Virus record (IMG/VR): IMGVR_UViG_3300029288_000007
Coordinates: 1 to 64,000 of that record
Strand: one strand, 5' to 3'
Length of the DNA stretch: 64,000 nt
Source of the DNA: a virus
Lineage: Duplodnaviria > Caudoviricetes
The notes under the pieces are model-generated. The model made no database searches, was not told the DNA's origin, and saw only the letters and a program-made list of their open reading frames with translations. This document shows, in pieces, positions 1 through 64,000 of this stretch (positions are counted from its first letter, which is position 1; the number at the start of each line of letters is the position of its first letter). Both the position numbers and the translations under genes were made by a program.

Positions 1-367
1 CAGAACCACCAGCGTCACCGGCGTCATTTCCGGAAGTACTACCACCACCGCCTCCGCCGCCAGTTGATTCGACCTCTTGTGCTCCGCCATCATCTAATGC
101 AGAATTTCCACCTTTACCGCCGGGATAATTACCAGCCGCACCACCTCCACCGACTGTGATTGTTTTATTGCCTGTCGTTATGGTTAATGTGCCTTGCTTG
201 AGACCGCCAGCACCACCACCACCACCCTGATTTCTGCCGCCTCCACCACCACCGGCAACTACTAAATACTCAATATCACCACCTTCAGTTACGGTCAGCG
301 TTCCTGTGCAAGTAAAAGTATGATATTTGTAATTTCCAACGGTGGTTTCAGTGCCACCACTTGCCAT
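1..367 (-). CDS. Glycine-rich virion/tail-fibre-associated protein (N-terminal part, runs off the window)
   Basis: Own translation from ATG at 367: MASGGTETTVGNYKYHTFTCTGTLTVTEGGDIEYLVVAGGGGGG...; the HTF...YLVVAGGGGGG pattern is typical of phage Gly-rich domains; absent from the ORF track. Confidence 0.8.
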   Translation of the reverse strand, partial: MASGGTETTVGNYKYHTFTCTGTLTVTEGGDIEYLVVAGGGGGGRNQGGGGGAGGLKQGTLTITTGNKTITVGGGGAAGNYPGGKGGNSALDDGGAQEVESTGGGGGGGSTSGNDAGDAGGS

Positions 368-369
368 CG

Positions 370-882
370 TCATATCTTATCCTCAGATGATAATTGTATC
401 CACGCTTGCTTTTCTTCGTCCCATTGGTACATGCCCTTTCCGGGGAACGGAACCGGCGCTTCCCATCGGCATGTTTCTTTATTTAAAGTCCATGACTTGA
501 ACGGCTGCGGAGGAATGAAGGCATCAAGCGCCTTATCGTAAAAATATCCGACACCTGCATAGTTCTTCCTGATTTTTCCGTTATAGGAAGTCTGCACAAA
601 TATTCTGTGACTGCCCAATAATTTTCGGCAGTAGGCAATGCCTGTGTCCTCAGACTCCCATGATACTTCTTTCACTTCTTTTGCAAGGGGAATATATTCC
701 TTGCTGCCGACTTTCCCAAAAGATTCTTTGGTAATAACTGATGCTGTTATCATATTCCCACTGATTAATTTAACATCAGGAGGTTTTTCAAATTTAATAT
801 TTGGATTAAGGCATCGAATATTGTCAACAACGATTACCCTTACCACAATATTATTTTCATCAATCTCGGCAAAGTGGGCCAT
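370..882 (-). CDS. Conserved phage protein that usually accompanies Gly-rich fibre proteins
   Basis: MAHFAEIDENNIV...QTSYN..IRKNYAGVGY.YD..LDAFIPPQPF.SW.LN..TCRWEAPVP motifs. Confidence 0.75.
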   Translation of the reverse strand: MAHFAEIDENNIVVRVIVVDNIRCLNPNIKFEKPPDVKLISGNMITASVITKESFGKVGSKEYIPLAKEVKEVSWESEDTGIAYCRKLLGSHRIFVQTSYNGKIRKNYAGVGYFYDKALDAFIPPQPFKSWTLNKETCRWEAPVPFPGKGMYQWDEEKQAWIQLSSEDKI

Positions 883-888
883 TACTGT

Positions 889-1185
889 TTACCTTGTCAA
901 TTTTGTTCCTTGTTTTGGAGTTTTTGGTTCTTTGCCTGTTTTCGACAATACTGCCTTTTCGCTCTCGTTTGAAGGTTCCACGCTGGAATCCTTGTTTTCA
1001 TCCGAAGGAATGGTAATTCCAACTGCGGCTTCTCCTTCTACTTTCTGCGGGATTGCCGGCTCCGGAACTCCGGGAGGATTTTTCAAATAACGGCCACTCT
1101 TTAAAGCAGTTCTTGCATCGACCTGATGAATAAAACCAACCTGTTTTCCTGTTTCTCTTTCATAAACAAAATATTTACCTTTCAT
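889..1185 (-). CDS. Hypothetical virion-module protein
   Basis: 98-aa ORF with GGAGG SD; low-complexity C-terminus. Confidence 0.6.
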   Translation of the reverse strand: MKGKYFVYERETGKQVGFIHQVDARTALKSGRYLKNPPGVPEPAIPQKVEGEAAVGITIPSDENKDSSVEPSNESEKAVLSKTGKEPKTPKQGTKLTR

Positions 1186-1208
1186 GATTCTTTCCTCCGT
1201 GAATTTAA

Positions 1209-2423
1209 TTATACGTTTAATGTTGCAAGTCTGTTTTGATTTCCTTCTTCTTGAAGTTTCTTATCAGCAACAAACTTAATTGGTACATTTGAATCCTTTA
1301 ATGAAGATTCTAAATCTTGCATTACTCCATTTTTAAATGGTTCAGAAACTTGAGAAAAATATTTTACCATTTCTTTAAGGGCCGCGCTTCCCTCTGACAA
1401 TTGAGCAATCGCCAAACGAGAATAAACTATTACAAGAGCCTCTGGCCGCAAAGAAAAAACAAATCTATTTTTCTTGTTCATTGGGTTTTCTTCAAATTTC
1501 TTGTATAACTCAATAAAATCCTTCGCTGCAGAAACTTGTAAAAAATAATCGTTTGTCCAAATTCCATATTCCAAGGCAGCCATCGCCATATCGAGGTCGC
1601 CAGGTAATTTATTGAGCCCATTCTGCAACCAAACTTGGGATTTCTCTTTATCTCCAATTTTCATGTATTGTTTGACCATCGTGAAATAAATTGTAACATT
1701 AAAATGGTCTTCCTGAATTTCCCCTTTCAAATACGCCTCTATATATTTTTCTCCCCAAATAACAGCGTCCAAAGGCGTTTTGTTTTCTGCGAATAATTGG
1801 CAAAGATAAAAATATGGAAGACCATCTTTTGTCTCGCCTTTCTCGACTTGTTTCAGCAACAATCCTTTCGTTCTTTCAAACTTCTTTACTTTTTGTTCCG
1901 GAGTCAAATCATATCCATAATGATTGACATGAATGTTCTCTGCAAAGACAGCACAACCTTTTACTTGCGGTTGGTTATGAACAATGCCTTCGTAATGAAC
2001 AGTTCCTTTTCGGAAAAATCTTGTGGTATTGAATTGCATAACAGACATTCCTTTTTGAATATCCTTTAATAGAATGGCTGCTGCTGGGTATTTTTTATCC
2101 GCTCTTTGTAAAAAAGTTCTGAAGTTGTTCGGGGTTGACCCCGGGGCCAGAACTATTTCTTCATCTGCATCCACAATTAAAATCCAATCCCCTTTGGCAT
2201 ATGAAATTGATTGATTTCGATGAAGAGAAAAGTCATTTTGCCAAGGGTGCTGGTAAACACGCGCTCCGTATTCTTTTGCAATTTCAACGGTTCTATCAAT
2301 TGAGCCCGTATCTACCAGCACAACCTCGTCAACGATACCTTTCAACGATTGAAGACACCGTCCGATATTATGCTCTTCATCCCTAACCATAAGGCACGCT
2401 GATAACAGAATCCCGGTTCCCAT
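1209..2423 (-). CDS. Family-2 glycosyltransferase with TPR-like C-terminus
   Basis: LSACLMVRDEE, VDTGS.DRT, W.NDFS..RN, VDADE (DxD), H.GY motifs; start moved to MGTGILL at 2423 to avoid overlapping the upstream gene. Confidence 0.9.
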   Translation of the reverse strand: MGTGILLSACLMVRDEEHNIGRCLQSLKGIVDEVVLVDTGSIDRTVEIAKEYGARVYQHPWQNDFSLHRNQSISYAKGDWILIVDADEEIVLAPGSTPNNFRTFLQRADKKYPAAAILLKDIQKGMSVMQFNTTRFFRKGTVHYEGIVHNQPQVKGCAVFAENIHVNHYGYDLTPEQKVKKFERTKGLLLKQVEKGETKDGLPYFYLCQLFAENKTPLDAVIWGEKYIEAYLKGEIQEDHFNVTIYFTMVKQYMKIGDKEKSQVWLQNGLNKLPGDLDMAMAALEYGIWTNDYFLQVSAAKDFIELYKKFEENPMNKKNRFVFSLRPEALVIVYSRLAIAQLSEGSAALKEMVKYFSQVSEPFKNGVMQDLESSLKDSNVPIKFVADKKLQEEGNQNRLATLNV

Positions 2424-2436
2424 AATCAGTGACCCC

Positions 2437-2907
2437 TTATCGTTTGGAGATATAGGCAGAAAAATCAATATCGGCCTCGTTAACGGTTCCACCGAAGGTT
2501 GTATAAACCCTCAGATATCTGTAAATTGTTCCGTTGATATCATTGTGGAACGGTTTCATATAACGGCCAGAATCGAAAGAAGCAACCGTGCTATCTCCAC
2601 CCAGTCTGGTATGGGAAAACGCATTGTTCTGCCCGAAGCGGAAACTGGCCAGTCTGGTGAAGGTTGTGAATGTGCTGGTTGTGGAACCTTCCAGCGCAAT
2701 TTCAATTACATGACATGAAGCCGCAGCAGCCATGCCGGTAACTGAAGCAACGTCAACAACAAACATACCTTCTGTGTATCCGCCGCCCGTATCAAAAACC
2801 TTCGCAACGCCATCGATTGTTCCCGCTGCAGAAGCTGCAATAACAGCTGAACCGCATTCAGCGAGCTTGCACTCTTCATCAATTATCACTTTTCTATTAT
2901 CCAACAT
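2437..2907 (-). CDS. Capsid cement/decoration protein (BPP-1 Bbp16-like)
   Basis: Directly downstream of MCP; 156 aa, beta-rich, C-terminal YRYLRVYTT.GGT motif. Confidence 0.7.
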   Translation of the reverse strand: MLDNRKVIIDEECKLAECGSAVIAASAAGTIDGVAKVFDTGGGYTEGMFVVDVASVTGMAAAASCHVIEIALEGSTTSTFTTFTRLASFRFGQNNAFSHTRLGGDSTVASFDSGRYMKPFHNDINGTIYRYLRVYTTFGGTVNEADIDFSAYISKR

Positions 2908-2977
2908 CGCAGTTACCTCCTTGTAACTTTTTTGTTAAATTAAATTTTTAAAAACCTTCAATTCACTCTTTCAACGA

Positions 2978-3913
2978 TTAAGCAGTAACTGTCGTGTTGG
3001 GAACACCATACAGACGGGCAGCTGCTCTGGGACGCAGAATGGCCAGCGTGACGTACCATTCAACTCGGGTACGATAAACAGGTTTACTCTGCTGTTCACC
3101 AAGATCGCGGACATCCATTTCGCCGTTCTGTAAACCCATCACTCCGTTTTCAGAGAAAGAGACGCAATAAATAGATGTTTGCGAATCGCCAGACCCGGGG
3201 CCGGTTTCGTTGAAGGCCAGAATGTCCTGATTATCCTCATCCTTGTCGACGATAAGAATGGGGATATCGTTGTATTTGGTCACCCGGCGTCCAAAGGCAT
3301 CCAGGTCATATGTGATATATCCACCAACGCTGGAGTTGCGGGCCGCCGCTGAAAGCAGTCGTCTCATGGTTTTATTCATGATAAGATGCGTGGGGTCTTC
3401 AACCGCGTCAATCAACTCGTCCAGCTTATGTAAGCTGAGGGGATCTGATGTAGCTGCGGTTGTACCGGTTGAAATAAGCTGGTCGCCGGTGCAACGAACC
3501 TGAAGACCGTCAAATCCTTTAGCGTCAGATTCAACGTCGCCTTTGATAAACTGTTTTGTTAAATTCAAGGTCAAAGCCTTGATTTTTAACTGTTCCTGAA
3601 TGGAACGCTGATTGCCGCCGCCTGTTTTCACCAAGAAAACGTCAACGTCCAAATCTCCGCCAGCGATGGCCAGAGATTCAATAACCTTCTCCACCTCGCC
3701 GGTGCTTTCGGCGTAACCTTCATTTACCCCTCTGAAAGCAACGCCAGGAAGCATCTTTTCCCTGTCGAACTTCAGAGCATTGCCGGTGATGTTGTCGAAA
3801 GGCATATACTGCATAAGGTCAGAACCTTTCGCAAAAAGTTCCATAACAGTAGCCTTCAGAATTTCATCCCGTCCCAACGCGATTTTTGCTGACTCAATCA
3901 ATGTTAAAGCCAT
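2978..3913 (-). CDS. Major capsid protein (HK97 fold, BPP-1 Bbp17-like)
   Basis: MALTLIE.AK, P.VAFRGVNEGY.ESTG, GGDLDVD, LDELID, AAARL.GV motifs; follows the scaffold gene. Confidence 0.92.
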   Translation of the reverse strand: MALTLIESAKIALGRDEILKATVMELFAKGSDLMQYMPFDNITGNALKFDREKMLPGVAFRGVNEGYAESTGEVEKVIESLAIAGGDLDVDVFLVKTGGGNQRSIQEQLKIKALTLNLTKQFIKGDVESDAKGFDGLQVRCTGDQLISTGTTAATSDPLSLHKLDELIDAVEDPTHLIMNKTMRRLLSAAARNSSVGGYITYDLDAFGRRVTKYNDIPILIVDKDEDNQDILAFNETGPGSGDSQTSIYCVSFSENGVMGLQNGEMDVRDLGEQQSKPVYRTRVEWYVTLAILRPRAAARLYGVPNTTVTA

Positions 3914-3963
3914 CTTTCAAATCCTCCATTAATTTGATTTTTTTGTTTTAGCTTGCCAGAAAC

Positions 3964-4023
3964 AAAAAAATCCCGGCAAGAAATAACTCCCTCTTTCAAG
4001 GTAATTAAATCCCACCGGGATTT
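3964..4023 (-). terminator. Long hairpin plus U-tract in the MCP leader (terminator/attenuator-like)
   Basis: Inverted repeat aaatcccgg (3968-3976)/ccgggattt (4015-4023), followed on the minus strand by a T-run. Confidence 0.55.
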
Positions 4024-4158
4024 CGTTCTACAACACCGTTGCTAAACTAATTGTGTGTTTTGCTTTGGCTCACCGAGCCGGTACAACCCTCCAATTTTGT
4101 TTTGCTATAATTTAATCGGTTGTTAAGGTCACCGGCCTCTCCAACCCTTCTTACTCAT

Positions 4159-4947
4159 TTACTTTGCTATCGACGAAGCATTATCTCCGCCATGAATTCT
4201 TGTCAACCGCTCCGACGCAGGCAAATCCTTCAGGGCCTGATTGACTCCAGTTTTTTTCTTGTCTTTATCTCCTCCGTTTGCTCCTCCTCCGCTGCTGGAT
4301 TCAAACAAGAAAGGAGCCGTTTCCAAAAGAACTTGAGCCCATTCATCAAACGACATTTGTTCCTTGCCGTCTTTGCTGAACAGGATGCGGTCACCATCCT
4401 TGGGAACAGGCTTGCCGTCTTCCAATCTCCAAATTCTTTTTCCCCGGGCGATAATGTCCTGCATGGCATCCTTGCGGACTCCGCCAATTGCAGTAACCGC
4501 TTTCGTGATTTCAGAATCAATAAGAACTTCTGAAAGTCTGGCATTGGTTTTATCCAATTCCGAAACTTTGTCATCGTAAGCTTTCTTTTGGGCCTTGATT
4601 TGATTTTCAAAATCGATGCGCATCCGTTCTGTTTTCTGGGCAACCAATTCATCAAGTTTGCCCGCCTCGATTAATTTCTTGTCATCGATTTCCTGAAGCT
4701 TTTTCTTCATTTCGGCCAGTTTTTCCGGGTTTGTATCGCCATACTTATCAATTTGTTCTTTGAGCGTCTTCGCCTCATTCATCAACTTGATATTGTTTTC
4801 CCGAAATTCCTTGAGTTTTGCAGCCGATGCAGAATCTTCTTCTGCGTCCAAAACCCATTTCCCATCTGCGCCTTGTTTGTAAAATGGTTTGATATTGTCT
4901 TCTAATTTATCATACTCTTCTTTTGTGACTACATACTTTAGTGCCAT
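4159..4947 (-). CDS. Capsid scaffolding protein
   Basis: Coiled-coil, charged; MALK....EEY..L....K.FY N-terminus and APFLF..SSGGGA C-terminus; directly upstream of MCP. Confidence 0.85.
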   Translation of the reverse strand: MALKYVVTKEEYDKLEDNIKPFYKQGADGKWVLDAEEDSASAAKLKEFRENNIKLMNEAKTLKEQIDKYGDTNPEKLAEMKKKLQEIDDKKLIEAGKLDELVAQKTERMRIDFENQIKAQKKAYDDKVSELDKTNARLSEVLIDSEITKAVTAIGGVRKDAMQDIIARGKRIWRLEDGKPVPKDGDRILFSKDGKEQMSFDEWAQVLLETAPFLFESSSGGGANGGDKDKKKTGVNQALKDLPASERLTRIHGGDNASSIAK

Positions 4948-5006
4948 AAATCAAATGCCTCCTCCCGGTTGATGATTTATGGTATAAAGGATTTTTTTGC
5001 AGATTA

Positions 5007-5019
5007 AAAGATATTTTTT
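5007..5019 (-). promoter_or_regulatory. Motif-2 copy (AAAAAATATCTTT) upstream of scaffold/MCP
   Basis: Same 13-mer at 33061-33073 and 63468-63480; partial copy at 18758-18766. Confidence 0.45.
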
Positions 5020-5026
5020 TTGCAAT

Positions 5027-5608
5027 TTATAGATTTTTCTTAGATTTTCTTAAATCTCGGAGTCTTTTCTTTGATTTTCTCAATTTTGATTTCTCTGAAT
5101 AATTATGCCAATGGCCTTTGCGGTCAAAATAACCATTATTGTAATGCCAAATTCCTCCCTCGTCAAAATGACCATTAAATCTTTCGGGAAAATCTCGGTC
5201 TGTATCTTTAAATTTTCTTAAATCAAGAACGTTATTATTAAAGTAAGTCCTCTCATCATAAAATCTTGATAAGGTTTGACGAGAAATTCTTAATAAATTG
5301 CACCAAACATCAGAATAAATTCTAGAACGTTCCGCGTTTTGGAGTTGAATCTCATGTTTGAAATTATCGTAATTTATATCTTCTGTCAATACTTTCAAAT
5401 ATTCCGACCACGTCCCTTTTGATACTTCAACGCGATACTCATAATCTGTTCCTGCCGCCATTAATATTTCGGTTCGCGGCAATCCGACTTCCCTCAAAAA
5501 ATTCAAAAGGTCTTTCTTGTCTCTGCTGCGAACAGTAATCATATTTGTATTTTTTTGGTGTGGTTTCTGAACCGCGCTGAAAAAACCATCTTTACTAAAA
5601 ATCCACAT
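5027..5608 (-). CDS. Conserved phage hypothetical protein
   Basis: MWIF.KDGFFS.V...VRSR...DYEYR...I.YDNFK; two GxFDxxGxWH repeats and a basic tail. Confidence 0.75.
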   Translation of the reverse strand: MWIFSKDGFFSAVQKPHQKNTNMITVRSRDKKDLLNFLREVGLPRTEILMAAGTDYEYRVEVSKGTWSEYLKVLTEDINYDNFKHEIQLQNAERSRIYSDVWCNLLRISRQTLSRFYDERTYFNNNVLDLRKFKDTDRDFPERFNGHFDEGGIWHYNNGYFDRKGHWHNYSEKSKLRKSKKRLRDLRKSKKNL

Positions 5609-5962
5609 TTACTCCACCTCTTCTTCTTTATATCCAAACCCAAAAGCAGTTTGTTTTCGCATAAATTCTTCTGTATATCCTTTTTTCTCCGCATAAGAAA
5701 ACCATTCTTTTGCATCAAACATTAATGGGTCATCTTCTTTCAATTCGGTTATTACAAAACCGTCCCCTTCTTTATTTTTAAAATCCCATTCGCCGGGCCT
5801 TTCCGAAACCAATTGGCCGATATTATGAACCGGATTCAAAGAAGCGTAATCCCATCCAACATCAAAAAAAACAAAACCCCCCGGCGTTTTAAAAATACCC
5901 GCAACAACCCTGGAGCCGCAAACATTGCCATCAATCTTTAAATATTTTTTGCTGAGAACCAT
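5609..5962 (-). CDS. Hypothetical protein, candidate immunity protein for the MuF-linked effector
   Basis: 117 aa with GAGG SD, immediately downstream of the effector ORF and preceded by promoter motif 1. Confidence 0.6.
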   Translation of the reverse strand: MVLSKKYLKIDGNVCGSRVVAGIFKTPGGFVFFDVGWDYASLNPVHNIGQLVSERPGEWDFKNKEGDGFVITELKEDDPLMFDAKEWFSYAEKKGYTEEFMRKQTAFGFGYKEEEVE

Positions 5963-5980
5963 TTTCTTTTCCTCTGGTTA

Positions 5981-5999
5981 TATTATACTCCCGAATGCA
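5981..5999 (-). promoter_or_regulatory. Promoter motif 1 (TGCATTCGGGAGTATAATA)
   Basis: 19-nt exact repeat of 60318-60336; contains the TATAAT -10 box ~20 nt upstream of ATG 5962. Confidence 0.7.
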
Positions 6000-6013
6000 A
6001 TATTTCTGCACTT

Positions 6014-9000
6014 TTATTCAGTACCGATTATCACATCTTCTAAACGCCTGCCGTCTGGCCATCGTTTATATCCATGTTCTTTAAAAATTTTAATAATTTC
6101 ATTCCTGTCATCTATTGAACAAACCCACTTATCAAAATTTGGGTCAAAAATAGATAAAGATTGTTTAAAAATAGTTTCGTTGCCAGACGAATTTGCGCAT
6201 TTTGTCCATCCTTCAACCCCGGATTTTCTAAAATCTTTAACAACATTAGCTGTTACTCGTCCGTATTTATCATGGTCATAAGAAATAGCGTCCACCCGGC
6301 TGACCAAATCGCTTTTCCAAGAAAGACCAATTCTGCCTTTAGAAACTGTTTTTAATCTAGTAAACAGATAACTGCCACCGCCAGTCCTCAAGTCTTCTTC
6401 TGGAGACATCCCTTTAAAATCTATTCCTTTTCTTGTTTTTTCAACAGAAGAAATAAGTTCCCCTCCATTATTCAAAACTTCTTTAGCAAAATTGCTTGCC
6501 TCAATATGTAAATTATGATGTAAACAATAATTTTTTCTAAACTCATCCCATTCATTCCCATCAAGGTCAGGACGATAATAATTTATTTTTCCTGTTCCAA
6601 AAGCAGTCTCGATCCCTTCTGGATTGTAATTCTTTGATTTGGTTATATCGTAACCGGCTTTTTTGGAAAGTTCCTTTTTAAGAATTTCCACTTGTTGTTC
6701 TGGAGTTCCTGAAATAGTTTTTAACAATTCGCGGCCAAACTCATCATTGCGAGAATATGTCACCTGTTTCAAATATAAAAGTTCTTTTTCTACCGCGTCT
6801 GGCCGGGTCATATTTATTTGAAGTTTATTCTCTAAAATATCAACAATTTTATCAATGTCAATCTTTCCTTCTTGGTTCGTTGTTATTCTCATCACCCCTC
6901 TGAACGCAAAAGGAACTTCCTCTTTATTTGGCCAATATTGAAATTTCACTCCGTTTATTTCTGACTCATAAAAACCCCCGGCGTGACTGCTTGCCCTTGA
7001 TAAATTTTTGTTTGTATGTTTAGCAAAACCTTTTTTAATTTCTTTTGCGACAATGTCTCCTTTCGATTTTACAAATTGAATTGTTATTTCCTTTTCCAAG
7101 TTTTCCTTTACAATTTCTTTTATTTCTCTAAATCTTGTTAAGTTGGAATGGATATAGTTTGAAGAATCATTCGCAATCTTAAATTTCTTGCCTGCTCCAG
7201 TTTTAACAACGTCCTCAAGAATTTTAATCCAAGGTTCATAATGACGTCTTAATTCTTCGATATCTGAGGCAACATATTTGGTTCTGTTGATTCCAATATT
7301 TGATAATTCATCATAATAAGTTTTGATTGCTTTTTGCGCCCGAACAATATCTTTCTCTGCCCTCAAAACCTCTCCTTTGCGGGATTGTTGAGCAATTCCT
7401 CTCATGGCTTCCAAAATTGGGTCATGAATAGTCGAACTGTTGTATGATTTAATAGAAACCCCTTCAGATGACAAAAAGTTTTCGATTTTCTTCGCTCCAT
7501 CTTTTGTTAATTTTAATTGAGCACCAACAATTGGTTTGTTTTGGTAATCTTTCTCTGTCCAAAATAGAACTTGTTGGTCTTCAATTTCCTCCTTGTCAAA
7601 ACGCAATGTTTTCCCATTTATCCTAGACGTTTTTATTGCTTCAAATTCAACATCGGCAATTCTGTCTTTCAAATCTGAAGATAAAGGGGCCGCAATATCA
7701 ACTTTAATATCTGGAAATTGCTCCTGTATATATTTCTTTCTGGCAATCAATCTTTCAGAAAGGGCCTGCCGCGTTGCAACATCGGAGGGACCAAACTCCT
7801 CGACCAAACTTCTGATTTTATCATCCGACACAGAAAGAACCTTTCTTACCCCATTTTCCAATTCTGCTTTTTTGATATTTCTAAAAACGTTCGCAGCAGA
7901 GGGATTTGTACGCCCATCTCTCATACTTTTCAATTCTGTAACAACATCCCCAAAATTTAATCCTTTTGAAGTTCCCTGTGCTCTGTACAACAACGAGCCG
8001 CCAACATCAATACGCACGGCCCGGACTCCATCTTTGATAAGTAAATTATCATAATTTAAACCAACAACGTCCCAATCTCCAAGCCAAGCATCCACTACAA
8101 AATTATCATAGATTCCCGCGCGCAATTTCCCGCTTGTCAATAACGCCTTATCTTCGCTCACTCCATCAATAATTGATGATGCAATGCTCTTTTGGCCATT
8201 GACATCAATAAATTGAAGGTCAGGGACTTCAACGCCTGCAGCTTGATATAATTTACTGGCCAGCATTTCGTTCTTTGCAATTTCCTCATTGGCTGGCGTC
8301 TTGATATAATATCTTTCCGCCAGGTTATTAACATTCTGGTAATAAGCTCCGGTATTGGACCCGGCCTGTGGCTTATACTGGACCATGTTCTTAAAATTCA
8401 ACGGCTGTGGACTATTGATGGCAGGTTGGACAATATCCGTGGCCTCAGCAACCCTATATTTGACTTTAAGTTTCCCGATCTTCGCTTCAACAGCGTTTTT
8501 TTCCCCAATCGATAATTGATTAAAGAAATCCTGTTGAGTTGAGGTTACTTTTTTCCCTTGAGCAATATTTTTTGCATATTCATTCACATTGTAACTTGAA
8601 TTCGCTTTGTATTTCGCCAATTCGTCTGCTTTTGTCAAGTCGTAAGTTTTAGGCCCGGCTTTGACTAAAGTAAGCGGTGCTTCTTTTATTGGTTTTTCTA
8701 TTGCTGCGCCAACTTTCAAATTTCCCAATTGTTTTTCCATCCATTCAATGGTAGGAAATAAATCCTCCATAACCGCGCCTTCTTCTGTTGCCCACATTTC
8801 TAAATATATTTCTTTTTTTGTCTCCGGGATTTTACTCCACAAAGTTTTTTCAGCTTCTTTTAAAGGAATAGCGCCATCGTCGCCTTCTAAAAGATGTTCT
8901 TTAATTTTTTCCCCAATGCCCTCTAAAGTTTCATGTTCTTTTTCTGTCAAGGCAGGGTCTTTAACAATTTTAAAATTATTCAACCAATCCACAACCCCGT

Positions 9001-10516
9001 CTTCCTGATACATATCATCAAGTTCAGCACCGACATCCCCGGCCCAATCCTTTAAAAGTTTCCTCTTTGTTGCATCATCCATTTTAATCCAGTAATAATA
9101 TTCTTCCGGAGTTAAAGGCAAATCTTCCTGATTAGCGCCATGTAAAATTGCTTTTTCATGAATGGCTTCAACTATATCATTGGATGGCAAGCGCGTTTCA
9201 AATTTCGTCAGCGCTTCATCTACAAATTTATTCCAGTCCATTTGTCCTGAAACTTTATTCCACTTTTTAGAAATCTCTTCAGAAAAATCTTTTGACATTT
9301 TAGTATATAAAGTACCAGCGAAATCTTTCATAACTTGAGGGTCAATATTTGCTGCTTTTAATTCTTCAAAACTATGAATTCCATACTCCGGCAATTCGTT
9401 TAACTTTGAAAGTGTTGTTATTTTATATTCAGAAACGACTCTCTCTGGTAATTTAATTTTTCCTAAAATTTCTTTTGGAATATCTGCTCCGGCTTTTTTC
9501 CACGCTTCCAAATTGCCAAGCTTTGCCGCTTCGTTTAATTCATTCCAAACAGGAAGGAATTTTTCAATCATATCTTTATTTTTCAAAGGCAATCCATTGC
9601 TAAGAATATCATCTATTTTCAAAAAGATTTGTTTTTGAGAGTTGGACAAATCATTGAACATTTTTGTTGTTGGAGCATTTTCAATTTTCCCTTTTGAAAC
9701 AATTGGAGGCTGTTCCACAAGTTTCTTTTCTGTAATTCCCATTAAATCTTTGGGAATTTTCCATCCGTCCTCTCTCCAAATATCCAAATACGCCTTTTTC
9801 GCGCTTGTATCAAGGCTATTCCACAATTTGAGTTTTTCTGCTTTCCATTCGGCTGGCTTGCCAGAGAAAGTGCTATCTTTTACTGACTGATGCAAAAAAC
9901 TTAAATCTGTTAATTCTCCAGATTTCAATTCGCCAATCAGTTTACCGTTGACTGTGCCTACAGCCTTTTCCTCTTTACTGGCCTGCTTCCATAAAGCCAT
10001 ATCTGATTCAGATAAAAAACTAAACTTCCTTGGAGGAACTACTCCCTTCTCAACCCATCGATTTATATAGTTTTGCTTCACGCTTGTATCTAAAGAACTC
10101 CACAATTTGATTTTCTTCACTTTCCAATTTGCGCTAAATTCAGACCAAGTATTTGCAATAAATGAATCAGACAAAGTATCCAATCCCAAAAGTTCTTCTT
10201 TTGACAAATCCTTCAATAACTTTCCATTGGTTTTCCCCGGGGATACTATTGCTTTTTTATAATCCTTGCTTTTTAACAACATTTTCAATGTATCTTTTTG
10301 AGCAACAACAGAGGCATTGTTAAAGGTAGAATCAAAACTCTTTTTTGCCCACTCATACGCTTCTTTCCCTTCCTTTGTTGTAACAATATTTGAAAATTCC
10401 TTAACCGCTTTCGAAATCTCTTGGCCTTCCTTTCCTACTATCAAGTGAACCTTTTCAAAGGCAGACAAAGCAGTTTCCCAATCTTTATGAGATTTTGCCA
10501 GTTCTTGAATGACCAT
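6014..10516 (-). CDS. Large effector ORF (probable C-terminal part of the MuF protein): W-containing helical repeats, HipA/PI3-4K-like kinase domain, C-terminal ART-like domain
   Basis: Kinase motifs GSNTGAYY, YYIK, NEMLA.KLY, DAWLGDWD...DNL, RIDVGG; C-terminal HH...NGG.L.S...GG.SYLFTR...GNETIF. Confidence 0.7.
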   Translation of the reverse strand: MVIQELAKSHKDWETALSAFEKVHLIVGKEGQEISKAVKEFSNIVTTKEGKEAYEWAKKSFDSTFNNASVVAQKDTLKMLLKSKDYKKAIVSPGKTNGKLLKDLSKEELLGLDTLSDSFIANTWSEFSANWKVKKIKLWSSLDTSVKQNYINRWVEKGVVPPRKFSFLSESDMALWKQASKEEKAVGTVNGKLIGELKSGELTDLSFLHQSVKDSTFSGKPAEWKAEKLKLWNSLDTSAKKAYLDIWREDGWKIPKDLMGITEKKLVEQPPIVSKGKIENAPTTKMFNDLSNSQKQIFLKIDDILSNGLPLKNKDMIEKFLPVWNELNEAAKLGNLEAWKKAGADIPKEILGKIKLPERVVSEYKITTLSKLNELPEYGIHSFEELKAANIDPQVMKDFAGTLYTKMSKDFSEEISKKWNKVSGQMDWNKFVDEALTKFETRLPSNDIVEAIHEKAILHGANQEDLPLTPEEYYYWIKMDDATKRKLLKDWAGDVGAELDDMYQEDGVVDWLNNFKIVKDPALTEKEHETLEGIGEKIKEHLLEGDDGAIPLKEAEKTLWSKIPETKKEIYLEMWATEEGAVMEDLFPTIEWMEKQLGNLKVGAAIEKPIKEAPLTLVKAGPKTYDLTKADELAKYKANSSYNVNEYAKNIAQGKKVTSTQQDFFNQLSIGEKNAVEAKIGKLKVKYRVAEATDIVQPAINSPQPLNFKNMVQYKPQAGSNTGAYYQNVNNLAERYYIKTPANEEIAKNEMLASKLYQAAGVEVPDLQFIDVNGQKSIASSIIDGVSEDKALLTSGKLRAGIYDNFVVDAWLGDWDVVGLNYDNLLIKDGVRAVRIDVGGSLLYRAQGTSKGLNFGDVVTELKSMRDGRTNPSAANVFRNIKKAELENGVRKVLSVSDDKIRSLVEEFGPSDVATRQALSERLIARKKYIQEQFPDIKVDIAAPLSSDLKDRIADVEFEAIKTSRINGKTLRFDKEEIEDQQVLFWTEKDYQNKPIVGAQLKLTKDGAKKIENFLSSEGVSIKSYNSSTIHDPILEAMRGIAQQSRKGEVLRAEKDIVRAQKAIKTYYDELSNIGINRTKYVASDIEELRRHYEPWIKILEDVVKTGAGKKFKIANDSSNYIHSNLTRFREIKEIVKENLEKEITIQFVKSKGDIVAKEIKKGFAKHTNKNLSRASSHAGGFYESEINGVKFQYWPNKEEVPFAFRGVMRITTNQEGKIDIDKIVDILENKLQINMTRPDAVEKELLYLKQVTYSRNDEFGRELLKTISGTPEQQVEILKKELSKKAGYDITKSKNYNPEGIETAFGTGKINYYRPDLDGNEWDEFRKNYCLHHNLHIEASNFAKEVLNNGGELISSVEKTRKGIDFKGMSPEEDLRTGGGSYLFTRLKTVSKGRIGLSWKSDLVSRVDAISYDHDKYGRVTANVVKDFRKSGVEGWTKCANSSGNETIFKQSLSIFDPNFDKWVCSIDDRNEIIKIFKEHGYKRWPDGRRLEDVIIGTE

Positions 10517-10544
10517 GGAATCGCTAACATCTCCGCCAAAAGCA

Positions 10545-13500
10545 TCAAGTGTTTTTTTGCGCCAACCTCTCTATTTTAACAGCCTCTTTAGAGACCCATA
10601 CTACCTTTTTAATTGGTGGCAAATCAGGAGACATTGCCATTGCCTGGTCCAATGCCGTTCCCGGCTTTATATTCGATACAAAAATATTATATGTATTATC
10701 ATTAATTTCAATTTGGCCTTTCATAAGATTAAAATTCAATTTAAAATCAGATGACCAAGAGTCTGTAGCTGTTAACATTTCTTTCGATTCGATATAAGAA
10801 AGAGGATTCTTTTTGTTTAATTCCAAAAGCTTTTCCATGTATTCTTTTTGTTTTCCCTTTACACTTTCCAACATTGCCTGATAATCAGCAACCGGGTTTG
10901 CCGTTAATTTAAAATTAGACAAAACCTCGCTGCCAACCGTCCCTTTCTCCTTTTGCCAAGTATTAATCGCCTGTTGTGCAGTTGCCTTTGCTTCTCCTTT
11001 AAGCATTGATGTCTTTCCAAGAGGAGAAAAATCATCAAAGCCGGGTTGTTTTCCCAAATCTTTTGCAATTTGTTTATAAAATGGATTTTGTATTAATTCG
11101 TCCCATTCTTTTAAAGCGCCTTTATTCAACGTCAAAAAGTCAAAACCATTTTGAATGCTATTGAAATCCCCTCCTGAAGCTTTTAATGCTTGATTATAAA
11201 CCTCGACAAAATCTTTAGCAATTTCTTTATCAATTGCCATATTCAAAACTTCATCAAGTTTATTTATCGGAACAAGCTGAACAGCCTCTGATTCCCAACC
11301 CATCTGTACCGGACTACCTCCGGTTTTAATCCCAACAAAATAACGAGTATTGCTTGTTGTTTTCTGATAATCTCCCAAAAGATATATTGGTTTTGCCTCA
11401 ATCCCTGTTTCTTCAAAAACTTCCCGGATTGCCTGCTCCTGTATCCCCGGACCAACCCCTTTTACTTTTTCCAAAGTTCCTTTTGGAAAGGTATTTTTAT
11501 ATCCACCAAACTGTTTTGTAGGAGAACACAACCATACTTGGCCCGGCGTCGAATCGTCAATGACTATCATCCCTGCAGAATTGTGAAGCCCGGGAATTGT
11601 TTCCATTGGTTGCGCTAATTCAGAATTGACTTTGAATTTTAATTTACCATAAATCGTTTCATCCCCTTCTTTTAAGGCAGGGACAGCATCCTTAATGGGT
11701 TCGTACAGGCCCGGAGGCAAAGTCTGCCCCTTCTTAAACGTCACAACCTTTTCTGGGTTATTTATCGCATTGATTAATCTCTTTTCTGCTGCTGCGGCCT
11801 TCTGCGCCTCAACAGTTTGTTGTATATCTGCAAACAGTTTGCTGTAACCACCTTTTTCAGAAATTATTTTTTGAACTTGAGGATTAATTGCAGCCTCAAA
11901 CAATTTCTTCCCCTCTTTTGTAAAGGCATTTTCAAACTGAATCAAATCGGGATTAAGAACAAGAGTATACAGTTCTTCATCTACCTTAAAGGCAACAGAG
12001 CCAATGCCTTTATTAAGCATTTCAATTCTTTCTCTTTCTCCAAAGGATTTAACATCACGACCCAATTGTTCAGAATAAAATTTCATCATATCCGTATCAT
12101 CATTAACAAAAGCTTGAATATGAGGTTTTAATTTAATTTCAACCCGGGCTGAATATGAAGAAGTATATTTTGGGTGGTCTGTAAAATAAACTCCTTTCCC
12201 ATACATTGAATTGTCAGACAATTGAATTCCATTTTCAAGAATGTTTGCTACTTGTTTTTCCCCCGTATAATGAAACATCGCTTTTTTGTTAATACTCGCC
12301 ATATCTCCATTCATAGAGCCATAATCCGTGACTAATGTCCCAATTGGAATGTTTTGTTCTGCAATTGCCTTTGAATAAATTTCTTTTATCTTTTTTTCAA
12401 AATCAACAGCATTGGTGGATTCTATTGCCAATTGTTGAATGTCCTTTTCAAGAGCAACTTCTTTCTGGGCCAAGATGTCACCCATATTGGCTTTCAATTC
12501 CTTTAAGGTTATTGGCATTCCGGCATTATCAACCAAATCAACCATATCCAATTTATTGGCCGTCCATAAATTCCAACGGCCCGGGCCTAATATTTCTTTC
12601 TGGATATCAACCGGCTGTAACAATAACCAATCGTTATATGTTAAATTCCCAGCGACAGGGCCATTCATAGAAGCGCGTTGTCCAACTGGGACTTTTGAAT
12701 CTAGAGTATTAATTTGTTCTGATGTTAAAGGGGAATTCTCTCCAACCAAATCTTTATAACTTTTAATCACTGGGATTGTTGTACAACGGCAATTCCAATG
12801 GACAGGCATCCCGGGCCAAGGAGAACTATGGCCATTTGGTTTCATTTCCATGTCATAACGTTTCCCGTCTAAGGGCCGGCAAATAGAACAAGTGCGAGCA
12901 TCAAGGGTAGAGATAATTTCAAGACCATCCAAAACATCCGTGTTGGCCTTGTAAATTTCCTGTCTGACCGCATTGGCGACTTGCATAACAGACGTCCTGA
13001 CAAGTGCGGTTGCCTCTCTCTTTGTTACGCTCATAATTCCCGGAGTAGTCTTCGTTCCCCGGATGCGAGAAATCAAATCTCCAACGCTTTCTCCTTGAAC
13101 CAATCCAATTTGTAGAGCCTGCGTTCCAGCAGCCATGCTTGCTGCCATTTTTGCTTTCGCTGTGGAGGATTGTTTGTTCCACCAATCTCCAATGGTGCTG
13201 CCGTCAATTAAAGTGTTTTCAACGATTGCTTTAACTTCGGCAGGAGTTAATGTTACTTGAAAAATATCAACCCCAACACTACTATTAACACCATCCAAAA
13301 CACTTCGTGCCTGCAACTTCCCGGCCTCTACCAACCCGGTCTTTGTTGTAGCATGAGCCTTCTCAAAAGTATTATCTAAAATTTCAGAGATTTGTTGATT
13401 AAGATTTTCCAACCGGGCCGCCTTCCATTTTGTCATTGTAGGCGCGGTTGGGTCATTTTTTGCAATGGCCGCGACAATTTCGTCTTGGGCAGACTTTAGA

Positions 13501-13607
13501 AGCTTTTGAACATCCTGATTTAAACCAACAGAAAATTTATCTAAATTAATCTGGTCTTTCAGAGTCGAATCAAATATCTTTTCGGGGATTGTTTTCTTTT
13601 TTGGCAT
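10545..13607 (-). CDS. Phage minor head/morphogenesis protein (MuF/SPP1 gp7 family) fused to ADP-ribosyltransferase-like and NUDIX domains
   Basis: MuF core LVRT...TLDART.SIC..LDG...P.HWNCRCT; ART-like FHYT..NIL.NG..YGKGVYFT; NUDIX box FPKG..E...AIREVFEETG; adjacent to portal. Confidence 0.88.
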   Translation of the reverse strand: MPKKKTIPEKIFDSTLKDQINLDKFSVGLNQDVQKLLKSAQDEIVAAIAKNDPTAPTMTKWKAARLENLNQQISEILDNTFEKAHATTKTGLVEAGKLQARSVLDGVNSSVGVDIFQVTLTPAEVKAIVENTLIDGSTIGDWWNKQSSTAKAKMAASMAAGTQALQIGLVQGESVGDLISRIRGTKTTPGIMSVTKREATALVRTSVMQVANAVRQEIYKANTDVLDGLEIISTLDARTCSICRPLDGKRYDMEMKPNGHSSPWPGMPVHWNCRCTTIPVIKSYKDLVGENSPLTSEQINTLDSKVPVGQRASMNGPVAGNLTYNDWLLLQPVDIQKEILGPGRWNLWTANKLDMVDLVDNAGMPITLKELKANMGDILAQKEVALEKDIQQLAIESTNAVDFEKKIKEIYSKAIAEQNIPIGTLVTDYGSMNGDMASINKKAMFHYTGEKQVANILENGIQLSDNSMYGKGVYFTDHPKYTSSYSARVEIKLKPHIQAFVNDDTDMMKFYSEQLGRDVKSFGERERIEMLNKGIGSVAFKVDEELYTLVLNPDLIQFENAFTKEGKKLFEAAINPQVQKIISEKGGYSKLFADIQQTVEAQKAAAAEKRLINAINNPEKVVTFKKGQTLPPGLYEPIKDAVPALKEGDETIYGKLKFKVNSELAQPMETIPGLHNSAGMIVIDDSTPGQVWLCSPTKQFGGYKNTFPKGTLEKVKGVGPGIQEQAIREVFEETGIEAKPIYLLGDYQKTTSNTRYFVGIKTGGSPVQMGWESEAVQLVPINKLDEVLNMAIDKEIAKDFVEVYNQALKASGGDFNSIQNGFDFLTLNKGALKEWDELIQNPFYKQIAKDLGKQPGFDDFSPLGKTSMLKGEAKATAQQAINTWQKEKGTVGSEVLSNFKLTANPVADYQAMLESVKGKQKEYMEKLLELNKKNPLSYIESKEMLTATDSWSSDFKLNFNLMKGQIEINDNTYNIFVSNIKPGTALDQAMAMSPDLPPIKKVVWVSKEAVKIERLAQKNT

Positions 13608-13609
13608 AA

Positions 13610-15064
13610 TTAACTCCCCATATTGTTTTCATCAATGGCTCCATTTTCTTTTTGGAAAGGCTTTTGTTCTTTTGCAAGCGCCTTTTCCTGTTCAATGGTT
13701 CTATCCGCAGGTAATATTTCTCCAAGCTGTAATTTATACAAGAAAGTATCCTGAGAAATTTCCCCTGCCTGCCGTGCCTGTAACAGCGCCGTAATATCCT
13801 GAGCAGAAAGTTTTTCAGAAACAAATTCTCTATTCAACTTTACCTCTGAGCTTTCCTTTGCCCCAATCCATTGAGCAAGATAATTCAGAGCTTTGATAAA
13901 TCCCTGTTCAGAACTATTCACAATTGACGACAGTGTTGCAGAATCCCCAGAGAAATGCATCCGAACTGTATCGGCAGCCTCGGCAGCCTTCTTTTGGTCT
14001 TCAAGTAAACGCGCTCCCATTACTGCCATTTGAGCTTCAATCCGCTCTAAAGCCTTAACCACCGCTTCAAGACCTTGACCAGTAAATTCTAAAAACCCAC
14101 ATTTTGCAGTTGGGTCTTCACTTATCCAAGCTTTTAAAGCGCCAAGATAAAGGGTTGTATCCTTCCCAAAACCGCAGGCGTATGGAGTTGGCAATGCACA
14201 ATAATGAAGACCATGATAATAATCAACATTAACTTGCCAATGTTTAATATTCAAATTTGCCAAATCAATCAAAGGGGGATCTTCTGGAATCGGAGAATTG
14301 CTTATACAACCAAAAAAAACAAAGGGAATTTCCGTCCAATTCTTCCCTCTGATTTTAGGATACATATCTCCCCCGACTTGTTCCCAAATTTCTTTTTTGT
14401 TATTCTCTTGTAGAACTTTCCGATATACCTTTACAACTAAAATACCCCCCTCAATAGTCAAAACCCTCACTCTGTCTTCGCTAACCATAACAAAGGGATT
14501 GTCTGTAGAAGGCAAATCTACTTTTTCAGACAAACAAAGCATTACGAGTTTGCTTTCATCTCCAATTTGCTTTGTTTGTAAATTTAAAATTGTTGCTGCC
14601 GGATACAAAGCAAAATACGGGTTGGCTGCCGAGCCAATTTTAGCTTGATTTTCATCAACAACAGGAGCATCAACAAGAATTCCAAAGTAACCATATTCAA
14701 TTTGGTTTTCAATTACCACTCTTATAACTTCTTGAATAGACTCTCCGTTTAAAGTAATAAACGGCAATAAATTATCTACAGTTGGGGGACATTTTATTTG
14801 TGGTTCTTTACGAACAACTGCACCTGTAAGTCCTATTACTGTTCTTTTAAACGCATTGAAAAAAGATCCTCTGGAAATATAAGCATTGTATTCATCATCA
14901 GTCTGGCCAGACAATTTTGGCAAATACATCGTGCCTGCATACTTCATGGCCGACTCTCCGCCCATCACAGCTTCAATCTTTGTCCATTCAGGTTCTTTCG
15001 ATTTGTATTCCTTGCTTTTTGCGTTCGGAGTTAGAGCCGATTCCCCTTTTGTTGGTGTTGACAT
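13610..15064 (-). CDS. Portal protein (DUF4055-type)
   Basis: YLPKLSGQ...Y.AY..R..FFN, EIPFVF, PPLIDLA.LNI.H, FLEFTG.GL, GARLL motifs; upstream of MuF. Confidence 0.9.
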   Translation of the reverse strand: MSTPTKGESALTPNAKSKEYKSKEPEWTKIEAVMGGESAMKYAGTMYLPKLSGQTDDEYNAYISRGSFFNAFKRTVIGLTGAVVRKEPQIKCPPTVDNLLPFITLNGESIQEVIRVVIENQIEYGYFGILVDAPVVDENQAKIGSAANPYFALYPAATILNLQTKQIGDESKLVMLCLSEKVDLPSTDNPFVMVSEDRVRVLTIEGGILVVKVYRKVLQENNKKEIWEQVGGDMYPKIRGKNWTEIPFVFFGCISNSPIPEDPPLIDLANLNIKHWQVNVDYYHGLHYCALPTPYACGFGKDTTLYLGALKAWISEDPTAKCGFLEFTGQGLEAVVKALERIEAQMAVMGARLLEDQKKAAEAADTVRMHFSGDSATLSSIVNSSEQGFIKALNYLAQWIGAKESSEVKLNREFVSEKLSAQDITALLQARQAGEISQDTFLYKLQLGEILPADRTIEQEKALAKEQKPFQKENGAIDENNMGS

Positions 15065-15094
15065 TTTTGTTCTCCTTGATAATATTTGCCCGGG

Positions 15095-15982
15095 TTATAA
15101 AATTGACGCAGGGCAATTGGCCATAGCATGCAACACCGTTTCATCTATGGACAATCCGTGCAACCTCGCTGCCGCCGCAACTTCTCCTACCTTTAAAGAA
15201 GCAGCATTCAATTCCATCGTTACTTTGTACCCAAGATAATCTCCAGAAATGTTTGTTTTAAAATCACGGACAGAAATTGTTTTTACCTTTTCAAAAGGAA
15301 AATAATATCTCTGATGATAATAATCTGCAATAATTACAGCGTCCACATCCTGACAGTCTTTGGAAAGCAAAGAAACATTATTTGAAAAAACAATTTCTCC
15401 AGGAGCCCGGATAACAAAATCAATTCTCAAATTATATAAAAAATCAGAGATATATGCTCCGATGGCTCCCTCTGTAATAATCAAAAACTTATCTCTCCAA
15501 ACAGAAAATCCGTTTTCAAATAATAATTTCAAAATTTTAAAACCAATGGAATCAAAAATTCCTATTTTAATTTCGTCGGTTCCGATGGTTAAAATTTCCT
15601 TCTCTTTGCAATATTTAAGGTCTATATCCTCAGTCCGAACTTGTTGGGGCATCATCATCAATGGAACGACCGCTGTAGATTTCATTTTGTCAATTTTCTC
15701 TTTATCAATAGGTCTAACATGACCAGAATTTGTTATAATATCCGCTTCCTTTATTGCATCAAAATTATTAACAATATAAAACCTATCGAGGGGAGAATTC
15801 TCCTCTGCATTAGGATTATATGCGTAAACAAAAGCCCCTGCATAATAAGCCATAACGGAGGTCATTAAATAATTCTTTGTTGCCAGCTCCGTAAATACAG
15901 TCAGGCCCGTTAAATCCAAATGATATTTTTCTATTAACTTCTTTGCATAATTAGATTTTTGTTCTAGCAACGTTCTGTCCAT
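15095..15982 (-). CDS. Polysaccharide-locus hypothetical protein (Rossmann/dehydrogenase-like)
   Basis: LDL.GLTV.TE.AT..Y, DIITNSGHVRPI, DIDL..C.EK.I..GT.E motifs, as recalled from glycan clusters. Confidence 0.55.
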   Translation of the reverse strand: MDRTLLEQKSNYAKKLIEKYHLDLTGLTVFTELATKNYLMTSVMAYYAGAFVYAYNPNAEENSPLDRFYIVNNFDAIKEADIITNSGHVRPIDKEKIDKMKSTAVVPLMMMPQQVRTEDIDLKYCKEKEILTIGTDEIKIGIFDSIGFKILKLLFENGFSVWRDKFLIITEGAIGAYISDFLYNLRIDFVIRAPGEIVFSNNVSLLSKDCQDVDAVIIADYYHQRYYFPFEKVKTISVRDFKTNISGDYLGYKVTMELNAASLKVGEVAAAARLHGLSIDETVLHAMANCPASIL

Positions 15983-16686
15983 TCCTGTGCAATCTCCATT
16001 AATGTTGGCATCCGATTTTTATCGTTTAACAAACACTCAAGATAATCCCTCGTCCCTTTTTTTCTTTTATTAATATATTTCGCCGCTACCTCAATAAAAG
16101 GGAATTGATTGTACTCTGATTTAAAAGCTACATAATCTTCCCACCGCGCTGTGTTGAGATAAATATGAATTGGATGAAAACATAATATTTTAAGGCCCGG
16201 GCATGTTGGCTTTTCCCACAATGGATTGCCAACCATCTCTGCGTCGTCAGACCAAAAATATGGCATACGAATAATCTGGCAACTATAAGCATAATTCGTT
16301 ACGAAAGGTTGAATATTCGCCATGCCGCCAAGATAAACTGAACTGTCAATAGACATACCCATCATCGAAAACATTCTGGCTATTGCTGCAGAATAAACCA
16401 TCGCATGGCTTCTTACTGCAACAGCCCCGGGAACAATACGTTTTAAATTATTCATTATTTTTGTAGGACTATCTCCTTGAGTAGTCCCTTGTAAAAAGTT
16501 TGGATGAATCCCGGCATCAATTTCCTTTTTACAAGCAACAATTTCCTTTATAGAAGGACTATCATGAGTAACGAACCAAGTGCTTCGACGATTTGCTTTT
16601 TTTAAAATTTGACGCACTCTTTCTATTGCAAAGTCTGGAGCCCAATCGACATCTAGAGTAATAGAAAAGGAATTTATCATTACCAA
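15964..16686 (-). CDS. Polysaccharide deacetylase-like protein (WbmS-like)
   Basis: ITLDVDWAPDF, TWFVTH, GIHPNF, RSH, P.FW.DD, FHPIH. Confidence 0.8.
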   Translation of the reverse strand: MVMINSFSITLDVDWAPDFAIERVRQILKKANRRSTWFVTHDSPSIKEIVACKKEIDAGIHPNFLQGTTQGDSPTKIMNNLKRIVPGAVAVRSHAMVYSAAIARMFSMMGMSIDSSVYLGGMANIQPFVTNYAYSCQIIRMPYFWSDDAEMVGNPLWEKPTCPGLKILCFHPIHIYLNTARWEDYVAFKSEYNQFPFIEVAAKYINKRKKGTRDYLECLLNDKNRMPTLMEIAQEWTERC

Positions 16687-17636
16687 CCAGCCTCCTTTTT
16701 AAAATCTTCAAGACCCTGTTCATATGTATATATTGGCACCCAGTTTAAATCAACTTCAGTTTCTCTTATATTAAAAATACAACTTTGTTTTCTGATTTCT
16801 TCTTTGTCAGGACAATAAATTATTTTTGATTGTTTATTGCGAACTCTTTCTGGTTGCATTGGGTCTAAACATATTTCCGGCATTTTTTCATATGGAGAAA
16901 ACACTCGAATAATTGCTTTGACTTCATCTTCAATGGTCAAACCTATGCCCGAGCCAACATTGTAATATCCTTTGGCATTTTTCGATTCGATGGCGGCAAT
17001 AAAGGCCCGGCAAACGTCTTTGACATAAATCATATCTCTTTTTGTTGAAGGAGGATTTCCCCATATTTCAATATCTTCTCCTTTTCTAGCCTTATCAATA
17101 AATTGATGAAATGGGGAATTATATTTTGTATCTGCGCTGCCGTACCCCCTGATATTTGCAAGCCGTAAAATAATCCCTTGTACAATCTTTTGTTTTGTAT
17201 ATACTTCAACCATGTCTGCCGCAGCCACTTTGGATTGTATAAAAGGAATTGAATTATGAGACCAAGAACTTGTTCCATATTCTTGACATCCATAATTATC
17301 TATCTTGGCTGCAGAATAACGATTTGTATCAGAATGAGTCATTGCATAAATAAACTTCTTTACTTTAAGTAAACGGCAAAGTTCCAACATATTATAAGTG
17401 CCAATAGTATTGACATCGAAATATTCTTTGGCTGTATGACCATTAATCATAAGTTTGGCCGCAAGATGAACAATTGCATCGATGGGTTTTCCAAAAAGAT
17501 ATTGCCAAACTTCTGGAGAAAGAAAAAGATTAGAAACATCTGAATCTAAAACAATAACTTCCCAATCTAATGAGTCCATCATCTTGACCAAATACTTACC
17601 AACAAATCCTTTTCCTCCTGTTATTAAAACTCTCAT
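16680..17636 (-). CDS. NAD-dependent sugar epimerase/dehydratase (extended SDR)
   Basis: ITGGKGFVG, VHLAA, (F)IQSK at the YxxxK position, RDMIYVKDV, YNVGSG. Confidence 0.9.
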   Translation of the reverse strand: MRVLITGGKGFVGKYLVKMMDSLDWEVIVLDSDVSNLFLSPEVWQYLFGKPIDAIVHLAAKLMINGHTAKEYFDVNTIGTYNMLELCRLLKVKKFIYAMTHSDTNRYSAAKIDNYGCQEYGTSSWSHNSIPFIQSKVAAADMVEVYTKQKIVQGIILRLANIRGYGSADTKYNSPFHQFIDKARKGEDIEIWGNPPSTKRDMIYVKDVCRAFIAAIESKNAKGYYNVGSGIGLTIEDEVKAIIRVFSPYEKMPEICLDPMQPERVRNKQSKIIYCPDKEEIRKQSCIFNIRETEVDLNWVPIYTYEQGLEDFKKEAGW

Positions 17637-18715
17637 GTTGCACTCTCCAGATTTTGAAATGGGACAACATAAAAATATTTATAATACTCTAACAATTCTT
17701 CCTTCGATTTTCTTAAAATGGCCGGTTCAAAAATCAAAGTATAATATTTGTAAATGCTTTCTTCAGCTCCAAAACGCTTTTTGAAATGATAAACTCCTTC
17801 TTGCCCGGGGATTGTTGTTCCTCCCCAATTCCAATATTTAAAGCCGCGTTGCGCGGCATCCCTCATCGCATCAAGAATAACAACATGCAAAGGGTCATAA
17901 TGACGAAAATTAACATCTAGAGCAGGAATCATATAATCGACTGTTTTGTTAAAATATTTCAATAACAAACCGGCCATCGTGACATTGCCCATATTTTCAT
18001 GGGCAACATTTGTAAAAATTTTATAATCTTCTCCGTACATTAATTGGTCTTTAATTATTTCAAATTCCCTTTCTTTGTAAGGAGCGCCAATCGCTTTCAT
18101 ATTGTCAGAGTGAGTATTTTTTATCCAATTAAAATCTCCTCCATCGCAACCTTCAATCGTTATTCCGTGTTGAATACTTTTTTTAATTTGATTGCGAGTC
18201 TTCTGGTGAACCAAGGCCATTACTGTTTTGTCGAATTCCTCGTCGTTCGTATATTCAGGGATACGGGTAATCATTCCAATGCGACTATCAACAAACAATT
18301 TCGCCTGATTATATTCATCAAAAAAAACATCGTAAAGGAAATCTTCCCCAAAAGGATTTGATATGAAGGTAGCAGAAACGCAATTTGTCCATCTGGCAAT
18401 ATCGCAAAACCTTTGTATCAACATTATTTTTATTTTTTCTGAATCCGCCAAGACGCCCGGGTTGCTACCAAACCAAGGCAAAGAATTTAAAACCGGGCCG
18501 AACTTTCCATGCTTAACAAACGAAGGCAAAATACCAACAATCTTACCTTCTTCTTTTGCAACAAGATAAAATGGAGTGCAACCAATACCAAATAGCCTTA
18601 TTAAAAAGAAACGAAATTGAATAGAACAATTAAACATGGACAAATCATGTTGCTTTGCATAATCGTTCCATGCTTTAATATCATTAACATTCAGCAATTC
18701 TATATCAACTGGCAT
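17633..18715 (-). CDS. FemAB-like GNAT-fold acyl/aminoacyl transferase
   Basis: LNSLPWFGS, KTRNQIKK, YWNWGG...GVYHFK.RFGA. Confidence 0.8.
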   Translation of the reverse strand: MPVDIELLNVNDIKAWNDYAKQHDLSMFNCSIQFRFFLIRLFGIGCTPFYLVAKEEGKIVGILPSFVKHGKFGPVLNSLPWFGSNPGVLADSEKIKIMLIQRFCDIARWTNCVSATFISNPFGEDFLYDVFFDEYNQAKLFVDSRIGMITRIPEYTNDEEFDKTVMALVHQKTRNQIKKSIQHGITIEGCDGGDFNWIKNTHSDNMKAIGAPYKEREFEIIKDQLMYGEDYKIFTNVAHENMGNVTMAGLLLKYFNKTVDYMIPALDVNFRHYDPLHVVILDAMRDAAQRGFKYWNWGGTTIPGQEGVYHFKKRFGAEESIYKYYTLIFEPAILRKSKEELLEYYKYFYVVPFQNLESAT

Positions 18716-18754
18716 AAATACTCCTTTGGCAATATTATAGTATGATTAAGAAAA

Positions 18755-19717
18755 TTAAAAGATATTATTTTGACTATAATACCAATCAATTGTTTTGCGC
18801 AGACCTTCCTCCATTCCAATCCGATGTTCCCATCCCAATAAGTCCTTGGCCTTTAAAGGATTTGCAATATGACGACGAACATCTCCGGGACGGGCCGGTT
18901 CAAACCTAATTATTGGAGGAACGTATTTGGTTGTTGGCAACATCAACTTCCAAATTTCTGAAACCAACCACAATATTTGAATATCATGACCAGAACCAAC
19001 GTTAATTATTTCTCCTGAAATATTTTCATTCAGCCCGGCTAAAACAGCGGCCCTTGCAATATCTTCAACATAAGTATAATCTCTTGTTTGCCTTCCGTCT
19101 CCATAAATAAGAGGATTTTGCCCTTTTTTAATTCTTTCAATTGTCAAAGGAATTACCCCTGCATAGTTGCCTTTATTCTGACGCGGCCCATAAGCATTGA
19201 ATGGCCTTAAAATCGTCACATCGGAACCAAATGTTTTATGATACGACAAACAAAGTAAATCGCAAGCCGCTTTGGCCGCTGCGTACGGAGTTGACGCGCC
19301 TAGAGGATGCCGTTCGCACATAGGTTCATATTCTGCAGTGCCATATACTTCAGAAGAAGAAAAATGAATTAATCTCTTAAAACAACCTTCCCTTTGCAAT
19401 TCTAAAAGATTTTGAACAATCTTAACATTAACGTCAAAATTGGAAAAAGGGTTTTCCAAAGAATGGGGCAACGGTAAAACCGCCAAATTATAAACTATAT
19501 CAAAATTGTGAACAATTGGAATGAGAGATTTTTTCTTTGACGCATCTAATTGGTGAATATTTGACCAACTCACAGGCATATTTTCTAAATTTTTTCTTTT
19601 GCCCAAAAATAAACTATCGACAATGGTCACATCGGCATAATCATCAATTAATGCCTCCGCCAAATGAGAACCTATAAAACCTGCACCGCCAACTACCAAT
19701 ACTTTCTTTCCCATCAT
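18755..19717 (-). CDS. NAD-dependent nucleotide-sugar epimerase/dehydratase
   Basis: GGAGFIGSHL, SSSEVYG, YAAAK, RPFNAYGPRQ, GDG.QTRDYTYV; start placed at MMGKK. Confidence 0.93.
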   Translation of the reverse strand: MMGKKVLVVGGAGFIGSHLAEALIDDYADVTIVDSLFLGKRKNLENMPVSWSNIHQLDASKKKSLIPIVHNFDIVYNLAVLPLPHSLENPFSNFDVNVKIVQNLLELQREGCFKRLIHFSSSEVYGTAEYEPMCERHPLGASTPYAAAKAACDLLCLSYHKTFGSDVTILRPFNAYGPRQNKGNYAGVIPLTIERIKKGQNPLIYGDGRQTRDYTYVEDIARAAVLAGLNENISGEIINVGSGHDIQILWLVSEIWKLMLPTTKYVPPIIRFEPARPGDVRRHIANPLKAKDLLGWEHRIGMEEGLRKTIDWYYSQNNIF

Positions 19718-19719
19718 AT

Positions 19720-20070
19720 TCACACCATGTATAAAGGAGGAGTTGGAATTGCCTGCTTTTGAGGTCTCCATAAATGCAAACAATTCTCATGAAGATTAAT
19801 ATGCTTTGATTCCGCCGGGTGAAGTTGCATAACTATCTCATCCGGTTTAAAAAACAGGCGCTTTACAAAATCCATCTCTCTCCAAGTGGGAGTCCTATGC
19901 GGCAAAGAAATAGAAACATGGTCCCAACCATCGCCATTACTTGCAATTATCCTTAAATTTTTGTCTTTTTGAACGGGAGATACTACTTCATAATAACCAC
20001 CGCTTTTGTCTCCGTATCCCATTGTAGGATGGGGCCTCATATATCTTGTCAATTCCTTTAAATCTTTCAT
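19720..20070 (-). CDS. Conserved phage protein (WDHVS...RTPTW.EM family)
   Basis: GWDHVSIS...RTPTW.EM..VK.LFF...H...CLHLWRP. Confidence 0.8.
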   Translation of the reverse strand: MKDLKELTRYMRPHPTMGYGDKSGGYYEVVSPVQKDKNLRIIASNGDGWDHVSISLPHRTPTWREMDFVKRLFFKPDEIVMQLHPAESKHINLHENCLHLWRPQKQAIPTPPLYMV

Positions 20071-20074
20071 CCTT

Positions 20075-20365
20075 TTACTCCTGTTTAAAACCCGGGCCGG
20101 TAAAGGAAACATAATCTTGAGTTATTTCCAAAAACCATTTTGAAATATAATCAAAATCATAACCCAACCAAATTACCTTGTTCGATTCGAGACCATTTGC
20201 TTTTTGAAAATTCAACAAGACGTTCTCTCTCATAGATTTAATATACTCCCGAATTATATTTTCTGGGACTTTATTTATTTTCAAAATTCGTTTCACTTCA
20301 TTTATATTGTAAAATATGTTTTGAGTGAACCGATGCAAATCAATATTAAAAGGGGTAATTGGCAT
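20075..20365 (-). CDS. Hypothetical protein
   Basis: ORF filling the gap between neighbours; start placed at MPITPF. Confidence 0.5.
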   Translation of the reverse strand: MPITPFNIDLHRFTQNIFYNINEVKRILKINKVPENIIREYIKSMRENVLLNFQKANGLESNKVIWLGYDFDYISKWFLEITQDYVSFTGPGFKQE

Positions 20366-20366
20366 T

Positions 20367-20627
20367 TTATCTAAACTCCAAAAATCTTCCTTTCCCCAAA
20401 AAGACGGCGTCATCAACCGGACATTTATCATTTGGATTCTCAGCCAACATGTCAAGAGTAATCATCTCTGTATACTCAACTTCGCGGCCATCCATTAATT
20501 GTCCGATTAAACGATTCCGGCCTTGGTCTCTCATCCAATTCCATTGTTTCTGAGAAAAATATAAATCCCCAGAAAGATTACTTTCTGTCAACTTCTCCGC
20601 AAAATCAACCGGGCCTAATTTACCCAT
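20367..20627 (-). CDS. Hypothetical protein
   Basis: 86-aa ORF overlapping the upstream stop. Confidence 0.55.
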   Translation of the reverse strand: MGKLGPVDFAEKLTESNLSGDLYFSQKQWNWMRDQGRNRLIGQLMDGREVEYTEMITLDMLAENPNDKCPVDDAVFLGKGRFLEFR

Positions 20628-21708
20628 TTTTCTTCCCCCATTCTTTTTTTAAATTTAATCCATACCATATTGGCAAAGACAAACATTCTTCGTAAAGTTG
20701 TGTAGAATTAATTAAATGTAATTTTTTATTGTCGTAAAAAGCAGGGAACAAATGACAAGCATAAGTTCCGATCCCTGTTTCAAACCCTTTCTTTTTAAAA
20801 TACTTTTCGACTCGTTGGCGATCATGGACACATCTTACGACAAACGCTTGAAAAATATCTCCAACCATTGAAGGTAGAATAATTAATTCATCCCTTAAAA
20901 ATTTATCATCCTCGATAATTTCTCTCCACGCAGACGCGACTTTTCTCCTCCACGCAATCATTTTGTCGATTCTGCTTAACTGAACCAAACCGATGGCCGC
21001 AGTTATATCGCTCATTTTGAAATTGAATCCGCAACCCGGGGAAAGAAAAAAAATTGATTTTTTTCTTTTGTACGTCCTTTCCACTCCAAAATTCGACATT
21101 AACCGAACTTGGTTCGCCAAGTCGTCGTCATTTGTTGCTACCAAACCCCCTTCTCCTGTAGTAATTCCTTTACGAGCATGAAGAGAAAAGCAACCCAAAT
21201 CACCAATTGTCCCAATTTTTTTGCCTCCATAAGTTGCTCCCAAAGCGCATGCGGCATCCTCAATTACTTTTAATCCACATGTTTTGGCAAAATTCATAAT
21301 ATAAAACATTTGAGCTGGACGTCCAAATAAATGAACAGGAATAATTGCTTTTGTTTTCTTTGTAACAACTTTACAAATAGTTTTTGCATGTATGTTATAT
21401 GAATAAAAAGAAACGTCGGCTGGAACAGCGGTTGCTCCTACAGCTTGAATCGCAAGGGCAGTGGCAGGAAACGTGAAATCTGGGTAAATAACTTCGTCTT
21501 CCGGTTGGATATTTAATGCCTTTAAAGAAAGAAAAAGGGCAGAGGTACAATTTGTCACGCTGATGACATGTTTGCATTTAAGATATTTTGCCGCAGCGCG
21601 TTCAAACTCTTCGCAAACCGGGCCTTGACTAACCCATCCTGACTTCATCACTTTTTTAACTGCATCAACGTCATCTTGATTAAAATATGGTTTATTCAAT
21701 GGGATCAT
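20620..21708 (-). CDS. DegT/DnrJ/EryC1/StrS PLP sugar aminotransferase (WbpE-like role)
   Basis: SGWVSQGP...FE, IIPVHLFG, IEDAACALG, FSLH.RK.ITTGEGG, LSLP. Confidence 0.95.
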   Translation of the reverse strand: MIPLNKPYFNQDDVDAVKKVMKSGWVSQGPVCEEFERAAAKYLKCKHVISVTNCTSALFLSLKALNIQPEDEVIYPDFTFPATALAIQAVGATAVPADVSFYSYNIHAKTICKVVTKKTKAIIPVHLFGRPAQMFYIMNFAKTCGLKVIEDAACALGATYGGKKIGTIGDLGCFSLHARKGITTGEGGLVATNDDDLANQVRLMSNFGVERTYKRKKSIFFLSPGCGFNFKMSDITAAIGLVQLSRIDKMIAWRRKVASAWREIIEDDKFLRDELIILPSMVGDIFQAFVVRCVHDRQRVEKYFKKKGFETGIGTYACHLFPAFYDNKKLHLINSTQLYEECLSLPIWYGLNLKKEWGKKNG

Positions 21709-21940
21709 TTTTGATTCCTTTCCCTTTCAAAAAAACATCATACTCATTTCTCAAAGAAATAAAACCTTCTGTTTCCGAAACTTGTATGAATATCAACAAA
21801 AGCTGAAGAAATGTCCTTTCTGATATCGATAATTTGCTTTTATTTTCATCTAGAACATTTAATTGTGCATCAAATTCCTTATGATTCATTCCATCCCCCT
21901 TATTTCCTTTGTCCCAAAAATTGACCAGATAAAATTTCAT
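21692..21940 (-). CDS. Hypothetical protein
   Basis: Short ORF in operon context. Confidence 0.4.
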   Translation of the reverse strand: MKFYLVNFWDKGNKGDGMNHKEFDAQLNVLDENKSKLSISERTFLQLLLIFIQVSETEGFISLRNEYDVFLKGKGIKNDPIE

Positions 21941-22041
21941 TCATCTGGAAAAGAAAAGGCACTTTCTTTTTCTTTGATAATTCTTGAGCAATTTTCATTG
22001 CGGTTGTTTTCCCTGCTCGCCGGGCATTCAAAAATATGATG

Positions 22042-22485
22042 TTATTGGTCGCCATTTATTTGCCTCATTGGACTGCCAACTACTTTCATACCCGGGTCAA
22101 TATTTTTGTGGATACAAGTCCCGGCGCCAATCATCGCGCCAGCCCCCACTTCAATCCCGGGGAGAATAACACAACCGGCCCCAATGGCCGCGCCGCGCCT
22201 GATATAAGTTTTCTTCCAATGTTTTTTGTCTTTAGAAGGAGGATACAAATCATTAGTAAACACGCACCCGGGGCCGATGAAACAACCATCCTCAATAACA
22301 ATCCCCTCTGGGATAAAGCAATGGGCTCCAATCCTTACATCGTTGCCAATAAATACCTTCCCAGATATTTCAACAAACGCTCCAATATTACAATTGGTGC
22401 CAATTTCAATATCTCCATAAATGTTTACCAGATTCGGATGCCAGATTTTTGTTGCAGAGCCAATCTTAACACTGTTACCAATCAT
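22042..22485 (-). CDS. Hexapeptide-repeat sugar N-acetyltransferase (WbpD/WlbB-like)
   Basis: KIWH, IG.NCNIG, IEDGCFIGP.CVFTND.YP, IGAG repeats. Confidence 0.92.
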   Translation of the reverse strand: MIGNSVKIGSATKIWHPNLVNIYGDIEIGTNCNIGAFVEISGKVFIGNDVRIGAHCFIPEGIVIEDGCFIGPGCVFTNDLYPPSKDKKHWKKTYIRRGAAIGAGCVILPGIEVGAGAMIGAGTCIHKNIDPGMKVVGSPMRQINGDQ

Positions 22486-22505
22486 TTTTATCCTCCTAAA
22501 TTAAA

Positions 22506-22535
22506 AGGCTGGGGAAGGCATTTCCTCCCCAGCCT
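22506..22535 (-). terminator. Intrinsic terminator
   Basis: aggctgggga/tccccagcct stem followed by TTT on the minus strand. Confidence 0.65.
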
Positions 22536-22583
22536 ACCCATGTAATAAAGCGTTTCTCCAAATCTTATCTAAAAATAAAACTG

Positions 22584-22592
22584 TTATTTCAT
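22584..22592 (-). other. Met-Lys-stop minigene with strong SD
   Basis: GGAGGTGA (22605-22598), 5 nt, then ATG AAA TAA. Confidence 0.45.
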
Positions 22593-22670
22593 ATAAATCA
22601 CCTCCAAAATTAAAATTTGTTCAAGTCAATATATCAATCTCCCATCAAAGTTTTATTATAACTCCTTTTT

Positions 22671-23675
22671 TTAAAACTCATAGATAATTTCTGGCAATCT
22701 ACCTCCATTCATATAAGTATCAATATGACGAATCAAATCAATAAGATACAAATACCTTTTTAAAATAATCTTTGTATTGAAATTAAAAGCAACAAAGTCC
22801 CTTGTTGCCGCGCCCAACGTAGCCAAATCATTTGAATTCATTTGAGCCAGCTTTCTTATCTGGTCTTTCAAATTCTCTTTGCAAATAGTAACAGTCGGGT
22901 TGTTAGGATAAAAAGTCATCATCCAAGGGTCAATACAACTCATGACGACTTGGCCTTGCCACATGCTCTCGATGCCGCTTATTCCCCATGCGCCATGAAG
23001 ACTGGTAAATGTAACTTGGCTTTCCAACTTCTTTTTTAAACATTCCTCATTTGACAATTGGCTTAATATTTGAAGTTCAACCTTTACCCCTTCTTCTTGT
23101 AATTCTTGAATTGTTTGATTCAAAAATTCGTATCCCTTGTAAGGACTGCCGGCTGACCCGGCGCTGATTTTTAAAGGGCCGTTCCCTTTTTGGGAACAAC
23201 ATGGAATTTCCTTAATATCCATATCTCCATATTTCGTAAAGTAAGAACCAAGATGATAAAAAGAACCAAGCAGATGCCCGGTGATAGACCAGTCAGTTCC
23301 TGTAATGGCAGAAAACCCGGTTGTTTCATGAAATTTCTTTATTGTTTGCCAACCTGTTCTCAACTCGGAACCGTAATACTTTATGCAACAATTGTTTTTA
23401 TTAAGAACATTGCGGTTCCATTCCACCCCGGGCCAATCAAATATCCCTCTTCCAAAATGAAAGAAGTCGCATTGTTTGGCCCACGCCGTTGCTTCCTCAC
23501 AAGCTTCTTTAATCCAATTCATATTGCTTTTCAAAATGATATCTTTATCATAAGCAAAAGAATCATCGTGTGCGATTATGCACCGGGCCTGATGATTTGT
23601 ATATTTGTTAATTGCACTGGCAAGCGCTGTTGGTTGGCCAGCTATATTAAAATCAGATATGACTGCTATTTTCAT
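22671..23675 (-). CDS. GT-B (GT4-like) glycosyltransferase
   Basis: Start MKIAVISDF with AGGAG SD; YKG...,  WGISGIESM..G..V (EX7E-like region). Confidence 0.7.
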   Translation of the reverse strand: MKIAVISDFNIAGQPTALASAINKYTNHQARCIIAHDDSFAYDKDIILKSNMNWIKEACEEATAWAKQCDFFHFGRGIFDWPGVEWNRNVLNKNNCCIKYYGSELRTGWQTIKKFHETTGFSAITGTDWSITGHLLGSFYHLGSYFTKYGDMDIKEIPCCSQKGNGPLKISAGSAGSPYKGYEFLNQTIQELQEEGVKVELQILSQLSNEECLKKKLESQVTFTSLHGAWGISGIESMWQGQVVMSCIDPWMMTFYPNNPTVTICKENLKDQIRKLAQMNSNDLATLGAATRDFVAFNFNTKIILKRYLYLIDLIRHIDTYMNGGRLPEIIYEF

Positions 23676-23709
23676 TTTGTTCTCCTTTTTAATTTTACTT
23701 GGACAAAAC

Positions 23710-24021
23710 TTAAAACCCAAACCCAGTTCTCCCTGTTCCTCGGAAAATTCCAATTCCAAAGCCGGTGCCGGAAATAAATTTTTTCTTTCTTTCAAAAGGA
23801 CAATCGACCTGTAATCTTTGTGGTTGCAATGGTTCATCGAAGGTTTTTACTTGATGCCATATTTTGCCGGTAAACAAAACTTTTACCCTTTCCAAAAAAG
23901 ACAACGACCAACAAAAAGTCGCGATACTTTCTTTTAAATTCATATGGGCCGGCAACGGTAAATATTCATCTTGGTCTTTTGCATAAATCGTATTTCCTTC
24001 AGGAAATTTTATTGGCGTCAT
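23710..24021 (-). CDS. Conserved phage hypothetical protein
   Basis: P..FPE.N...AKDQ.EY.PLPA...CW.LS..ER..LFTG.IW motif. Confidence 0.75.
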   Translation of the reverse strand: MTPIKFPEGNTIYAKDQDEYLPLPAHMNLKESIATFCWSLSFLERVKVLFTGKIWHQVKTFDEPLQPQRLQVDCPFERKKKFISGTGFGIGIFRGTGRTGFGF

Positions 24022-24159
24022 TTTTCTCCTCCTCGATATCCTCTCCTGAATTCCTTGTAGTCAAAACAAGATTAGAAAAAGAACAATTTCTTAAATGCTT
24101 ATTCACATCCTTTTGTTTTGCAAATATTGTTTTGCAATAAGGACATCTATATTTTTTCT

Positions 24160-24915
24160 TCATTTTAAAGTTTCCCTTCTTTTTTTTGCCCCTGCAAGAA
24201 AATCATTGATTCCCAAAATTGTATTCAAAAAAGGATGGGACAACTGCTTCTCCAAAATGACCATATTTTGCAAGACGCAATGGCCTCCGATGGGTTCCAA
24301 AAAACCGGGAGAATCCAGAACGTAACGTTGAAAATCAGGCAATCCCAACGCAACATTTAGACGATTGTATTCACGGTCATATTCCTTGCAAATTTCATAA
24401 TCAAAACCCAAGCGAGAAGCTGAAAAAGCTGAATATCTAGCCATTTCAATATTGACACCATACAAGGCCAAAGACCTTAACTTCAAAAACTCTGTGATTT
24501 CCGGCTTTGGGAAGACCTTGCAATCAATTCCGCATTGTTCAAAGAAGGCCCGGGCCGTTTCGTCTTCTCCGCCAATCCAGCGAATATTTTCTTTTAAATA
24601 CTGATACATCACATCGCGATTATCGTGCCGGGCCTCAATAGGAGAATGCACCGCGACTATCTGGGAACAAGTTCCGATTGGAACGGTCGAAAGAACAATT
24701 GTAACCTTCGGAAAAAAGATTTCTTTATAATGAACAACATCCTGGACAAATGTTTTTGAATAGGGAATGGAAACCAACATTACATCAACATGCCAATCTC
24801 CTTCATAACAATAAAAGTTTTTGGCTGGGTCATGAATAAACATCTTATGAAATTCGCCCCAGGCAAGATGAGCGGCATTCCCAACTTCGCCATAACCAAT
24901 TAATATTGTTTTCAT
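24160..24915 (-). CDS. UDP-sugar 6-dehydrogenase-like protein (UDP-glucose/GDP-mannose DH family, compact; WbpA-like role)
   Basis: IGYGEVG, STVP.GT, HSP, TEFLKL, catalytic GGHC. Confidence 0.8.
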   Translation of the reverse strand: MKTILIGYGEVGNAAHLAWGEFHKMFIHDPAKNFYCYEGDWHVDVMLVSIPYSKTFVQDVVHYKEIFFPKVTIVLSTVPIGTCSQIVAVHSPIEARHDNRDVMYQYLKENIRWIGGEDETARAFFEQCGIDCKVFPKPEITEFLKLRSLALYGVNIEMARYSAFSASRLGFDYEICKEYDREYNRLNVALGLPDFQRYVLDSPGFLEPIGGHCVLQNMVILEKQLSHPFLNTILGINDFLAGAKKRRETLK

Positions 24916-25073
24916 CTTTTGTAATCCTTTTTTGCCTGTAAATATCTTCTTCGTTCTGCTAAAGCAACCATTGGCGTTGCGTATCCGCTTTGGGAATACT
25001 TTGTTGTTGACGGCTTTGTTGCTTTGTCTTCATAAACCATTCTGCGCAATTGTTTTGCTATTGTTCCTCTCAT
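24912..25073 (-). CDS. Small basic hypothetical protein (53 aa)
   Basis: Own translation MRGTIAKQLRR...QAKKDYKR; GGAGG SD; ATGA overlap with the next gene. Confidence 0.6.
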   Translation of the reverse strand: MRGTIAKQLRRMVYEDKATKPSTTKYSQSGYATPMVALAERRRYLQAKKDYKR

Positions 25074-25174
25074 TATTCCCTCCGTTTTATTTTAGGGACA
25101 GGCGGTGCTTTAACTTCATGGGTAGGTAGCCGAAAAACCCCAATCCATTAAAGCTTCCGCCGCCTGTCTTTTTT

Positions 25175-25468
25175 TTAATTAAGAGCAATTCTGTTTTTAT
25201 CTTTCACCAAAAACCAATTCCCAGGGCGTCCTTCAATTTGGCTGTAATTGGACAATTCATATTTAACAACCAAATCTGTCAACTTCACCGCGTCTCTGGC
25301 TGTCAACTTCATTGGAACCTTCTTTTTGTATTCCAAAATAGAATGGCCCAAATAGAACATCGATGCAATATAAAAAAGAACAACGCAAAAAACAACCATT
25401 GCCGCCTTAAAATCAAAGACCAACATTCTTTTATCGGGATAGTAAATTTTTCTCTTTTCCAAGAACAT
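25175..25468 (-). CDS. Hypothetical membrane protein
   Basis: One hydrophobic segment (AAMVVFCVVLFYIASMFYL). Confidence 0.5.
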   Translation of the reverse strand: MFLEKRKIYYPDKRMLVFDFKAAMVVFCVVLFYIASMFYLGHSILEYKKKVPMKLTARDAVKLTDLVVKYELSNYSQIEGRPGNWFLVKDKNRIALN

Positions 25469-25643
25469 TTTCTTCTCCTTTGTCTAATCCATCAAAGACA
25501 ATAATGCCCGGCTTAAATAAATAAGACAAAAACACCGTTATTCTATTGGCACACTTTGGGCAATCGGTAGATATCTTTCCATCTGTTTTATTACAAAAAA
25601 TTTCTTTGCAATCTGGGCAGTATCTTGCTTCGTGAAGTTTCAT
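25431..25643 (-). CDS. Small zinc-ribbon protein
   Basis: CPDC...CPKC; preceded by promoter motif 1 at 25664-25673. Confidence 0.6.
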   Translation of the reverse strand: MKLHEARYCPDCKEIFCNKTDGKISTDCPKCANRITVFLSYLFKPGIIVFDGLDKGEENVLGKEKNLLSR

Positions 25644-25684
25644 TAATTTCCCCTTACAATTTAATTATACTCCCAAACAAATAT

Positions 25685-26203
25685 TTACTGATTTTTATTT
25701 TTTCTTCCCTTTGCAATCATTGCCCAGCGCTGATAGATTATATCATTGGTGGCATATCCATGCCAACGCTCAATCATATCTTCAAAAGACAAAATCCTGC
25801 TGTCGCTTTGTAAAGGGTCTTTTAAGAAAATTTTGTTCCTGTTGGAATCATATCCTTTGACTACGCAATAATGGCCATAGTTGTTGCTGTCGCGCCAATC
25901 CATATCCTTTCTTTTTTTAATCTGAATTTCCACCATGGCCGGGTAACCATTATCAACCGCCTCTATCAAATTATGGATAAACAATCCCGTCCTCGAAACA
26001 ACCTTGAGGCCATACAACTCAGCCACAGCCACAATATTAGGTATGTCAGCGCCGTGTTTTGGTTCAAGACAAAGCAGTTCTTTAATTTTTTTGTGGGTTT
26101 CCTTGATTTCGTAAAATCTTAAGATAGATTGCAGAGCGCACGACCCGCAGTCCGAGTCGTTGCTCTGAATCACAGTCGGTATGTTCAAAAGTTTTCTGGC
26201 CAT
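25685..26203 (-). CDS. C39-like cysteine peptidase
   Basis: Q....DCG..AL, GHYCVV.GYD, DP (Cys-His-Asp). Confidence 0.85.
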   Translation of the reverse strand: MARKLLNIPTVIQSNDSDCGSCALQSILRFYEIKETHKKIKELLCLEPKHGADIPNIVAVAELYGLKVVSRTGLFIHNLIEAVDNGYPAMVEIQIKKRKDMDWRDSNNYGHYCVVKGYDSNRNKIFLKDPLQSDSRILSFEDMIERWHGYATNDIIYQRWAMIAKGRKNKNQ

Positions 26204-26205
26204 CT

Positions 26206-26442
26206 TTATTGTTTGCTGTATTTTGCCAATGGATTTTCCTTAATTTCAATCCTCATGCGGAAATATCTTATCCATCGCTCCTCTCCCAGCTCCGCCAAGG
26301 ACAAATTCAACATTTCCACCGCTTCAAACATCTTCTTTTGAGCATTTCTAAAAGTTTCATCAATAGAAGGGTTTCTTTCATAGGCCCTTGCTAATATGTC
26401 ATCTTCCAGTCCATCTATGTGGGGGCAAAAATCTTCTTGCAT
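26206..26442 (-). CDS. Hypothetical protein
   Basis: 78-aa ORF with SD. Confidence 0.5.
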   Translation of the reverse strand: MQEDFCPHIDGLEDDILARAYERNPSIDETFRNAQKKMFEAVEMLNLSLAELGEERWIRYFRMRIEIKENPLAKYSKQ

Positions 26443-26455
26443 GGCCTTCTCCCTT

Positions 26456-27385
26456 TTATAGCAATTCTTTTTCTATCCTTACCCGGTTATAAACACCGCT
26501 CATCCTGTAACCATATTGATGACTGGTGCGGTTCAAAACCCATGTCAAATAAAAAATATCCTTTGGCTTGACCCCTTTCCCTTTTAAGATATCCTCATAC
26601 ATCCGGTTGTAAAGGTCTTGCATATCAATCTTCATGAGGTCAAGAGTTTGTTTGCCCGGCCTTGAAGGAATGAAAAAGTCTGTTGTCATGCCCATGCCGA
26701 TTGGACGTTGTTTCCATGTAGTCGCCCCCAAACTTTCTGCAATTGCCGCCCTATCCCCCCGCATACGATAAATCTCAAAATCATCAATGGTAACCGTTTC
26801 TGCTTTAGTCATTCCCTGCCATTGGATTTCCCTGACCTGTTGTCCATTCATCAATACTTCGCCCTCAAAATCAGCATCCAGCCTGATTGCCAAGTCGATA
26901 TAATGAATGAAAAACTCATAGATATTGCCGCCAGCCTGAAAAGGGTCTCCCTTCCATGACTCAAAGAACTTCTTATCCCGAACCATTACCGCTTTGACCA
27001 AATCAGCCTTTTCTGGCAAGTCATTTATCCAGCGCAATTGCAAAACAACATTTATACGGTCATCATCAATAATTGGCTCCCACGGCAGGCATAATGGTTT
27101 CTCGCAAATGATTTGCGCGTCAGTTTCTTGTAAAATCATTTTGCAATAATTCCTATGGGTGTTGTTTGGACTACAGATAACCACGTAATCGTTTTTGGTC
27201 AAGCTTTTCAAATTGGAGGGATACAATTTGTTCATCTGTATCGGAAGCCCAGTCAACCCGGTGTAATATTTCTCTTCAATCAGCGCCGGGTCATAAATAC
27301 CAACCAATTCTCCTTCCACATACTCAATGGCCTTTTTATGCCGCTGAGCAATAATCCCATCCCCTATCAAGAAAAATCTTTTCAT
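26456..27385 (-). CDS. Gfo/Idh/MocA oxidoreductase (WbpB/WlbA-like UDP-GlcNAcA 3-dehydrogenase)
   Basis: FFLIG.G.IA.RH..AI, ICSPN..H, ICEKPL, VLQLR, IHY.D. Confidence 0.85.
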   Translation of the reverse strand: MKRFFLIGDGIIAQRHKKAIEYVEGELVGIYDPALIEEKYYTGLTGLPIQMNKLYPSNLKSLTKNDYVVICSPNNTHRNYCKMILQETDAQIICEKPLCLPWEPIIDDDRINVVLQLRWINDLPEKADLVKAVMVRDKKFFESWKGDPFQAGGNIYEFFIHYIDLAIRLDADFEGEVLMNGQQVREIQWQGMTKAETVTIDDFEIYRMRGDRAAIAESLGATTWKQRPIGMGMTTDFFIPSRPGKQTLDLMKIDMQDLYNRMYEDILKGKGVKPKDIFYLTWVLNRTSHQYGYRMSGVYNRVRIEKELL

Positions 27386-27971
27386 ATCTGGCCTTCCTTT
27401 GCTTTAAAAAGCCGATAACATAGTGCGTTATTGAAAAGATGAATTCCCATCAAATAACGATTTCTAATTACCATATTCGCTCCTTCTCTTTCCCTATTTT
27501 TAATGGGATAAATTGAAATCTTAAAAAAGAAGAAGACAAATGAAAATTCTAATTGCAAATCGTTTTTGATTTCTTTTGACATAGGGCCATTTATACAAAA
27601 GAAGAAAATTAAATAAGAACCAAGGGCAATTTTTATGTTTACAAAGCCAAAACGCAATGCCTCGTAATACTCCTTGAACAAATCCAGAGCCATCAAAAGA
27701 AATAAAGTTTCAAAATGGAAACTAAAACGTAAATATTTTCTCACGTGGGCAATCCTCCTACCTTTTCTTTTTATCGTCAAAGTACCCAGTAAGCGCAAGA
27801 AGGCCCAACAAGCCGGTCATCTTTCCTGGATTAAAATAACTGCCAACTCTCTGCTGGGTCAAAGAGCCGGACTTTTTCTCGGGAATTGACGGTTCTTCTT
27901 TGGTTTGCCGGGCCATTGCTGCGGCTATTCTTTTTTCTCTGCGGTCTGACTTTTTCCCCATTGTCAAACCT

Positions 27972-28256
27972 CTAAAATTTCATATAAACATCTTTTGCCG
28001 GGAAGGGGAGTCTAAGCCTTTTGCATTCCTTCAAAAATTTCCGGTCAAGGTAATTCGGCTTGCCAATGGTGAAAAGAATTTCAACCGGGCCGCGCTTATG
28101 ACAGGCCCTTTTATAAGTTCTCCTTGTGGCGACAATGCGCAGGTCGTTACTTAAATACTTTGTTGCTTTCCGCGCTTTATGTTTGATAATGCAACGCGCC
28201 AATGCCGGGAAATACTTTGTCAACGACTCATAATCACAACCATTCGTTTTCTTCAT
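27972..28256 (-). CDS. Basic hypothetical protein
   Basis: 94-aa ORF in a tightly packed run. Confidence 0.55.
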   Translation of the reverse strand: MKKTNGCDYESLTKYFPALARCIIKHKARKATKYLSNDLRIVATRRTYKRACHKRGPVEILFTIGKPNYLDRKFLKECKRLRLPFPAKDVYMKF

Positions 28257-28443
28257 TTGTCAATTCCTCCTTCAATTCCTTTTCATATTTCTCCTTTGCC
28301 TCATTCCAACCTTCAGCAAAGCTTTCATAATAGTTCCCCAATTTCCCTTTTTGATAAGGATTGCATTCCTCCATTATAAGTTCCGGAGAAAAGGCATCTC
28401 TTCCTTCCCTGCGGAGTCTTGATGGCGTTTTATGTCCTTTCAT
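28234..28443 (-). CDS. Hypothetical protein
   Basis: Preceded by promoter motif 1 (28462-28471) and GAGG SD. Confidence 0.6.
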   Translation of the reverse strand: MKGHKTPSRLRREGRDAFSPELIMEECNPYQKGKLGNYYESFAEGWNEAKEKYEKELKEELTNEENEWL

Positions 28444-28720
28444 TGTTTTCCTCTAAACTTAATTATACTCCTGAATAGATAAATCCAAAAGCTTTTATTT
28501 TGGCCCGGGCCTTACCACCAGAAAAGAGAATAAAATATAAAGCCCCAAACGATTAAGTTTGCCAATATGATTGTCTTGATTACTGGGATACCATTTATAA
28601 AAATATCCATTCCCCAAGCGGACTCCCAAAATCCAAAACCGCTCACCGAAATCTCAATGGCTTTAAATTGAAATCTTTTTTTATCCTTCTTTAATAATGG
28701 AAGAAATCTCCCCAAGGTCG

Positions 28721-29263
28721 TCATTGCTCTTTCTCCTCATACCATTTTGTTCTTAATAGGTTATGAGTGGCGACGGCGGTAAAGGCCAGATAATCAACGC
28801 CCATCCTGCCACCATGTTTTTCTGATTCATTTAAGTCCCCTCCCTTTTGCGGAACAAAAGCATACAATGACGTTTCCAAAAAAGCGGCGGCAACATATCC
28901 CTTTGTAAAATCATGCTGCCTGGTAGCTGGGAAGGTTGTCAATAATAGCCCAACCGCGTTTTGCATTAAAAAACCGGCCCGGGCAAAACCCTTTCCTTCA
29001 TTCATGGAATGGCCTTTTTCAAGGTCTTCAGATAATCCATCTAGTTTAACATCCAACCCTTTACTGGCCGCAAAAACATAATGCCCAGCAGTATGAGCGG
29101 CAATAGAAGTGACCGCGCCGAGAGCAACCATCTTCCAGTCCATCTTTTCAATGGCCTTCATATTTATCCCAAAGAAGTAAAAATCGGTTTGTTCAAAAGT
29201 ATCAGCCTGAGCATTTAAAGACAAAAACAAAACAAACATTACTGCCAATAATAATTTTTTCAT
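28721..29263 (-). CDS. Secreted/membrane protein
   Basis: Signal peptide MKKLLLAVMFVLFLSLNAQA; further hydrophobic segments. Confidence 0.7.
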   Translation of the reverse strand: MKKLLLAVMFVLFLSLNAQADTFEQTDFYFFGINMKAIEKMDWKMVALGAVTSIAAHTAGHYVFAASKGLDVKLDGLSEDLEKGHSMNEGKGFARAGFLMQNAVGLLLTTFPATRQHDFTKGYVAAAFLETSLYAFVPQKGGDLNESEKHGGRMGVDYLAFTAVATHNLLRTKWYEEKEQ

Positions 29264-29277
29264 TTCTTGTTCTCCTT

Positions 29278-29817
29278 TTACCTTGCTATCTTTTTTGGTT
29301 CTACAAAATTATCATTCAAAAGAAACTTTGCGTTCATGATTCTCAAATCAGCCATGTTGTCAACATCCGTAACCAATTTGTCCAGAACAGCGTTACTTCC
29401 AATCTGAATCTTCATGATAATGGTATCTTTGCAAGCTTCCAGGTTGGCAACCGCAGCTTCATATTCCGCCATTTCCCGGTTATACTTTTCCAGGGCAACA
29501 ACATATCCCGGAGGAAGAACAAAAATACTTTCCGCCTTTAAAGTAACCGTAAAATCATGGCGAGTCCTTCTTTGCCTTCTGTAATTATACTCTTCATCCT
29601 CGCTGACAAGCGCATCCTTTGGGCCAAAATCCAGAACCTTCTTTTTGATTTGAGCCTTTAATTCCTCAATGTCAACGTACCGGATTGAATCATCCAACAC
29701 GGCGGCAACCAAATAATTATTCAAAGATGGCCGAACTGGCTCTTTCAATTTATCTGCTTGTTTTTCAAAAGTCCTTTCAACTTGCGCAATCAAGAATTTT
29801 CTCTGGTCCTGATTCAT
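29278..29817 (-). CDS. Hypothetical protein
   Basis: 179-aa ORF with SD. Confidence 0.65.
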   Translation of the reverse strand: MNQDQRKFLIAQVERTFEKQADKLKEPVRPSLNNYLVAAVLDDSIRYVDIEELKAQIKKKVLDFGPKDALVSEDEEYNYRRQRRTRHDFTVTLKAESIFVLPPGYVVALEKYNREMAEYEAAVANLEACKDTIIMKIQIGSNAVLDKLVTDVDNMADLRIMNAKFLLNDNFVEPKKIAR

Positions 29818-29973
29818 TTTCCTTCCCCTTTCAAAGCATCGTCGAGCTCATTTTTTAAAAGCTCTACAATAAGATTTTCTACCTCAAACAAAAAAAACAT
29901 GATAAGATTTTGTTTGAGAAAGTTCTTCAATCCTTATCATGGCTTCAATTTTCTTGTCTTCGTCTTCGCTCAT
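29814..29973 (-). pseudogene. Small ORF broken by one extra base in a homopolymer (A8 at 29890-29897)
   Basis: Removing one base gives MSEDEDKKIE...HVFLFEVENLIVELLKNELDDALKGEGK*, ending in an ATGA overlap with 29817. Confidence 0.55.
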
Positions 29974-29985
29974 TCCATCCCCTTT

Positions 29986-30174
29986 TTACAATTCCAATTT
30001 TAATTTAACAGCGTAAATTTCCCCGGGAGGCTGTTTTCCAATAATCTCGCGTCTGCCTATTTTCAAATCGGCGACCCTCAACCCGGTTGCCAGTTCCAGC
30101 CCGAATAAAATGTTGAAAATTTGCTCTTCCGCATTTTCTTTTAATTCAAAAGCTGCTTTTATTTCCATTTGCAT
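29986..30174 (-). CDS. Hypothetical protein
   Basis: Preceded by promoter motif 1 (30191-30200). Confidence 0.55.
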   Translation of the reverse strand: MQMEIKAAFELKENAEEQIFNILFGLELATGLRVADLKIGRREIIGKQPPGEIYAVKLKLEL

Positions 30175-30220
30175 TTCCTTCCTTAAACTTATTATACTCC
30201 CAAATGCATTTTATCAAAAA

Positions 30221-30892
30221 TTAATTTTCATACCGGCCAATTTCTTCTGGAGAAATTTTCAACCCCCAAAAATCATCACTGCAACCTAATCTATATTGAG
30301 GATTGTAAACAATTCTGTTTATTCTTTTCCATGTAAACCAAAGCATGGCCTGAAGTTGATTTGGTATCAGCCCATTCCGCCGGGCTACCTTTTTAAAATC
30401 ATTCGCAATGATATCATACTGGCCGCTCTTTACCATGGCTGCTTTCATATTTCTAGCTTTGCCAAACCAGATATTATGCATGTGGCCATCAATGGTGATA
30501 TACTGTTTGTCTTTTGGAGCAAGGATAGAACAATAAAAATTCCTTATCTTTGGCCCTTTTGTTTCCACAAGGAAATCCTTATTACCAACCACATAATCGT
30601 AGGCCCGGTGAAGACAGTGCCGGTATGTGCTTGTCTTGATTTTGTTGAGTGGCGTTCCCGCATTTATCCCATAAAGTAAGGTTGCTGTTGACTTTAAATT
30701 TCCTTTGTAATCATTGTTTGGAGATAATGAAACAAATGCAGCAACCGTCTGGACAAACCCAGTTCTGTAATAATCAGCAATGCTTTTCATTAAGTCATGA
30801 TAATTCTGATAAGCAACAAGACCTTCTTTTCTGTCTGTCGCGTCAACTTTAGCCAAAACATTTTCTATGTTTGTAATATTGTCTTGCATCAA
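30221..30892 (-). CDS. HhH-glycosylase-like phage protein (DUF7178-like)
   Basis: SLSP, GPKI.NF, ITIDGH, P.QLQA.LW.TW. Confidence 0.65.
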   Translation of the reverse strand: MMQDNITNIENVLAKVDATDRKEGLVAYQNYHDLMKSIADYYRTGFVQTVAAFVSLSPNNDYKGNLKSTATLLYGINAGTPLNKIKTSTYRHCLHRAYDYVVGNKDFLVETKGPKIRNFYCSILAPKDKQYITIDGHMHNIWFGKARNMKAAMVKSGQYDIIANDFKKVARRNGLIPNQLQAMLWFTWKRINRIVYNPQYRLGCSDDFWGLKISPEEIGRYEN

Positions 30893-30941
30893 ATCCCCTT
30901 GCTTTTATCTTACTCCTAAAAACATTATTTCCGCAAAATAT

Positions 30942-32429
30942 TTATGTTCCCCTGACAGAAACCATCCCAGCCTCAATCTTGCGGACTGGATATTCTCTAT
31001 GAATGTAATACCCAACGCTGTCTGTCAAATGACTCAATTCAGGATTCTTCTTTTTGTCAATTTCCCCAGAACCACCTTCAACCAATTGCACGCCTTCAAA
31101 ATCCTTGGCAGTGTACTTTGCTTTACGTGGGTCAACCATCAACCTGATTTTCCCTGATAATGTTAACAGACGAGAATTGACAGAATTTACTCTGTCGCGC
31201 TCGGATGGATTAGCAGCCGGAACATTGAAGAAAACCCTTTCCTGACCATAATGATTGTACAAAATCTTTTTGACCAAATCCCAATCTGTACCAGCAATAC
31301 CAGAAGTCTTTTTTGCTCCGCCGGTGGCATCTCCATAAACCATTATTCTCCCGCGATGACTTCCCCAATCAGAAATTAGTTTTTTGCAAACCATTGGGGT
31401 GTTGCTATTCCTTGGAATATAAACTTCTCCAATGATGCCTGTTATTGTTTCCCCTATCAAGGGCATCTTGGTTCCAATATCATAAACCTGTTTTTCCTGT
31501 AAAACAACGGCCACGCCCGGGGCCACGTTAAAGTCAAAACAGAAAACCAATGGCTGGTCTGGGTCATAATCAATCCGTGCACAATGCGTTCTATCAAGGT
31601 AAGGATAATAAGCGCGACCCTGGAAATTAACAAAAGAAGCCTCATACTCCTGTTGATAAGTTAATTCATCCAAATCCTTTTTGGCTGCATCAATTTCGCT
31701 CGCTGGCAATATGTCTGCGCTTATCCACCAGAAGTAATCCCATTCCCCTGAATCGTTTGCCTGAGCCTCTTTTGCTAAATCATAATAATGATTGCGGCCC
31801 TCTGGCACCCCTATTAAATCGCACCATCCCTGCCTATCAGATAATGCAGGCCTGACATTCTGACCCCAAGCCTGTTTTTTCATATTGCCAAATTCATCTA
31901 ATATTCCGCCATCCCAAGGAGAACCTTCAATGCGCTCGGGTTTGTCCATTCCCAATACCTGAATAATAGACCCATTGTAAAAGTAAATGATTAAATCTGA
32001 TTCGTTTGGCGGCTTTGGTTGAACCCATTTTGGGACAAGCCTTTTTAAATCATCCCAGTAAATTCTCTTTGCCTGGTCTCTTGTGGGCGCGGCGGCAAAG
32101 AACCGGGCATCGTCAAATCTTGTTCCTTTCCGGGCCGCGCTAACCAGCTTTCTTTTTGCCAGTTCTGTTTTACCAGAGCGCCGTCCAGCCGGGTTGACGT
32201 TGAATCTTGCTGGTTTTGTTATTAATCTATATTGTTCAGGATGGTAACGAAGGAATGTCCATCTGCTTGTTAAAAACTCATATTTCTGTTCTGGGAGAAC
32301 TGGTCGTCGTATATTGGAGGCTGACAAGGCTGATTTCTTGTAATGAGGACAATTGGGGTCTTTGGTTTTGCGCCATCTTTCCCTGGCCGCTTCGGAGCGT
32401 GTTCTATTTGACATTTGGCGGCTTCCCAT
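30942..32429 (-). CDS. terL: Terminase large subunit
   Basis: Walker A GRRSGKT, APT..QAK, Walker B ILDE, QEYEASF, nuclease DFN, GDATG, SHLTDSVGY. Confidence 0.95.
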   Translation of the reverse strand: MGSRQMSNRTRSEAARERWRKTKDPNCPHYKKSALSASNIRRPVLPEQKYEFLTSRWTFLRYHPEQYRLITKPARFNVNPAGRRSGKTELAKRKLVSAARKGTRFDDARFFAAAPTRDQAKRIYWDDLKRLVPKWVQPKPPNESDLIIYFYNGSIIQVLGMDKPERIEGSPWDGGILDEFGNMKKQAWGQNVRPALSDRQGWCDLIGVPEGRNHYYDLAKEAQANDSGEWDYFWWISADILPASEIDAAKKDLDELTYQQEYEASFVNFQGRAYYPYLDRTHCARIDYDPDQPLVFCFDFNVAPGVAVVLQEKQVYDIGTKMPLIGETITGIIGEVYIPRNSNTPMVCKKLISDWGSHRGRIMVYGDATGGAKKTSGIAGTDWDLVKKILYNHYGQERVFFNVPAANPSERDRVNSVNSRLLTLSGKIRLMVDPRKAKYTAKDFEGVQLVEGGSGEIDKKKNPELSHLTDSVGYYIHREYPVRKIEAGMVSVRGT

Positions 32430-33027
32430 AAGTGGATTCTATTTCTCTGCCCATTGCAGCAATCTTGCGCGCCATTTCTCCTTCATCAATATTTTTATTT
32501 CCTTCCCAGAACATTCCTAAGTGGCGACCAACATCCACCAATGCACTCTTTTTATCATACGTTTTGAACTTTAAACCAATCCCATACATCCCAGGTTTTA
32601 CTTCAATTTCAGAAATAACTGCAGTTTGCTCCCTAGTTAATTCATTAAAGGGTTTAAGTATAAAGTGATTGCCATCCCAGTTTGCAATGTCTTTTATATT
32701 TTGAAATCCGATTAATGCTAATTCCTTTAGCACCGCTTCTTGTGTTATTTCTGTTCGGGCCGCACGTTCCTCCATCTTTTCTTTTATCATTTGTTGAACG
32801 TCTGGGCGATTATAAGCGCGGTTTGCTTCTGCATTATCTACCCTTGTGTTGCCAGTGATAAACCCGCAGCGTTCCCATGCCCGATGAATATCCAGGTCAA
32901 TTATATATTCGTCCACAAAGCGCTTGGCTTTAAAGTATTTTCTCTGCTTGTTTAGTTTGGCAATAACGCCCGGTTTTAATATTTCATCCTGGGGTTTTTG
33001 GCTTGAATTCTCGCGTTCGATTTTCAT
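32404..33027 (-). CDS. terS: Terminase small subunit
   Basis: FVDEYIIDL, EIT.EAVL.EL..IGF, DK.SAL..GRHLGMF; overlaps terL. Confidence 0.88.
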   Translation of the reverse strand: MKIERENSSQKPQDEILKPGVIAKLNKQRKYFKAKRFVDEYIIDLDIHRAWERCGFITGNTRVDNAEANRAYNRPDVQQMIKEKMEERAARTEITQEAVLKELALIGFQNIKDIANWDGNHFILKPFNELTREQTAVISEIEVKPGMYGIGLKFKTYDKKSALVDVGRHLGMFWEGNKNIDEGEMARKIAAMGREIESTYGKPPNVK

Positions 33028-33058
33028 AAGGGCAAATTTAACCGAAATTTGCCCTTAT
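33026..33058. promoter_or_regulatory. Perfect 14-bp inverted repeat at the terS start
   Basis: ataagggcaaattt-aaccg-aaatttgcccttat. Confidence 0.55.
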
Positions 33059-33147
33059 TTAAAGATATTTTTTTACAATTTGATTATTTTGTATGCGAAT
33101 TGTTCGTTTTTTAGAAAGATTTATTTCAATAAACCATTACATCGCTT

Positions 33148-33363
33148 TTATTCGCCCTTCAAAAACCTATTAATGATTTCCGTATCTCTTGGCGCCGGTT
33201 CCAAACCTAAACTCAATGATTTGCCATAGCATTCATAGTTCCCTTCATTCATTTTGACAAATCCTGCTGATGTAATTCGGCCAGGAAGATTCTCAAACTC
33301 ATTATGAGGCAAATCATCATCGAAAATAACCGGTCTGAAATGATTAACCATTACATATTTCAT
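33148..33363 (-). CDS. Conserved phage hypothetical protein
   Basis: MKYV...H....SAGF....CYG.S.SL...D motif. Confidence 0.7.
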   Translation of the reverse strand: MKYVMVNHFRPVIFDDDLPHNEFENLPGRITSAGFVKMNEGNYECYGKSLSLGLEPAPRDTEIINRFLKGE

Positions 33364-33364
33364 A

Positions 33365-33769
33365 TCAACTAACCTTTCTCAATTCATCATCCGCTTTTCT
33401 TAAAGCAATATTGATATCTTCAATTTTGTCGTTCAATAAACTCTTTTGTCTGATTTTCCTGTATTTAAAGGATTCCAGCGCTTCTTTAATGGTTGGGCAA
33501 GCATATCTTTTTGTGGCGTCCCTCAACACAAATCTTTTAACAGGCGTTAAATTTCCTTCTACTACATAACCATCCCAGCCTAGTATTATCCAAGTGCCTT
33601 TTGGAGTATGTTTCAACACTTCATATTTTTGTTGATAAAGAGTTATGCCATGGCCGGGATAAGGATTGCCCCACTCATCGCAACCTTTTGATACTCTGAA
33701 ATAATCATACCGATAAAAATATTCTTTCATTTCCCCTCTTTGTTTATCTTTTGTAATCTTCTGACCCAT
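33365..33769 (-). CDS. Phage hypothetical protein
   Basis: TPKG.W...KRYACPT..EAL.SF..RK motif. Confidence 0.65.
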   Translation of the reverse strand: MGQKITKDKQRGEMKEYFYRYDYFRVSKGCDEWGNPYPGHGITLYQQKYEVLKHTPKGTWIILGWDGYVVEGNLTPVKRFVLRDATKRYACPTIKEALESFKYRKIRQKSLLNDKIEDINIALRKADDELRKVS

Positions 33770-34094
33770 CCCCGGTTTTCCTAACAGGGACTCCCTTTGA
33801 TTTAAACAACTCTTCTAAATAATCAGCAAAGTCTGAGCCGTGGAAGCTGAATTGCCTTTTGCTGGTTATTAATTGCCAGGCAAACCGGCCATTGTGAAGA
33901 ATGATTTCTTCTCCCTTTATTTCTAGTTTGACTGTTTCATCCTTATGTTCAATTGTTCGGTCTCCTTCTTCTCGTAGAACGGTGCCGCATTCCGGACACC
34001 ATACCTTAGCATAAGGATGGCGAAAGGTATTGGTAGCGCTTCCACAGTTTGGGCATTTCCATAAATTCATGTATTTCATTTTACGTCTCTCCAA
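33744..34094 (-). CDS. Zinc-ribbon protein
   Basis: CPNC...CPEC. Confidence 0.55.
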   Translation of the reverse strand: MERRKMKYMNLWKCPNCGSATNTFRHPYAKVWCPECGTVLREEGDRTIEHKDETVKLEIKGEEIILHNGRFAWQLITSKRQFSFHGSDFADYLEELFKSKGVPVRKTGDGSEDYKR

Positions 34095-34363
34095 TACTTA
34101 TCATCTTGCCTGCATTTAATTGCTTTTCTTTCCTCATACTCTTTCCAAGCATAATTCTTTGCTTCTACTTCAAAGCGGAAAGTATCCCTGCAGAAATGCC
34201 CCTCTTCGCACACCCTGTACCTATTGAGGCATTCGCTATACTCTATCTTAAAACCTTCGGGAACTCCATTCCTCCAAGGGATAATATCCAAACACCACAG
34301 AACCATCAATATCGACAAGAACAAATACAAAAGTCCCCAACCTATAATTTTCTTGTTTTTCAT
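34076..34363 (-). CDS. Hypothetical membrane-anchored protein
   Basis: N-terminal TM segment. Confidence 0.55.
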   Translation of the reverse strand: MKNKKIIGWGLLYLFLSILMVLWCLDIIPWRNGVPEGFKIEYSECLNRYRVCEEGHFCRDTFRFEVEAKNYAWKEYEERKAIKCRQDDKYWRDVK

Positions 34364-34394
34364 CCTATTTCCCCTTTTTTCTTTGTTGATATAG

Positions 34395-34775
34395 TTAATG
34401 TGAACATTTTATCACTCCTTCCCTTATCGCCATTGCGACAAGTTTACAAAAGCGTTCTGGAGAGTAGAAGAGCCAATCTTCTAAGCTATCCCATTTCTCA
34501 TGAGCACCAATCCACTCATCTCTTACAATGTAACTCTTTTTGAATTTTTTATATTCACTTCTATCCACCAACTTTCTGAAGACGTCCATCATGTCCTTGT
34601 CGGTGCAGAAGGTTCGGTTTGTTTTGTAGCGACTTACTTTTTTACCACAGATAATACACTTTTTGGTTTTATCGACAAACAACGCTGAATGACCGTCAAC
34701 ATCATATTCATGCCAGCACTCACCAAGCCACTCGGTCAAGAGTTTGCAATCTTCGGTGGTTAGTTTTTCAGTCAT
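34395..34775 (-). CDS. Phage hypothetical protein
   Basis: GECWH...CIICG pattern. Confidence 0.6.
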   Translation of the reverse strand: MTEKLTTEDCKLLTEWLGECWHEYDVDGHSALFVDKTKKCIICGKKVSRYKTNRTFCTDKDMMDVFRKLVDRSEYKKFKKSYIVRDEWIGAHEKWDSLEDWLFYSPERFCKLVAMAIREGVIKCSH

Positions 34776-34977
34776 TCATCATCTCCTTGATTAAATCTAC
34801 AAATTCTTGTTCAGGTATTTTTATTGATACAGTATCACCTAAACTTCCGTCTTGTTTTGCAAATCCTCTTACTGATATTTCCACCATAGGCTCTATTGAA
34901 GCAACTCTATTTATTGACAAATATGGAGGTTTATCTATTGGCGGTGTCCATGCTAGTAAATTTGTTTTTACACTCAT
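34768..34977 (-). CDS. Hypothetical protein
   Basis: Overlapping start/stop chain. Confidence 0.5.
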   Translation of the reverse strand: MSVKTNLLAWTPPIDKPPYLSINRVASIEPMVEISVRGFAKQDGSLGDTVSIKIPEQEFVDLIKEMMND

Positions 34978-35387
34978 ATCTCAACTCCTTCCTGATGGCA
35001 GAGAGCCATTAGGATTGCTTCGGTGGACGTGCCATAAAAAGATATTTTTTTAGAATTTTCATAGGTATATAAACATACATTACCTTGATTACCTTCATCA
35101 GCTATTCTCCACTTAATCCAATCCAACATTCCCCACAGTCCTCTTTGGTGATTCTCAGCATCAATGGTTTGAGGAATGAGGATAAATCTTTCAATCTTAG
35201 TTGTTTCTATAATATTTATTTTATTTGAAAGATGGTAATAAACCAGTTCTTCATCATATTCTATTTTAACTAATAATCTTAATCCATCTCGTGATGAATA
35301 AAAATAATCTTCAATTTGGTACTCTCCCATCGCCTTCTTAATTAAAGGCTGAAGGACAACATACATCTTTAATTCGTTTTCAGTCAT
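34974..35387 (-). CDS. Phage hypothetical protein
   Basis: 137-aa ORF with ATGA overlap. Confidence 0.55.
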   Translation of the reverse strand: MTENELKMYVVLQPLIKKAMGEYQIEDYFYSSRDGLRLLVKIEYDEELVYYHLSNKINIIETTKIERFILIPQTIDAENHQRGLWGMLDWIKWRIADEGNQGNVCLYTYENSKKISFYGTSTEAILMALCHQEGVEI

Positions 35388-35391
35388 GGCT

Positions 35392-37314
35392 CTAATCCCT
35401 TCTAATTTTCATTGCCGCTCTTAATTTTAACTTGTTAACATGATATTCTTCCGCCGTTAAAAGCATTGGCGCCCATTTTAAATATTCGGCCCGGGTGCGA
35501 GGGTCTTGAAAGAATTGCTTAAAATCTCCAATTTTGTACGCCGAAACGTTAAACAAATATTTTTCATCAACCGTTAAAGAACAAGGAATAGGATTATCAT
35601 CGCAATAACGATTATAGGCTCTCCTTTCCCGCGTCCATTTAAAAATTGCCTTCCTTGTCTTTGTCCATTGAACCATTTTAGAAAGATAGCCCGGCCCGGG
35701 GTCTCCATAGGGCCTAAATGTTTTATGATAAAAAAGTCTTCCGCTATGTCTATGAGAATTTTCCATTCTTGCGTTTTCTCGCTCGGCTTCTTTAACTTCC
35801 CAAACTCTTTCCTGACCAATAACCATTGAATCAACATTTAAAGACGCGTTGCATTTTCTTCTATAAGCTTCAAAATCAGGTTTTTCTCCGGCATATAAAG
35901 CATTACAATCATAAATCAATTCAATTGCTTCTTTAAAACCGGCTGGAGTCCAGATTTTATACGGCGGATGAGGATGAAATATTGGAGAACGGTCAAACAA
36001 ACCTTGAACAATAATGGCAATTCTATTATACTGCTCAATTTCGTTTTGCAACATTCTTAAACAATCATCAAAATACACGCTGCTCTGGTCAAATGGACGC
36101 CAATCTTCAATGTCAAAAGAGTAATTATGATATGGATTATGCATCCAATGAGCCTCTGGGTTTTCTTCTGTCCATTTCTGCTCTTTAATTTTTTGCTCTT
36201 CATATTCTTTACATCGCTCTTCATAATCAGTGAGCGTAATCATTTTGTCTATCCGACCGGCAAAAATTTTAACCATCATCGGTTCGCCCGGGCTATACAA
36301 CGTATGGTCTGGGAACATCATTTCGCCAAAATCTAATTCACAATTCAACCGATAAACCTGTTCTCCATTTCTCATATAAAGATAAGTAAATTTATCTGCC
36401 TGATTTAACTGAAAATTAATAAACTCAGTAGATAATGTTCCGTCACTTTCGCGTTCTTTTGAGTGCCGCCGAATTTGCATTGACACAACGCAGCGAGGGA
36501 AAGGCATAATCCTATCTCTATTTATTGGTTTTGAAATCCATGCATCAAATTCCGAAATGTTTTTAAATTCCATCCCGCCGTGCTGATAATCTAAAAGGCA
36601 CTCTTCATCCATATATAAACGGCGCTGCATTATTCGTAACTTTTCGGCATACGGCGCGGGAGAACCGTCGCTACATTGCGTAATCTCCTCAGTCAAACCC
36701 GCATACAACTGAACCGAGAATATTTTATTTTCTATTTTAGAAATGGATTTTTTGAACACCTTCATTGTGGCTTCAAGAGTTAAAGTATCAGCAGTCAACC
36801 ACTTTGACAATTCTTCAGCATGAGAATCAACTTTTTTAAATAGTTCAGGGAGGGTTTTATCTTTGGCCTTGACCAAATCTTTTTTATATTTTTTCACATT
36901 ATCCGTGCCAGATAAAACAACAAGGTCGGTGCTGGAAGCTTTGTCTTCAGGCAATAATTGCTGTTCAGAAACGCCCAGTCTTGCGGTAACTTCCCTGATT
37001 TCTTCTAAACAATCCTGAATCCTATTTTGATGAAACGAAACGTTGTCCTTAATCACTTTTGCAGAATTAGGTTCAAAAACCAAGGTTTCATAAAACTTAT
37101 CGAAATGAACTCTTTCTTGGTAATAACTCCTATGGCCCGGGGAAGTAATCTGAACATAATTGCTGCCAATTTCCGTAATGCAGCCTAACCATCTTTCTTC
37201 TTTGTCGCTTCCATCTTCTTTATACACATACCAATACCACTGGCCCAACGAAACATCGTCAGAGGTAGGAATTTTTGAAATAACAGGCTTTTCTTTTTTA
37301 ACCAAATCCAACAC
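35392..37314 (-). CDS. Large phage hypothetical protein (640 aa, coiled-coil segments)
   Basis: Long ORF preceded by promoter motif 1 (37336-37345). Confidence 0.8.
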   Translation of the reverse strand: MLDLVKKEKPVISKIPTSDDVSLGQWYWYVYKEDGSDKEERWLGCITEIGSNYVQITSPGHRSYYQERVHFDKFYETLVFEPNSAKVIKDNVSFHQNRIQDCLEEIREVTARLGVSEQQLLPEDKASSTDLVVLSGTDNVKKYKKDLVKAKDKTLPELFKKVDSHAEELSKWLTADTLTLEATMKVFKKSISKIENKIFSVQLYAGLTEEITQCSDGSPAPYAEKLRIMQRRLYMDEECLLDYQHGGMEFKNISEFDAWISKPINRDRIMPFPRCVVSMQIRRHSKERESDGTLSTEFINFQLNQADKFTYLYMRNGEQVYRLNCELDFGEMMFPDHTLYSPGEPMMVKIFAGRIDKMITLTDYEERCKEYEEQKIKEQKWTEENPEAHWMHNPYHNYSFDIEDWRPFDQSSVYFDDCLRMLQNEIEQYNRIAIIVQGLFDRSPIFHPHPPYKIWTPAGFKEAIELIYDCNALYAGEKPDFEAYRRKCNASLNVDSMVIGQERVWEVKEAERENARMENSHRHSGRLFYHKTFRPYGDPGPGYLSKMVQWTKTRKAIFKWTRERRAYNRYCDDNPIPCSLTVDEKYLFNVSAYKIGDFKQFFQDPRTRAEYLKWAPMLLTAEEYHVNKLKLRAAMKIRRD

Positions 37315-37773
37315 TGGTTTTTCCTTTTTATTTTTATTATACTCCCATCCTGCATTTTTCCTGAAATTATCTTTTGCTCCTCGGCATCAACAATCTCAAT
37401 TTTAGTATGATAAAGTTCTCTTTCCAATTTTATCAACTGAATATGATTGTCAACCTTTAATAAAACGGCAGGGACTTGTAAATATTGGCCTCTGAAACAC
37501 TCAACAGATTGACACCACAATATTGGTTCGCCAACATATTCCCGGTAATATTGATGACTGTATTCACTAATTTTTATTTGCAGATTGTTCTCCATTCTTA
37601 CTTTTTTTATTTTCCTTTTCAATTTTCTTCAAACGGTTATATTCTTCTTGCTTCAGCATAATGACGTTGCCATTAGGGTGAACCCACAGAACGACCTTAT
37701 TTTCCCATACTCTAAAAACGCATTGCATAAATTGGTACATTCTTTTCCCGGCTTTAATCATTTTAGTTTCCTT

Positions 37774-38337
37774 TCATCTTCCAATGATTTTATCATATAT
37801 CCCTTTTGCTAATTTCGCATCATAAAGGGCATCGTGAAGATTATTTTCATCAAACTCAAGACCAAAATACTTTGCCACAGTACTCTGCTTAAAATTCACA
37901 AGCTCGTGGCGGCGGCCAATTATATGTTGCATTGCCAAAACCATTAAATCAATCGGCGGATGCCAAAACCAACTACCGTAATAATCATCGCCATTTTTAT
38001 GATACCATTGACGCATAACCTCTGAATCAAATTCCGCTCCAAAATTGATAAAATAAAATTTATCATTTTTATCATACTTGTCGATATATCGCCCCAACAG
38101 CGCTTGGAATTTGTCAAAGACTTCGCCCGGGTCTGGCTTTTCAGCCAATTTCTCAATAGTCAAATCATGCATATGCAAGGCCGCTTCATCAATATCGTCC
38201 CCTTTAAAGATATCGCACTCAAAAAGAAACTCCTCAGAACGTTTACCTACCTCAATGATGCCGCCAAATTGCCAAAGGCCACATTTATGACGATTGACAC
38301 TTGTTGTTTCTGTGTCCAAAAATATTCTTTTAACCAT
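37774..38337 (-). CDS. DEDDh 3'-5' exonuclease (Pol III epsilon-like)
   Basis: FLDTETT, N..AEFD, LHDALYD. Confidence 0.9.
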   Translation of the reverse strand: MVKRIFLDTETTSVNRHKCGLWQFGGIIEVGKRSEEFLFECDIFKGDDIDEAALHMHDLTIEKLAEKPDPGEVFDKFQALLGRYIDKYDKNDKFYFINFGAEFDSEVMRQWYHKNGDDYYGSWFWHPPIDLMVLAMQHIIGRRHELVNFKQSTVAKYFGLEFDENNLHDALYDAKLAKGIYDKIIGR

Positions 38338-38746
38338 CGCTCAAATCCTTTCGAACTTTCATTAATAATTTGCCCAAATTATTTTGCCCTTTGCCATTAT
38401 AAACTCCCCAAAACTCATCGCCCCAATAGTTCCCTTCTATTAATTCTTGAACTCCAGTTTCCAACAACAGGGCCTTTAAATCCGGGTCAGCAAATTTGAG
38501 ACGCAACCCTTTTTCCATAACTTCCAATTTAATTTCTTCCCAGTCATAACGCAAAACAAGGTCTCTCCCGGCGCGTTTTGCCTGTCCGGGCCTCATTTGA
38601 GAAATTTCCCTTTTGCGAACGACGCTAAATGTCTTTTGCGCTTGATAAAAAGCCTCCACAGACAAATAGGCAATTCCTTCATAAACTATTCTGCAAGGAT
38701 AAAAATTGCTTAAAAAACGATAACTCCCTTGAAATTCCTTTATCAT
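38330..38746 (-). CDS. NADAR (YbiA-like) protein
   Basis: FLSNFY, E.FYQA.K, LLETG..ELIEGN.WGD.FWG....G.N.LG.LLM.VR. Confidence 0.93.
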   Translation of the reverse strand: MIKEFQGSYRFLSNFYPCRIVYEGIAYLSVEAFYQAQKTFSVVRKREISQMRPGQAKRAGRDLVLRYDWEEIKLEVMEKGLRLKFADPDLKALLLETGVQELIEGNYWGDEFWGVYNGKGQNNLGKLLMKVRKDLSDG

Positions 38747-39201
38747 ATAGACACCCTGTCCAAAAAATCATTGACTATTTTACAATTTGGGCAAACGCGG
38801 TCGTAACTCTTATCCGGATAAATCCGCGACTCAAAACTCTTTTCGCAACTCAAACATAAAACTAACATTGTTTCTTCTTCTTTTTTTCGCGGCCCTCTTT
38901 TCTTTTTTTCGCGCTTATAATTCCCTTCTTTTCTGCGACAAATAATGCAAAAATTAGATTCTTTTAAATTGAATAAGGTTATGGAACGTTGTTGATGACA
39001 ACCTTCGCAAATTCTCTTGCGACCATAATTGCTAATTTTTAAAATATTTCTGCGGATGTGATAAATTAACTTACAATCCATCTTTAGAACAGCGCTGATT
39101 TCGCTGTCTAACTTACCTTCTTCGGCTGACATCCGTCTGATTTTATCGTATAATTCTTGCCTTGCTGGGTCTTGCTTCCCCTGCTTTTCCAGATGCGTCA
39201 T
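38743..39201 (-). CDS. Basic zinc-binding hypothetical protein
   Basis: Several CxxC pairs; start placed at MTHLEK. Confidence 0.55.
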   Translation of the reverse strand: MTHLEKQGKQDPARQELYDKIRRMSAEEGKLDSEISAVLKMDCKLIYHIRRNILKISNYGRKRICEGCHQQRSITLFNLKESNFCIICRRKEGNYKREKKKRGPRKKEEETMLVLCLSCEKSFESRIYPDKSYDRVCPNCKIVNDFLDRVSI

Positions 39202-39847
39202 TATGAATTTTCTCCTTTTTTTCAGGAACAACTTCGCCCGGGCTTTGAACAATATGAGATTTAACTCCATCATGCGCAAATCTAAAAACCTTATCGCCAA
39301 TCTCAATTAATTCCTCATCATGCGTAACTATTATCAATTGCAAGCCTAATTTATGTGAAATTTCCTTGAGAACCCGGCCACCAAGCTGAATAAGCTTGCC
39401 CATATTTTTCATTGGTTCATCAAGAACAATCACATTCCTGCTACGAGGAGTTTGCAACGACCATAAAACTATTCTGAACGCAAAAGAAATAATATCAAGT
39501 ATGCCGCCACCAACGTCATATTCCGGGTCGTCATAAATCTTATTCCCTTCTGAAATAAACGGTTTGCACTCCATTCTATTTCTTTTCCGTTCAAACTCCA
39601 AATGAAACTCAAAAGGTCTGTCAAAAACACTCCTTATTGCCACTGTAACCAATCCTTCAACCTTATCCTGGAAGCGCCTCTGGGTCTGTTGAGCAACCTC
39701 GGTTAATACCCAACGCGCCTTAACCATTCTCTCATATGAAATCTTAAAGGAAGAAAGGCTTTGCTTTTTATTTGAAAGACTGCCCTCAAGCAATTCTTTT
39801 TTTGCTTTAATTTGATTGAATTCATTAATAATTTCTGGTATTGTCAT
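39143..39847 (-). CDS. SbcC/Rad50-like ATPase, C-terminal half
   Basis: Coiled coil, signature-like GGG, Walker B IVLDEP, IIVTH. Confidence 0.85.
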   Translation of the reverse strand: MTIPEIINEFNQIKAKKELLEGSLSNKKQSLSSFKISYERMVKARWVLTEVAQQTQRRFQDKVEGLVTVAIRSVFDRPFEFHLEFERKRNRMECKPFISEGNKIYDDPEYDVGGGILDIISFAFRIVLWSLQTPRSRNVIVLDEPMKNMGKLIQLGGRVLKEISHKLGLQLIIVTHDEELIEIGDKVFRFAHDGVKSHIVQSPGEVVPEKKEKIHNDASGKAGEARPSKARIIR

Positions 39848-40518
39848 GATTCCTCTATGTTTGGTTGAAACCAGAACTGGTTTAATTCCGGGCAATACGC
39901 GGTTAAATTGCCATACATTTCCTGATTCTTTACAAAAACACCATTATCAACATGAATAATGTTTGTTTTTCCTTCCTTTAACAAATCTGATTGATTCTCA
40001 ATATCTGTAATTTTCCAAGGAGTATGCCCACATATCAAAAGCTTTTGGGTATCATTAGAAAAAGAACGTTCCCAAAGAAAAATATCTTCTGTGGTTTTTT
40101 CTATTGTCCCATTTATCCCGGCGTGAACACAGATAAACTTTTCTGTCTCATAATAGAGGGGCAAATCGCCAACAAAAGAAACAAAAGTGTCCAATGGAAT
40201 GTTTGCATTATGAAAAGAAAGGGCTGTTTGGGCGCCACCATTAGACAGCCACAAAGAAAGGTCTTCTTGCCTTTCCAATTTGTCATCAGCAGGATTTTTG
40301 AAATTAATCAAATAAAACTCTTCATGATTGCCTTTCAAAAAGATGGTTCCTTTTTTCATTGTTTGTAACAAAGCTAAAACCTCAAATGACCGAGGGCCTC
40401 TGTCAATATAATCGCCCAAAAAAACGATTACGTCTCTTTTCTTTACGGGCAATTGTTTTAATAATGCCATCAAGGTTGAAAAACAACCATGAACATCCCC
40501 AATAACAAAATGTCTCAT
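39844..40518 (-). CDS. Calcineurin-like Ser/Thr protein phosphatase (lambda NinI-like)
   Basis: GDVHG, GDYIDRG, GNHE, VHAG, GHTP. Confidence 0.92.
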   Translation of the reverse strand: MRHFVIGDVHGCFSTLMALLKQLPVKKRDVIVFLGDYIDRGPRSFEVLALLQTMKKGTIFLKGNHEEFYLINFKNPADDKLERQEDLSLWLSNGGAQTALSFHNANIPLDTFVSFVGDLPLYYETEKFICVHAGINGTIEKTTEDIFLWERSFSNDTQKLLICGHTPWKITDIENQSDLLKEGKTNIIHVDNGVFVKNQEMYGNLTAYCPELNQFWFQPNIEES

Positions 40519-40763
40519 CTGTATTTCTCCAGCATCTTCCGGGCCGTTTCTATTAATTCGTCCCTTTGTTCTGTCTTGACTTCAATATCGGCCTTCATAG
40601 CTTCCAGTTTTTTATAAGCCTCATCAATTGTCTCAACAGAAAACTCTTTTTTTATTTGTTCAAGAACGGTTTGTAAAGAGCCTTCATTTTGAGCAATTTC
40701 CGTTTTTAGCCTATCAACTTTACTTTTCAATTCTTCCAATGTTTTTTCTTCTTTCTCCGCCAT
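40515..40763 (-). CDS. Small coiled-coil protein (SbcCD locus)
   Basis: 82-aa heptad-rich ORF. Confidence 0.65.
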   Translation of the reverse strand: MAEKEEKTLEELKSKVDRLKTEIAQNEGSLQTVLEQIKKEFSVETIDEAYKKLEAMKADIEVKTEQRDELIETARKMLEKYR

Positions 40764-40945
40764 TATTCAGGCCCTCCAAAATTTTCTCTGTATTTCAATT
40801 CTTTTTTTATTTGTTCACACAACACAAAATTGTTCTCTCTGATATTCTTTTCTCCAATAAACCATTTAAGATAATCTGTCGGAACATCTTCAATATCTTT
40901 GCCCCGGTGCTTCCCAAAAGGAATTTGACCCATTGACTCAGCCAT
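40763..40945 (-). CDS. Small FGKH-motif protein (DUF3820-like)
   Basis: IPFGKHRGK.I.DVP.DYL.W. Confidence 0.75.
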   Translation of the reverse strand: MAESMGQIPFGKHRGKDIEDVPTDYLKWFIGEKNIRENNFVLCEQIKKELKYRENFGGPE

Positions 40946-41843
40946 TCATTATCTCCGACAAAATATCAACAACAGGTTGTTCAATCTTATTTTCCTTAAC
41001 AAATTGCCATAAATTTTCCTGAAAAGAAACTCCTTCAACCGCTTTGCTTTCTCCAAGCGCTTCCACAAAATTGTCCAACATTTGTTCCGTTTCCTTCTTG
41101 CGTTCTATATGGTCTCTACTCAAAACCTTTTCCGCCGGAGCGCAAGGGATATCAACCCATTCAATTTCTCTTGTATCTGTATCATACACAACAAACCCCG
41201 GGTTGTGTTTAAAATTATATTCAGTTGCTTCTTGCCGCATCATTGGGCCAACATTGACTATTGCCCGACCTTCCTTTTCAAAACAGAACATGCGGTGAAC
41301 ATCAGCGCAAAGAATTAAATCATAATCAGATTTTTCCTTGAGATAAAGCGACATCTCAGAAAACTTATGGTCTGGGTATAAGGCCCTATCAGAAACGGAA
41401 GCATGAATAACGCCCACAGTAAAACCTTTTCTTGGAACCTTGCCCAAGCTTTGCCCGAAACTTGCCCCAAATACTTGCACCTTCCCTCCATCTAAAACAA
41501 CCGGCGCTTCAGGATTCAATATTGTTACCAACCCGGCCTTTTCCAAAACGCCCAAATTGGTTCTATCTCTGGTCTCCTCAGAATACATATAAGTATCATG
41601 CTGACCAAACACTCCGTAATAAGGGACGCCATATTTTTTCATAAATAAAATCAAAAGAGGCAACAAGAACCAACTTCTGGGTTTGTCGCAAAGATCTCCG
41701 GCCTGAAAAATAACCGCGCCGATTTTTCGAGCATATTCAAAAACAAAAGACAATTTGACCCATTGTTCAACAGTCAAATCATCAAGCCGAGCAACCGGAT
41801 TTTCAAAAATTAAATGTATATCTGACAGGCCAACAATTCTCAT
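40938..41843 (-). CDS. SbcD/Mre11-like nuclease
   Basis: SDIH, AGDL, GQHD, ADVH metallophosphoesterase motifs. Confidence 0.88.
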   Translation of the reverse strand: MRIVGLSDIHLIFENPVARLDDLTVEQWVKLSFVFEYARKIGAVIFQAGDLCDKPRSWFLLPLLILFMKKYGVPYYGVFGQHDTYMYSEETRDRTNLGVLEKAGLVTILNPEAPVVLDGGKVQVFGASFGQSLGKVPRKGFTVGVIHASVSDRALYPDHKFSEMSLYLKEKSDYDLILCADVHRMFCFEKEGRAIVNVGPMMRQEATEYNFKHNPGFVVYDTDTREIEWVDIPCAPAEKVLSRDHIERKKETEQMLDNFVEALGESKAVEGVSFQENLWQFVKENKIEQPVVDILSEIMNG

Positions 41844-43087
41844 AAGCTCTTTTCAACCTCTTTCATTTGATTATCCGTCAATGAACAATGAAGAATGCCC
41901 GGACAACGTCTTGATTCCTTCAACAAGGACATATACCTTTTCCTTGCTTCTTTTAACTGACCATTTCCTTCCTCGCAATTTGCCTGAAACAATCTATAAT
42001 CCTCCAACAACAAATCAAGAGTTTGAAGCCGCGTTTTATCTATTGTTACTATTTTACTAGAGAGTCCCGAAAATTCCGTAAAAATCTTTTTCTTTTCTTT
42101 TTGGTCTGATGATAATTCCAAATAAGCATTGTAAAGATAATTCAATCTGTTAAAAGGCCGGGTATCAAAACTGGATTTTTCTATTTTCCCCAATAATGGT
42201 TCCAATTCTGATAATTGAGCAGACATCCTTTGTTTTTCATTTTTTAAATTGTCATACTTGCTTAATTGAGACATCAAATTGTGAAACAAATCAATATCTC
42301 TTTGCAATTTATCCGCCCGGGAGATATATTTCTCTGCTTTAAGAAAAGCCTTCAAATTTTCCTGAGTTCTATACTTCTCTTCATAAACCACCAAATCCCT
42401 ATCCAAATGGGAATGTTTTATTTGTAAAGAATTTAATTCCCCTTGAGTAGCCGAGAGCTTGTTTACAATCAATCCAGTTTCGTCCAAATCTGCGTACCGG
42501 GCCAATTCTATTTCCCCAAACTTGATATCCTCCTCGTAAGAGATTATGGACCGATTTACGTCATTTATTTTGGAAGACAAAGTGGACACCCATTCATCCA
42601 CCTTTTCCAAATTTGTAATTCTATTAATTGTCCGGGCAATTTCTCCTGCAGAAGTGGAAATTAAAAAGGGAGAATCAAACTGACGCTGGTCGTTTAATTC
42701 TGATAAATTTAACAATTCCTTTACTTGGTCTGGTACAGATTCCCCCACGCCGGTGAAGGAAAACTTTTCGCCTTGAACTTCCAGGTTATAGGTTGTTGAT
42801 TTAAGTTCCTTCTCCCCTTTTTTAGTCGTCCTGACGTCCTTAATAATTTCAACCTTGCCTTCTGGCAATTCCAAGTCAATTATCGTTTCCCCTTTATCCC
42901 CTGCAAAATTTGAAAAGAATCTAGCGCCAGAGGGCCGGTTGTCAACCAACAGGCGCTTGGCTCTGAGTACGGAAGATTTTCCAACCGTACTCAGGCCCTG
43001 CAGCACGTTGACAAAAGGGGAAAACTCCAGAAAAGTATCTTCGTGACTTTGAAACTTTCTAATTCTTAATGATTTAAACACGGTCAA
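41840..43087 (-). CDS. SbcC/Rad50-like ATPase, N-terminal half
   Basis: FQSHEDT, Walker A GLSTVGKS, Q-loop Q.QFD.PFL, coiled coil ending in CPGILHC. Confidence 0.88.
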   Translation of the reverse strand: MTVFKSLRIRKFQSHEDTFLEFSPFVNVLQGLSTVGKSSVLRAKRLLVDNRPSGARFFSNFAGDKGETIIDLELPEGKVEIIKDVRTTKKGEKELKSTTYNLEVQGEKFSFTGVGESVPDQVKELLNLSELNDQRQFDSPFLISTSAGEIARTINRITNLEKVDEWVSTLSSKINDVNRSIISYEEDIKFGEIELARYADLDETGLIVNKLSATQGELNSLQIKHSHLDRDLVVYEEKYRTQENLKAFLKAEKYISRADKLQRDIDLFHNLMSQLSKYDNLKNEKQRMSAQLSELEPLLGKIEKSSFDTRPFNRLNYLYNAYLELSSDQKEKKKIFTEFSGLSSKIVTIDKTRLQTLDLLLEDYRLFQANCEEGNGQLKEARKRYMSLLKESRRCPGILHCSLTDNQMKEVEKSL

Positions 43088-43494
43088 GCCTCTATTATTT
43101 TTATTGGATATGTCGCTTCAACCAATTTCTTTTTTACTTTATAAACATCTGTTCGGCATCCTTTAACATCAACGTACCGAACTGAACCATCGGTCAAAAA
43201 TTCGACAAAATCAACTACATATTTCACTCCCCCAGGCAGCAAAATTGGGATTTGCCTCAAAAAATATTTCACTTCTCCCAAATGAACCCGGGCCTTGAGT
43301 TCTAAATAATACCTAGATTCCTTTTTTGATTGAAATTTCATGCCGTCCACTTCTGTCATTATTGCATGGAACTTATTATTGCTGACTGGAGGCGGAGAAA
43401 AAAGATTGTCTGCCGGTTTTCCGCTCTTCATCCGGGCAAGCAATTCTTTTAACGCATTCTCATCTTTTAAATGTAAAATACTATTGCCGGCCAA
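43084..43494 (-). CDS. DUF1064-like PD-(D/E)xK endonuclease
   Basis: NKFHA....DG..F.SKKE...Y, Y.VDF, DVKG..T..Y..KKKL; TTG start with GGAGG SD. Confidence 0.85.
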   Translation of the reverse strand: MAGNSILHLKDENALKELLARMKSGKPADNLFSPPPVSNNKFHAIMTEVDGMKFQSKKESRYYLELKARVHLGEVKYFLRQIPILLPGGVKYVVDFVEFLTDGSVRYVDVKGCRTDVYKVKKKLVEATYPIKIIEA

Positions 43495-44356
43495 TTTGTC
43501 CTCCAAAAAAAGAATTTGTCCACTTCTTTGTTTCTTCTCCTGACAATAATGACCGGAAACCATATTGACCAAAAGTCAAAGAAAACTTATCCTCGCTGAT
43601 ATTATCTTTTTCAATCCCTGAAATCCTTATTGGTTTTCTTCCATTGAAAGGCAATCCAACCAAAGGGATATTAAAATCAATCAAATCTTTTGCGTCATCT
43701 ATGCTTTTCTTTTTAACCCCATCCGGCAATAGTCCGGCAACATATTTCGCCGCGCTTGGTTCTGCCACTCCCTTCACTCCGATAACATTATCGGTCTTGC
43801 AACCCGCAATTGCTTTGACCCTAATCCAATCAAAAGGTTTAAGACCATGCCAGTTTTTAGTAAACCAAGCCTCATCAATCAATTCCTTAAAATCCCATCG
43901 TCTGACGGGATTAAACCTATGGTCAACCAACAATTGCAATAAATCATTATCAGAGGAAACAATAACAGTATCGTCTGGAAACCGGGCTACTATCCAAGCA
44001 ATCAAATCGTCAGATTCATAGCCGGTTTGATGAAAAATATTAACAAAACCCATGTATGGCAAAATCTTCTCTCTTAATTCGTCAAATTGAACAAACGCCA
44101 ATTCAGAATCAGCACGTTCCTCATCAGAAGCATATTGCTGCCGGTTTGCCTTATAATCTGGACAAATCAATTTTCTGTAAGATTGTTTAGAGTCCCAACA
44201 AAAGATAAAATCCCTTGTTTTAAAATCATAAGAAAGTTTTAATATTTGTTTTAAAAAGCCAAAAATAACTCCAACCTTCTTTTCATGATAAGAAAGGTTG
44301 CCCATTGTGTGTAAAGACCTGTATCCTAAATAATTGCAATCAATAATCAATCTCAT
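43481..44356 (-). CDS. 5'-3' exonuclease/flap endonuclease (PolA-N/RNase H-like)
   Basis: IID, R....P.YKANR, YESDDLIA, SSDNDLLQL, G..TDN..GV.GV. Confidence 0.92.
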   Translation of the reverse strand: MRLIIDCNYLGYRSLHTMGNLSYHEKKVGVIFGFLKQILKLSYDFKTRDFIFCWDSKQSYRKLICPDYKANRQQYASDEERADSELAFVQFDELREKILPYMGFVNIFHQTGYESDDLIAWIVARFPDDTVIVSSDNDLLQLLVDHRFNPVRRWDFKELIDEAWFTKNWHGLKPFDWIRVKAIAGCKTDNVIGVKGVAEPSAAKYVAGLLPDGVKKKSIDDAKDLIDFNIPLVGLPFNGRKPIRISGIEKDNISEDKFSLTFGQYGFRSLLSGEETKKWTNSFFGGQIGRQ

Positions 44357-44359
44357 CCG

Positions 44360-45508
44360 TCAATACCTTTTTGCTCTGTCAGGTTTAATCGCATTTTCAA
44401 CTTCGTTCCAGGCCTTTTCCGTTCTATCAATCAATTCGTCCTGAAGATTTTCCGTTTCAATTTTACTTATCAATTCCGCCCGGCCATATTGCCGACCACC
44501 GGCTTCTATTTCCTTCTTGGATAAATTATCCCAATTGATTTTCTCTACTTTTGGCCCATATAAATAAGCCAAGCAAGAAGAAATATCATCAAGACCATAA
44601 TCAAAAAGAATTTGAAATTCTGCTTCTCTAAAGGGTTTTGACACCTTGCTTCTTTCAATTACGGCCCGGGTGCGGACTCCATACACCCTGTCCTCTCCCC
44701 GGAAAGTCCTTTTCATTTTTTCTTCAGTGTATAACCACGGAACAACATGAGTATAAAAATTTAAAGCTTTTCCTCCGTTCCGTTTGTACTTTTTCCCATA
44801 TGTAATCCCCATCGCTTCTCGAATTTGAGAGACAATAATGAGGGTAACGTCCTTGCCTTCCATTTTATCGCATATGTTCCCGAAAAAAGAATCGCTCAAA
44901 TATTTTGCCTTCTCTGCTCCGGCGCCATACGAACCATCTTCATCCTTCCCTTTCTTCGCGGCCTCATCAAACCGTTTTTGACTTTCAGAAGTGCACAACG
45001 CATCCAAAGAGTCCAAAATATAAAGCAAACACTCTCCCGGTTTATTCGCGTCAATTTCTCTCGTAAGTCTTCTCCCCCATTCTTGAACCGTTGATGAACG
45101 AACATAATCCGGACTCCCGGGTTTTGGAAAAACAGATTCCTTGAACTCCTTCCCATACATTTCTTCAATAGGGAAGTCCATAACCCCTTCAACGTTGTCG
45201 TAAATTATTTTTATTTTTTTTATTTGAGGGAAATATTTTGATTTAATTTTTTTCCAATTATGAAAAAGCCAAGCGCAGACTTCTAAACACAACATTGTTT
45301 TCCCGCTTGAACCATCGCCAACAACATTGCTGATTCGACCCCGGGGCCAACCGCCATTTTTCCCCAATTGAGAAATGGCCAAATTCAAAAGAGTGCAACA
45401 TGTATTAAAAAATTCCAAAGCAACAGAGCTTTTCTTTACTTCTGTAACAACTTCTTCTGGCTTATTGCTATCATCATCCTTGATGTCCCGACCAATTTTC
45501 ATAATCAC
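44360..45508 (-). CDS. RecA/UvsX-like recombinase
   Basis: GGWPRGRI, Walker A GDGSSGKT, ILDSLDAL, SQIRE, GGKALNFY, KPFREAE. Confidence 0.9.
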   Translation of the reverse strand: MIMKIGRDIKDDDSNKPEEVVTEVKKSSVALEFFNTCCTLLNLAISQLGKNGGWPRGRISNVVGDGSSGKTMLCLEVCAWLFHNWKKIKSKYFPQIKKIKIIYDNVEGVMDFPIEEMYGKEFKESVFPKPGSPDYVRSSTVQEWGRRLTREIDANKPGECLLYILDSLDALCTSESQKRFDEAAKKGKDEDGSYGAGAEKAKYLSDSFFGNICDKMEGKDVTLIIVSQIREAMGITYGKKYKRNGGKALNFYTHVVPWLYTEEKMKRTFRGEDRVYGVRTRAVIERSKVSKPFREAEFQILFDYGLDDISSCLAYLYGPKVEKINWDNLSKKEIEAGGRQYGRAELISKIETENLQDELIDRTEKAWNEVENAIKPDRAKRY

Positions 45509-45522
45509 CTCTATTAAAGTAA

Positions 45523-45582
45523 GCGAGAGCCGGGTCAGGACTGGGGCTCCCCGGATGGTCCGTCAACGCCGGACTCTCTCGC
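45523..45582. other. GC-rich imperfect long hairpin between the SSB and recombinase genes
   Basis: gcgagag/ctctcgc outer stem with ccgg, ggac/gtcc and gggg/cccc inner pairs. Confidence 0.45.
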
Positions 45583-45592
45583 CACAAAAGAA

Positions 45593-46792
45593 TTATCTGG
45601 CTGCGCGCTCAAGCCTGTCGCTTTCTTTGGCGCATTCCTTCCATGCGTTGCACTTCTCGCATTCCGGTTTTTCATCAATGTCCTTGCCAAACTCATGGCC
45701 AGAAGGGCATTCGTTCCCGGTTGACGCCGGAGGAGGCGGAGGAGGCGGAGGAGTGTCTGTTGCCAACGGCGTTTTTGCTTTTTCCTGATTATCTTTGTTT
45801 TTCTTTGATTTTATTTCTGCCAAACGTCTTTGAAGAATTGCTTCTTCGTCTTCTGGTTCAGCAGCAGGAGGAGCAGTTGTTGCTGCTGGCGGTTCTTCCG
45901 TTTTTGCTTTTCCCAAAGAAGCAGGGATGTCTTCCTTCTTTTCATACTTCGGAGAACGTTTCTCTGACGGCGGCGCTGATGCAGCCTGCTGGACAGCCGC
46001 GCCGTTCATCGGGACTCCCCAGAAAGATTCATATAAACTTGGCATTGTTGGCCAGGCAATCAATTCGTCCAGGGGTTGAGCGGCATCCGCAACTTCGTTT
46101 GTAATCGGAGAACGGCGGTCTTCGAATTTAACGCCAATAAACTTCGTTTTTTCATCAGTTCCCTGTCGCTCAAAGGAAATTGATTTGCCATCTTCAATAT
46201 CCATATAAGCGATGTAATTTTCCAAAGAACTCATTTCGCCGGGCAAAGTAGATTTCTTTGAAATAACATCGAGAAACTGTTGCAGCAAATATGAAGAAGT
46301 TTCCCAAACTTGGCAACCTGCGCCCGGGTCTCGGCGGTCAAAAACGTTATAAATCGTGCGCGGCCAATTTGCGTAACGAAGGTTGTCCGTTTCTTCCTTT
46401 GTTGCTCCCTTGGCAACCTTTGCCCGATATTCCTTGCAAACTGGGCAATAACAACCTTTTCCGAAAATTTCTTCTCTCCGTTTAACATCCTTGAAAGTTT
46501 GCTCAATGCAAATTATATCTCCGCCGTCCTGGGCCGCGCCTTTATGTAAGAATATTCTCAAAACATACGCCATTGATTCTGCGGCGATGGGGTCAAATTT
46601 TCCCGACAAATAGGCGAGAATATCAATCAAATTCGGGCCTTCCTTACACTTAAAAAACTTTGCCTGAATATCAGAACGGAACAAACTCCCTCTCCTTTGA
46701 TAATGAGTTTGTTCTGTCTCCATCCTTTTTTTCATTTCCTCTTTCATGCTACGTCTGCTATCTCTCATCTTTCTTTGCCTCCTTACGGTCAA
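45593..46792 (-). CDS. Single-stranded DNA-binding protein (gp32-like) with Pro/Ala linker and C-terminal Cys motif
   Basis: CPVC zinc site, YNV.D, D..DG.SI.F.R.G core; position beside the recombinase. Confidence 0.65.
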   Translation of the reverse strand: MTVRRQRKMRDSRRSMKEEMKKRMETEQTHYQRRGSLFRSDIQAKFFKCKEGPNLIDILAYLSGKFDPIAAESMAYVLRIFLHKGAAQDGGDIICIEQTFKDVKRREEIFGKGCYCPVCKEYRAKVAKGATKEETDNLRYANWPRTIYNVFDRRDPGAGCQVWETSSYLLQQFLDVISKKSTLPGEMSSLENYIAYMDIEDGKSISFERQGTDEKTKFIGVKFEDRRSPITNEVADAAQPLDELIAWPTMPSLYESFWGVPMNGAAVQQAASAPPSEKRSPKYEKKEDIPASLGKAKTEEPPAATTAPPAAEPEDEEAILQRRLAEIKSKKNKDNQEKAKTPLATDTPPPPPPPPASTGNECPSGHEFGKDIDEKPECEKCNAWKECAKESDRLERAAR

Positions 46793-46928
46793 ATTTTATT
46801 TTTTTGACAAACCATAACTTTGCTTGAAAATAACTCCTGGCAGCGCCATAAGTTAAAAGCCTCCAAACAACGTATATAAACAAAATAATAAACGGCAAAA
46901 ACACCAACTTGGTTTCAATCTCCATTGG

Positions 46929-47435
46929 TCATCCCCTCTTTATTTTTGACCTTAAAATAAGGTCTGCTTTTTCAGATTCTTCATTGATATTATGAACAGA
47001 CTCCCGATATTGTTCTTTATACCCATCTGGCATATCTTTGCCAATTTTTTTATCCTTTGACAATTCTTCAAGAGACTTGCCTTTTTCAACCAAAGACCAT
47101 TTTATTCCGCTTAATATGTTCACACGTTCTTCGGCAATAATCAACCTTGCTGAAACATCTCTATATCTTGGGTCAGCGTGAACTTCCACGTCGCATCTTG
47201 TATCTGAGGGAGCTTTCCCGTTTTCTGTTAATTTCACCCGGGCCTCTTTAAATAAAACGGCCTTTAAAACCTTCTTCTCAAGCCAAATCTCATCTTTTTT
47301 TCTTAATTCCCGAGCGAATTGTTCACACCAATAATTGTAATTCGCAGGCCTTTTTGCCCATTCAGCATCAAGATTATTTCTGTTGATATTTACATCTTCT
47401 TGACAATTAAAAACGTTTTCCATTCCGTCCGACAT
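46929..47435 (-). CDS. UvsY-like recombination mediator
   Basis: Helical, I....LD.EW, D..Y pattern; next to SSB/RecA; preceded by promoter motif 1. Confidence 0.55.
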   Translation of the reverse strand: MSDGMENVFNCQEDVNINRNNLDAEWAKRPANYNYWCEQFARELRKKDEIWLEKKVLKAVLFKEARVKLTENGKAPSDTRCDVEVHADPRYRDVSARLIIAEERVNILSGIKWSLVEKGKSLEELSKDKKIGKDMPDGYKEQYRESVHNINEESEKADLILRSKIKRG

Positions 47436-47489
47436 TTAAAATTCCTTCCTTAAATTTATTATACTCCCTTTTCCTAATTTCCATCGAAA

Positions 47490-48401
47490 TTAAGTGACGC
47501 TGTAAAAACAATCTTTTGTCAGCCCGGCCTTGCCAATATACATGTATGAATCCTGAAAGTTTTTAATTAAACCTGCGGCAAGTTCCATATTTTTTGGGTT
47601 CGCCGACAACAATACAGAATTCATATATCCCAATATTGCCATTCTTACCCTTTCAGGGTCATCTTTCAAGGCTTTTAATATAACAGCAACTTCCGACCAT
47701 TTCCGCTGGTCTAAAAGAGCGCGGCATAAATCTATTACTTCTTTGTGAACAGCAGACCGAATCAAAGAGATTGCGTCTTCATCATTTTCAACACCGCGAA
47801 CAGTATCAAGAGTCACCAATATTTCTCTTGGAATTCCCTCGCAACTTTCAACAATTGTTTGCCTCACCGTTGGGGAAACCTTGAACCCTTCTTCGTGACA
47901 GACCCATTTGATAAGAAATTTCTGTTCGTCTTCAGTTAATGGCTGAACCTCATAACATTTACAACGGCTCTTCATTGTTGCAGAAACCTTTTGCAACTCA
48001 GTAGTGCAAAGGACAAAATAACAATGTTGAGGCGGATTTTCCAAAGTCTTTAAAAGGGAGTCCGATGCCGCGCCGCTCAACCGATGACATTCGTCAATAA
48101 TATAAATTTTAAATTTGCCTCCCAAAGGAGAATACTGAGCGGCCTCCTTAATCGCCCGGGCATTATCAATGCCTGTATTATCTGCCGCGTCAATCTCACA
48201 AAAATCAATTGGAGCAACATTAATGTGATTGCCTATCAATCGAGCAATCGTTGTTTTGCCGCATCCTCTCGGGCCGTAAAACAAAAACGTTCTTGACCTT
48301 GGAATTGCCGCCAACAAAGATTCCTTTAAAACCCGATATCCTATCAATTCGTCAAACGTTTTCGGTCTGTACTTTAAATGAAGCTCAACTCTTTCCGCCA
48401 T
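47490..48401 (-). CDS. dnaX: Clamp loader, DNA polymerase III gamma/tau-like
   Basis: KYRPKTFDE, GPRGCGKTT, IIDECH.L, LLK.LE.PP, SRC. Confidence 0.93.
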   Translation of the reverse strand: MAERVELHLKYRPKTFDELIGYRVLKESLLAAIPRSRTFLFYGPRGCGKTTIARLIGNHINVAPIDFCEIDAADNTGIDNARAIKEAAQYSPLGGKFKIYIIDECHRLSGAASDSLLKTLENPPQHCYFVLCTTELQKVSATMKSRCKCYEVQPLTEDEQKFLIKWVCHEEGFKVSPTVRQTIVESCEGIPREILVTLDTVRGVENDEDAISLIRSAVHKEVIDLCRALLDQRKWSEVAVILKALKDDPERVRMAILGYMNSVLLSANPKNMELAAGLIKNFQDSYMYIGKAGLTKDCFYSVT

Positions 48402-51400
48402 TATTTGAATCCTCCCATTGATTTTATTTTATCTGCAAAACTTCTTATCCCTTCTTCAAAAAGCATTTTATTTTCTGGACGATGCAATACAGCAGAAGGA
48501 TGCAATCCCCAACAAACCCAAATGCCTTTGTTTTCAATCCACTCCATTGAACCAGACAATTTTGTAATTCCTCCATCAATCCCCTTAAAATATTTTAAGG
48601 GAGTATTGCCCAAGGCCAAACACAACCTCGCATTTGCATTCTTAATCTCTGCATCAAGCCATTTTGAACAAGCTGAAATATGCTCTGCTTTCGGAGTCCT
48701 AATATTCCCGGGATAACATTTGCAAGTATTTGTGACATGGAATTGTCGCCGGGTCAAACCGTATTTAAACAATTCCTTCCATAACAAATCGCCTGCTTTG
48801 CCAACAAAACCTTTTCCTTCTTCATTTTCGTCCCTCCCCGGAGCTTCTCCAATTATAAAAACATTATAAATTCCGCAAGAGGGCAAAACCGGCTGTTTTG
48901 CTTCTGTTCTTAATTGACAATCCTTGCAATATAAATTTTCAGGATTTCTCCACCGCTTTTGAATAAAATAACATTCTTTTTCTTTTTGTTCTTTATTTGT
49001 TATTGTAGAAACATCAAAAGAAAAATATTTTGAAATATCATCTTTTGGAGGAGACCCATCTGCGCCAATTGCTTCCATCAACTTTCCTATTTTCCCTGTT
49101 GGTTTTGCTTTGCCTAAATCAAAAAAAGCATCAGCGGCAGGTTGCTTATATTTCGAACAGTCTTCCGCCGTTTTTTCGCCAATCCCCTTTACTTCAATAA
49201 AAGGAACATAAATATTCCCGTCTTTAACAGTCCATACTTTCGCGTCTGACACGCCAATCCGGGGCAAAACAACATTCAATCCAACTCTTTGGGCCTCTTT
49301 AACAATTTCTTCTTTTTTTTCTGCTGCAACAAACGTCAAATTGGCACATAAAAATTCAGCCGGGAAATATAATTTCAGCCAAGCGCACCAATATGAAATC
49401 ATTGCGTATTCAACAGAATGAGATTTATTAAAAGAATACCTAGCATGATTCTGAAGCGCCTCCCAAAACTCATCTGCTTCTTCCTTGGAAAACGTTTTGC
49501 TCTTTAAACAACCTTCAACAAAGGCATCCTTGTATGGTTTAAATTCCTTCGCGTCCCTTTTCTTCCCTATGATTTTTCTAATTTTATCGGCGGTGGAATA
49601 AGGCAAACCGGCGACAAGATTTATAACCTGCATTACCTGTTCCTGATAAACTATAATCCCAAAGGTGTCTTTTGTTATTTCTTCATAAATGGGGTGCTTC
49701 TTTTTCCATTTAGTCCCATGCTTGCGCTTTATAAAATCGGCCGTCATTCCGCTGTCATAAGGGCCAGGCCTTACCAAAGCGACAACGTCCCCCATAGATT
49801 CAAAACTTTCAATTCCAATTTGTTTGACCAATTTTGTTGTTGCCCAAGTATTAAATTGGAAAACGCCAACCGTTTCTCCTCTTGATAACATTTCAAAAAC
49901 TTGTTTATTATTCAAATCAATAGACTCAAAACAAATTTCCTTATTGTGATTCTTTTTAATTAATCGTTTGGCCTCATTCAATATCGACAAAGTGCTCAAT
50001 CCAAGGATATCCAATTTCATCAAACCCATATATTCAGCATCGTCCTTACTCCAATTAACAACTTCTTGGTCCGATCGCACAGCAAGATTTCCCCTTGTCC
50101 CTTGAGTCAAATCCTCTGCGGAAACAATAAGCGCGGCGGCATGTTGACTACAACCGCGAATTTGACCTTCCAGTCTTATTGCATAATCAACAACAGAAGG
50201 GTATTTTTTCGAAAAGGCCGCGCCTTCCTTTGTTTCCTTGGCAGCCTGCTCAACAGAATTGTTTTCATTATCTTCATCAAATATGGCTTTTGCAAATTCA
50301 TCCACATCTTTATAAGGAACATCGAAAACTCTTGAAACGTCCCGTATCACCGCCCGGCCCTTCATTTTCATAAAAGTAGAAACTGAAGCAATATTGTTCT
50401 TGCCGTATAATTCTTCCAAGTGTTGCCTTATCAACGGACGCTTAACATCTTCAAAGTCAATATCCACATCAGGATAATCAATGCGGTTTTCATCAATAAA
50501 ACGCGAAAAAAGGAGATTATATTTAATTGGGTCAACATTTGTTATCCCTATAAGATAAGCTATCAAGCTGCCGCCAACAGAACCTCGGCCCGGGCCGGTC
50601 ATAATATCGTTCTTTTTGCACCACTGGATAAGCTCATGAACCAATAAAAAATAACGAACAAATTTCTTATTGCAAATCAATTCAAACTCTTCCTTGCAAC
50701 GGTCATAATATTGACCTGACAACGGCCCGCAAAATATTTTTTTGTAGCCATCTTCAAAAAGAAATTCCAAATGAGCTTCTTCTGCAACAGAAGAATCCAG
50801 TCCTGATATTTTAGGAAGCCAAACATCCTTTCTTTTAATTTCAAAAGAAGAACACTTTTCCGCAACTTCCATTGTATTCCTCAATGCCATTAACCGGGCC
50901 GCTTTTGTTAATTGCCCCTGCTCCAAAAAGGCTTGAGCCATTTCTTCCTCTGAACGCAGATGCAAACCGCCAATTTCAAATTTGAATCGGTCTTTCTCGT
51001 TCCATTTTGCCTTGGTTTGTATTGCTAAAAGAACCTCATGTAAATTAGCATCTTCTGATTTAATATAATGACAATCGTTTGTGGCAACTAAAGGAAAATC
51101 AAATTCGTCTTTCCAATCAAGACAAATTTTATTAATAATTTTTTGTTGCTCATAATCATGAGGCATTATTTCCAAATAAAAGTCATCTGGATTTTTCTGA
51201 TTCAATTGGATTAAAAAATCCCGGCCATTTTGCAAGGCCAAAGGACTTTTCGAACACCCAGTCAAAAAAACTAATCCTTCAGAAAATTCAAGGATGGTTT
51301 TGAAATCGGTTCTCGGCCTGTAATAAAAACCTTGTAAATTTGCCCTTGTCAATATTCTACAAAGATTTTGAAAACCAATATCATTTTTTATCAAGGCCGT

Positions 51401-51655
51401 CATATGGAAACGACGCTCAATCTTATCTTTGATTAAGCAATCCGGGACAACATAAAGCTCGCAACCAAAAACTGGTTTAATGCCCGCTTTCTTCGCCGCA
51501 GATTGAAAATCTAAAAAGCCATCTATATTTCCATGATTCGTAAGCGCCAAATGAGATTGTCCCAACTCTTTTGCGCGCTTTAAATAATCTTCTGCCTTAC
51601 CAAAACCATCAAGAATAGAAAACTCATTATGAACGTGAAGATGACAAATCATCAA
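48401..51655 (-). CDS. dnaE: DNA polymerase III alpha subunit with C-terminal family-4 uracil-DNA glycosylase domain
   Basis: PHP HLHVH..FSILDG, GRGS.GGSL, PDVDIDF, KLDILGL, YSFNKSH; UDG GEAPG..E, KC.P, HPS. Confidence 0.95.
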   Translation of the reverse strand: MMICHLHVHNEFSILDGFGKAEDYLKRAKELGQSHLALTNHGNIDGFLDFQSAAKKAGIKPVFGCELYVVPDCLIKDKIERRFHMTALIKNDIGFQNLCRILTRANLQGFYYRPRTDFKTILEFSEGLVFLTGCSKSPLALQNGRDFLIQLNQKNPDDFYLEIMPHDYEQQKIINKICLDWKDEFDFPLVATNDCHYIKSEDANLHEVLLAIQTKAKWNEKDRFKFEIGGLHLRSEEEMAQAFLEQGQLTKAARLMALRNTMEVAEKCSSFEIKRKDVWLPKISGLDSSVAEEAHLEFLFEDGYKKIFCGPLSGQYYDRCKEEFELICNKKFVRYFLLVHELIQWCKKNDIMTGPGRGSVGGSLIAYLIGITNVDPIKYNLLFSRFIDENRIDYPDVDIDFEDVKRPLIRQHLEELYGKNNIASVSTFMKMKGRAVIRDVSRVFDVPYKDVDEFAKAIFDEDNENNSVEQAAKETKEGAAFSKKYPSVVDYAIRLEGQIRGCSQHAAALIVSAEDLTQGTRGNLAVRSDQEVVNWSKDDAEYMGLMKLDILGLSTLSILNEAKRLIKKNHNKEICFESIDLNNKQVFEMLSRGETVGVFQFNTWATTKLVKQIGIESFESMGDVVALVRPGPYDSGMTADFIKRKHGTKWKKKHPIYEEITKDTFGIIVYQEQVMQVINLVAGLPYSTADKIRKIIGKKRDAKEFKPYKDAFVEGCLKSKTFSKEEADEFWEALQNHARYSFNKSHSVEYAMISYWCAWLKLYFPAEFLCANLTFVAAEKKEEIVKEAQRVGLNVVLPRIGVSDAKVWTVKDGNIYVPFIEVKGIGEKTAEDCSKYKQPAADAFFDLGKAKPTGKIGKLMEAIGADGSPPKDDISKYFSFDVSTITNKEQKEKECYFIQKRWRNPENLYCKDCQLRTEAKQPVLPSCGIYNVFIIGEAPGRDENEEGKGFVGKAGDLLWKELFKYGLTRRQFHVTNTCKCYPGNIRTPKAEHISACSKWLDAEIKNANARLCLALGNTPLKYFKGIDGGITKLSGSMEWIENKGIWVCWGLHPSAVLHRPENKMLFEEGIRSFADKIKSMGGFK

Positions 51656-51665
51656 GAATCTCCTT

Positions 51666-52709
51666 TTAAACGACCAGGGCTAAAATGCTTTCAAAATCGC
51701 CTTCTTTTATTAACAGATAACGATTTTCCTTCAAATAAAAATCCCGGCCCAGCGACAACATTCTGTTTAAGAGCTTCGGATTGATTTTTAAAGTAACGTT
51801 TTTTGGGAAAGACCATTTGTCGTCCTTCAAAATTTTCTCTTTTATTTCTCCGTATTGTTTGGCGCCGGTGACCAATAAATTATCTTTGGCATCCAAAGTT
51901 AAATCAATATATTCGGATCCCTCATTTGAGAATGTCAAAATTGAAGCCATCTCGATAGACTGAGATAACTTCTCCGGGAAAGAATATTTCTCTCCAAGAA
52001 CAGATGGGTCAACCGAACAAAACTCCCTGATTGCCTGGCGAGGGAAATCAATCTTGACTTGCCGCATGCTAAATTGCAACCCTGTCTTTGACTTGAAATG
52101 AATCCAGGCTTCTCCAACCGAAAATTCATCAACGTCTTCAAACTTTATCAACTCTGTAACCGCGCCGATGGGTAATACTATTTCCTTTTTGAGAGAACGG
52201 ACTTCCATTGAGTAAAACCCGGCCCTGAATCTGTCGCTGGCTGCTAATCCATCCCGGGCAACCGAAACGCCGCAAAGAGAAGAATATGCCTTATCTGTTG
52301 TGGCAAAGCTGGAAGTAAGGCGCAAAGCACTGATAAAATTCGCCGGGAGTTTGACCCATTTAATCCCGTCCAAAGCAAGATTATCAACCAAAGCAAGAAT
52401 GGAAGAACTGTCTGACGAAACCATTTTCAAGGTGGTTTTGCCTCCTGACAATTGTAACTTGCCGTCATCCAGCATAATCATCTTGATTTCATCACTTTCA
52501 ATCCGGGAAACAACTTTGAAAAATTCCTGCGCCTTAACCAAACATTTGATTCCTGAATCAAAAGGATAACTGGCCGAAATTTCATTGTTAAACGTTTTGA
52601 CCCATTTATCATCAAACATAAAAGAATCAGCTCCTTCAAGAAGGGCATTCTTTTCTTCCACGCCAGGCATAACTTTTCTCAAAGCTTCCAACAATTCAGT
52701 TCTCTTCAT
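51666..52709 (-). CDS. dnaN: Sliding clamp (Pol III beta-like)
   Basis: 347 aa; L.GV...ASDRFR, FP, INP.LL pattern; adjacent to dnaE. Confidence 0.8.
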   Translation of the reverse strand: MKRTELLEALRKVMPGVEEKNALLEGADSFMFDDKWVKTFNNEISASYPFDSGIKCLVKAQEFFKVVSRIESDEIKMIMLDDGKLQLSGGKTTLKMVSSDSSSILALVDNLALDGIKWVKLPANFISALRLTSSFATTDKAYSSLCGVSVARDGLAASDRFRAGFYSMEVRSLKKEIVLPIGAVTELIKFEDVDEFSVGEAWIHFKSKTGLQFSMRQVKIDFPRQAIREFCSVDPSVLGEKYSFPEKLSQSIEMASILTFSNEGSEYIDLTLDAKDNLLVTGAKQYGEIKEKILKDDKWSFPKNVTLKINPKLLNRMLSLGRDFYLKENRYLLIKEGDFESILALVV

Positions 52710-52737
52710 AATATTTCTCCTTCAGTAAAATTTTAAA

Positions 52738-54198
52738 TTATTTTATAACTTCCCCAACAAATTTCTTAGAAAAATTCTTATCCCAATCCCGGTATTCATA
52801 AACAACATCTTGATTTTGGTCAACCCCAACCGGGTGCATCACGCCGGCAAAATAAATATAAGGACTCCGAGGATGATATGGGTCATTCCACTTGTTGCGC
52901 ATAGCATCGCCAAAGGTAAAATACTTGCGGACTCTTTTGGAATGCCAACCGCCACAATTGTACATTTCGACCGCCTTAACCTTATGGGCCCATTCTGGAG
53001 CCCAATCCAAATAATTTACTTGGCGACGAATGCCTCTGTCAAAATCCCTTTTCATTTCATAAACAACATTTGTCAATTGACGGCGACTCCAATGCCCAAA
53101 AATTGGGTCATCTGGCAAAATGCCGCAGCAACAACCGGTATCGTTGAATTCTTTGAAATGAGGGTCGCTACAAGCAAAAACCATTCCCAGTTTATGAGCA
53201 TAATCTCTGACTTTCGCGGTCATGTCAAATTTGTAATCTCGACTCCCTCGACGACATGCCTCAACAGACTTGCTCATCGCATTCCATTTGTCCCCAAACT
53301 TGACGTCCCCCATTGCCTTAAACATATGGTGATACATTATCTTCTGTCGCGTTGTTGGCGCTGATTCCAAAAAGATAAATTCAAAGCTTACTGCTTTTGC
53401 CCCGGCGTCAGCCGCCTTGTCCAACAACCTTTTCCATCCGTTGTTATAATCGGACAACCCGGGCAAGAAGGGCCGGAAACGCACGCTACAAGGGTGACCA
53501 GCCTTTGAATAAGCTTTCATTGCGGCAAAACGTTCCGTTGCGTTCGGCGCTCCGACATCAACCGATGTCAACAAATCGTCATCTGCAGAAATGATACTAA
53601 AAGCGAACCAAAATTTTTCAGGAGTCAAATGAAACAAATCTCGGTATTGTTTAAGCATCATCGTCCTTGCTCCTTTTGTTCCTACTCGAACAGGAACATT
53701 ATATTTCTGGAACAAAGGAATTGCCTTTAACAACCACCCACGATGACTTTCAATTTCGTCCAAAGGATCTCCAAGAGCGCCAAGTTGAACTGGACAACCT
53801 TGATTTAACAAAGGATACATTGTTTTCGCAATGCCTCCAAGTTCGCGATTCAAAAACTTCTCCAAATGGCCAATCTTCCATTCAGAATACAACGTCCCTT
53901 TTTCAAACAACTTCCTGATTTTATCAGGATTACGGTCAGGCGCTCGCATAAGGTTATTGGCAAAACAATAACTGCAACCGTAACTGCAACCTGAATGGCT
54001 GTCAATAGAAATGGGTAATGCGCAATCCATTGCGTCACTTGTAAAACGCACTCCGTTATAGTCGTCCGGCATTGGCATGTTCAAAATTTCTTCCCGGCGC
54101 TCATCAGAGACATAAGGAAGGCATACTCCCTTCTCGCACAATTCGGCCATCCTTGAAGGACAACCTTTACAAACATAATGCAATTCTTTATTATTCAT
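52738..54198 (-). CDS. Radical SAM protein (SPL/Rv2578c-like), paralogue 1
   Basis: CSYGCSYC, G.LGDP, RFRPFLPG, C-terminal CCCG; extra N-terminal Cys cluster. Confidence 0.9.
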   Translation of the reverse strand: MNNKELHYVCKGCPSRMAELCEKGVCLPYVSDERREEILNMPMPDDYNGVRFTSDAMDCALPISIDSHSGCSYGCSYCFANNLMRAPDRNPDKIRKLFEKGTLYSEWKIGHLEKFLNRELGGIAKTMYPLLNQGCPVQLGALGDPLDEIESHRGWLLKAIPLFQKYNVPVRVGTKGARTMMLKQYRDLFHLTPEKFWFAFSIISADDDLLTSVDVGAPNATERFAAMKAYSKAGHPCSVRFRPFLPGLSDYNNGWKRLLDKAADAGAKAVSFEFIFLESAPTTRQKIMYHHMFKAMGDVKFGDKWNAMSKSVEACRRGSRDYKFDMTAKVRDYAHKLGMVFACSDPHFKEFNDTGCCCGILPDDPIFGHWSRRQLTNVVYEMKRDFDRGIRRQVNYLDWAPEWAHKVKAVEMYNCGGWHSKRVRKYFTFGDAMRNKWNDPYHPRSPYIYFAGVMHPVGVDQNQDVVYEYRDWDKNFSKKFVGEVIK

Positions 54199-54452
54199 TT
54201 GTCTGCCTTTCTAATCAATTCCGCCAGCGCGACAGAATTCATATCTGGATGAGATTTAACATGAGGATTTGACTTTGACAACTTTGATAGAACCAAATCA
54301 TAATCCTTTTCATCGTCGAAATAAAAAATCAAAAACTTGCGCAACCCATTATCTGTTTTGCCTTGAATATCAGCAGGAAACGAAAAAAGGCCCGATTGCG
54401 CTTTCACATTTTTTTCGCCGTTGTCTATACCAGAATAATCATCTTTTGCCAT
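54195..54452 (-). CDS. Hypothetical protein in the radical SAM cassette
   Basis: 85 aa, GGAG SD, ATGA overlap. Confidence 0.65.
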   Translation of the reverse strand: MAKDDYSGIDNGEKNVKAQSGLFSFPADIQGKTDNGLRKFLIFYFDDEKDYDLVLSKLSKSNPHVKSHPDMNSVALAELIRKADK

Positions 54453-54468
54453 AACTCCTCCAAATTAT

Positions 54469-55230
54469 TTATTCCCAAGAATAAATTTTATTTATTTTGA
54501 CTGGATTCAATTTTGTTTTGAAACGATATAAATTTTCATCATCCAAACAACCACCGTCGTTGACCAATTTATTCTTATTTAAAATTTCCGGGTCAGTATA
54601 AAAAAGAAGTCTCATATATTCGCTTAAAAATTGCCCGGGTTTACAAAAGCAATATCGGAAATTGACATACATATAGTTCTCATCCCAAATATTCAACCCA
54701 TAAATATTGCCGTACTGGTCCAATAAAACTTTTCCATTCTCGCATTCGTTCAAGTAATTCAAAATAACTTTATCATCATAAATTACAACATCGTCCGGTT
54801 TGCCTTCCAACCACTGGCAAAGGATATCTGGCAACGCGACAATTAAATTGCCATCGGTCTGTTTAAGATTAATATAACTCATTTTTTTATCAGGATTCCG
54901 ATTGACAAATTTGCGGGAATTTTTTCTGAAGGTCTGAAAATCTCCTCCAGATAAATCAGAAAAGCGCTTTGGGTCGTAAATAAAATTATAATCCAAAAAC
55001 TTTCCTTCCTTGCTCCCAAGACCGGCCCATGCTCCCGTGGACAATTTAAACATTTCTCCAGTCGCAAAATCAATCAAAGGCAACATCAAAAAGCCATCTC
55101 CATCTAAAACGCCAACAAGGCCGCCTTCTTCAAGATTTTCCCAACCGGCCTTCTCAAAATATTCCTCAGAACACCAGAAATTTGGCTCAATATTAAGCTT
55201 TTGGAGAGTCTCAAGATATTTATTTCCCAT
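54469..55230 (-). CDS. DUF2156/MprF-C-like GNAT-fold (aminoacyl-tRNA-dependent) transferase
   Basis: DYNFIY....SDLSG..F..FRKN..KF and N.GG......L..FK..L.P. Confidence 0.7.
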   Translation of the reverse strand: MGNKYLETLQKLNIEPNFWCSEEYFEKAGWENLEEGGLVGVLDGDGFLMLPLIDFATGEMFKLSTGAWAGLGSKEGKFLDYNFIYDPKRFSDLSGGDFQTFRKNSRKFVNRNPDKKMSYINLKQTDGNLIVALPDILCQWLEGKPDDVVIYDDKVILNYLNECENGKVLLDQYGNIYGLNIWDENYMYVNFRYCFCKPGQFLSEYMRLLFYTDPEILNKNKLVNDGGCLDDENLYRFKTKLNPVKINKIYSWE

Positions 55231-55351
55231 CTAAATCCAATCCCTTTTGGCCGTCTGATTTTCTTATTGCGTTCCTTTTTGCCTTGCCGCTTTTAATTCT
55301 GTCAATCAACTTCTTTGACACTTGGCCGCCTTTTCTTGATTTGCCGCCCAT
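55220..55351 (-). CDS. Small Lys/Gly-rich peptide (43 aa)
   Basis: Own translation MGGKSRKGGQVSKKLIDRIKSGKAKRNAIRKSDGQKGLDLDGK; GGAGG SD. Confidence 0.55.
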   Translation of the reverse strand: MGGKSRKGGQVSKKLIDRIKSGKAKRNAIRKSDGQKGLDLDGK

Positions 55352-55396
55352 TTTTATTTCCTCCATATTTTGATTGAGCCAGATATTGCCCGGCCC

Positions 55397-63478: not shown

Positions 63479-64000
63479 TTAATTAAAAATAATTTGGCGA
63501 ATTTCCATTGCTTCCTGGAAAGTTTGTTCCCCGGGGTCTCCATTTGTCAACTGCAAAATTTCAACGTAAGGGAATGTCCCGCAAATGTTATTCGCTAATT
63601 CTTCAGATTGTTTAATCGCATCTGGGTCATACAAAATAAAAACCTTTTTTGGCGCCTTCTTTTTTAATAAAAGTATTTGTTCGTGAGTCATTCCTTTGCG
63701 CCACGTACAAATAAAACCCGGCCCCATACGCCAAACATCCGTTGCTCCCTCAACAATAACAGCAATGTCTTTAACAGAATCAATATTATAAAGGCAAGCA
63801 TTGACAGGGATAATGGCTTCCTCTGGAGTGCAATTTAAGTATGGAACAACTCCTTCTTTGCGAAGGGTTGCAGCGGCGACAAAAGAAACAACTTTGCCAT
63901 TTATGATATTTGGAATGATTATTCTAAAACGATACTTTTGAGTTCCAGTATTATAAACAGCCTTCAACTGATATTGTTTTATTAAAAGGTCTGGGTCAAA
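63479..64000 (-). CDS. DNA primase (TOPRIM), C-terminal part
   Basis: RIIIP, IVEG.TD, YDPDA, DPG; the N-terminus probably lies beyond the window edge. Confidence 0.85.
   Translation of the reverse strand, partial: FDPDLLIKQYQLKAVYNTGTQKYRFRIIIPNIINGKVVSFVAAATLRKEGVVPYLNCTPEEAIIPVNACLYNIDSVKDIAVIVEGATDVWRMGPGFICTWRKGMTHEQILLLKKKAPKKVFILYDPDAIKQSEELANNICGTFPYVEILQLTNGDPGEQTFQEAMEIRQIIFN

What the first reader, a model, noticed from the sequence alone, without database searches (positions are those of the whole stretch)
15095..27385. Phage-encoded diacetamido-uronic-acid-type nucleotide-sugar pathway inserted between terminase and portal
Seen: a 6-dehydrogenase (24160), Gfo/Idh/MocA dehydrogenase (26456), DegT aminotransferase (20620) and hexapeptide acetyltransferase (22042), plus two SDR epimerases, a WbmS-like deacetylase, a FemAB-like transferase and a GT-B glycosyltransferase. 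They are interleaved with ordinary phage genes and split terL from portal by ~16 kb. Known: WbpA-WbpB-WbpE-WbpD make UDP-GlcNAc(3NAc)A in Pseudomonas, with Wlb equivalents in Bordetella. No Wzx/Wzy/flippase or other polytopic membrane glycan machinery is evident. Inference: the phage makes its own rare, further-decorated sugar late in infection for a soluble target (virion proteins or DNA), not for O-antigen conversion.
Basis: partly seen in the sequence, partly recalled or inferred. Interest (0 to 1): 0.82.

Follow-up and report, generated by a model that had tools for sequence, protein, structure and literature searches.

The report
Phage capsid-module amino-sugar glycosylation system
An uncultured 92-kb phage and about twenty relatives carry, inside their head-assembly genes, their own pathway for a rare N-acylated amino sugar plus two soluble sugar-attaching enzymes related to those that decorate bacterial flagella, so the phage most likely sugar-coats its own capsid.

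Summary
The gene content is real. Between terL (30942-32429) and portal (13610-15064) lie:
- a Gfo/Idh/MocA dehydrogenase, a DegT aminotransferase and a small hexapeptide N-acetyltransferase;
- two SDRs, a WbmS-like deacetylase and a FemAB-like transferase;
- a GT-B glycosyltransferase (fold-confirmed);
- a 251-aa protein that is a truncated UDP-sugar 6-dehydrogenase. It keeps the catalytic Cys and Lys but has no UDP-binding domain.

The block is not a recent host capture. About 20 uncultured relatives carry it at the same site, and enzyme identity tracks portal identity (r = 0.91).

The WbpA-B-E-D reading is only partly supported. The Gfo gene is accessory and is missing from a complete relative, so the exact sugar is unresolved.

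The target is better supported:
- Cellular homologues of the GT-B and of a GT2 sit in flagellar loci. The GT-B homologues do so in 8 of 9 long loci, the GT2 homologues in three of them.
- The phage GT2 always follows the capsid and cement genes (7 of 7 genomes).
- A natural GT2::GT-B fusion exists.
- The genome has no polytopic membrane protein and no ThyA homologue.

Best reading (about 0.6): autonomous virion-protein glycosylation of flagellin-glycosylation ancestry. "Late" expression is not shown. No GenBank phage carries the GT-B or the mini-dehydrogenase.

The parts
30942..32429 (-). Terminase large subunit; upstream boundary of the block
   Evidence: phrog_2 2.3e-37; 56% identical to terL of MW202621
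26456..27385 (-). Gfo/Idh/MocA sugar dehydrogenase (WbpB/WlbA-like); accessory member of the module
   Evidence: PF01408 2.9e-11. The only PDB hits are WbpB 3oa2 (1.4e-8), WlbA 3o9z and 8qc2. EKP and GGxxxxxxxHxxD motifs are invariant in 7 orthologues. Absent from G005, G006 and G007.
24160..24915 (-). Truncated UDP-sugar 6-dehydrogenase-like protein ('mini-UGDH'): Rossmann plus central domain, no UDP-binding domain
   Evidence: AF2 pLDDT 96. Foldseek top hits are UDP-ManNAc and UDP-Glc dehydrogenases, TMq 0.70. The profile aligns Lys145 and Cys213 with the UGDH catalytic Lys and Cys. 695 clusters at E<=1e-30, mostly 230-260 aa.
22671..23675 (-). Soluble GT-B (GT4-like) glycosyltransferase; catalytic domain homologous to TPR-GT-B proteins of flagellar loci
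   Evidence: AF2 pLDDT 92.5. Foldseek PimA, BshA, PglA. 34% identity, E 1e-51, to the Zixibacteria flagellar-locus TPR-GT-B. TPR-fused homologues. GT2::GT-B fusion P0188.
22042..22485 (-). Small left-handed beta-helix N-acetyltransferase (WlbB/QdtC/FdtD class)
   Evidence: PF00132 4.8e-23. PDB 7s43 7e-28, FdtD 4mzu, WlbB 3mqg 3e-25, QdtC 3fs8.
20620..21708 (-). PLP-dependent sugar aminotransferase (DegT family)
   Evidence: PF01041 5.8e-100. NCBIfam PseC 261 bits, LegC 231, ArnB 221, all below their cut-offs. PDB perosamine synthase 194 bits, QdtB 175, WbpE 136. 32% identical to E. coli ArnB.
20367..20627 (-). Conserved 86-aa protein of unknown role, always between DegT and SDR2
   Evidence: Present in 11 type-A loci; no Pfam hit
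18755..19783 (-). SDR2: extended SDR with SSE and YxxxK motifs (dehydratase/decarboxylase type). The true start is probably near 19717.
   Evidence: PF16363 and PF01370 ~1e-57. LegB model 196 bits, RmlB model 186. PDB 6dnt, UXS. E. coli RfbB 126 bits, ArnA 76. The Glu is conserved in orthologues.
17633..18715 (-). FemAB/Acetyltransf_6-family (amino)acyl transferase
   Evidence: PF02388 2e-11. TIGR03019 1.4e-23, below cut-off. Only a weak PDB hit, FemX 6snr at 0.077. Present in all full type-A loci.
16680..17636 (-). SDR1: SDR with an intact GxxGxxG but the catalytic Tyr replaced by an invariant Phe (PFxxSK), and an invariant THSD
   Evidence: PF01370 1.6e-34; motif conservation in 7 orthologues
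15964..16686 (-). WbmS-like deacetylase (accessory)
   Evidence: PF22537 4.4e-45; PDB 3hft 1.2e-25. Fused to a hexapeptide transferase in relative G002.
15095..15982 (-). 295-aa protein with a 2-hydroxyacid-dehydrogenase-like fold (accessory; travels with WbmS)
   Evidence: ESM Atlas structure TM 0.6 to 2-Hacid_dh families, a lead only. Co-occurs with WbmS in 6 loci. Homologues lie next to the TPR-GT-B in flagellar loci.
13610..15064 (-). Portal protein; downstream boundary of the block
   Evidence: phrog_145 3.8e-121
1209..2492 (-). Soluble GT2 glycosyltransferase with a helical C-terminal domain, directly after the capsid and cement genes. Probable start is the Met at 2423.
   Evidence: PF00535 3.7e-18. 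47.6% identity to the catalytic domain of a TPR-GT2-TPR protein in a flagellar locus. MCP-cement-GT2 order in 7 of 7 genomes. Fused to the GT-B in P0188.
2437..2907 (-). 156-aa Bbp16-like capsid cement protein with a Ser/Thr-rich patch; candidate acceptor
   Evidence: ESM Atlas: Bbp16 cement family, TM 0.61-0.72, a lead only; sequence
2978..3913 (-). Major capsid protein; candidate acceptor
   Evidence: phrog_212 4.7e-83
30191..30201 (-). Phage promoter motif GGGAGTATAAT inside the block (also at 28462-28472 and 25664-25674)
   Evidence: 10 matches in the window against 0.85 expected. The same motif precedes replication-region genes.
22506..22535 (-). Strong terminator-like hairpin between the GT-B and the acetyltransferase
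   Evidence: 12-bp stem with 8 GC pairs, followed by a T-run

Best explanation
The block is a self-contained, phage-inherited protein-glycosylation system built into the head-morphogenesis module.

Inferred sugar pathway. Soluble enzymes turn a host nucleotide sugar into a rare N-acylated amino sugar:
- An SDR of the dehydratase/decarboxylase type (SDR2) and/or the Gfo dehydrogenase creates a keto group.
- DegT transaminates it, and the small hexapeptide transferase N-acetylates the amine.
- The truncated UGDH-like enzyme supplies a C6 oxidation.
- A Tyr-less SDR, a FemAB-like (amino)acyl transferase and, in some genomes, a WbmS-like deacetylase with partner enzymes further tailor or re-acylate the sugar.

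Inferred transfer. Two soluble glycosyltransferases attach the sugar or sugars to exposed virion proteins, most likely the Bbp16-like cement protein and/or the major capsid protein. One is the GT-B in the block. The other is the GT2 that follows the capsid and cement genes.

Shown here: enzyme classes, folds, conservation, synteny, the fusions and the homology to flagellar-locus genes.

Inferred only: the order of steps, the identity of the sugar and the acceptor.
For: 1. Enzyme classes are confirmed.
2. The same module sits between terL and portal in about 20 uncultured phages. The core is mini-UGDH, GT-B, HexAT, DegT, u86, SDR2, FemAB, SDR1. Identities are 37-67%, and mean enzyme identity tracks portal identity (r = 0.91, n = 10).
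3. GC content matches the rest of the genome.
4. The only cellular homologues on long contigs are TPR-GT-B proteins. In 8 of 9 long loci (Zixibacteria, Ignavibacteriales) these lie among flagellin, FliD, FliS, FlgI/K/L and FliW genes. Next to them are SDR, DegT, acyl- or formyltransferase and u295-like genes, and in three loci a TPR-GT2-TPR protein. TPR plus GT-B is the architecture of the flagellin glycosyltransferase FlmG, whose TPR domain binds flagellin (bioRxiv 10.1101/2022.03.25.485807).
5. The MCP-cement-GT2 order holds in 7 of 7 genomes. A natural GT2::GT-B fusion, P0188, ties the capsid-adjacent GT2 to the GT-B in the block.
6. The mini-UGDH family occurs in 275 IMG/VR stretches. In the 80 loci examined, five recurrent arrangements place it beside portal, capsid or adaptor genes together with sugar genes.
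7. The genome has no polytopic membrane protein and no ThyA homologue.
Against: - There is no direct evidence of a glycan on any virion protein.
- The phage GT-B and GT2 lack the TPR domains that recognise the acceptor in cellular homologues, so the acceptor is a guess from synteny.
- The sugar pathway cannot be ordered uniquely. The acetyltransferase belongs to the class that, to my recollection, is known for C3 amines. DegT resembles C4 aminotransferases more closely. Gfo is patchy among relatives.
- The mini-UGDH has no nucleotide-binding domain, so its substrate is unknown.
- Another note on this genome proposes a DNA-modification module, so DNA remains a possible acceptor.
- Expression timing is unknown.
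Confidence: 0.6

Rival explanations
1. Mini-UGDH, Gfo, DegT and HexAT act as WbpA, WbpB, WbpE and WbpD and make UDP-GlcNAc3NAcA. SDR2, SDR1, WbmS and FemAB then epimerise, decarboxylate or re-acylate it. This rival concerns the identity of the sugar and is compatible with a virion-protein target.
For: - All four enzyme classes are present.
- The only PDB hits of Gfo are WbpB, WlbA and 8qc2.
- HexAT matches WlbB at 3e-25 and, to my recollection, belongs to the C3-amine acetyltransferase class.
- Mini-UGDH::hexapeptide fusions (P0096, P0225) and adjacent pairs link C6 oxidation with N-acetylation.
- Relative L090 has Gfo plus a second DegT and a second hexapeptide transferase. To my recollection, that set fits what a 2,3,4-triacetamido-pentose would need.
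Against: - Gfo is absent from the complete DTR genome G006 and from G005 and G007, which keep orthologous DegT and HexAT.
- The Gfo match is weak (1e-8) and covers only the N-terminal half.
- DegT scores 136 bits against WbpE but 194-210 bits against other aminotransferases.
- The mini-UGDH lacks the UDP-binding domain.
Confidence: 0.3
2. The sugar is attached to phage DNA, as a glycosylated hypermodified base, to evade restriction.
For: - Phages are known to encode nucleotide-sugar pathways and GT-B enzymes for DNA glycosylation (PMC13326640).
- A phage DNA glycosyltransferase (HY126, 9iqz) appears at rank 13 of the fold hits.
Against: - The genome has no thymidylate-synthase homologue to make a hydroxylated pyrimidine acceptor.
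- The sugar genes sit in the head module, not with replication genes.
- The closest cellular homologues of both glycosyltransferases lie in flagellar loci, which points to protein substrates.
- The GT2 is syntenic with the capsid and cement genes.
Confidence: 0.1
3. The system modifies host proteins or surfaces during infection, for example host flagellin or another receptor, to block superinfection or change host behaviour. Virions are not the target.
For: - The homologues are flagellar-locus genes.
- The block contains promoters shared with non-structural genes.
- The block also holds small membrane and secreted proteins.
Against: - The phage enzymes have lost the TPR domains that bind flagellin in FlmG.
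- The positions are strictly conserved between terL and portal and directly after MCP and cement, across about 20 genomes and five lineages.
- The window has no tRNA gene; integrase and lysogeny functions were not searched for.
Confidence: 0.1

Closest known systems
Flagellin O-glycosylation islands with FlmG-type (TPR + GT-B) and TPR-GT2 glycosyltransferases
   Same: - The GT-B and GT2 catalytic domains are homologous (34% and 47.6% identity).
- The neighbouring SDR, DegT, acyltransferase and u295-like genes are shared.
- Both are soluble, cytoplasmic systems that glycosylate proteins.
   Different: - The phage enzymes lack the TPR acceptor-binding domains.
- The phage adds a mini-UGDH, a FemAB-like transferase and a Tyr-less SDR.
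- The phage genes sit in a head module with no flagellin present.
- Sequence homology to Caulobacter FlmG itself was not tested.
Mycobacteriophage virion glycosylation (Freeman et al. 2023, as summarised in PMC12619734)
   Same: Phage-encoded glycosyltransferase genes lie next to structural genes, and glycans are found on capsid and tail-tube subunits.
   Different: To my knowledge those phages encode only glycosyltransferases and use host sugars. Here a biosynthetic pathway of 9 to 12 genes accompanies them, and the hosts and lineage are unrelated.
Autonomous glycosylation of giant viruses (the Mimivirus viosamine and bacillosamine pathways are from my own knowledge; the topic is reviewed in PMC9614988 and PMC4691112, found but not read)
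   Same: The virus encodes a dehydratase, an aminotransferase, an N-acetyltransferase and its own glycosyltransferases to decorate the virion.
   Different: That case is a eukaryotic giant virus. This is a 92-kb tailed phage, and its enzymes appear to come from bacterial flagellar glycosylation.
WbpA-WbpB-WbpE-WbpD / WlbA-D pathway to UDP-GlcNAc3NAcA
   Same: All four enzyme classes are present. Gfo hits WbpB and WlbA, and the acetyltransferase hits WlbB.
   Different: - The 6-dehydrogenase is truncated.
- Gfo is dispensable in relatives.
- DegT is not specifically WbpE-like.
- There is no lipid-linked assembly.
Ugd-ArnA-ArnB route to UDP-L-Ara4N(formyl)
   Same: The logic is the same: 6-dehydrogenase, then an SDR with a Ser/Thr-x-Glu motif, then DegT (32% identical to ArnB), then N-acylation and later de-acylation by a deacetylase-family enzyme.
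   Different: - SDR2 is closer to RfbB (126 bits) than to ArnA (76 bits).
- An acetyltransferase replaces the formyltransferase.
- There are no membrane steps of the ArnC, ArnT or ArnE/F type.

Membership tests
UDP-glucose/GDP-mannose dehydrogenase family (UGDH, WbpA, Cap5O) | N-terminal NAD-binding Rossmann domain with GxGxxG | tested here: met
   G7, G9 and G12 are invariant; the fold matches UGDHs
UDP-glucose/GDP-mannose dehydrogenase family (UGDH, WbpA, Cap5O) | Central helical domain with the catalytic Lys and the GGxC nucleophile | tested here: met
   K145 and G211-H212-C213 are invariant and align with the UGDH Lys and Cys. The Asn four residues after the Lys is Ser, and the Asp four residues after the Cys is Asn.
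UDP-glucose/GDP-mannose dehydrogenase family (UGDH, WbpA, Cap5O) | C-terminal UDP-sugar-binding domain | tested here: not met
   The protein ends at the equivalent of about residue 280 of the 388 residues of Ugd. Family members are 230-260 aa. PF03721 gives no hit in the genome.
WbpA-B-E-D UDP-GlcNAc3NAcA pathway | WbpB/WlbA-type Gfo/Idh/MocA 3-dehydrogenase as an obligatory partner of the aminotransferase | tested here: inconclusive
   Present here with WbpB and WlbA as best PDB hits at 1e-8. Absent from G005, G006 and G007, which keep the rest of the cluster.
WbpA-B-E-D UDP-GlcNAc3NAcA pathway | WbpE-type C3 aminotransferase | tested here: inconclusive
   It is a DegT-family protein. WbpE scores 136 bits, against 194-210 bits for other aminotransferases.
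WbpA-B-E-D UDP-GlcNAc3NAcA pathway | WbpD/WlbB-type small beta-helix N-acetyltransferase | tested here: met
   WlbB 3mqg at 3.2e-25, among the top four PDB hits
WbpA-B-E-D UDP-GlcNAc3NAcA pathway | The enzymes act in sequence on UDP-GlcNAc | not testable with these tools
   Needs in-vitro reconstitution
FlmG-type flagellin glycosyltransferase | C-terminal GT-B catalytic domain homologous to flagellar-locus enzymes | tested here: met
   GT-B fold. 34% identity, E 1e-51, to a TPR-GT-B lying between FliW and flagellin genes.
FlmG-type flagellin glycosyltransferase | N-terminal TPR domain that binds the acceptor | tested here: not met
   The phage protein is the 334-aa catalytic domain only. TPR-fused forms exist in other contigs and in cells.
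FlmG-type flagellin glycosylation | Sequence homology to the characterised Caulobacter or Brevundimonas FlmG | not tested
Phage virion glycosylation | Glycosyltransferase genes embedded in the structural module | tested here: met
   MCP-cement-GT2 in 7 of 7 genomes; the block lies between terL and portal in about 20 contigs
Phage virion glycosylation | Glycan covalently attached to a virion protein | not testable with these tools
   Needs proteomics or glycan staining
FemAB family aminoacyl-tRNA-dependent transferases | FemAB/GNAT-pair domain match | tested here: inconclusive
   PF02388 at 2e-11 over the C-terminal part only. TIGR03019 scores 83 bits against a cut-off of 260. PDB FemX only 0.077. 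Use of tRNA was not tested.

The most novel reading that the evidence does not exclude
Tailed phages of several lineages run an autonomous capsid O-glycosylation system of flagellar origin. Its hallmark enzyme is a UGDH that has shed its nucleotide-binding domain. In this reading it oxidises the sugar without a nucleotide handle, for example after the sugar has been transferred to the capsid. A FemAB-like enzyme then aminoacylates the amino sugar, possibly from aminoacyl-tRNA, to give a charged, highly unusual capsid glycan.
Probability: 0.12. Interest if true: 0.9.

Novelty: new variant of a known kind. Interest (0 to 1): 0.72.

Why it matters
Virion glycosylation by phage enzymes has, as far as I found, been described only for actinobacteriophages. 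To my knowledge those phages borrow host sugars. Full viral sugar pathways are known mainly from giant viruses.

This system would show that ordinary tailed phages of uncultured bacteria can make and attach their own rare sugar, using machinery derived from flagellin glycosylation. A glycan coat could change adsorption, stability, stickiness to surfaces or mucus, and recognition by defences or predators.

The work also defines two unannotated protein families that are absent from all 50,697 GenBank phage records:
- a truncated UGDH family with at least 695 clusters;
- a stand-alone FlmG-like GT-B family.

The truncated UGDH also marks sugar gene clusters in the structural modules of at least five phage gene arrangements. 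One of them carries a NeuB-NeuC-NeuA nonulosonic-acid set.

Tried and rejected
**Searches that found nothing**
- Megablast of the block, and tblastn of the GT-B and the mini-UGDH, against GenBank phages gave no match. No cultured relative is available.
- The genome has no NeuB and no CMP-transferase, so the donor is not a phage-made nonulosonic acid here.
- The genome has no ThyA homologue, which weakens the DNA reading.
- ARAGORN finds no tRNA in the genome, so a FemAB-tRNA link could not be followed.
- PHROGs gave nothing for the sugar genes.

A single CPR homologue found nothing.

**Tests that did not discriminate**
- I tried to decide between epimerase, 4,6-dehydratase and decarboxylase for SDR2 from motifs and from scores against E. 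coli RfbB, Gmd, ArnA and Fcl. Only a plain epimerase is disfavoured.
- I considered u86 as a 3,4-ketoisomerase. It is too small and has no cupin-like His motif.
- I rejected recent capture from a host LPS locus. The close 'cellular' hits are short phage contigs binned into MAGs of five unrelated phyla, and two of them are essentially identical: same locus length and almost the same ORF coordinates.

Full report
**Setting**

The window is the first 64 kb of a complete 91,723-bp phage record with direct terminal repeats. All genes lie on the minus strand, and GC content is even at 0.35-0.45.

The head module reads terS (32404-33027), terL (30942-32429), portal (13610-15064), a giant MuF protein, scaffold, major capsid protein (2978-3913), a 156-aa protein (2437-2907) and a GT2 (1209-2492). 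terL and portal are 15.9 kb apart. In the nearest GenBank relative (terL 56% identical) they are separated only by a 213-nt ORF, about 250 bp in all.

**Checking the observation**

Pfam, NCBIfam and PDB sequence searches confirm most of the list:
- **Gfo/Idh/MocA.** Its only PDB hits are WbpB, WlbA and 8qc2, at a weak E-value of 1e-8.
- **DegT aminotransferase.** It scores highest against PseC, LegC, ArnB and perosamine synthase, with QdtB next and WbpE lower.
- **147-aa hexapeptide acetyltransferase.** Its best hits are 7s43, FdtD, WlbB and QdtC. To my recollection these all act on C3 amines.
- **Two SDRs, a WbmS-like deacetylase and a FemAB-like protein.**

Two items had no family hit and were tested by structure:
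- **The 'GT-B'.** Its real start is probably M55 at 23675. The AF2 model (pLDDT 92.5) is a GT4-like GT-B fold.
- **The '6-dehydrogenase'.** The model (pLDDT 96) best matches UDP-ManNAc and UDP-glucose dehydrogenases. The family profile aligns the catalytic Lys and the GGxC cysteine. However, it ends at about residue 280 of the 388 residues of E. coli Ugd, so it lacks the UDP-binding domain. PF03721 is absent from the genome.

This is a truncated 'mini-UGDH'.

No ORF in the genome has four or more hydrophobic segments. That supports the absence of Wzx/Wzy-type machinery.

**Conservation**

- Homologues of Gfo, the mini-UGDH and the GT-B recover about 20 uncultured phage contigs with the same arrangement.
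- The universal core is mini-UGDH, GT-B, HexAT, DegT, u86, SDR2, FemAB, SDR1, then portal.
- Accessory genes are Gfo, WbmS with the 295-aa protein, a second hexapeptide transferase and, in L090, a second DegT.
- In G002 the WbmS domain is fused to a hexapeptide transferase. That suggests deacetylation followed by re-acylation.
- Mean enzyme identity tracks portal identity (r = 0.91, n = 10). The block has therefore been inherited with the phage and was not recently taken from a host.
- The close 'cellular' hits are short contigs binned into MAGs of five unrelated phyla. Two of them are essentially identical, so they are phage contigs.

**Which sugar?**

The WbpA-B-E-D scheme is possible for this genome, but three observations weaken it:
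- Gfo is missing from the complete DTR genome G006 and from G005 and G007, although these keep orthologous DegT and HexAT.
- SDR2 carries a Ser-Ser-Glu motif conserved in all orthologues. UXS, ArnA, Gmd and RfbB have a Glu at this position, whereas the epimerase 6dnt has Ala.
- SDR2 scores 126 bits against RfbB and 76 against ArnA, which does not separate dehydratase from decarboxylase.

SDR1 has an invariant Phe in place of the catalytic Tyr and an invariant THSD. It is therefore not a classical oxidoreductase.

My estimates for the sugar are:

| Candidate | Estimate |
|---|---|
| Amine introduced on the keto group made by SDR2 (6-deoxy or pentose amino sugar) | about 50% |
| 2,3-diacetamido uronic acid type | about 30% |
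| Other | about 20% |

Mini-UGDH::hexapeptide fusions (P0096, P0225) link C6 oxidation to N-acetylation. They keep the uronic reading alive.

**Which target?**

This is where the evidence moved most.
- The only cellular GT-B homologues on long contigs are 570-590-aa TPR-GT-B proteins. In 8 of 9 long loci they sit among flagellin, FliD, FliS, FlgI, FlgK, FlgL and FliW genes of Zixibacteria and Ignavibacteriales.
- Beside them are SDR, DegT, formyl- or hexapeptide transferase, asparagine synthase and u295-like genes. In three loci there is also a TPR-GT2-TPR protein whose catalytic domain is 47.6% identical to the phage GT2.
- TPR plus GT-B is the architecture of FlmG. Its TPR domain binds flagellin, and its GT-B domain was proposed to set donor specificity.
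- The phage GT2 follows MCP and the small protein in 7 of 7 genomes. The Atlas links that small protein to the Bbp16 capsid cement family, as a lead only.
- A 925-aa natural protein fuses homologues of this GT2 and of the block's GT-B. The two act together.
- The genome has no ThyA homologue, unlike phages that glycosylate DNA.

I conclude that virion-protein glycosylation is the most likely function (about 0.6). The phage enzymes lack TPR domains, so the acceptor is inferred from synteny only.

**Timing**

The phage's conserved promoter motif GGGAGTATAAT occurs 10 times in the window against 0.85 expected. Three copies lie inside the block, at 30191, 28462 and 25664. The same motif precedes replication-region genes. 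A strong terminator-like hairpin lies at 22506-22535. 'Late' expression is therefore not established.

**Wider picture**

- The mini-UGDH family has 695 clusters at E<=1e-30, nearly all of 230-260 aa.
- IMG/VR holds 275 stretches encoding a relative. In the 80 loci examined, five recurrent arrangements place it beside portal, capsid or adaptor genes together with sugar genes.
- One of the five arrangements has 2-hydroxyacid dehydrogenase, NeuB, NeuC, NeuA and mini-UGDH directly before a P22-like portal.
- Neither this family nor the GT-B occurs in any of 50,697 GenBank phage records.

**Limits**

- Nothing here demonstrates enzyme activity, expression or a glycan.

Noticed in passing
L023, L025, L029, L035-L038, L040, L044, L047, L055, L074, L088 (for example L044:4440-5111 NeuA-like, L040:4281-5303 NeuC-like, L023:955-1752 NeuB-like): A different phage lineage has a 2-hydroxyacid dehydrogenase, NeuB, a UDP-GlcNAc 2-epimerase, a CMP-transferase and the mini-UGDH directly upstream of a P22-like portal gene. 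This looks like a phage-encoded nonulosonic-acid pathway inside the head module.
   Followed up: partly
P0188 (925 aa, on a 17.9-kb metagenomic contig): A natural fusion of a homologue of the capsid-adjacent GT2 (residues 8-337, 35% identical) with a homologue of the block's GT-B (residues 598-925, 48% identical).
   Followed up: yes
window 16680-17636 and its orthologues: An SDR with an intact NAD-binding motif whose catalytic Tyr is an invariant Phe (PFxxSK), next to an invariant THSD. Its chemistry is unexplained.
   Followed up: partly
P0209, P0216, P0260: Mini-UGDH proteins fused to HNH or NUMOD3 homing-endonuclease domains. Mobile endonucleases appear to target this conserved phage gene.
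   Followed up: no
window 25685-26203: A stand-alone C39-family cysteine-peptidase-like protein (PF03412 7e-14) inside the block, in the promoter unit that begins with the motif at 28462. Its role is unknown, and no homologue was detected in the related loci compared.
   Followed up: no
L091 and L092; also L090, L093, L094, L108: An essentially identical phage contig is binned into a Paceibacterota MAG and a Sulfuricurvum MAG. Other relatives are binned into Omnitrophota, Eubacteriales and Colwellbacteria MAGs. These are binning artefacts and say nothing reliable about the host.
   Followed up: partly
G007:C1:18935-21294: This relative carries two tandem copies of the capsid-adjacent GT2 (45% and 35% identical to the window's copy).
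   Followed up: no
L090:9343-11276: This relative has a second, larger hexapeptide transferase (277 aa) and a second DegT between FemAB and SDR1, in addition to Gfo. To my recollection, that enzyme set fits a triacetamido pentose.
   Followed up: partly
L098:13060-15156 and its homologues in L095, L097, L100, L107: Flagellar loci of Ignavibacteriales-type MAGs place an asparagine-synthase-type amidotransferase beside the TPR-GT-B, the DegT and an LpxD-like acyltransferase. This hints at an amidated or acetamidino flagellin glycan in these uncultured phyla.
   Followed up: no
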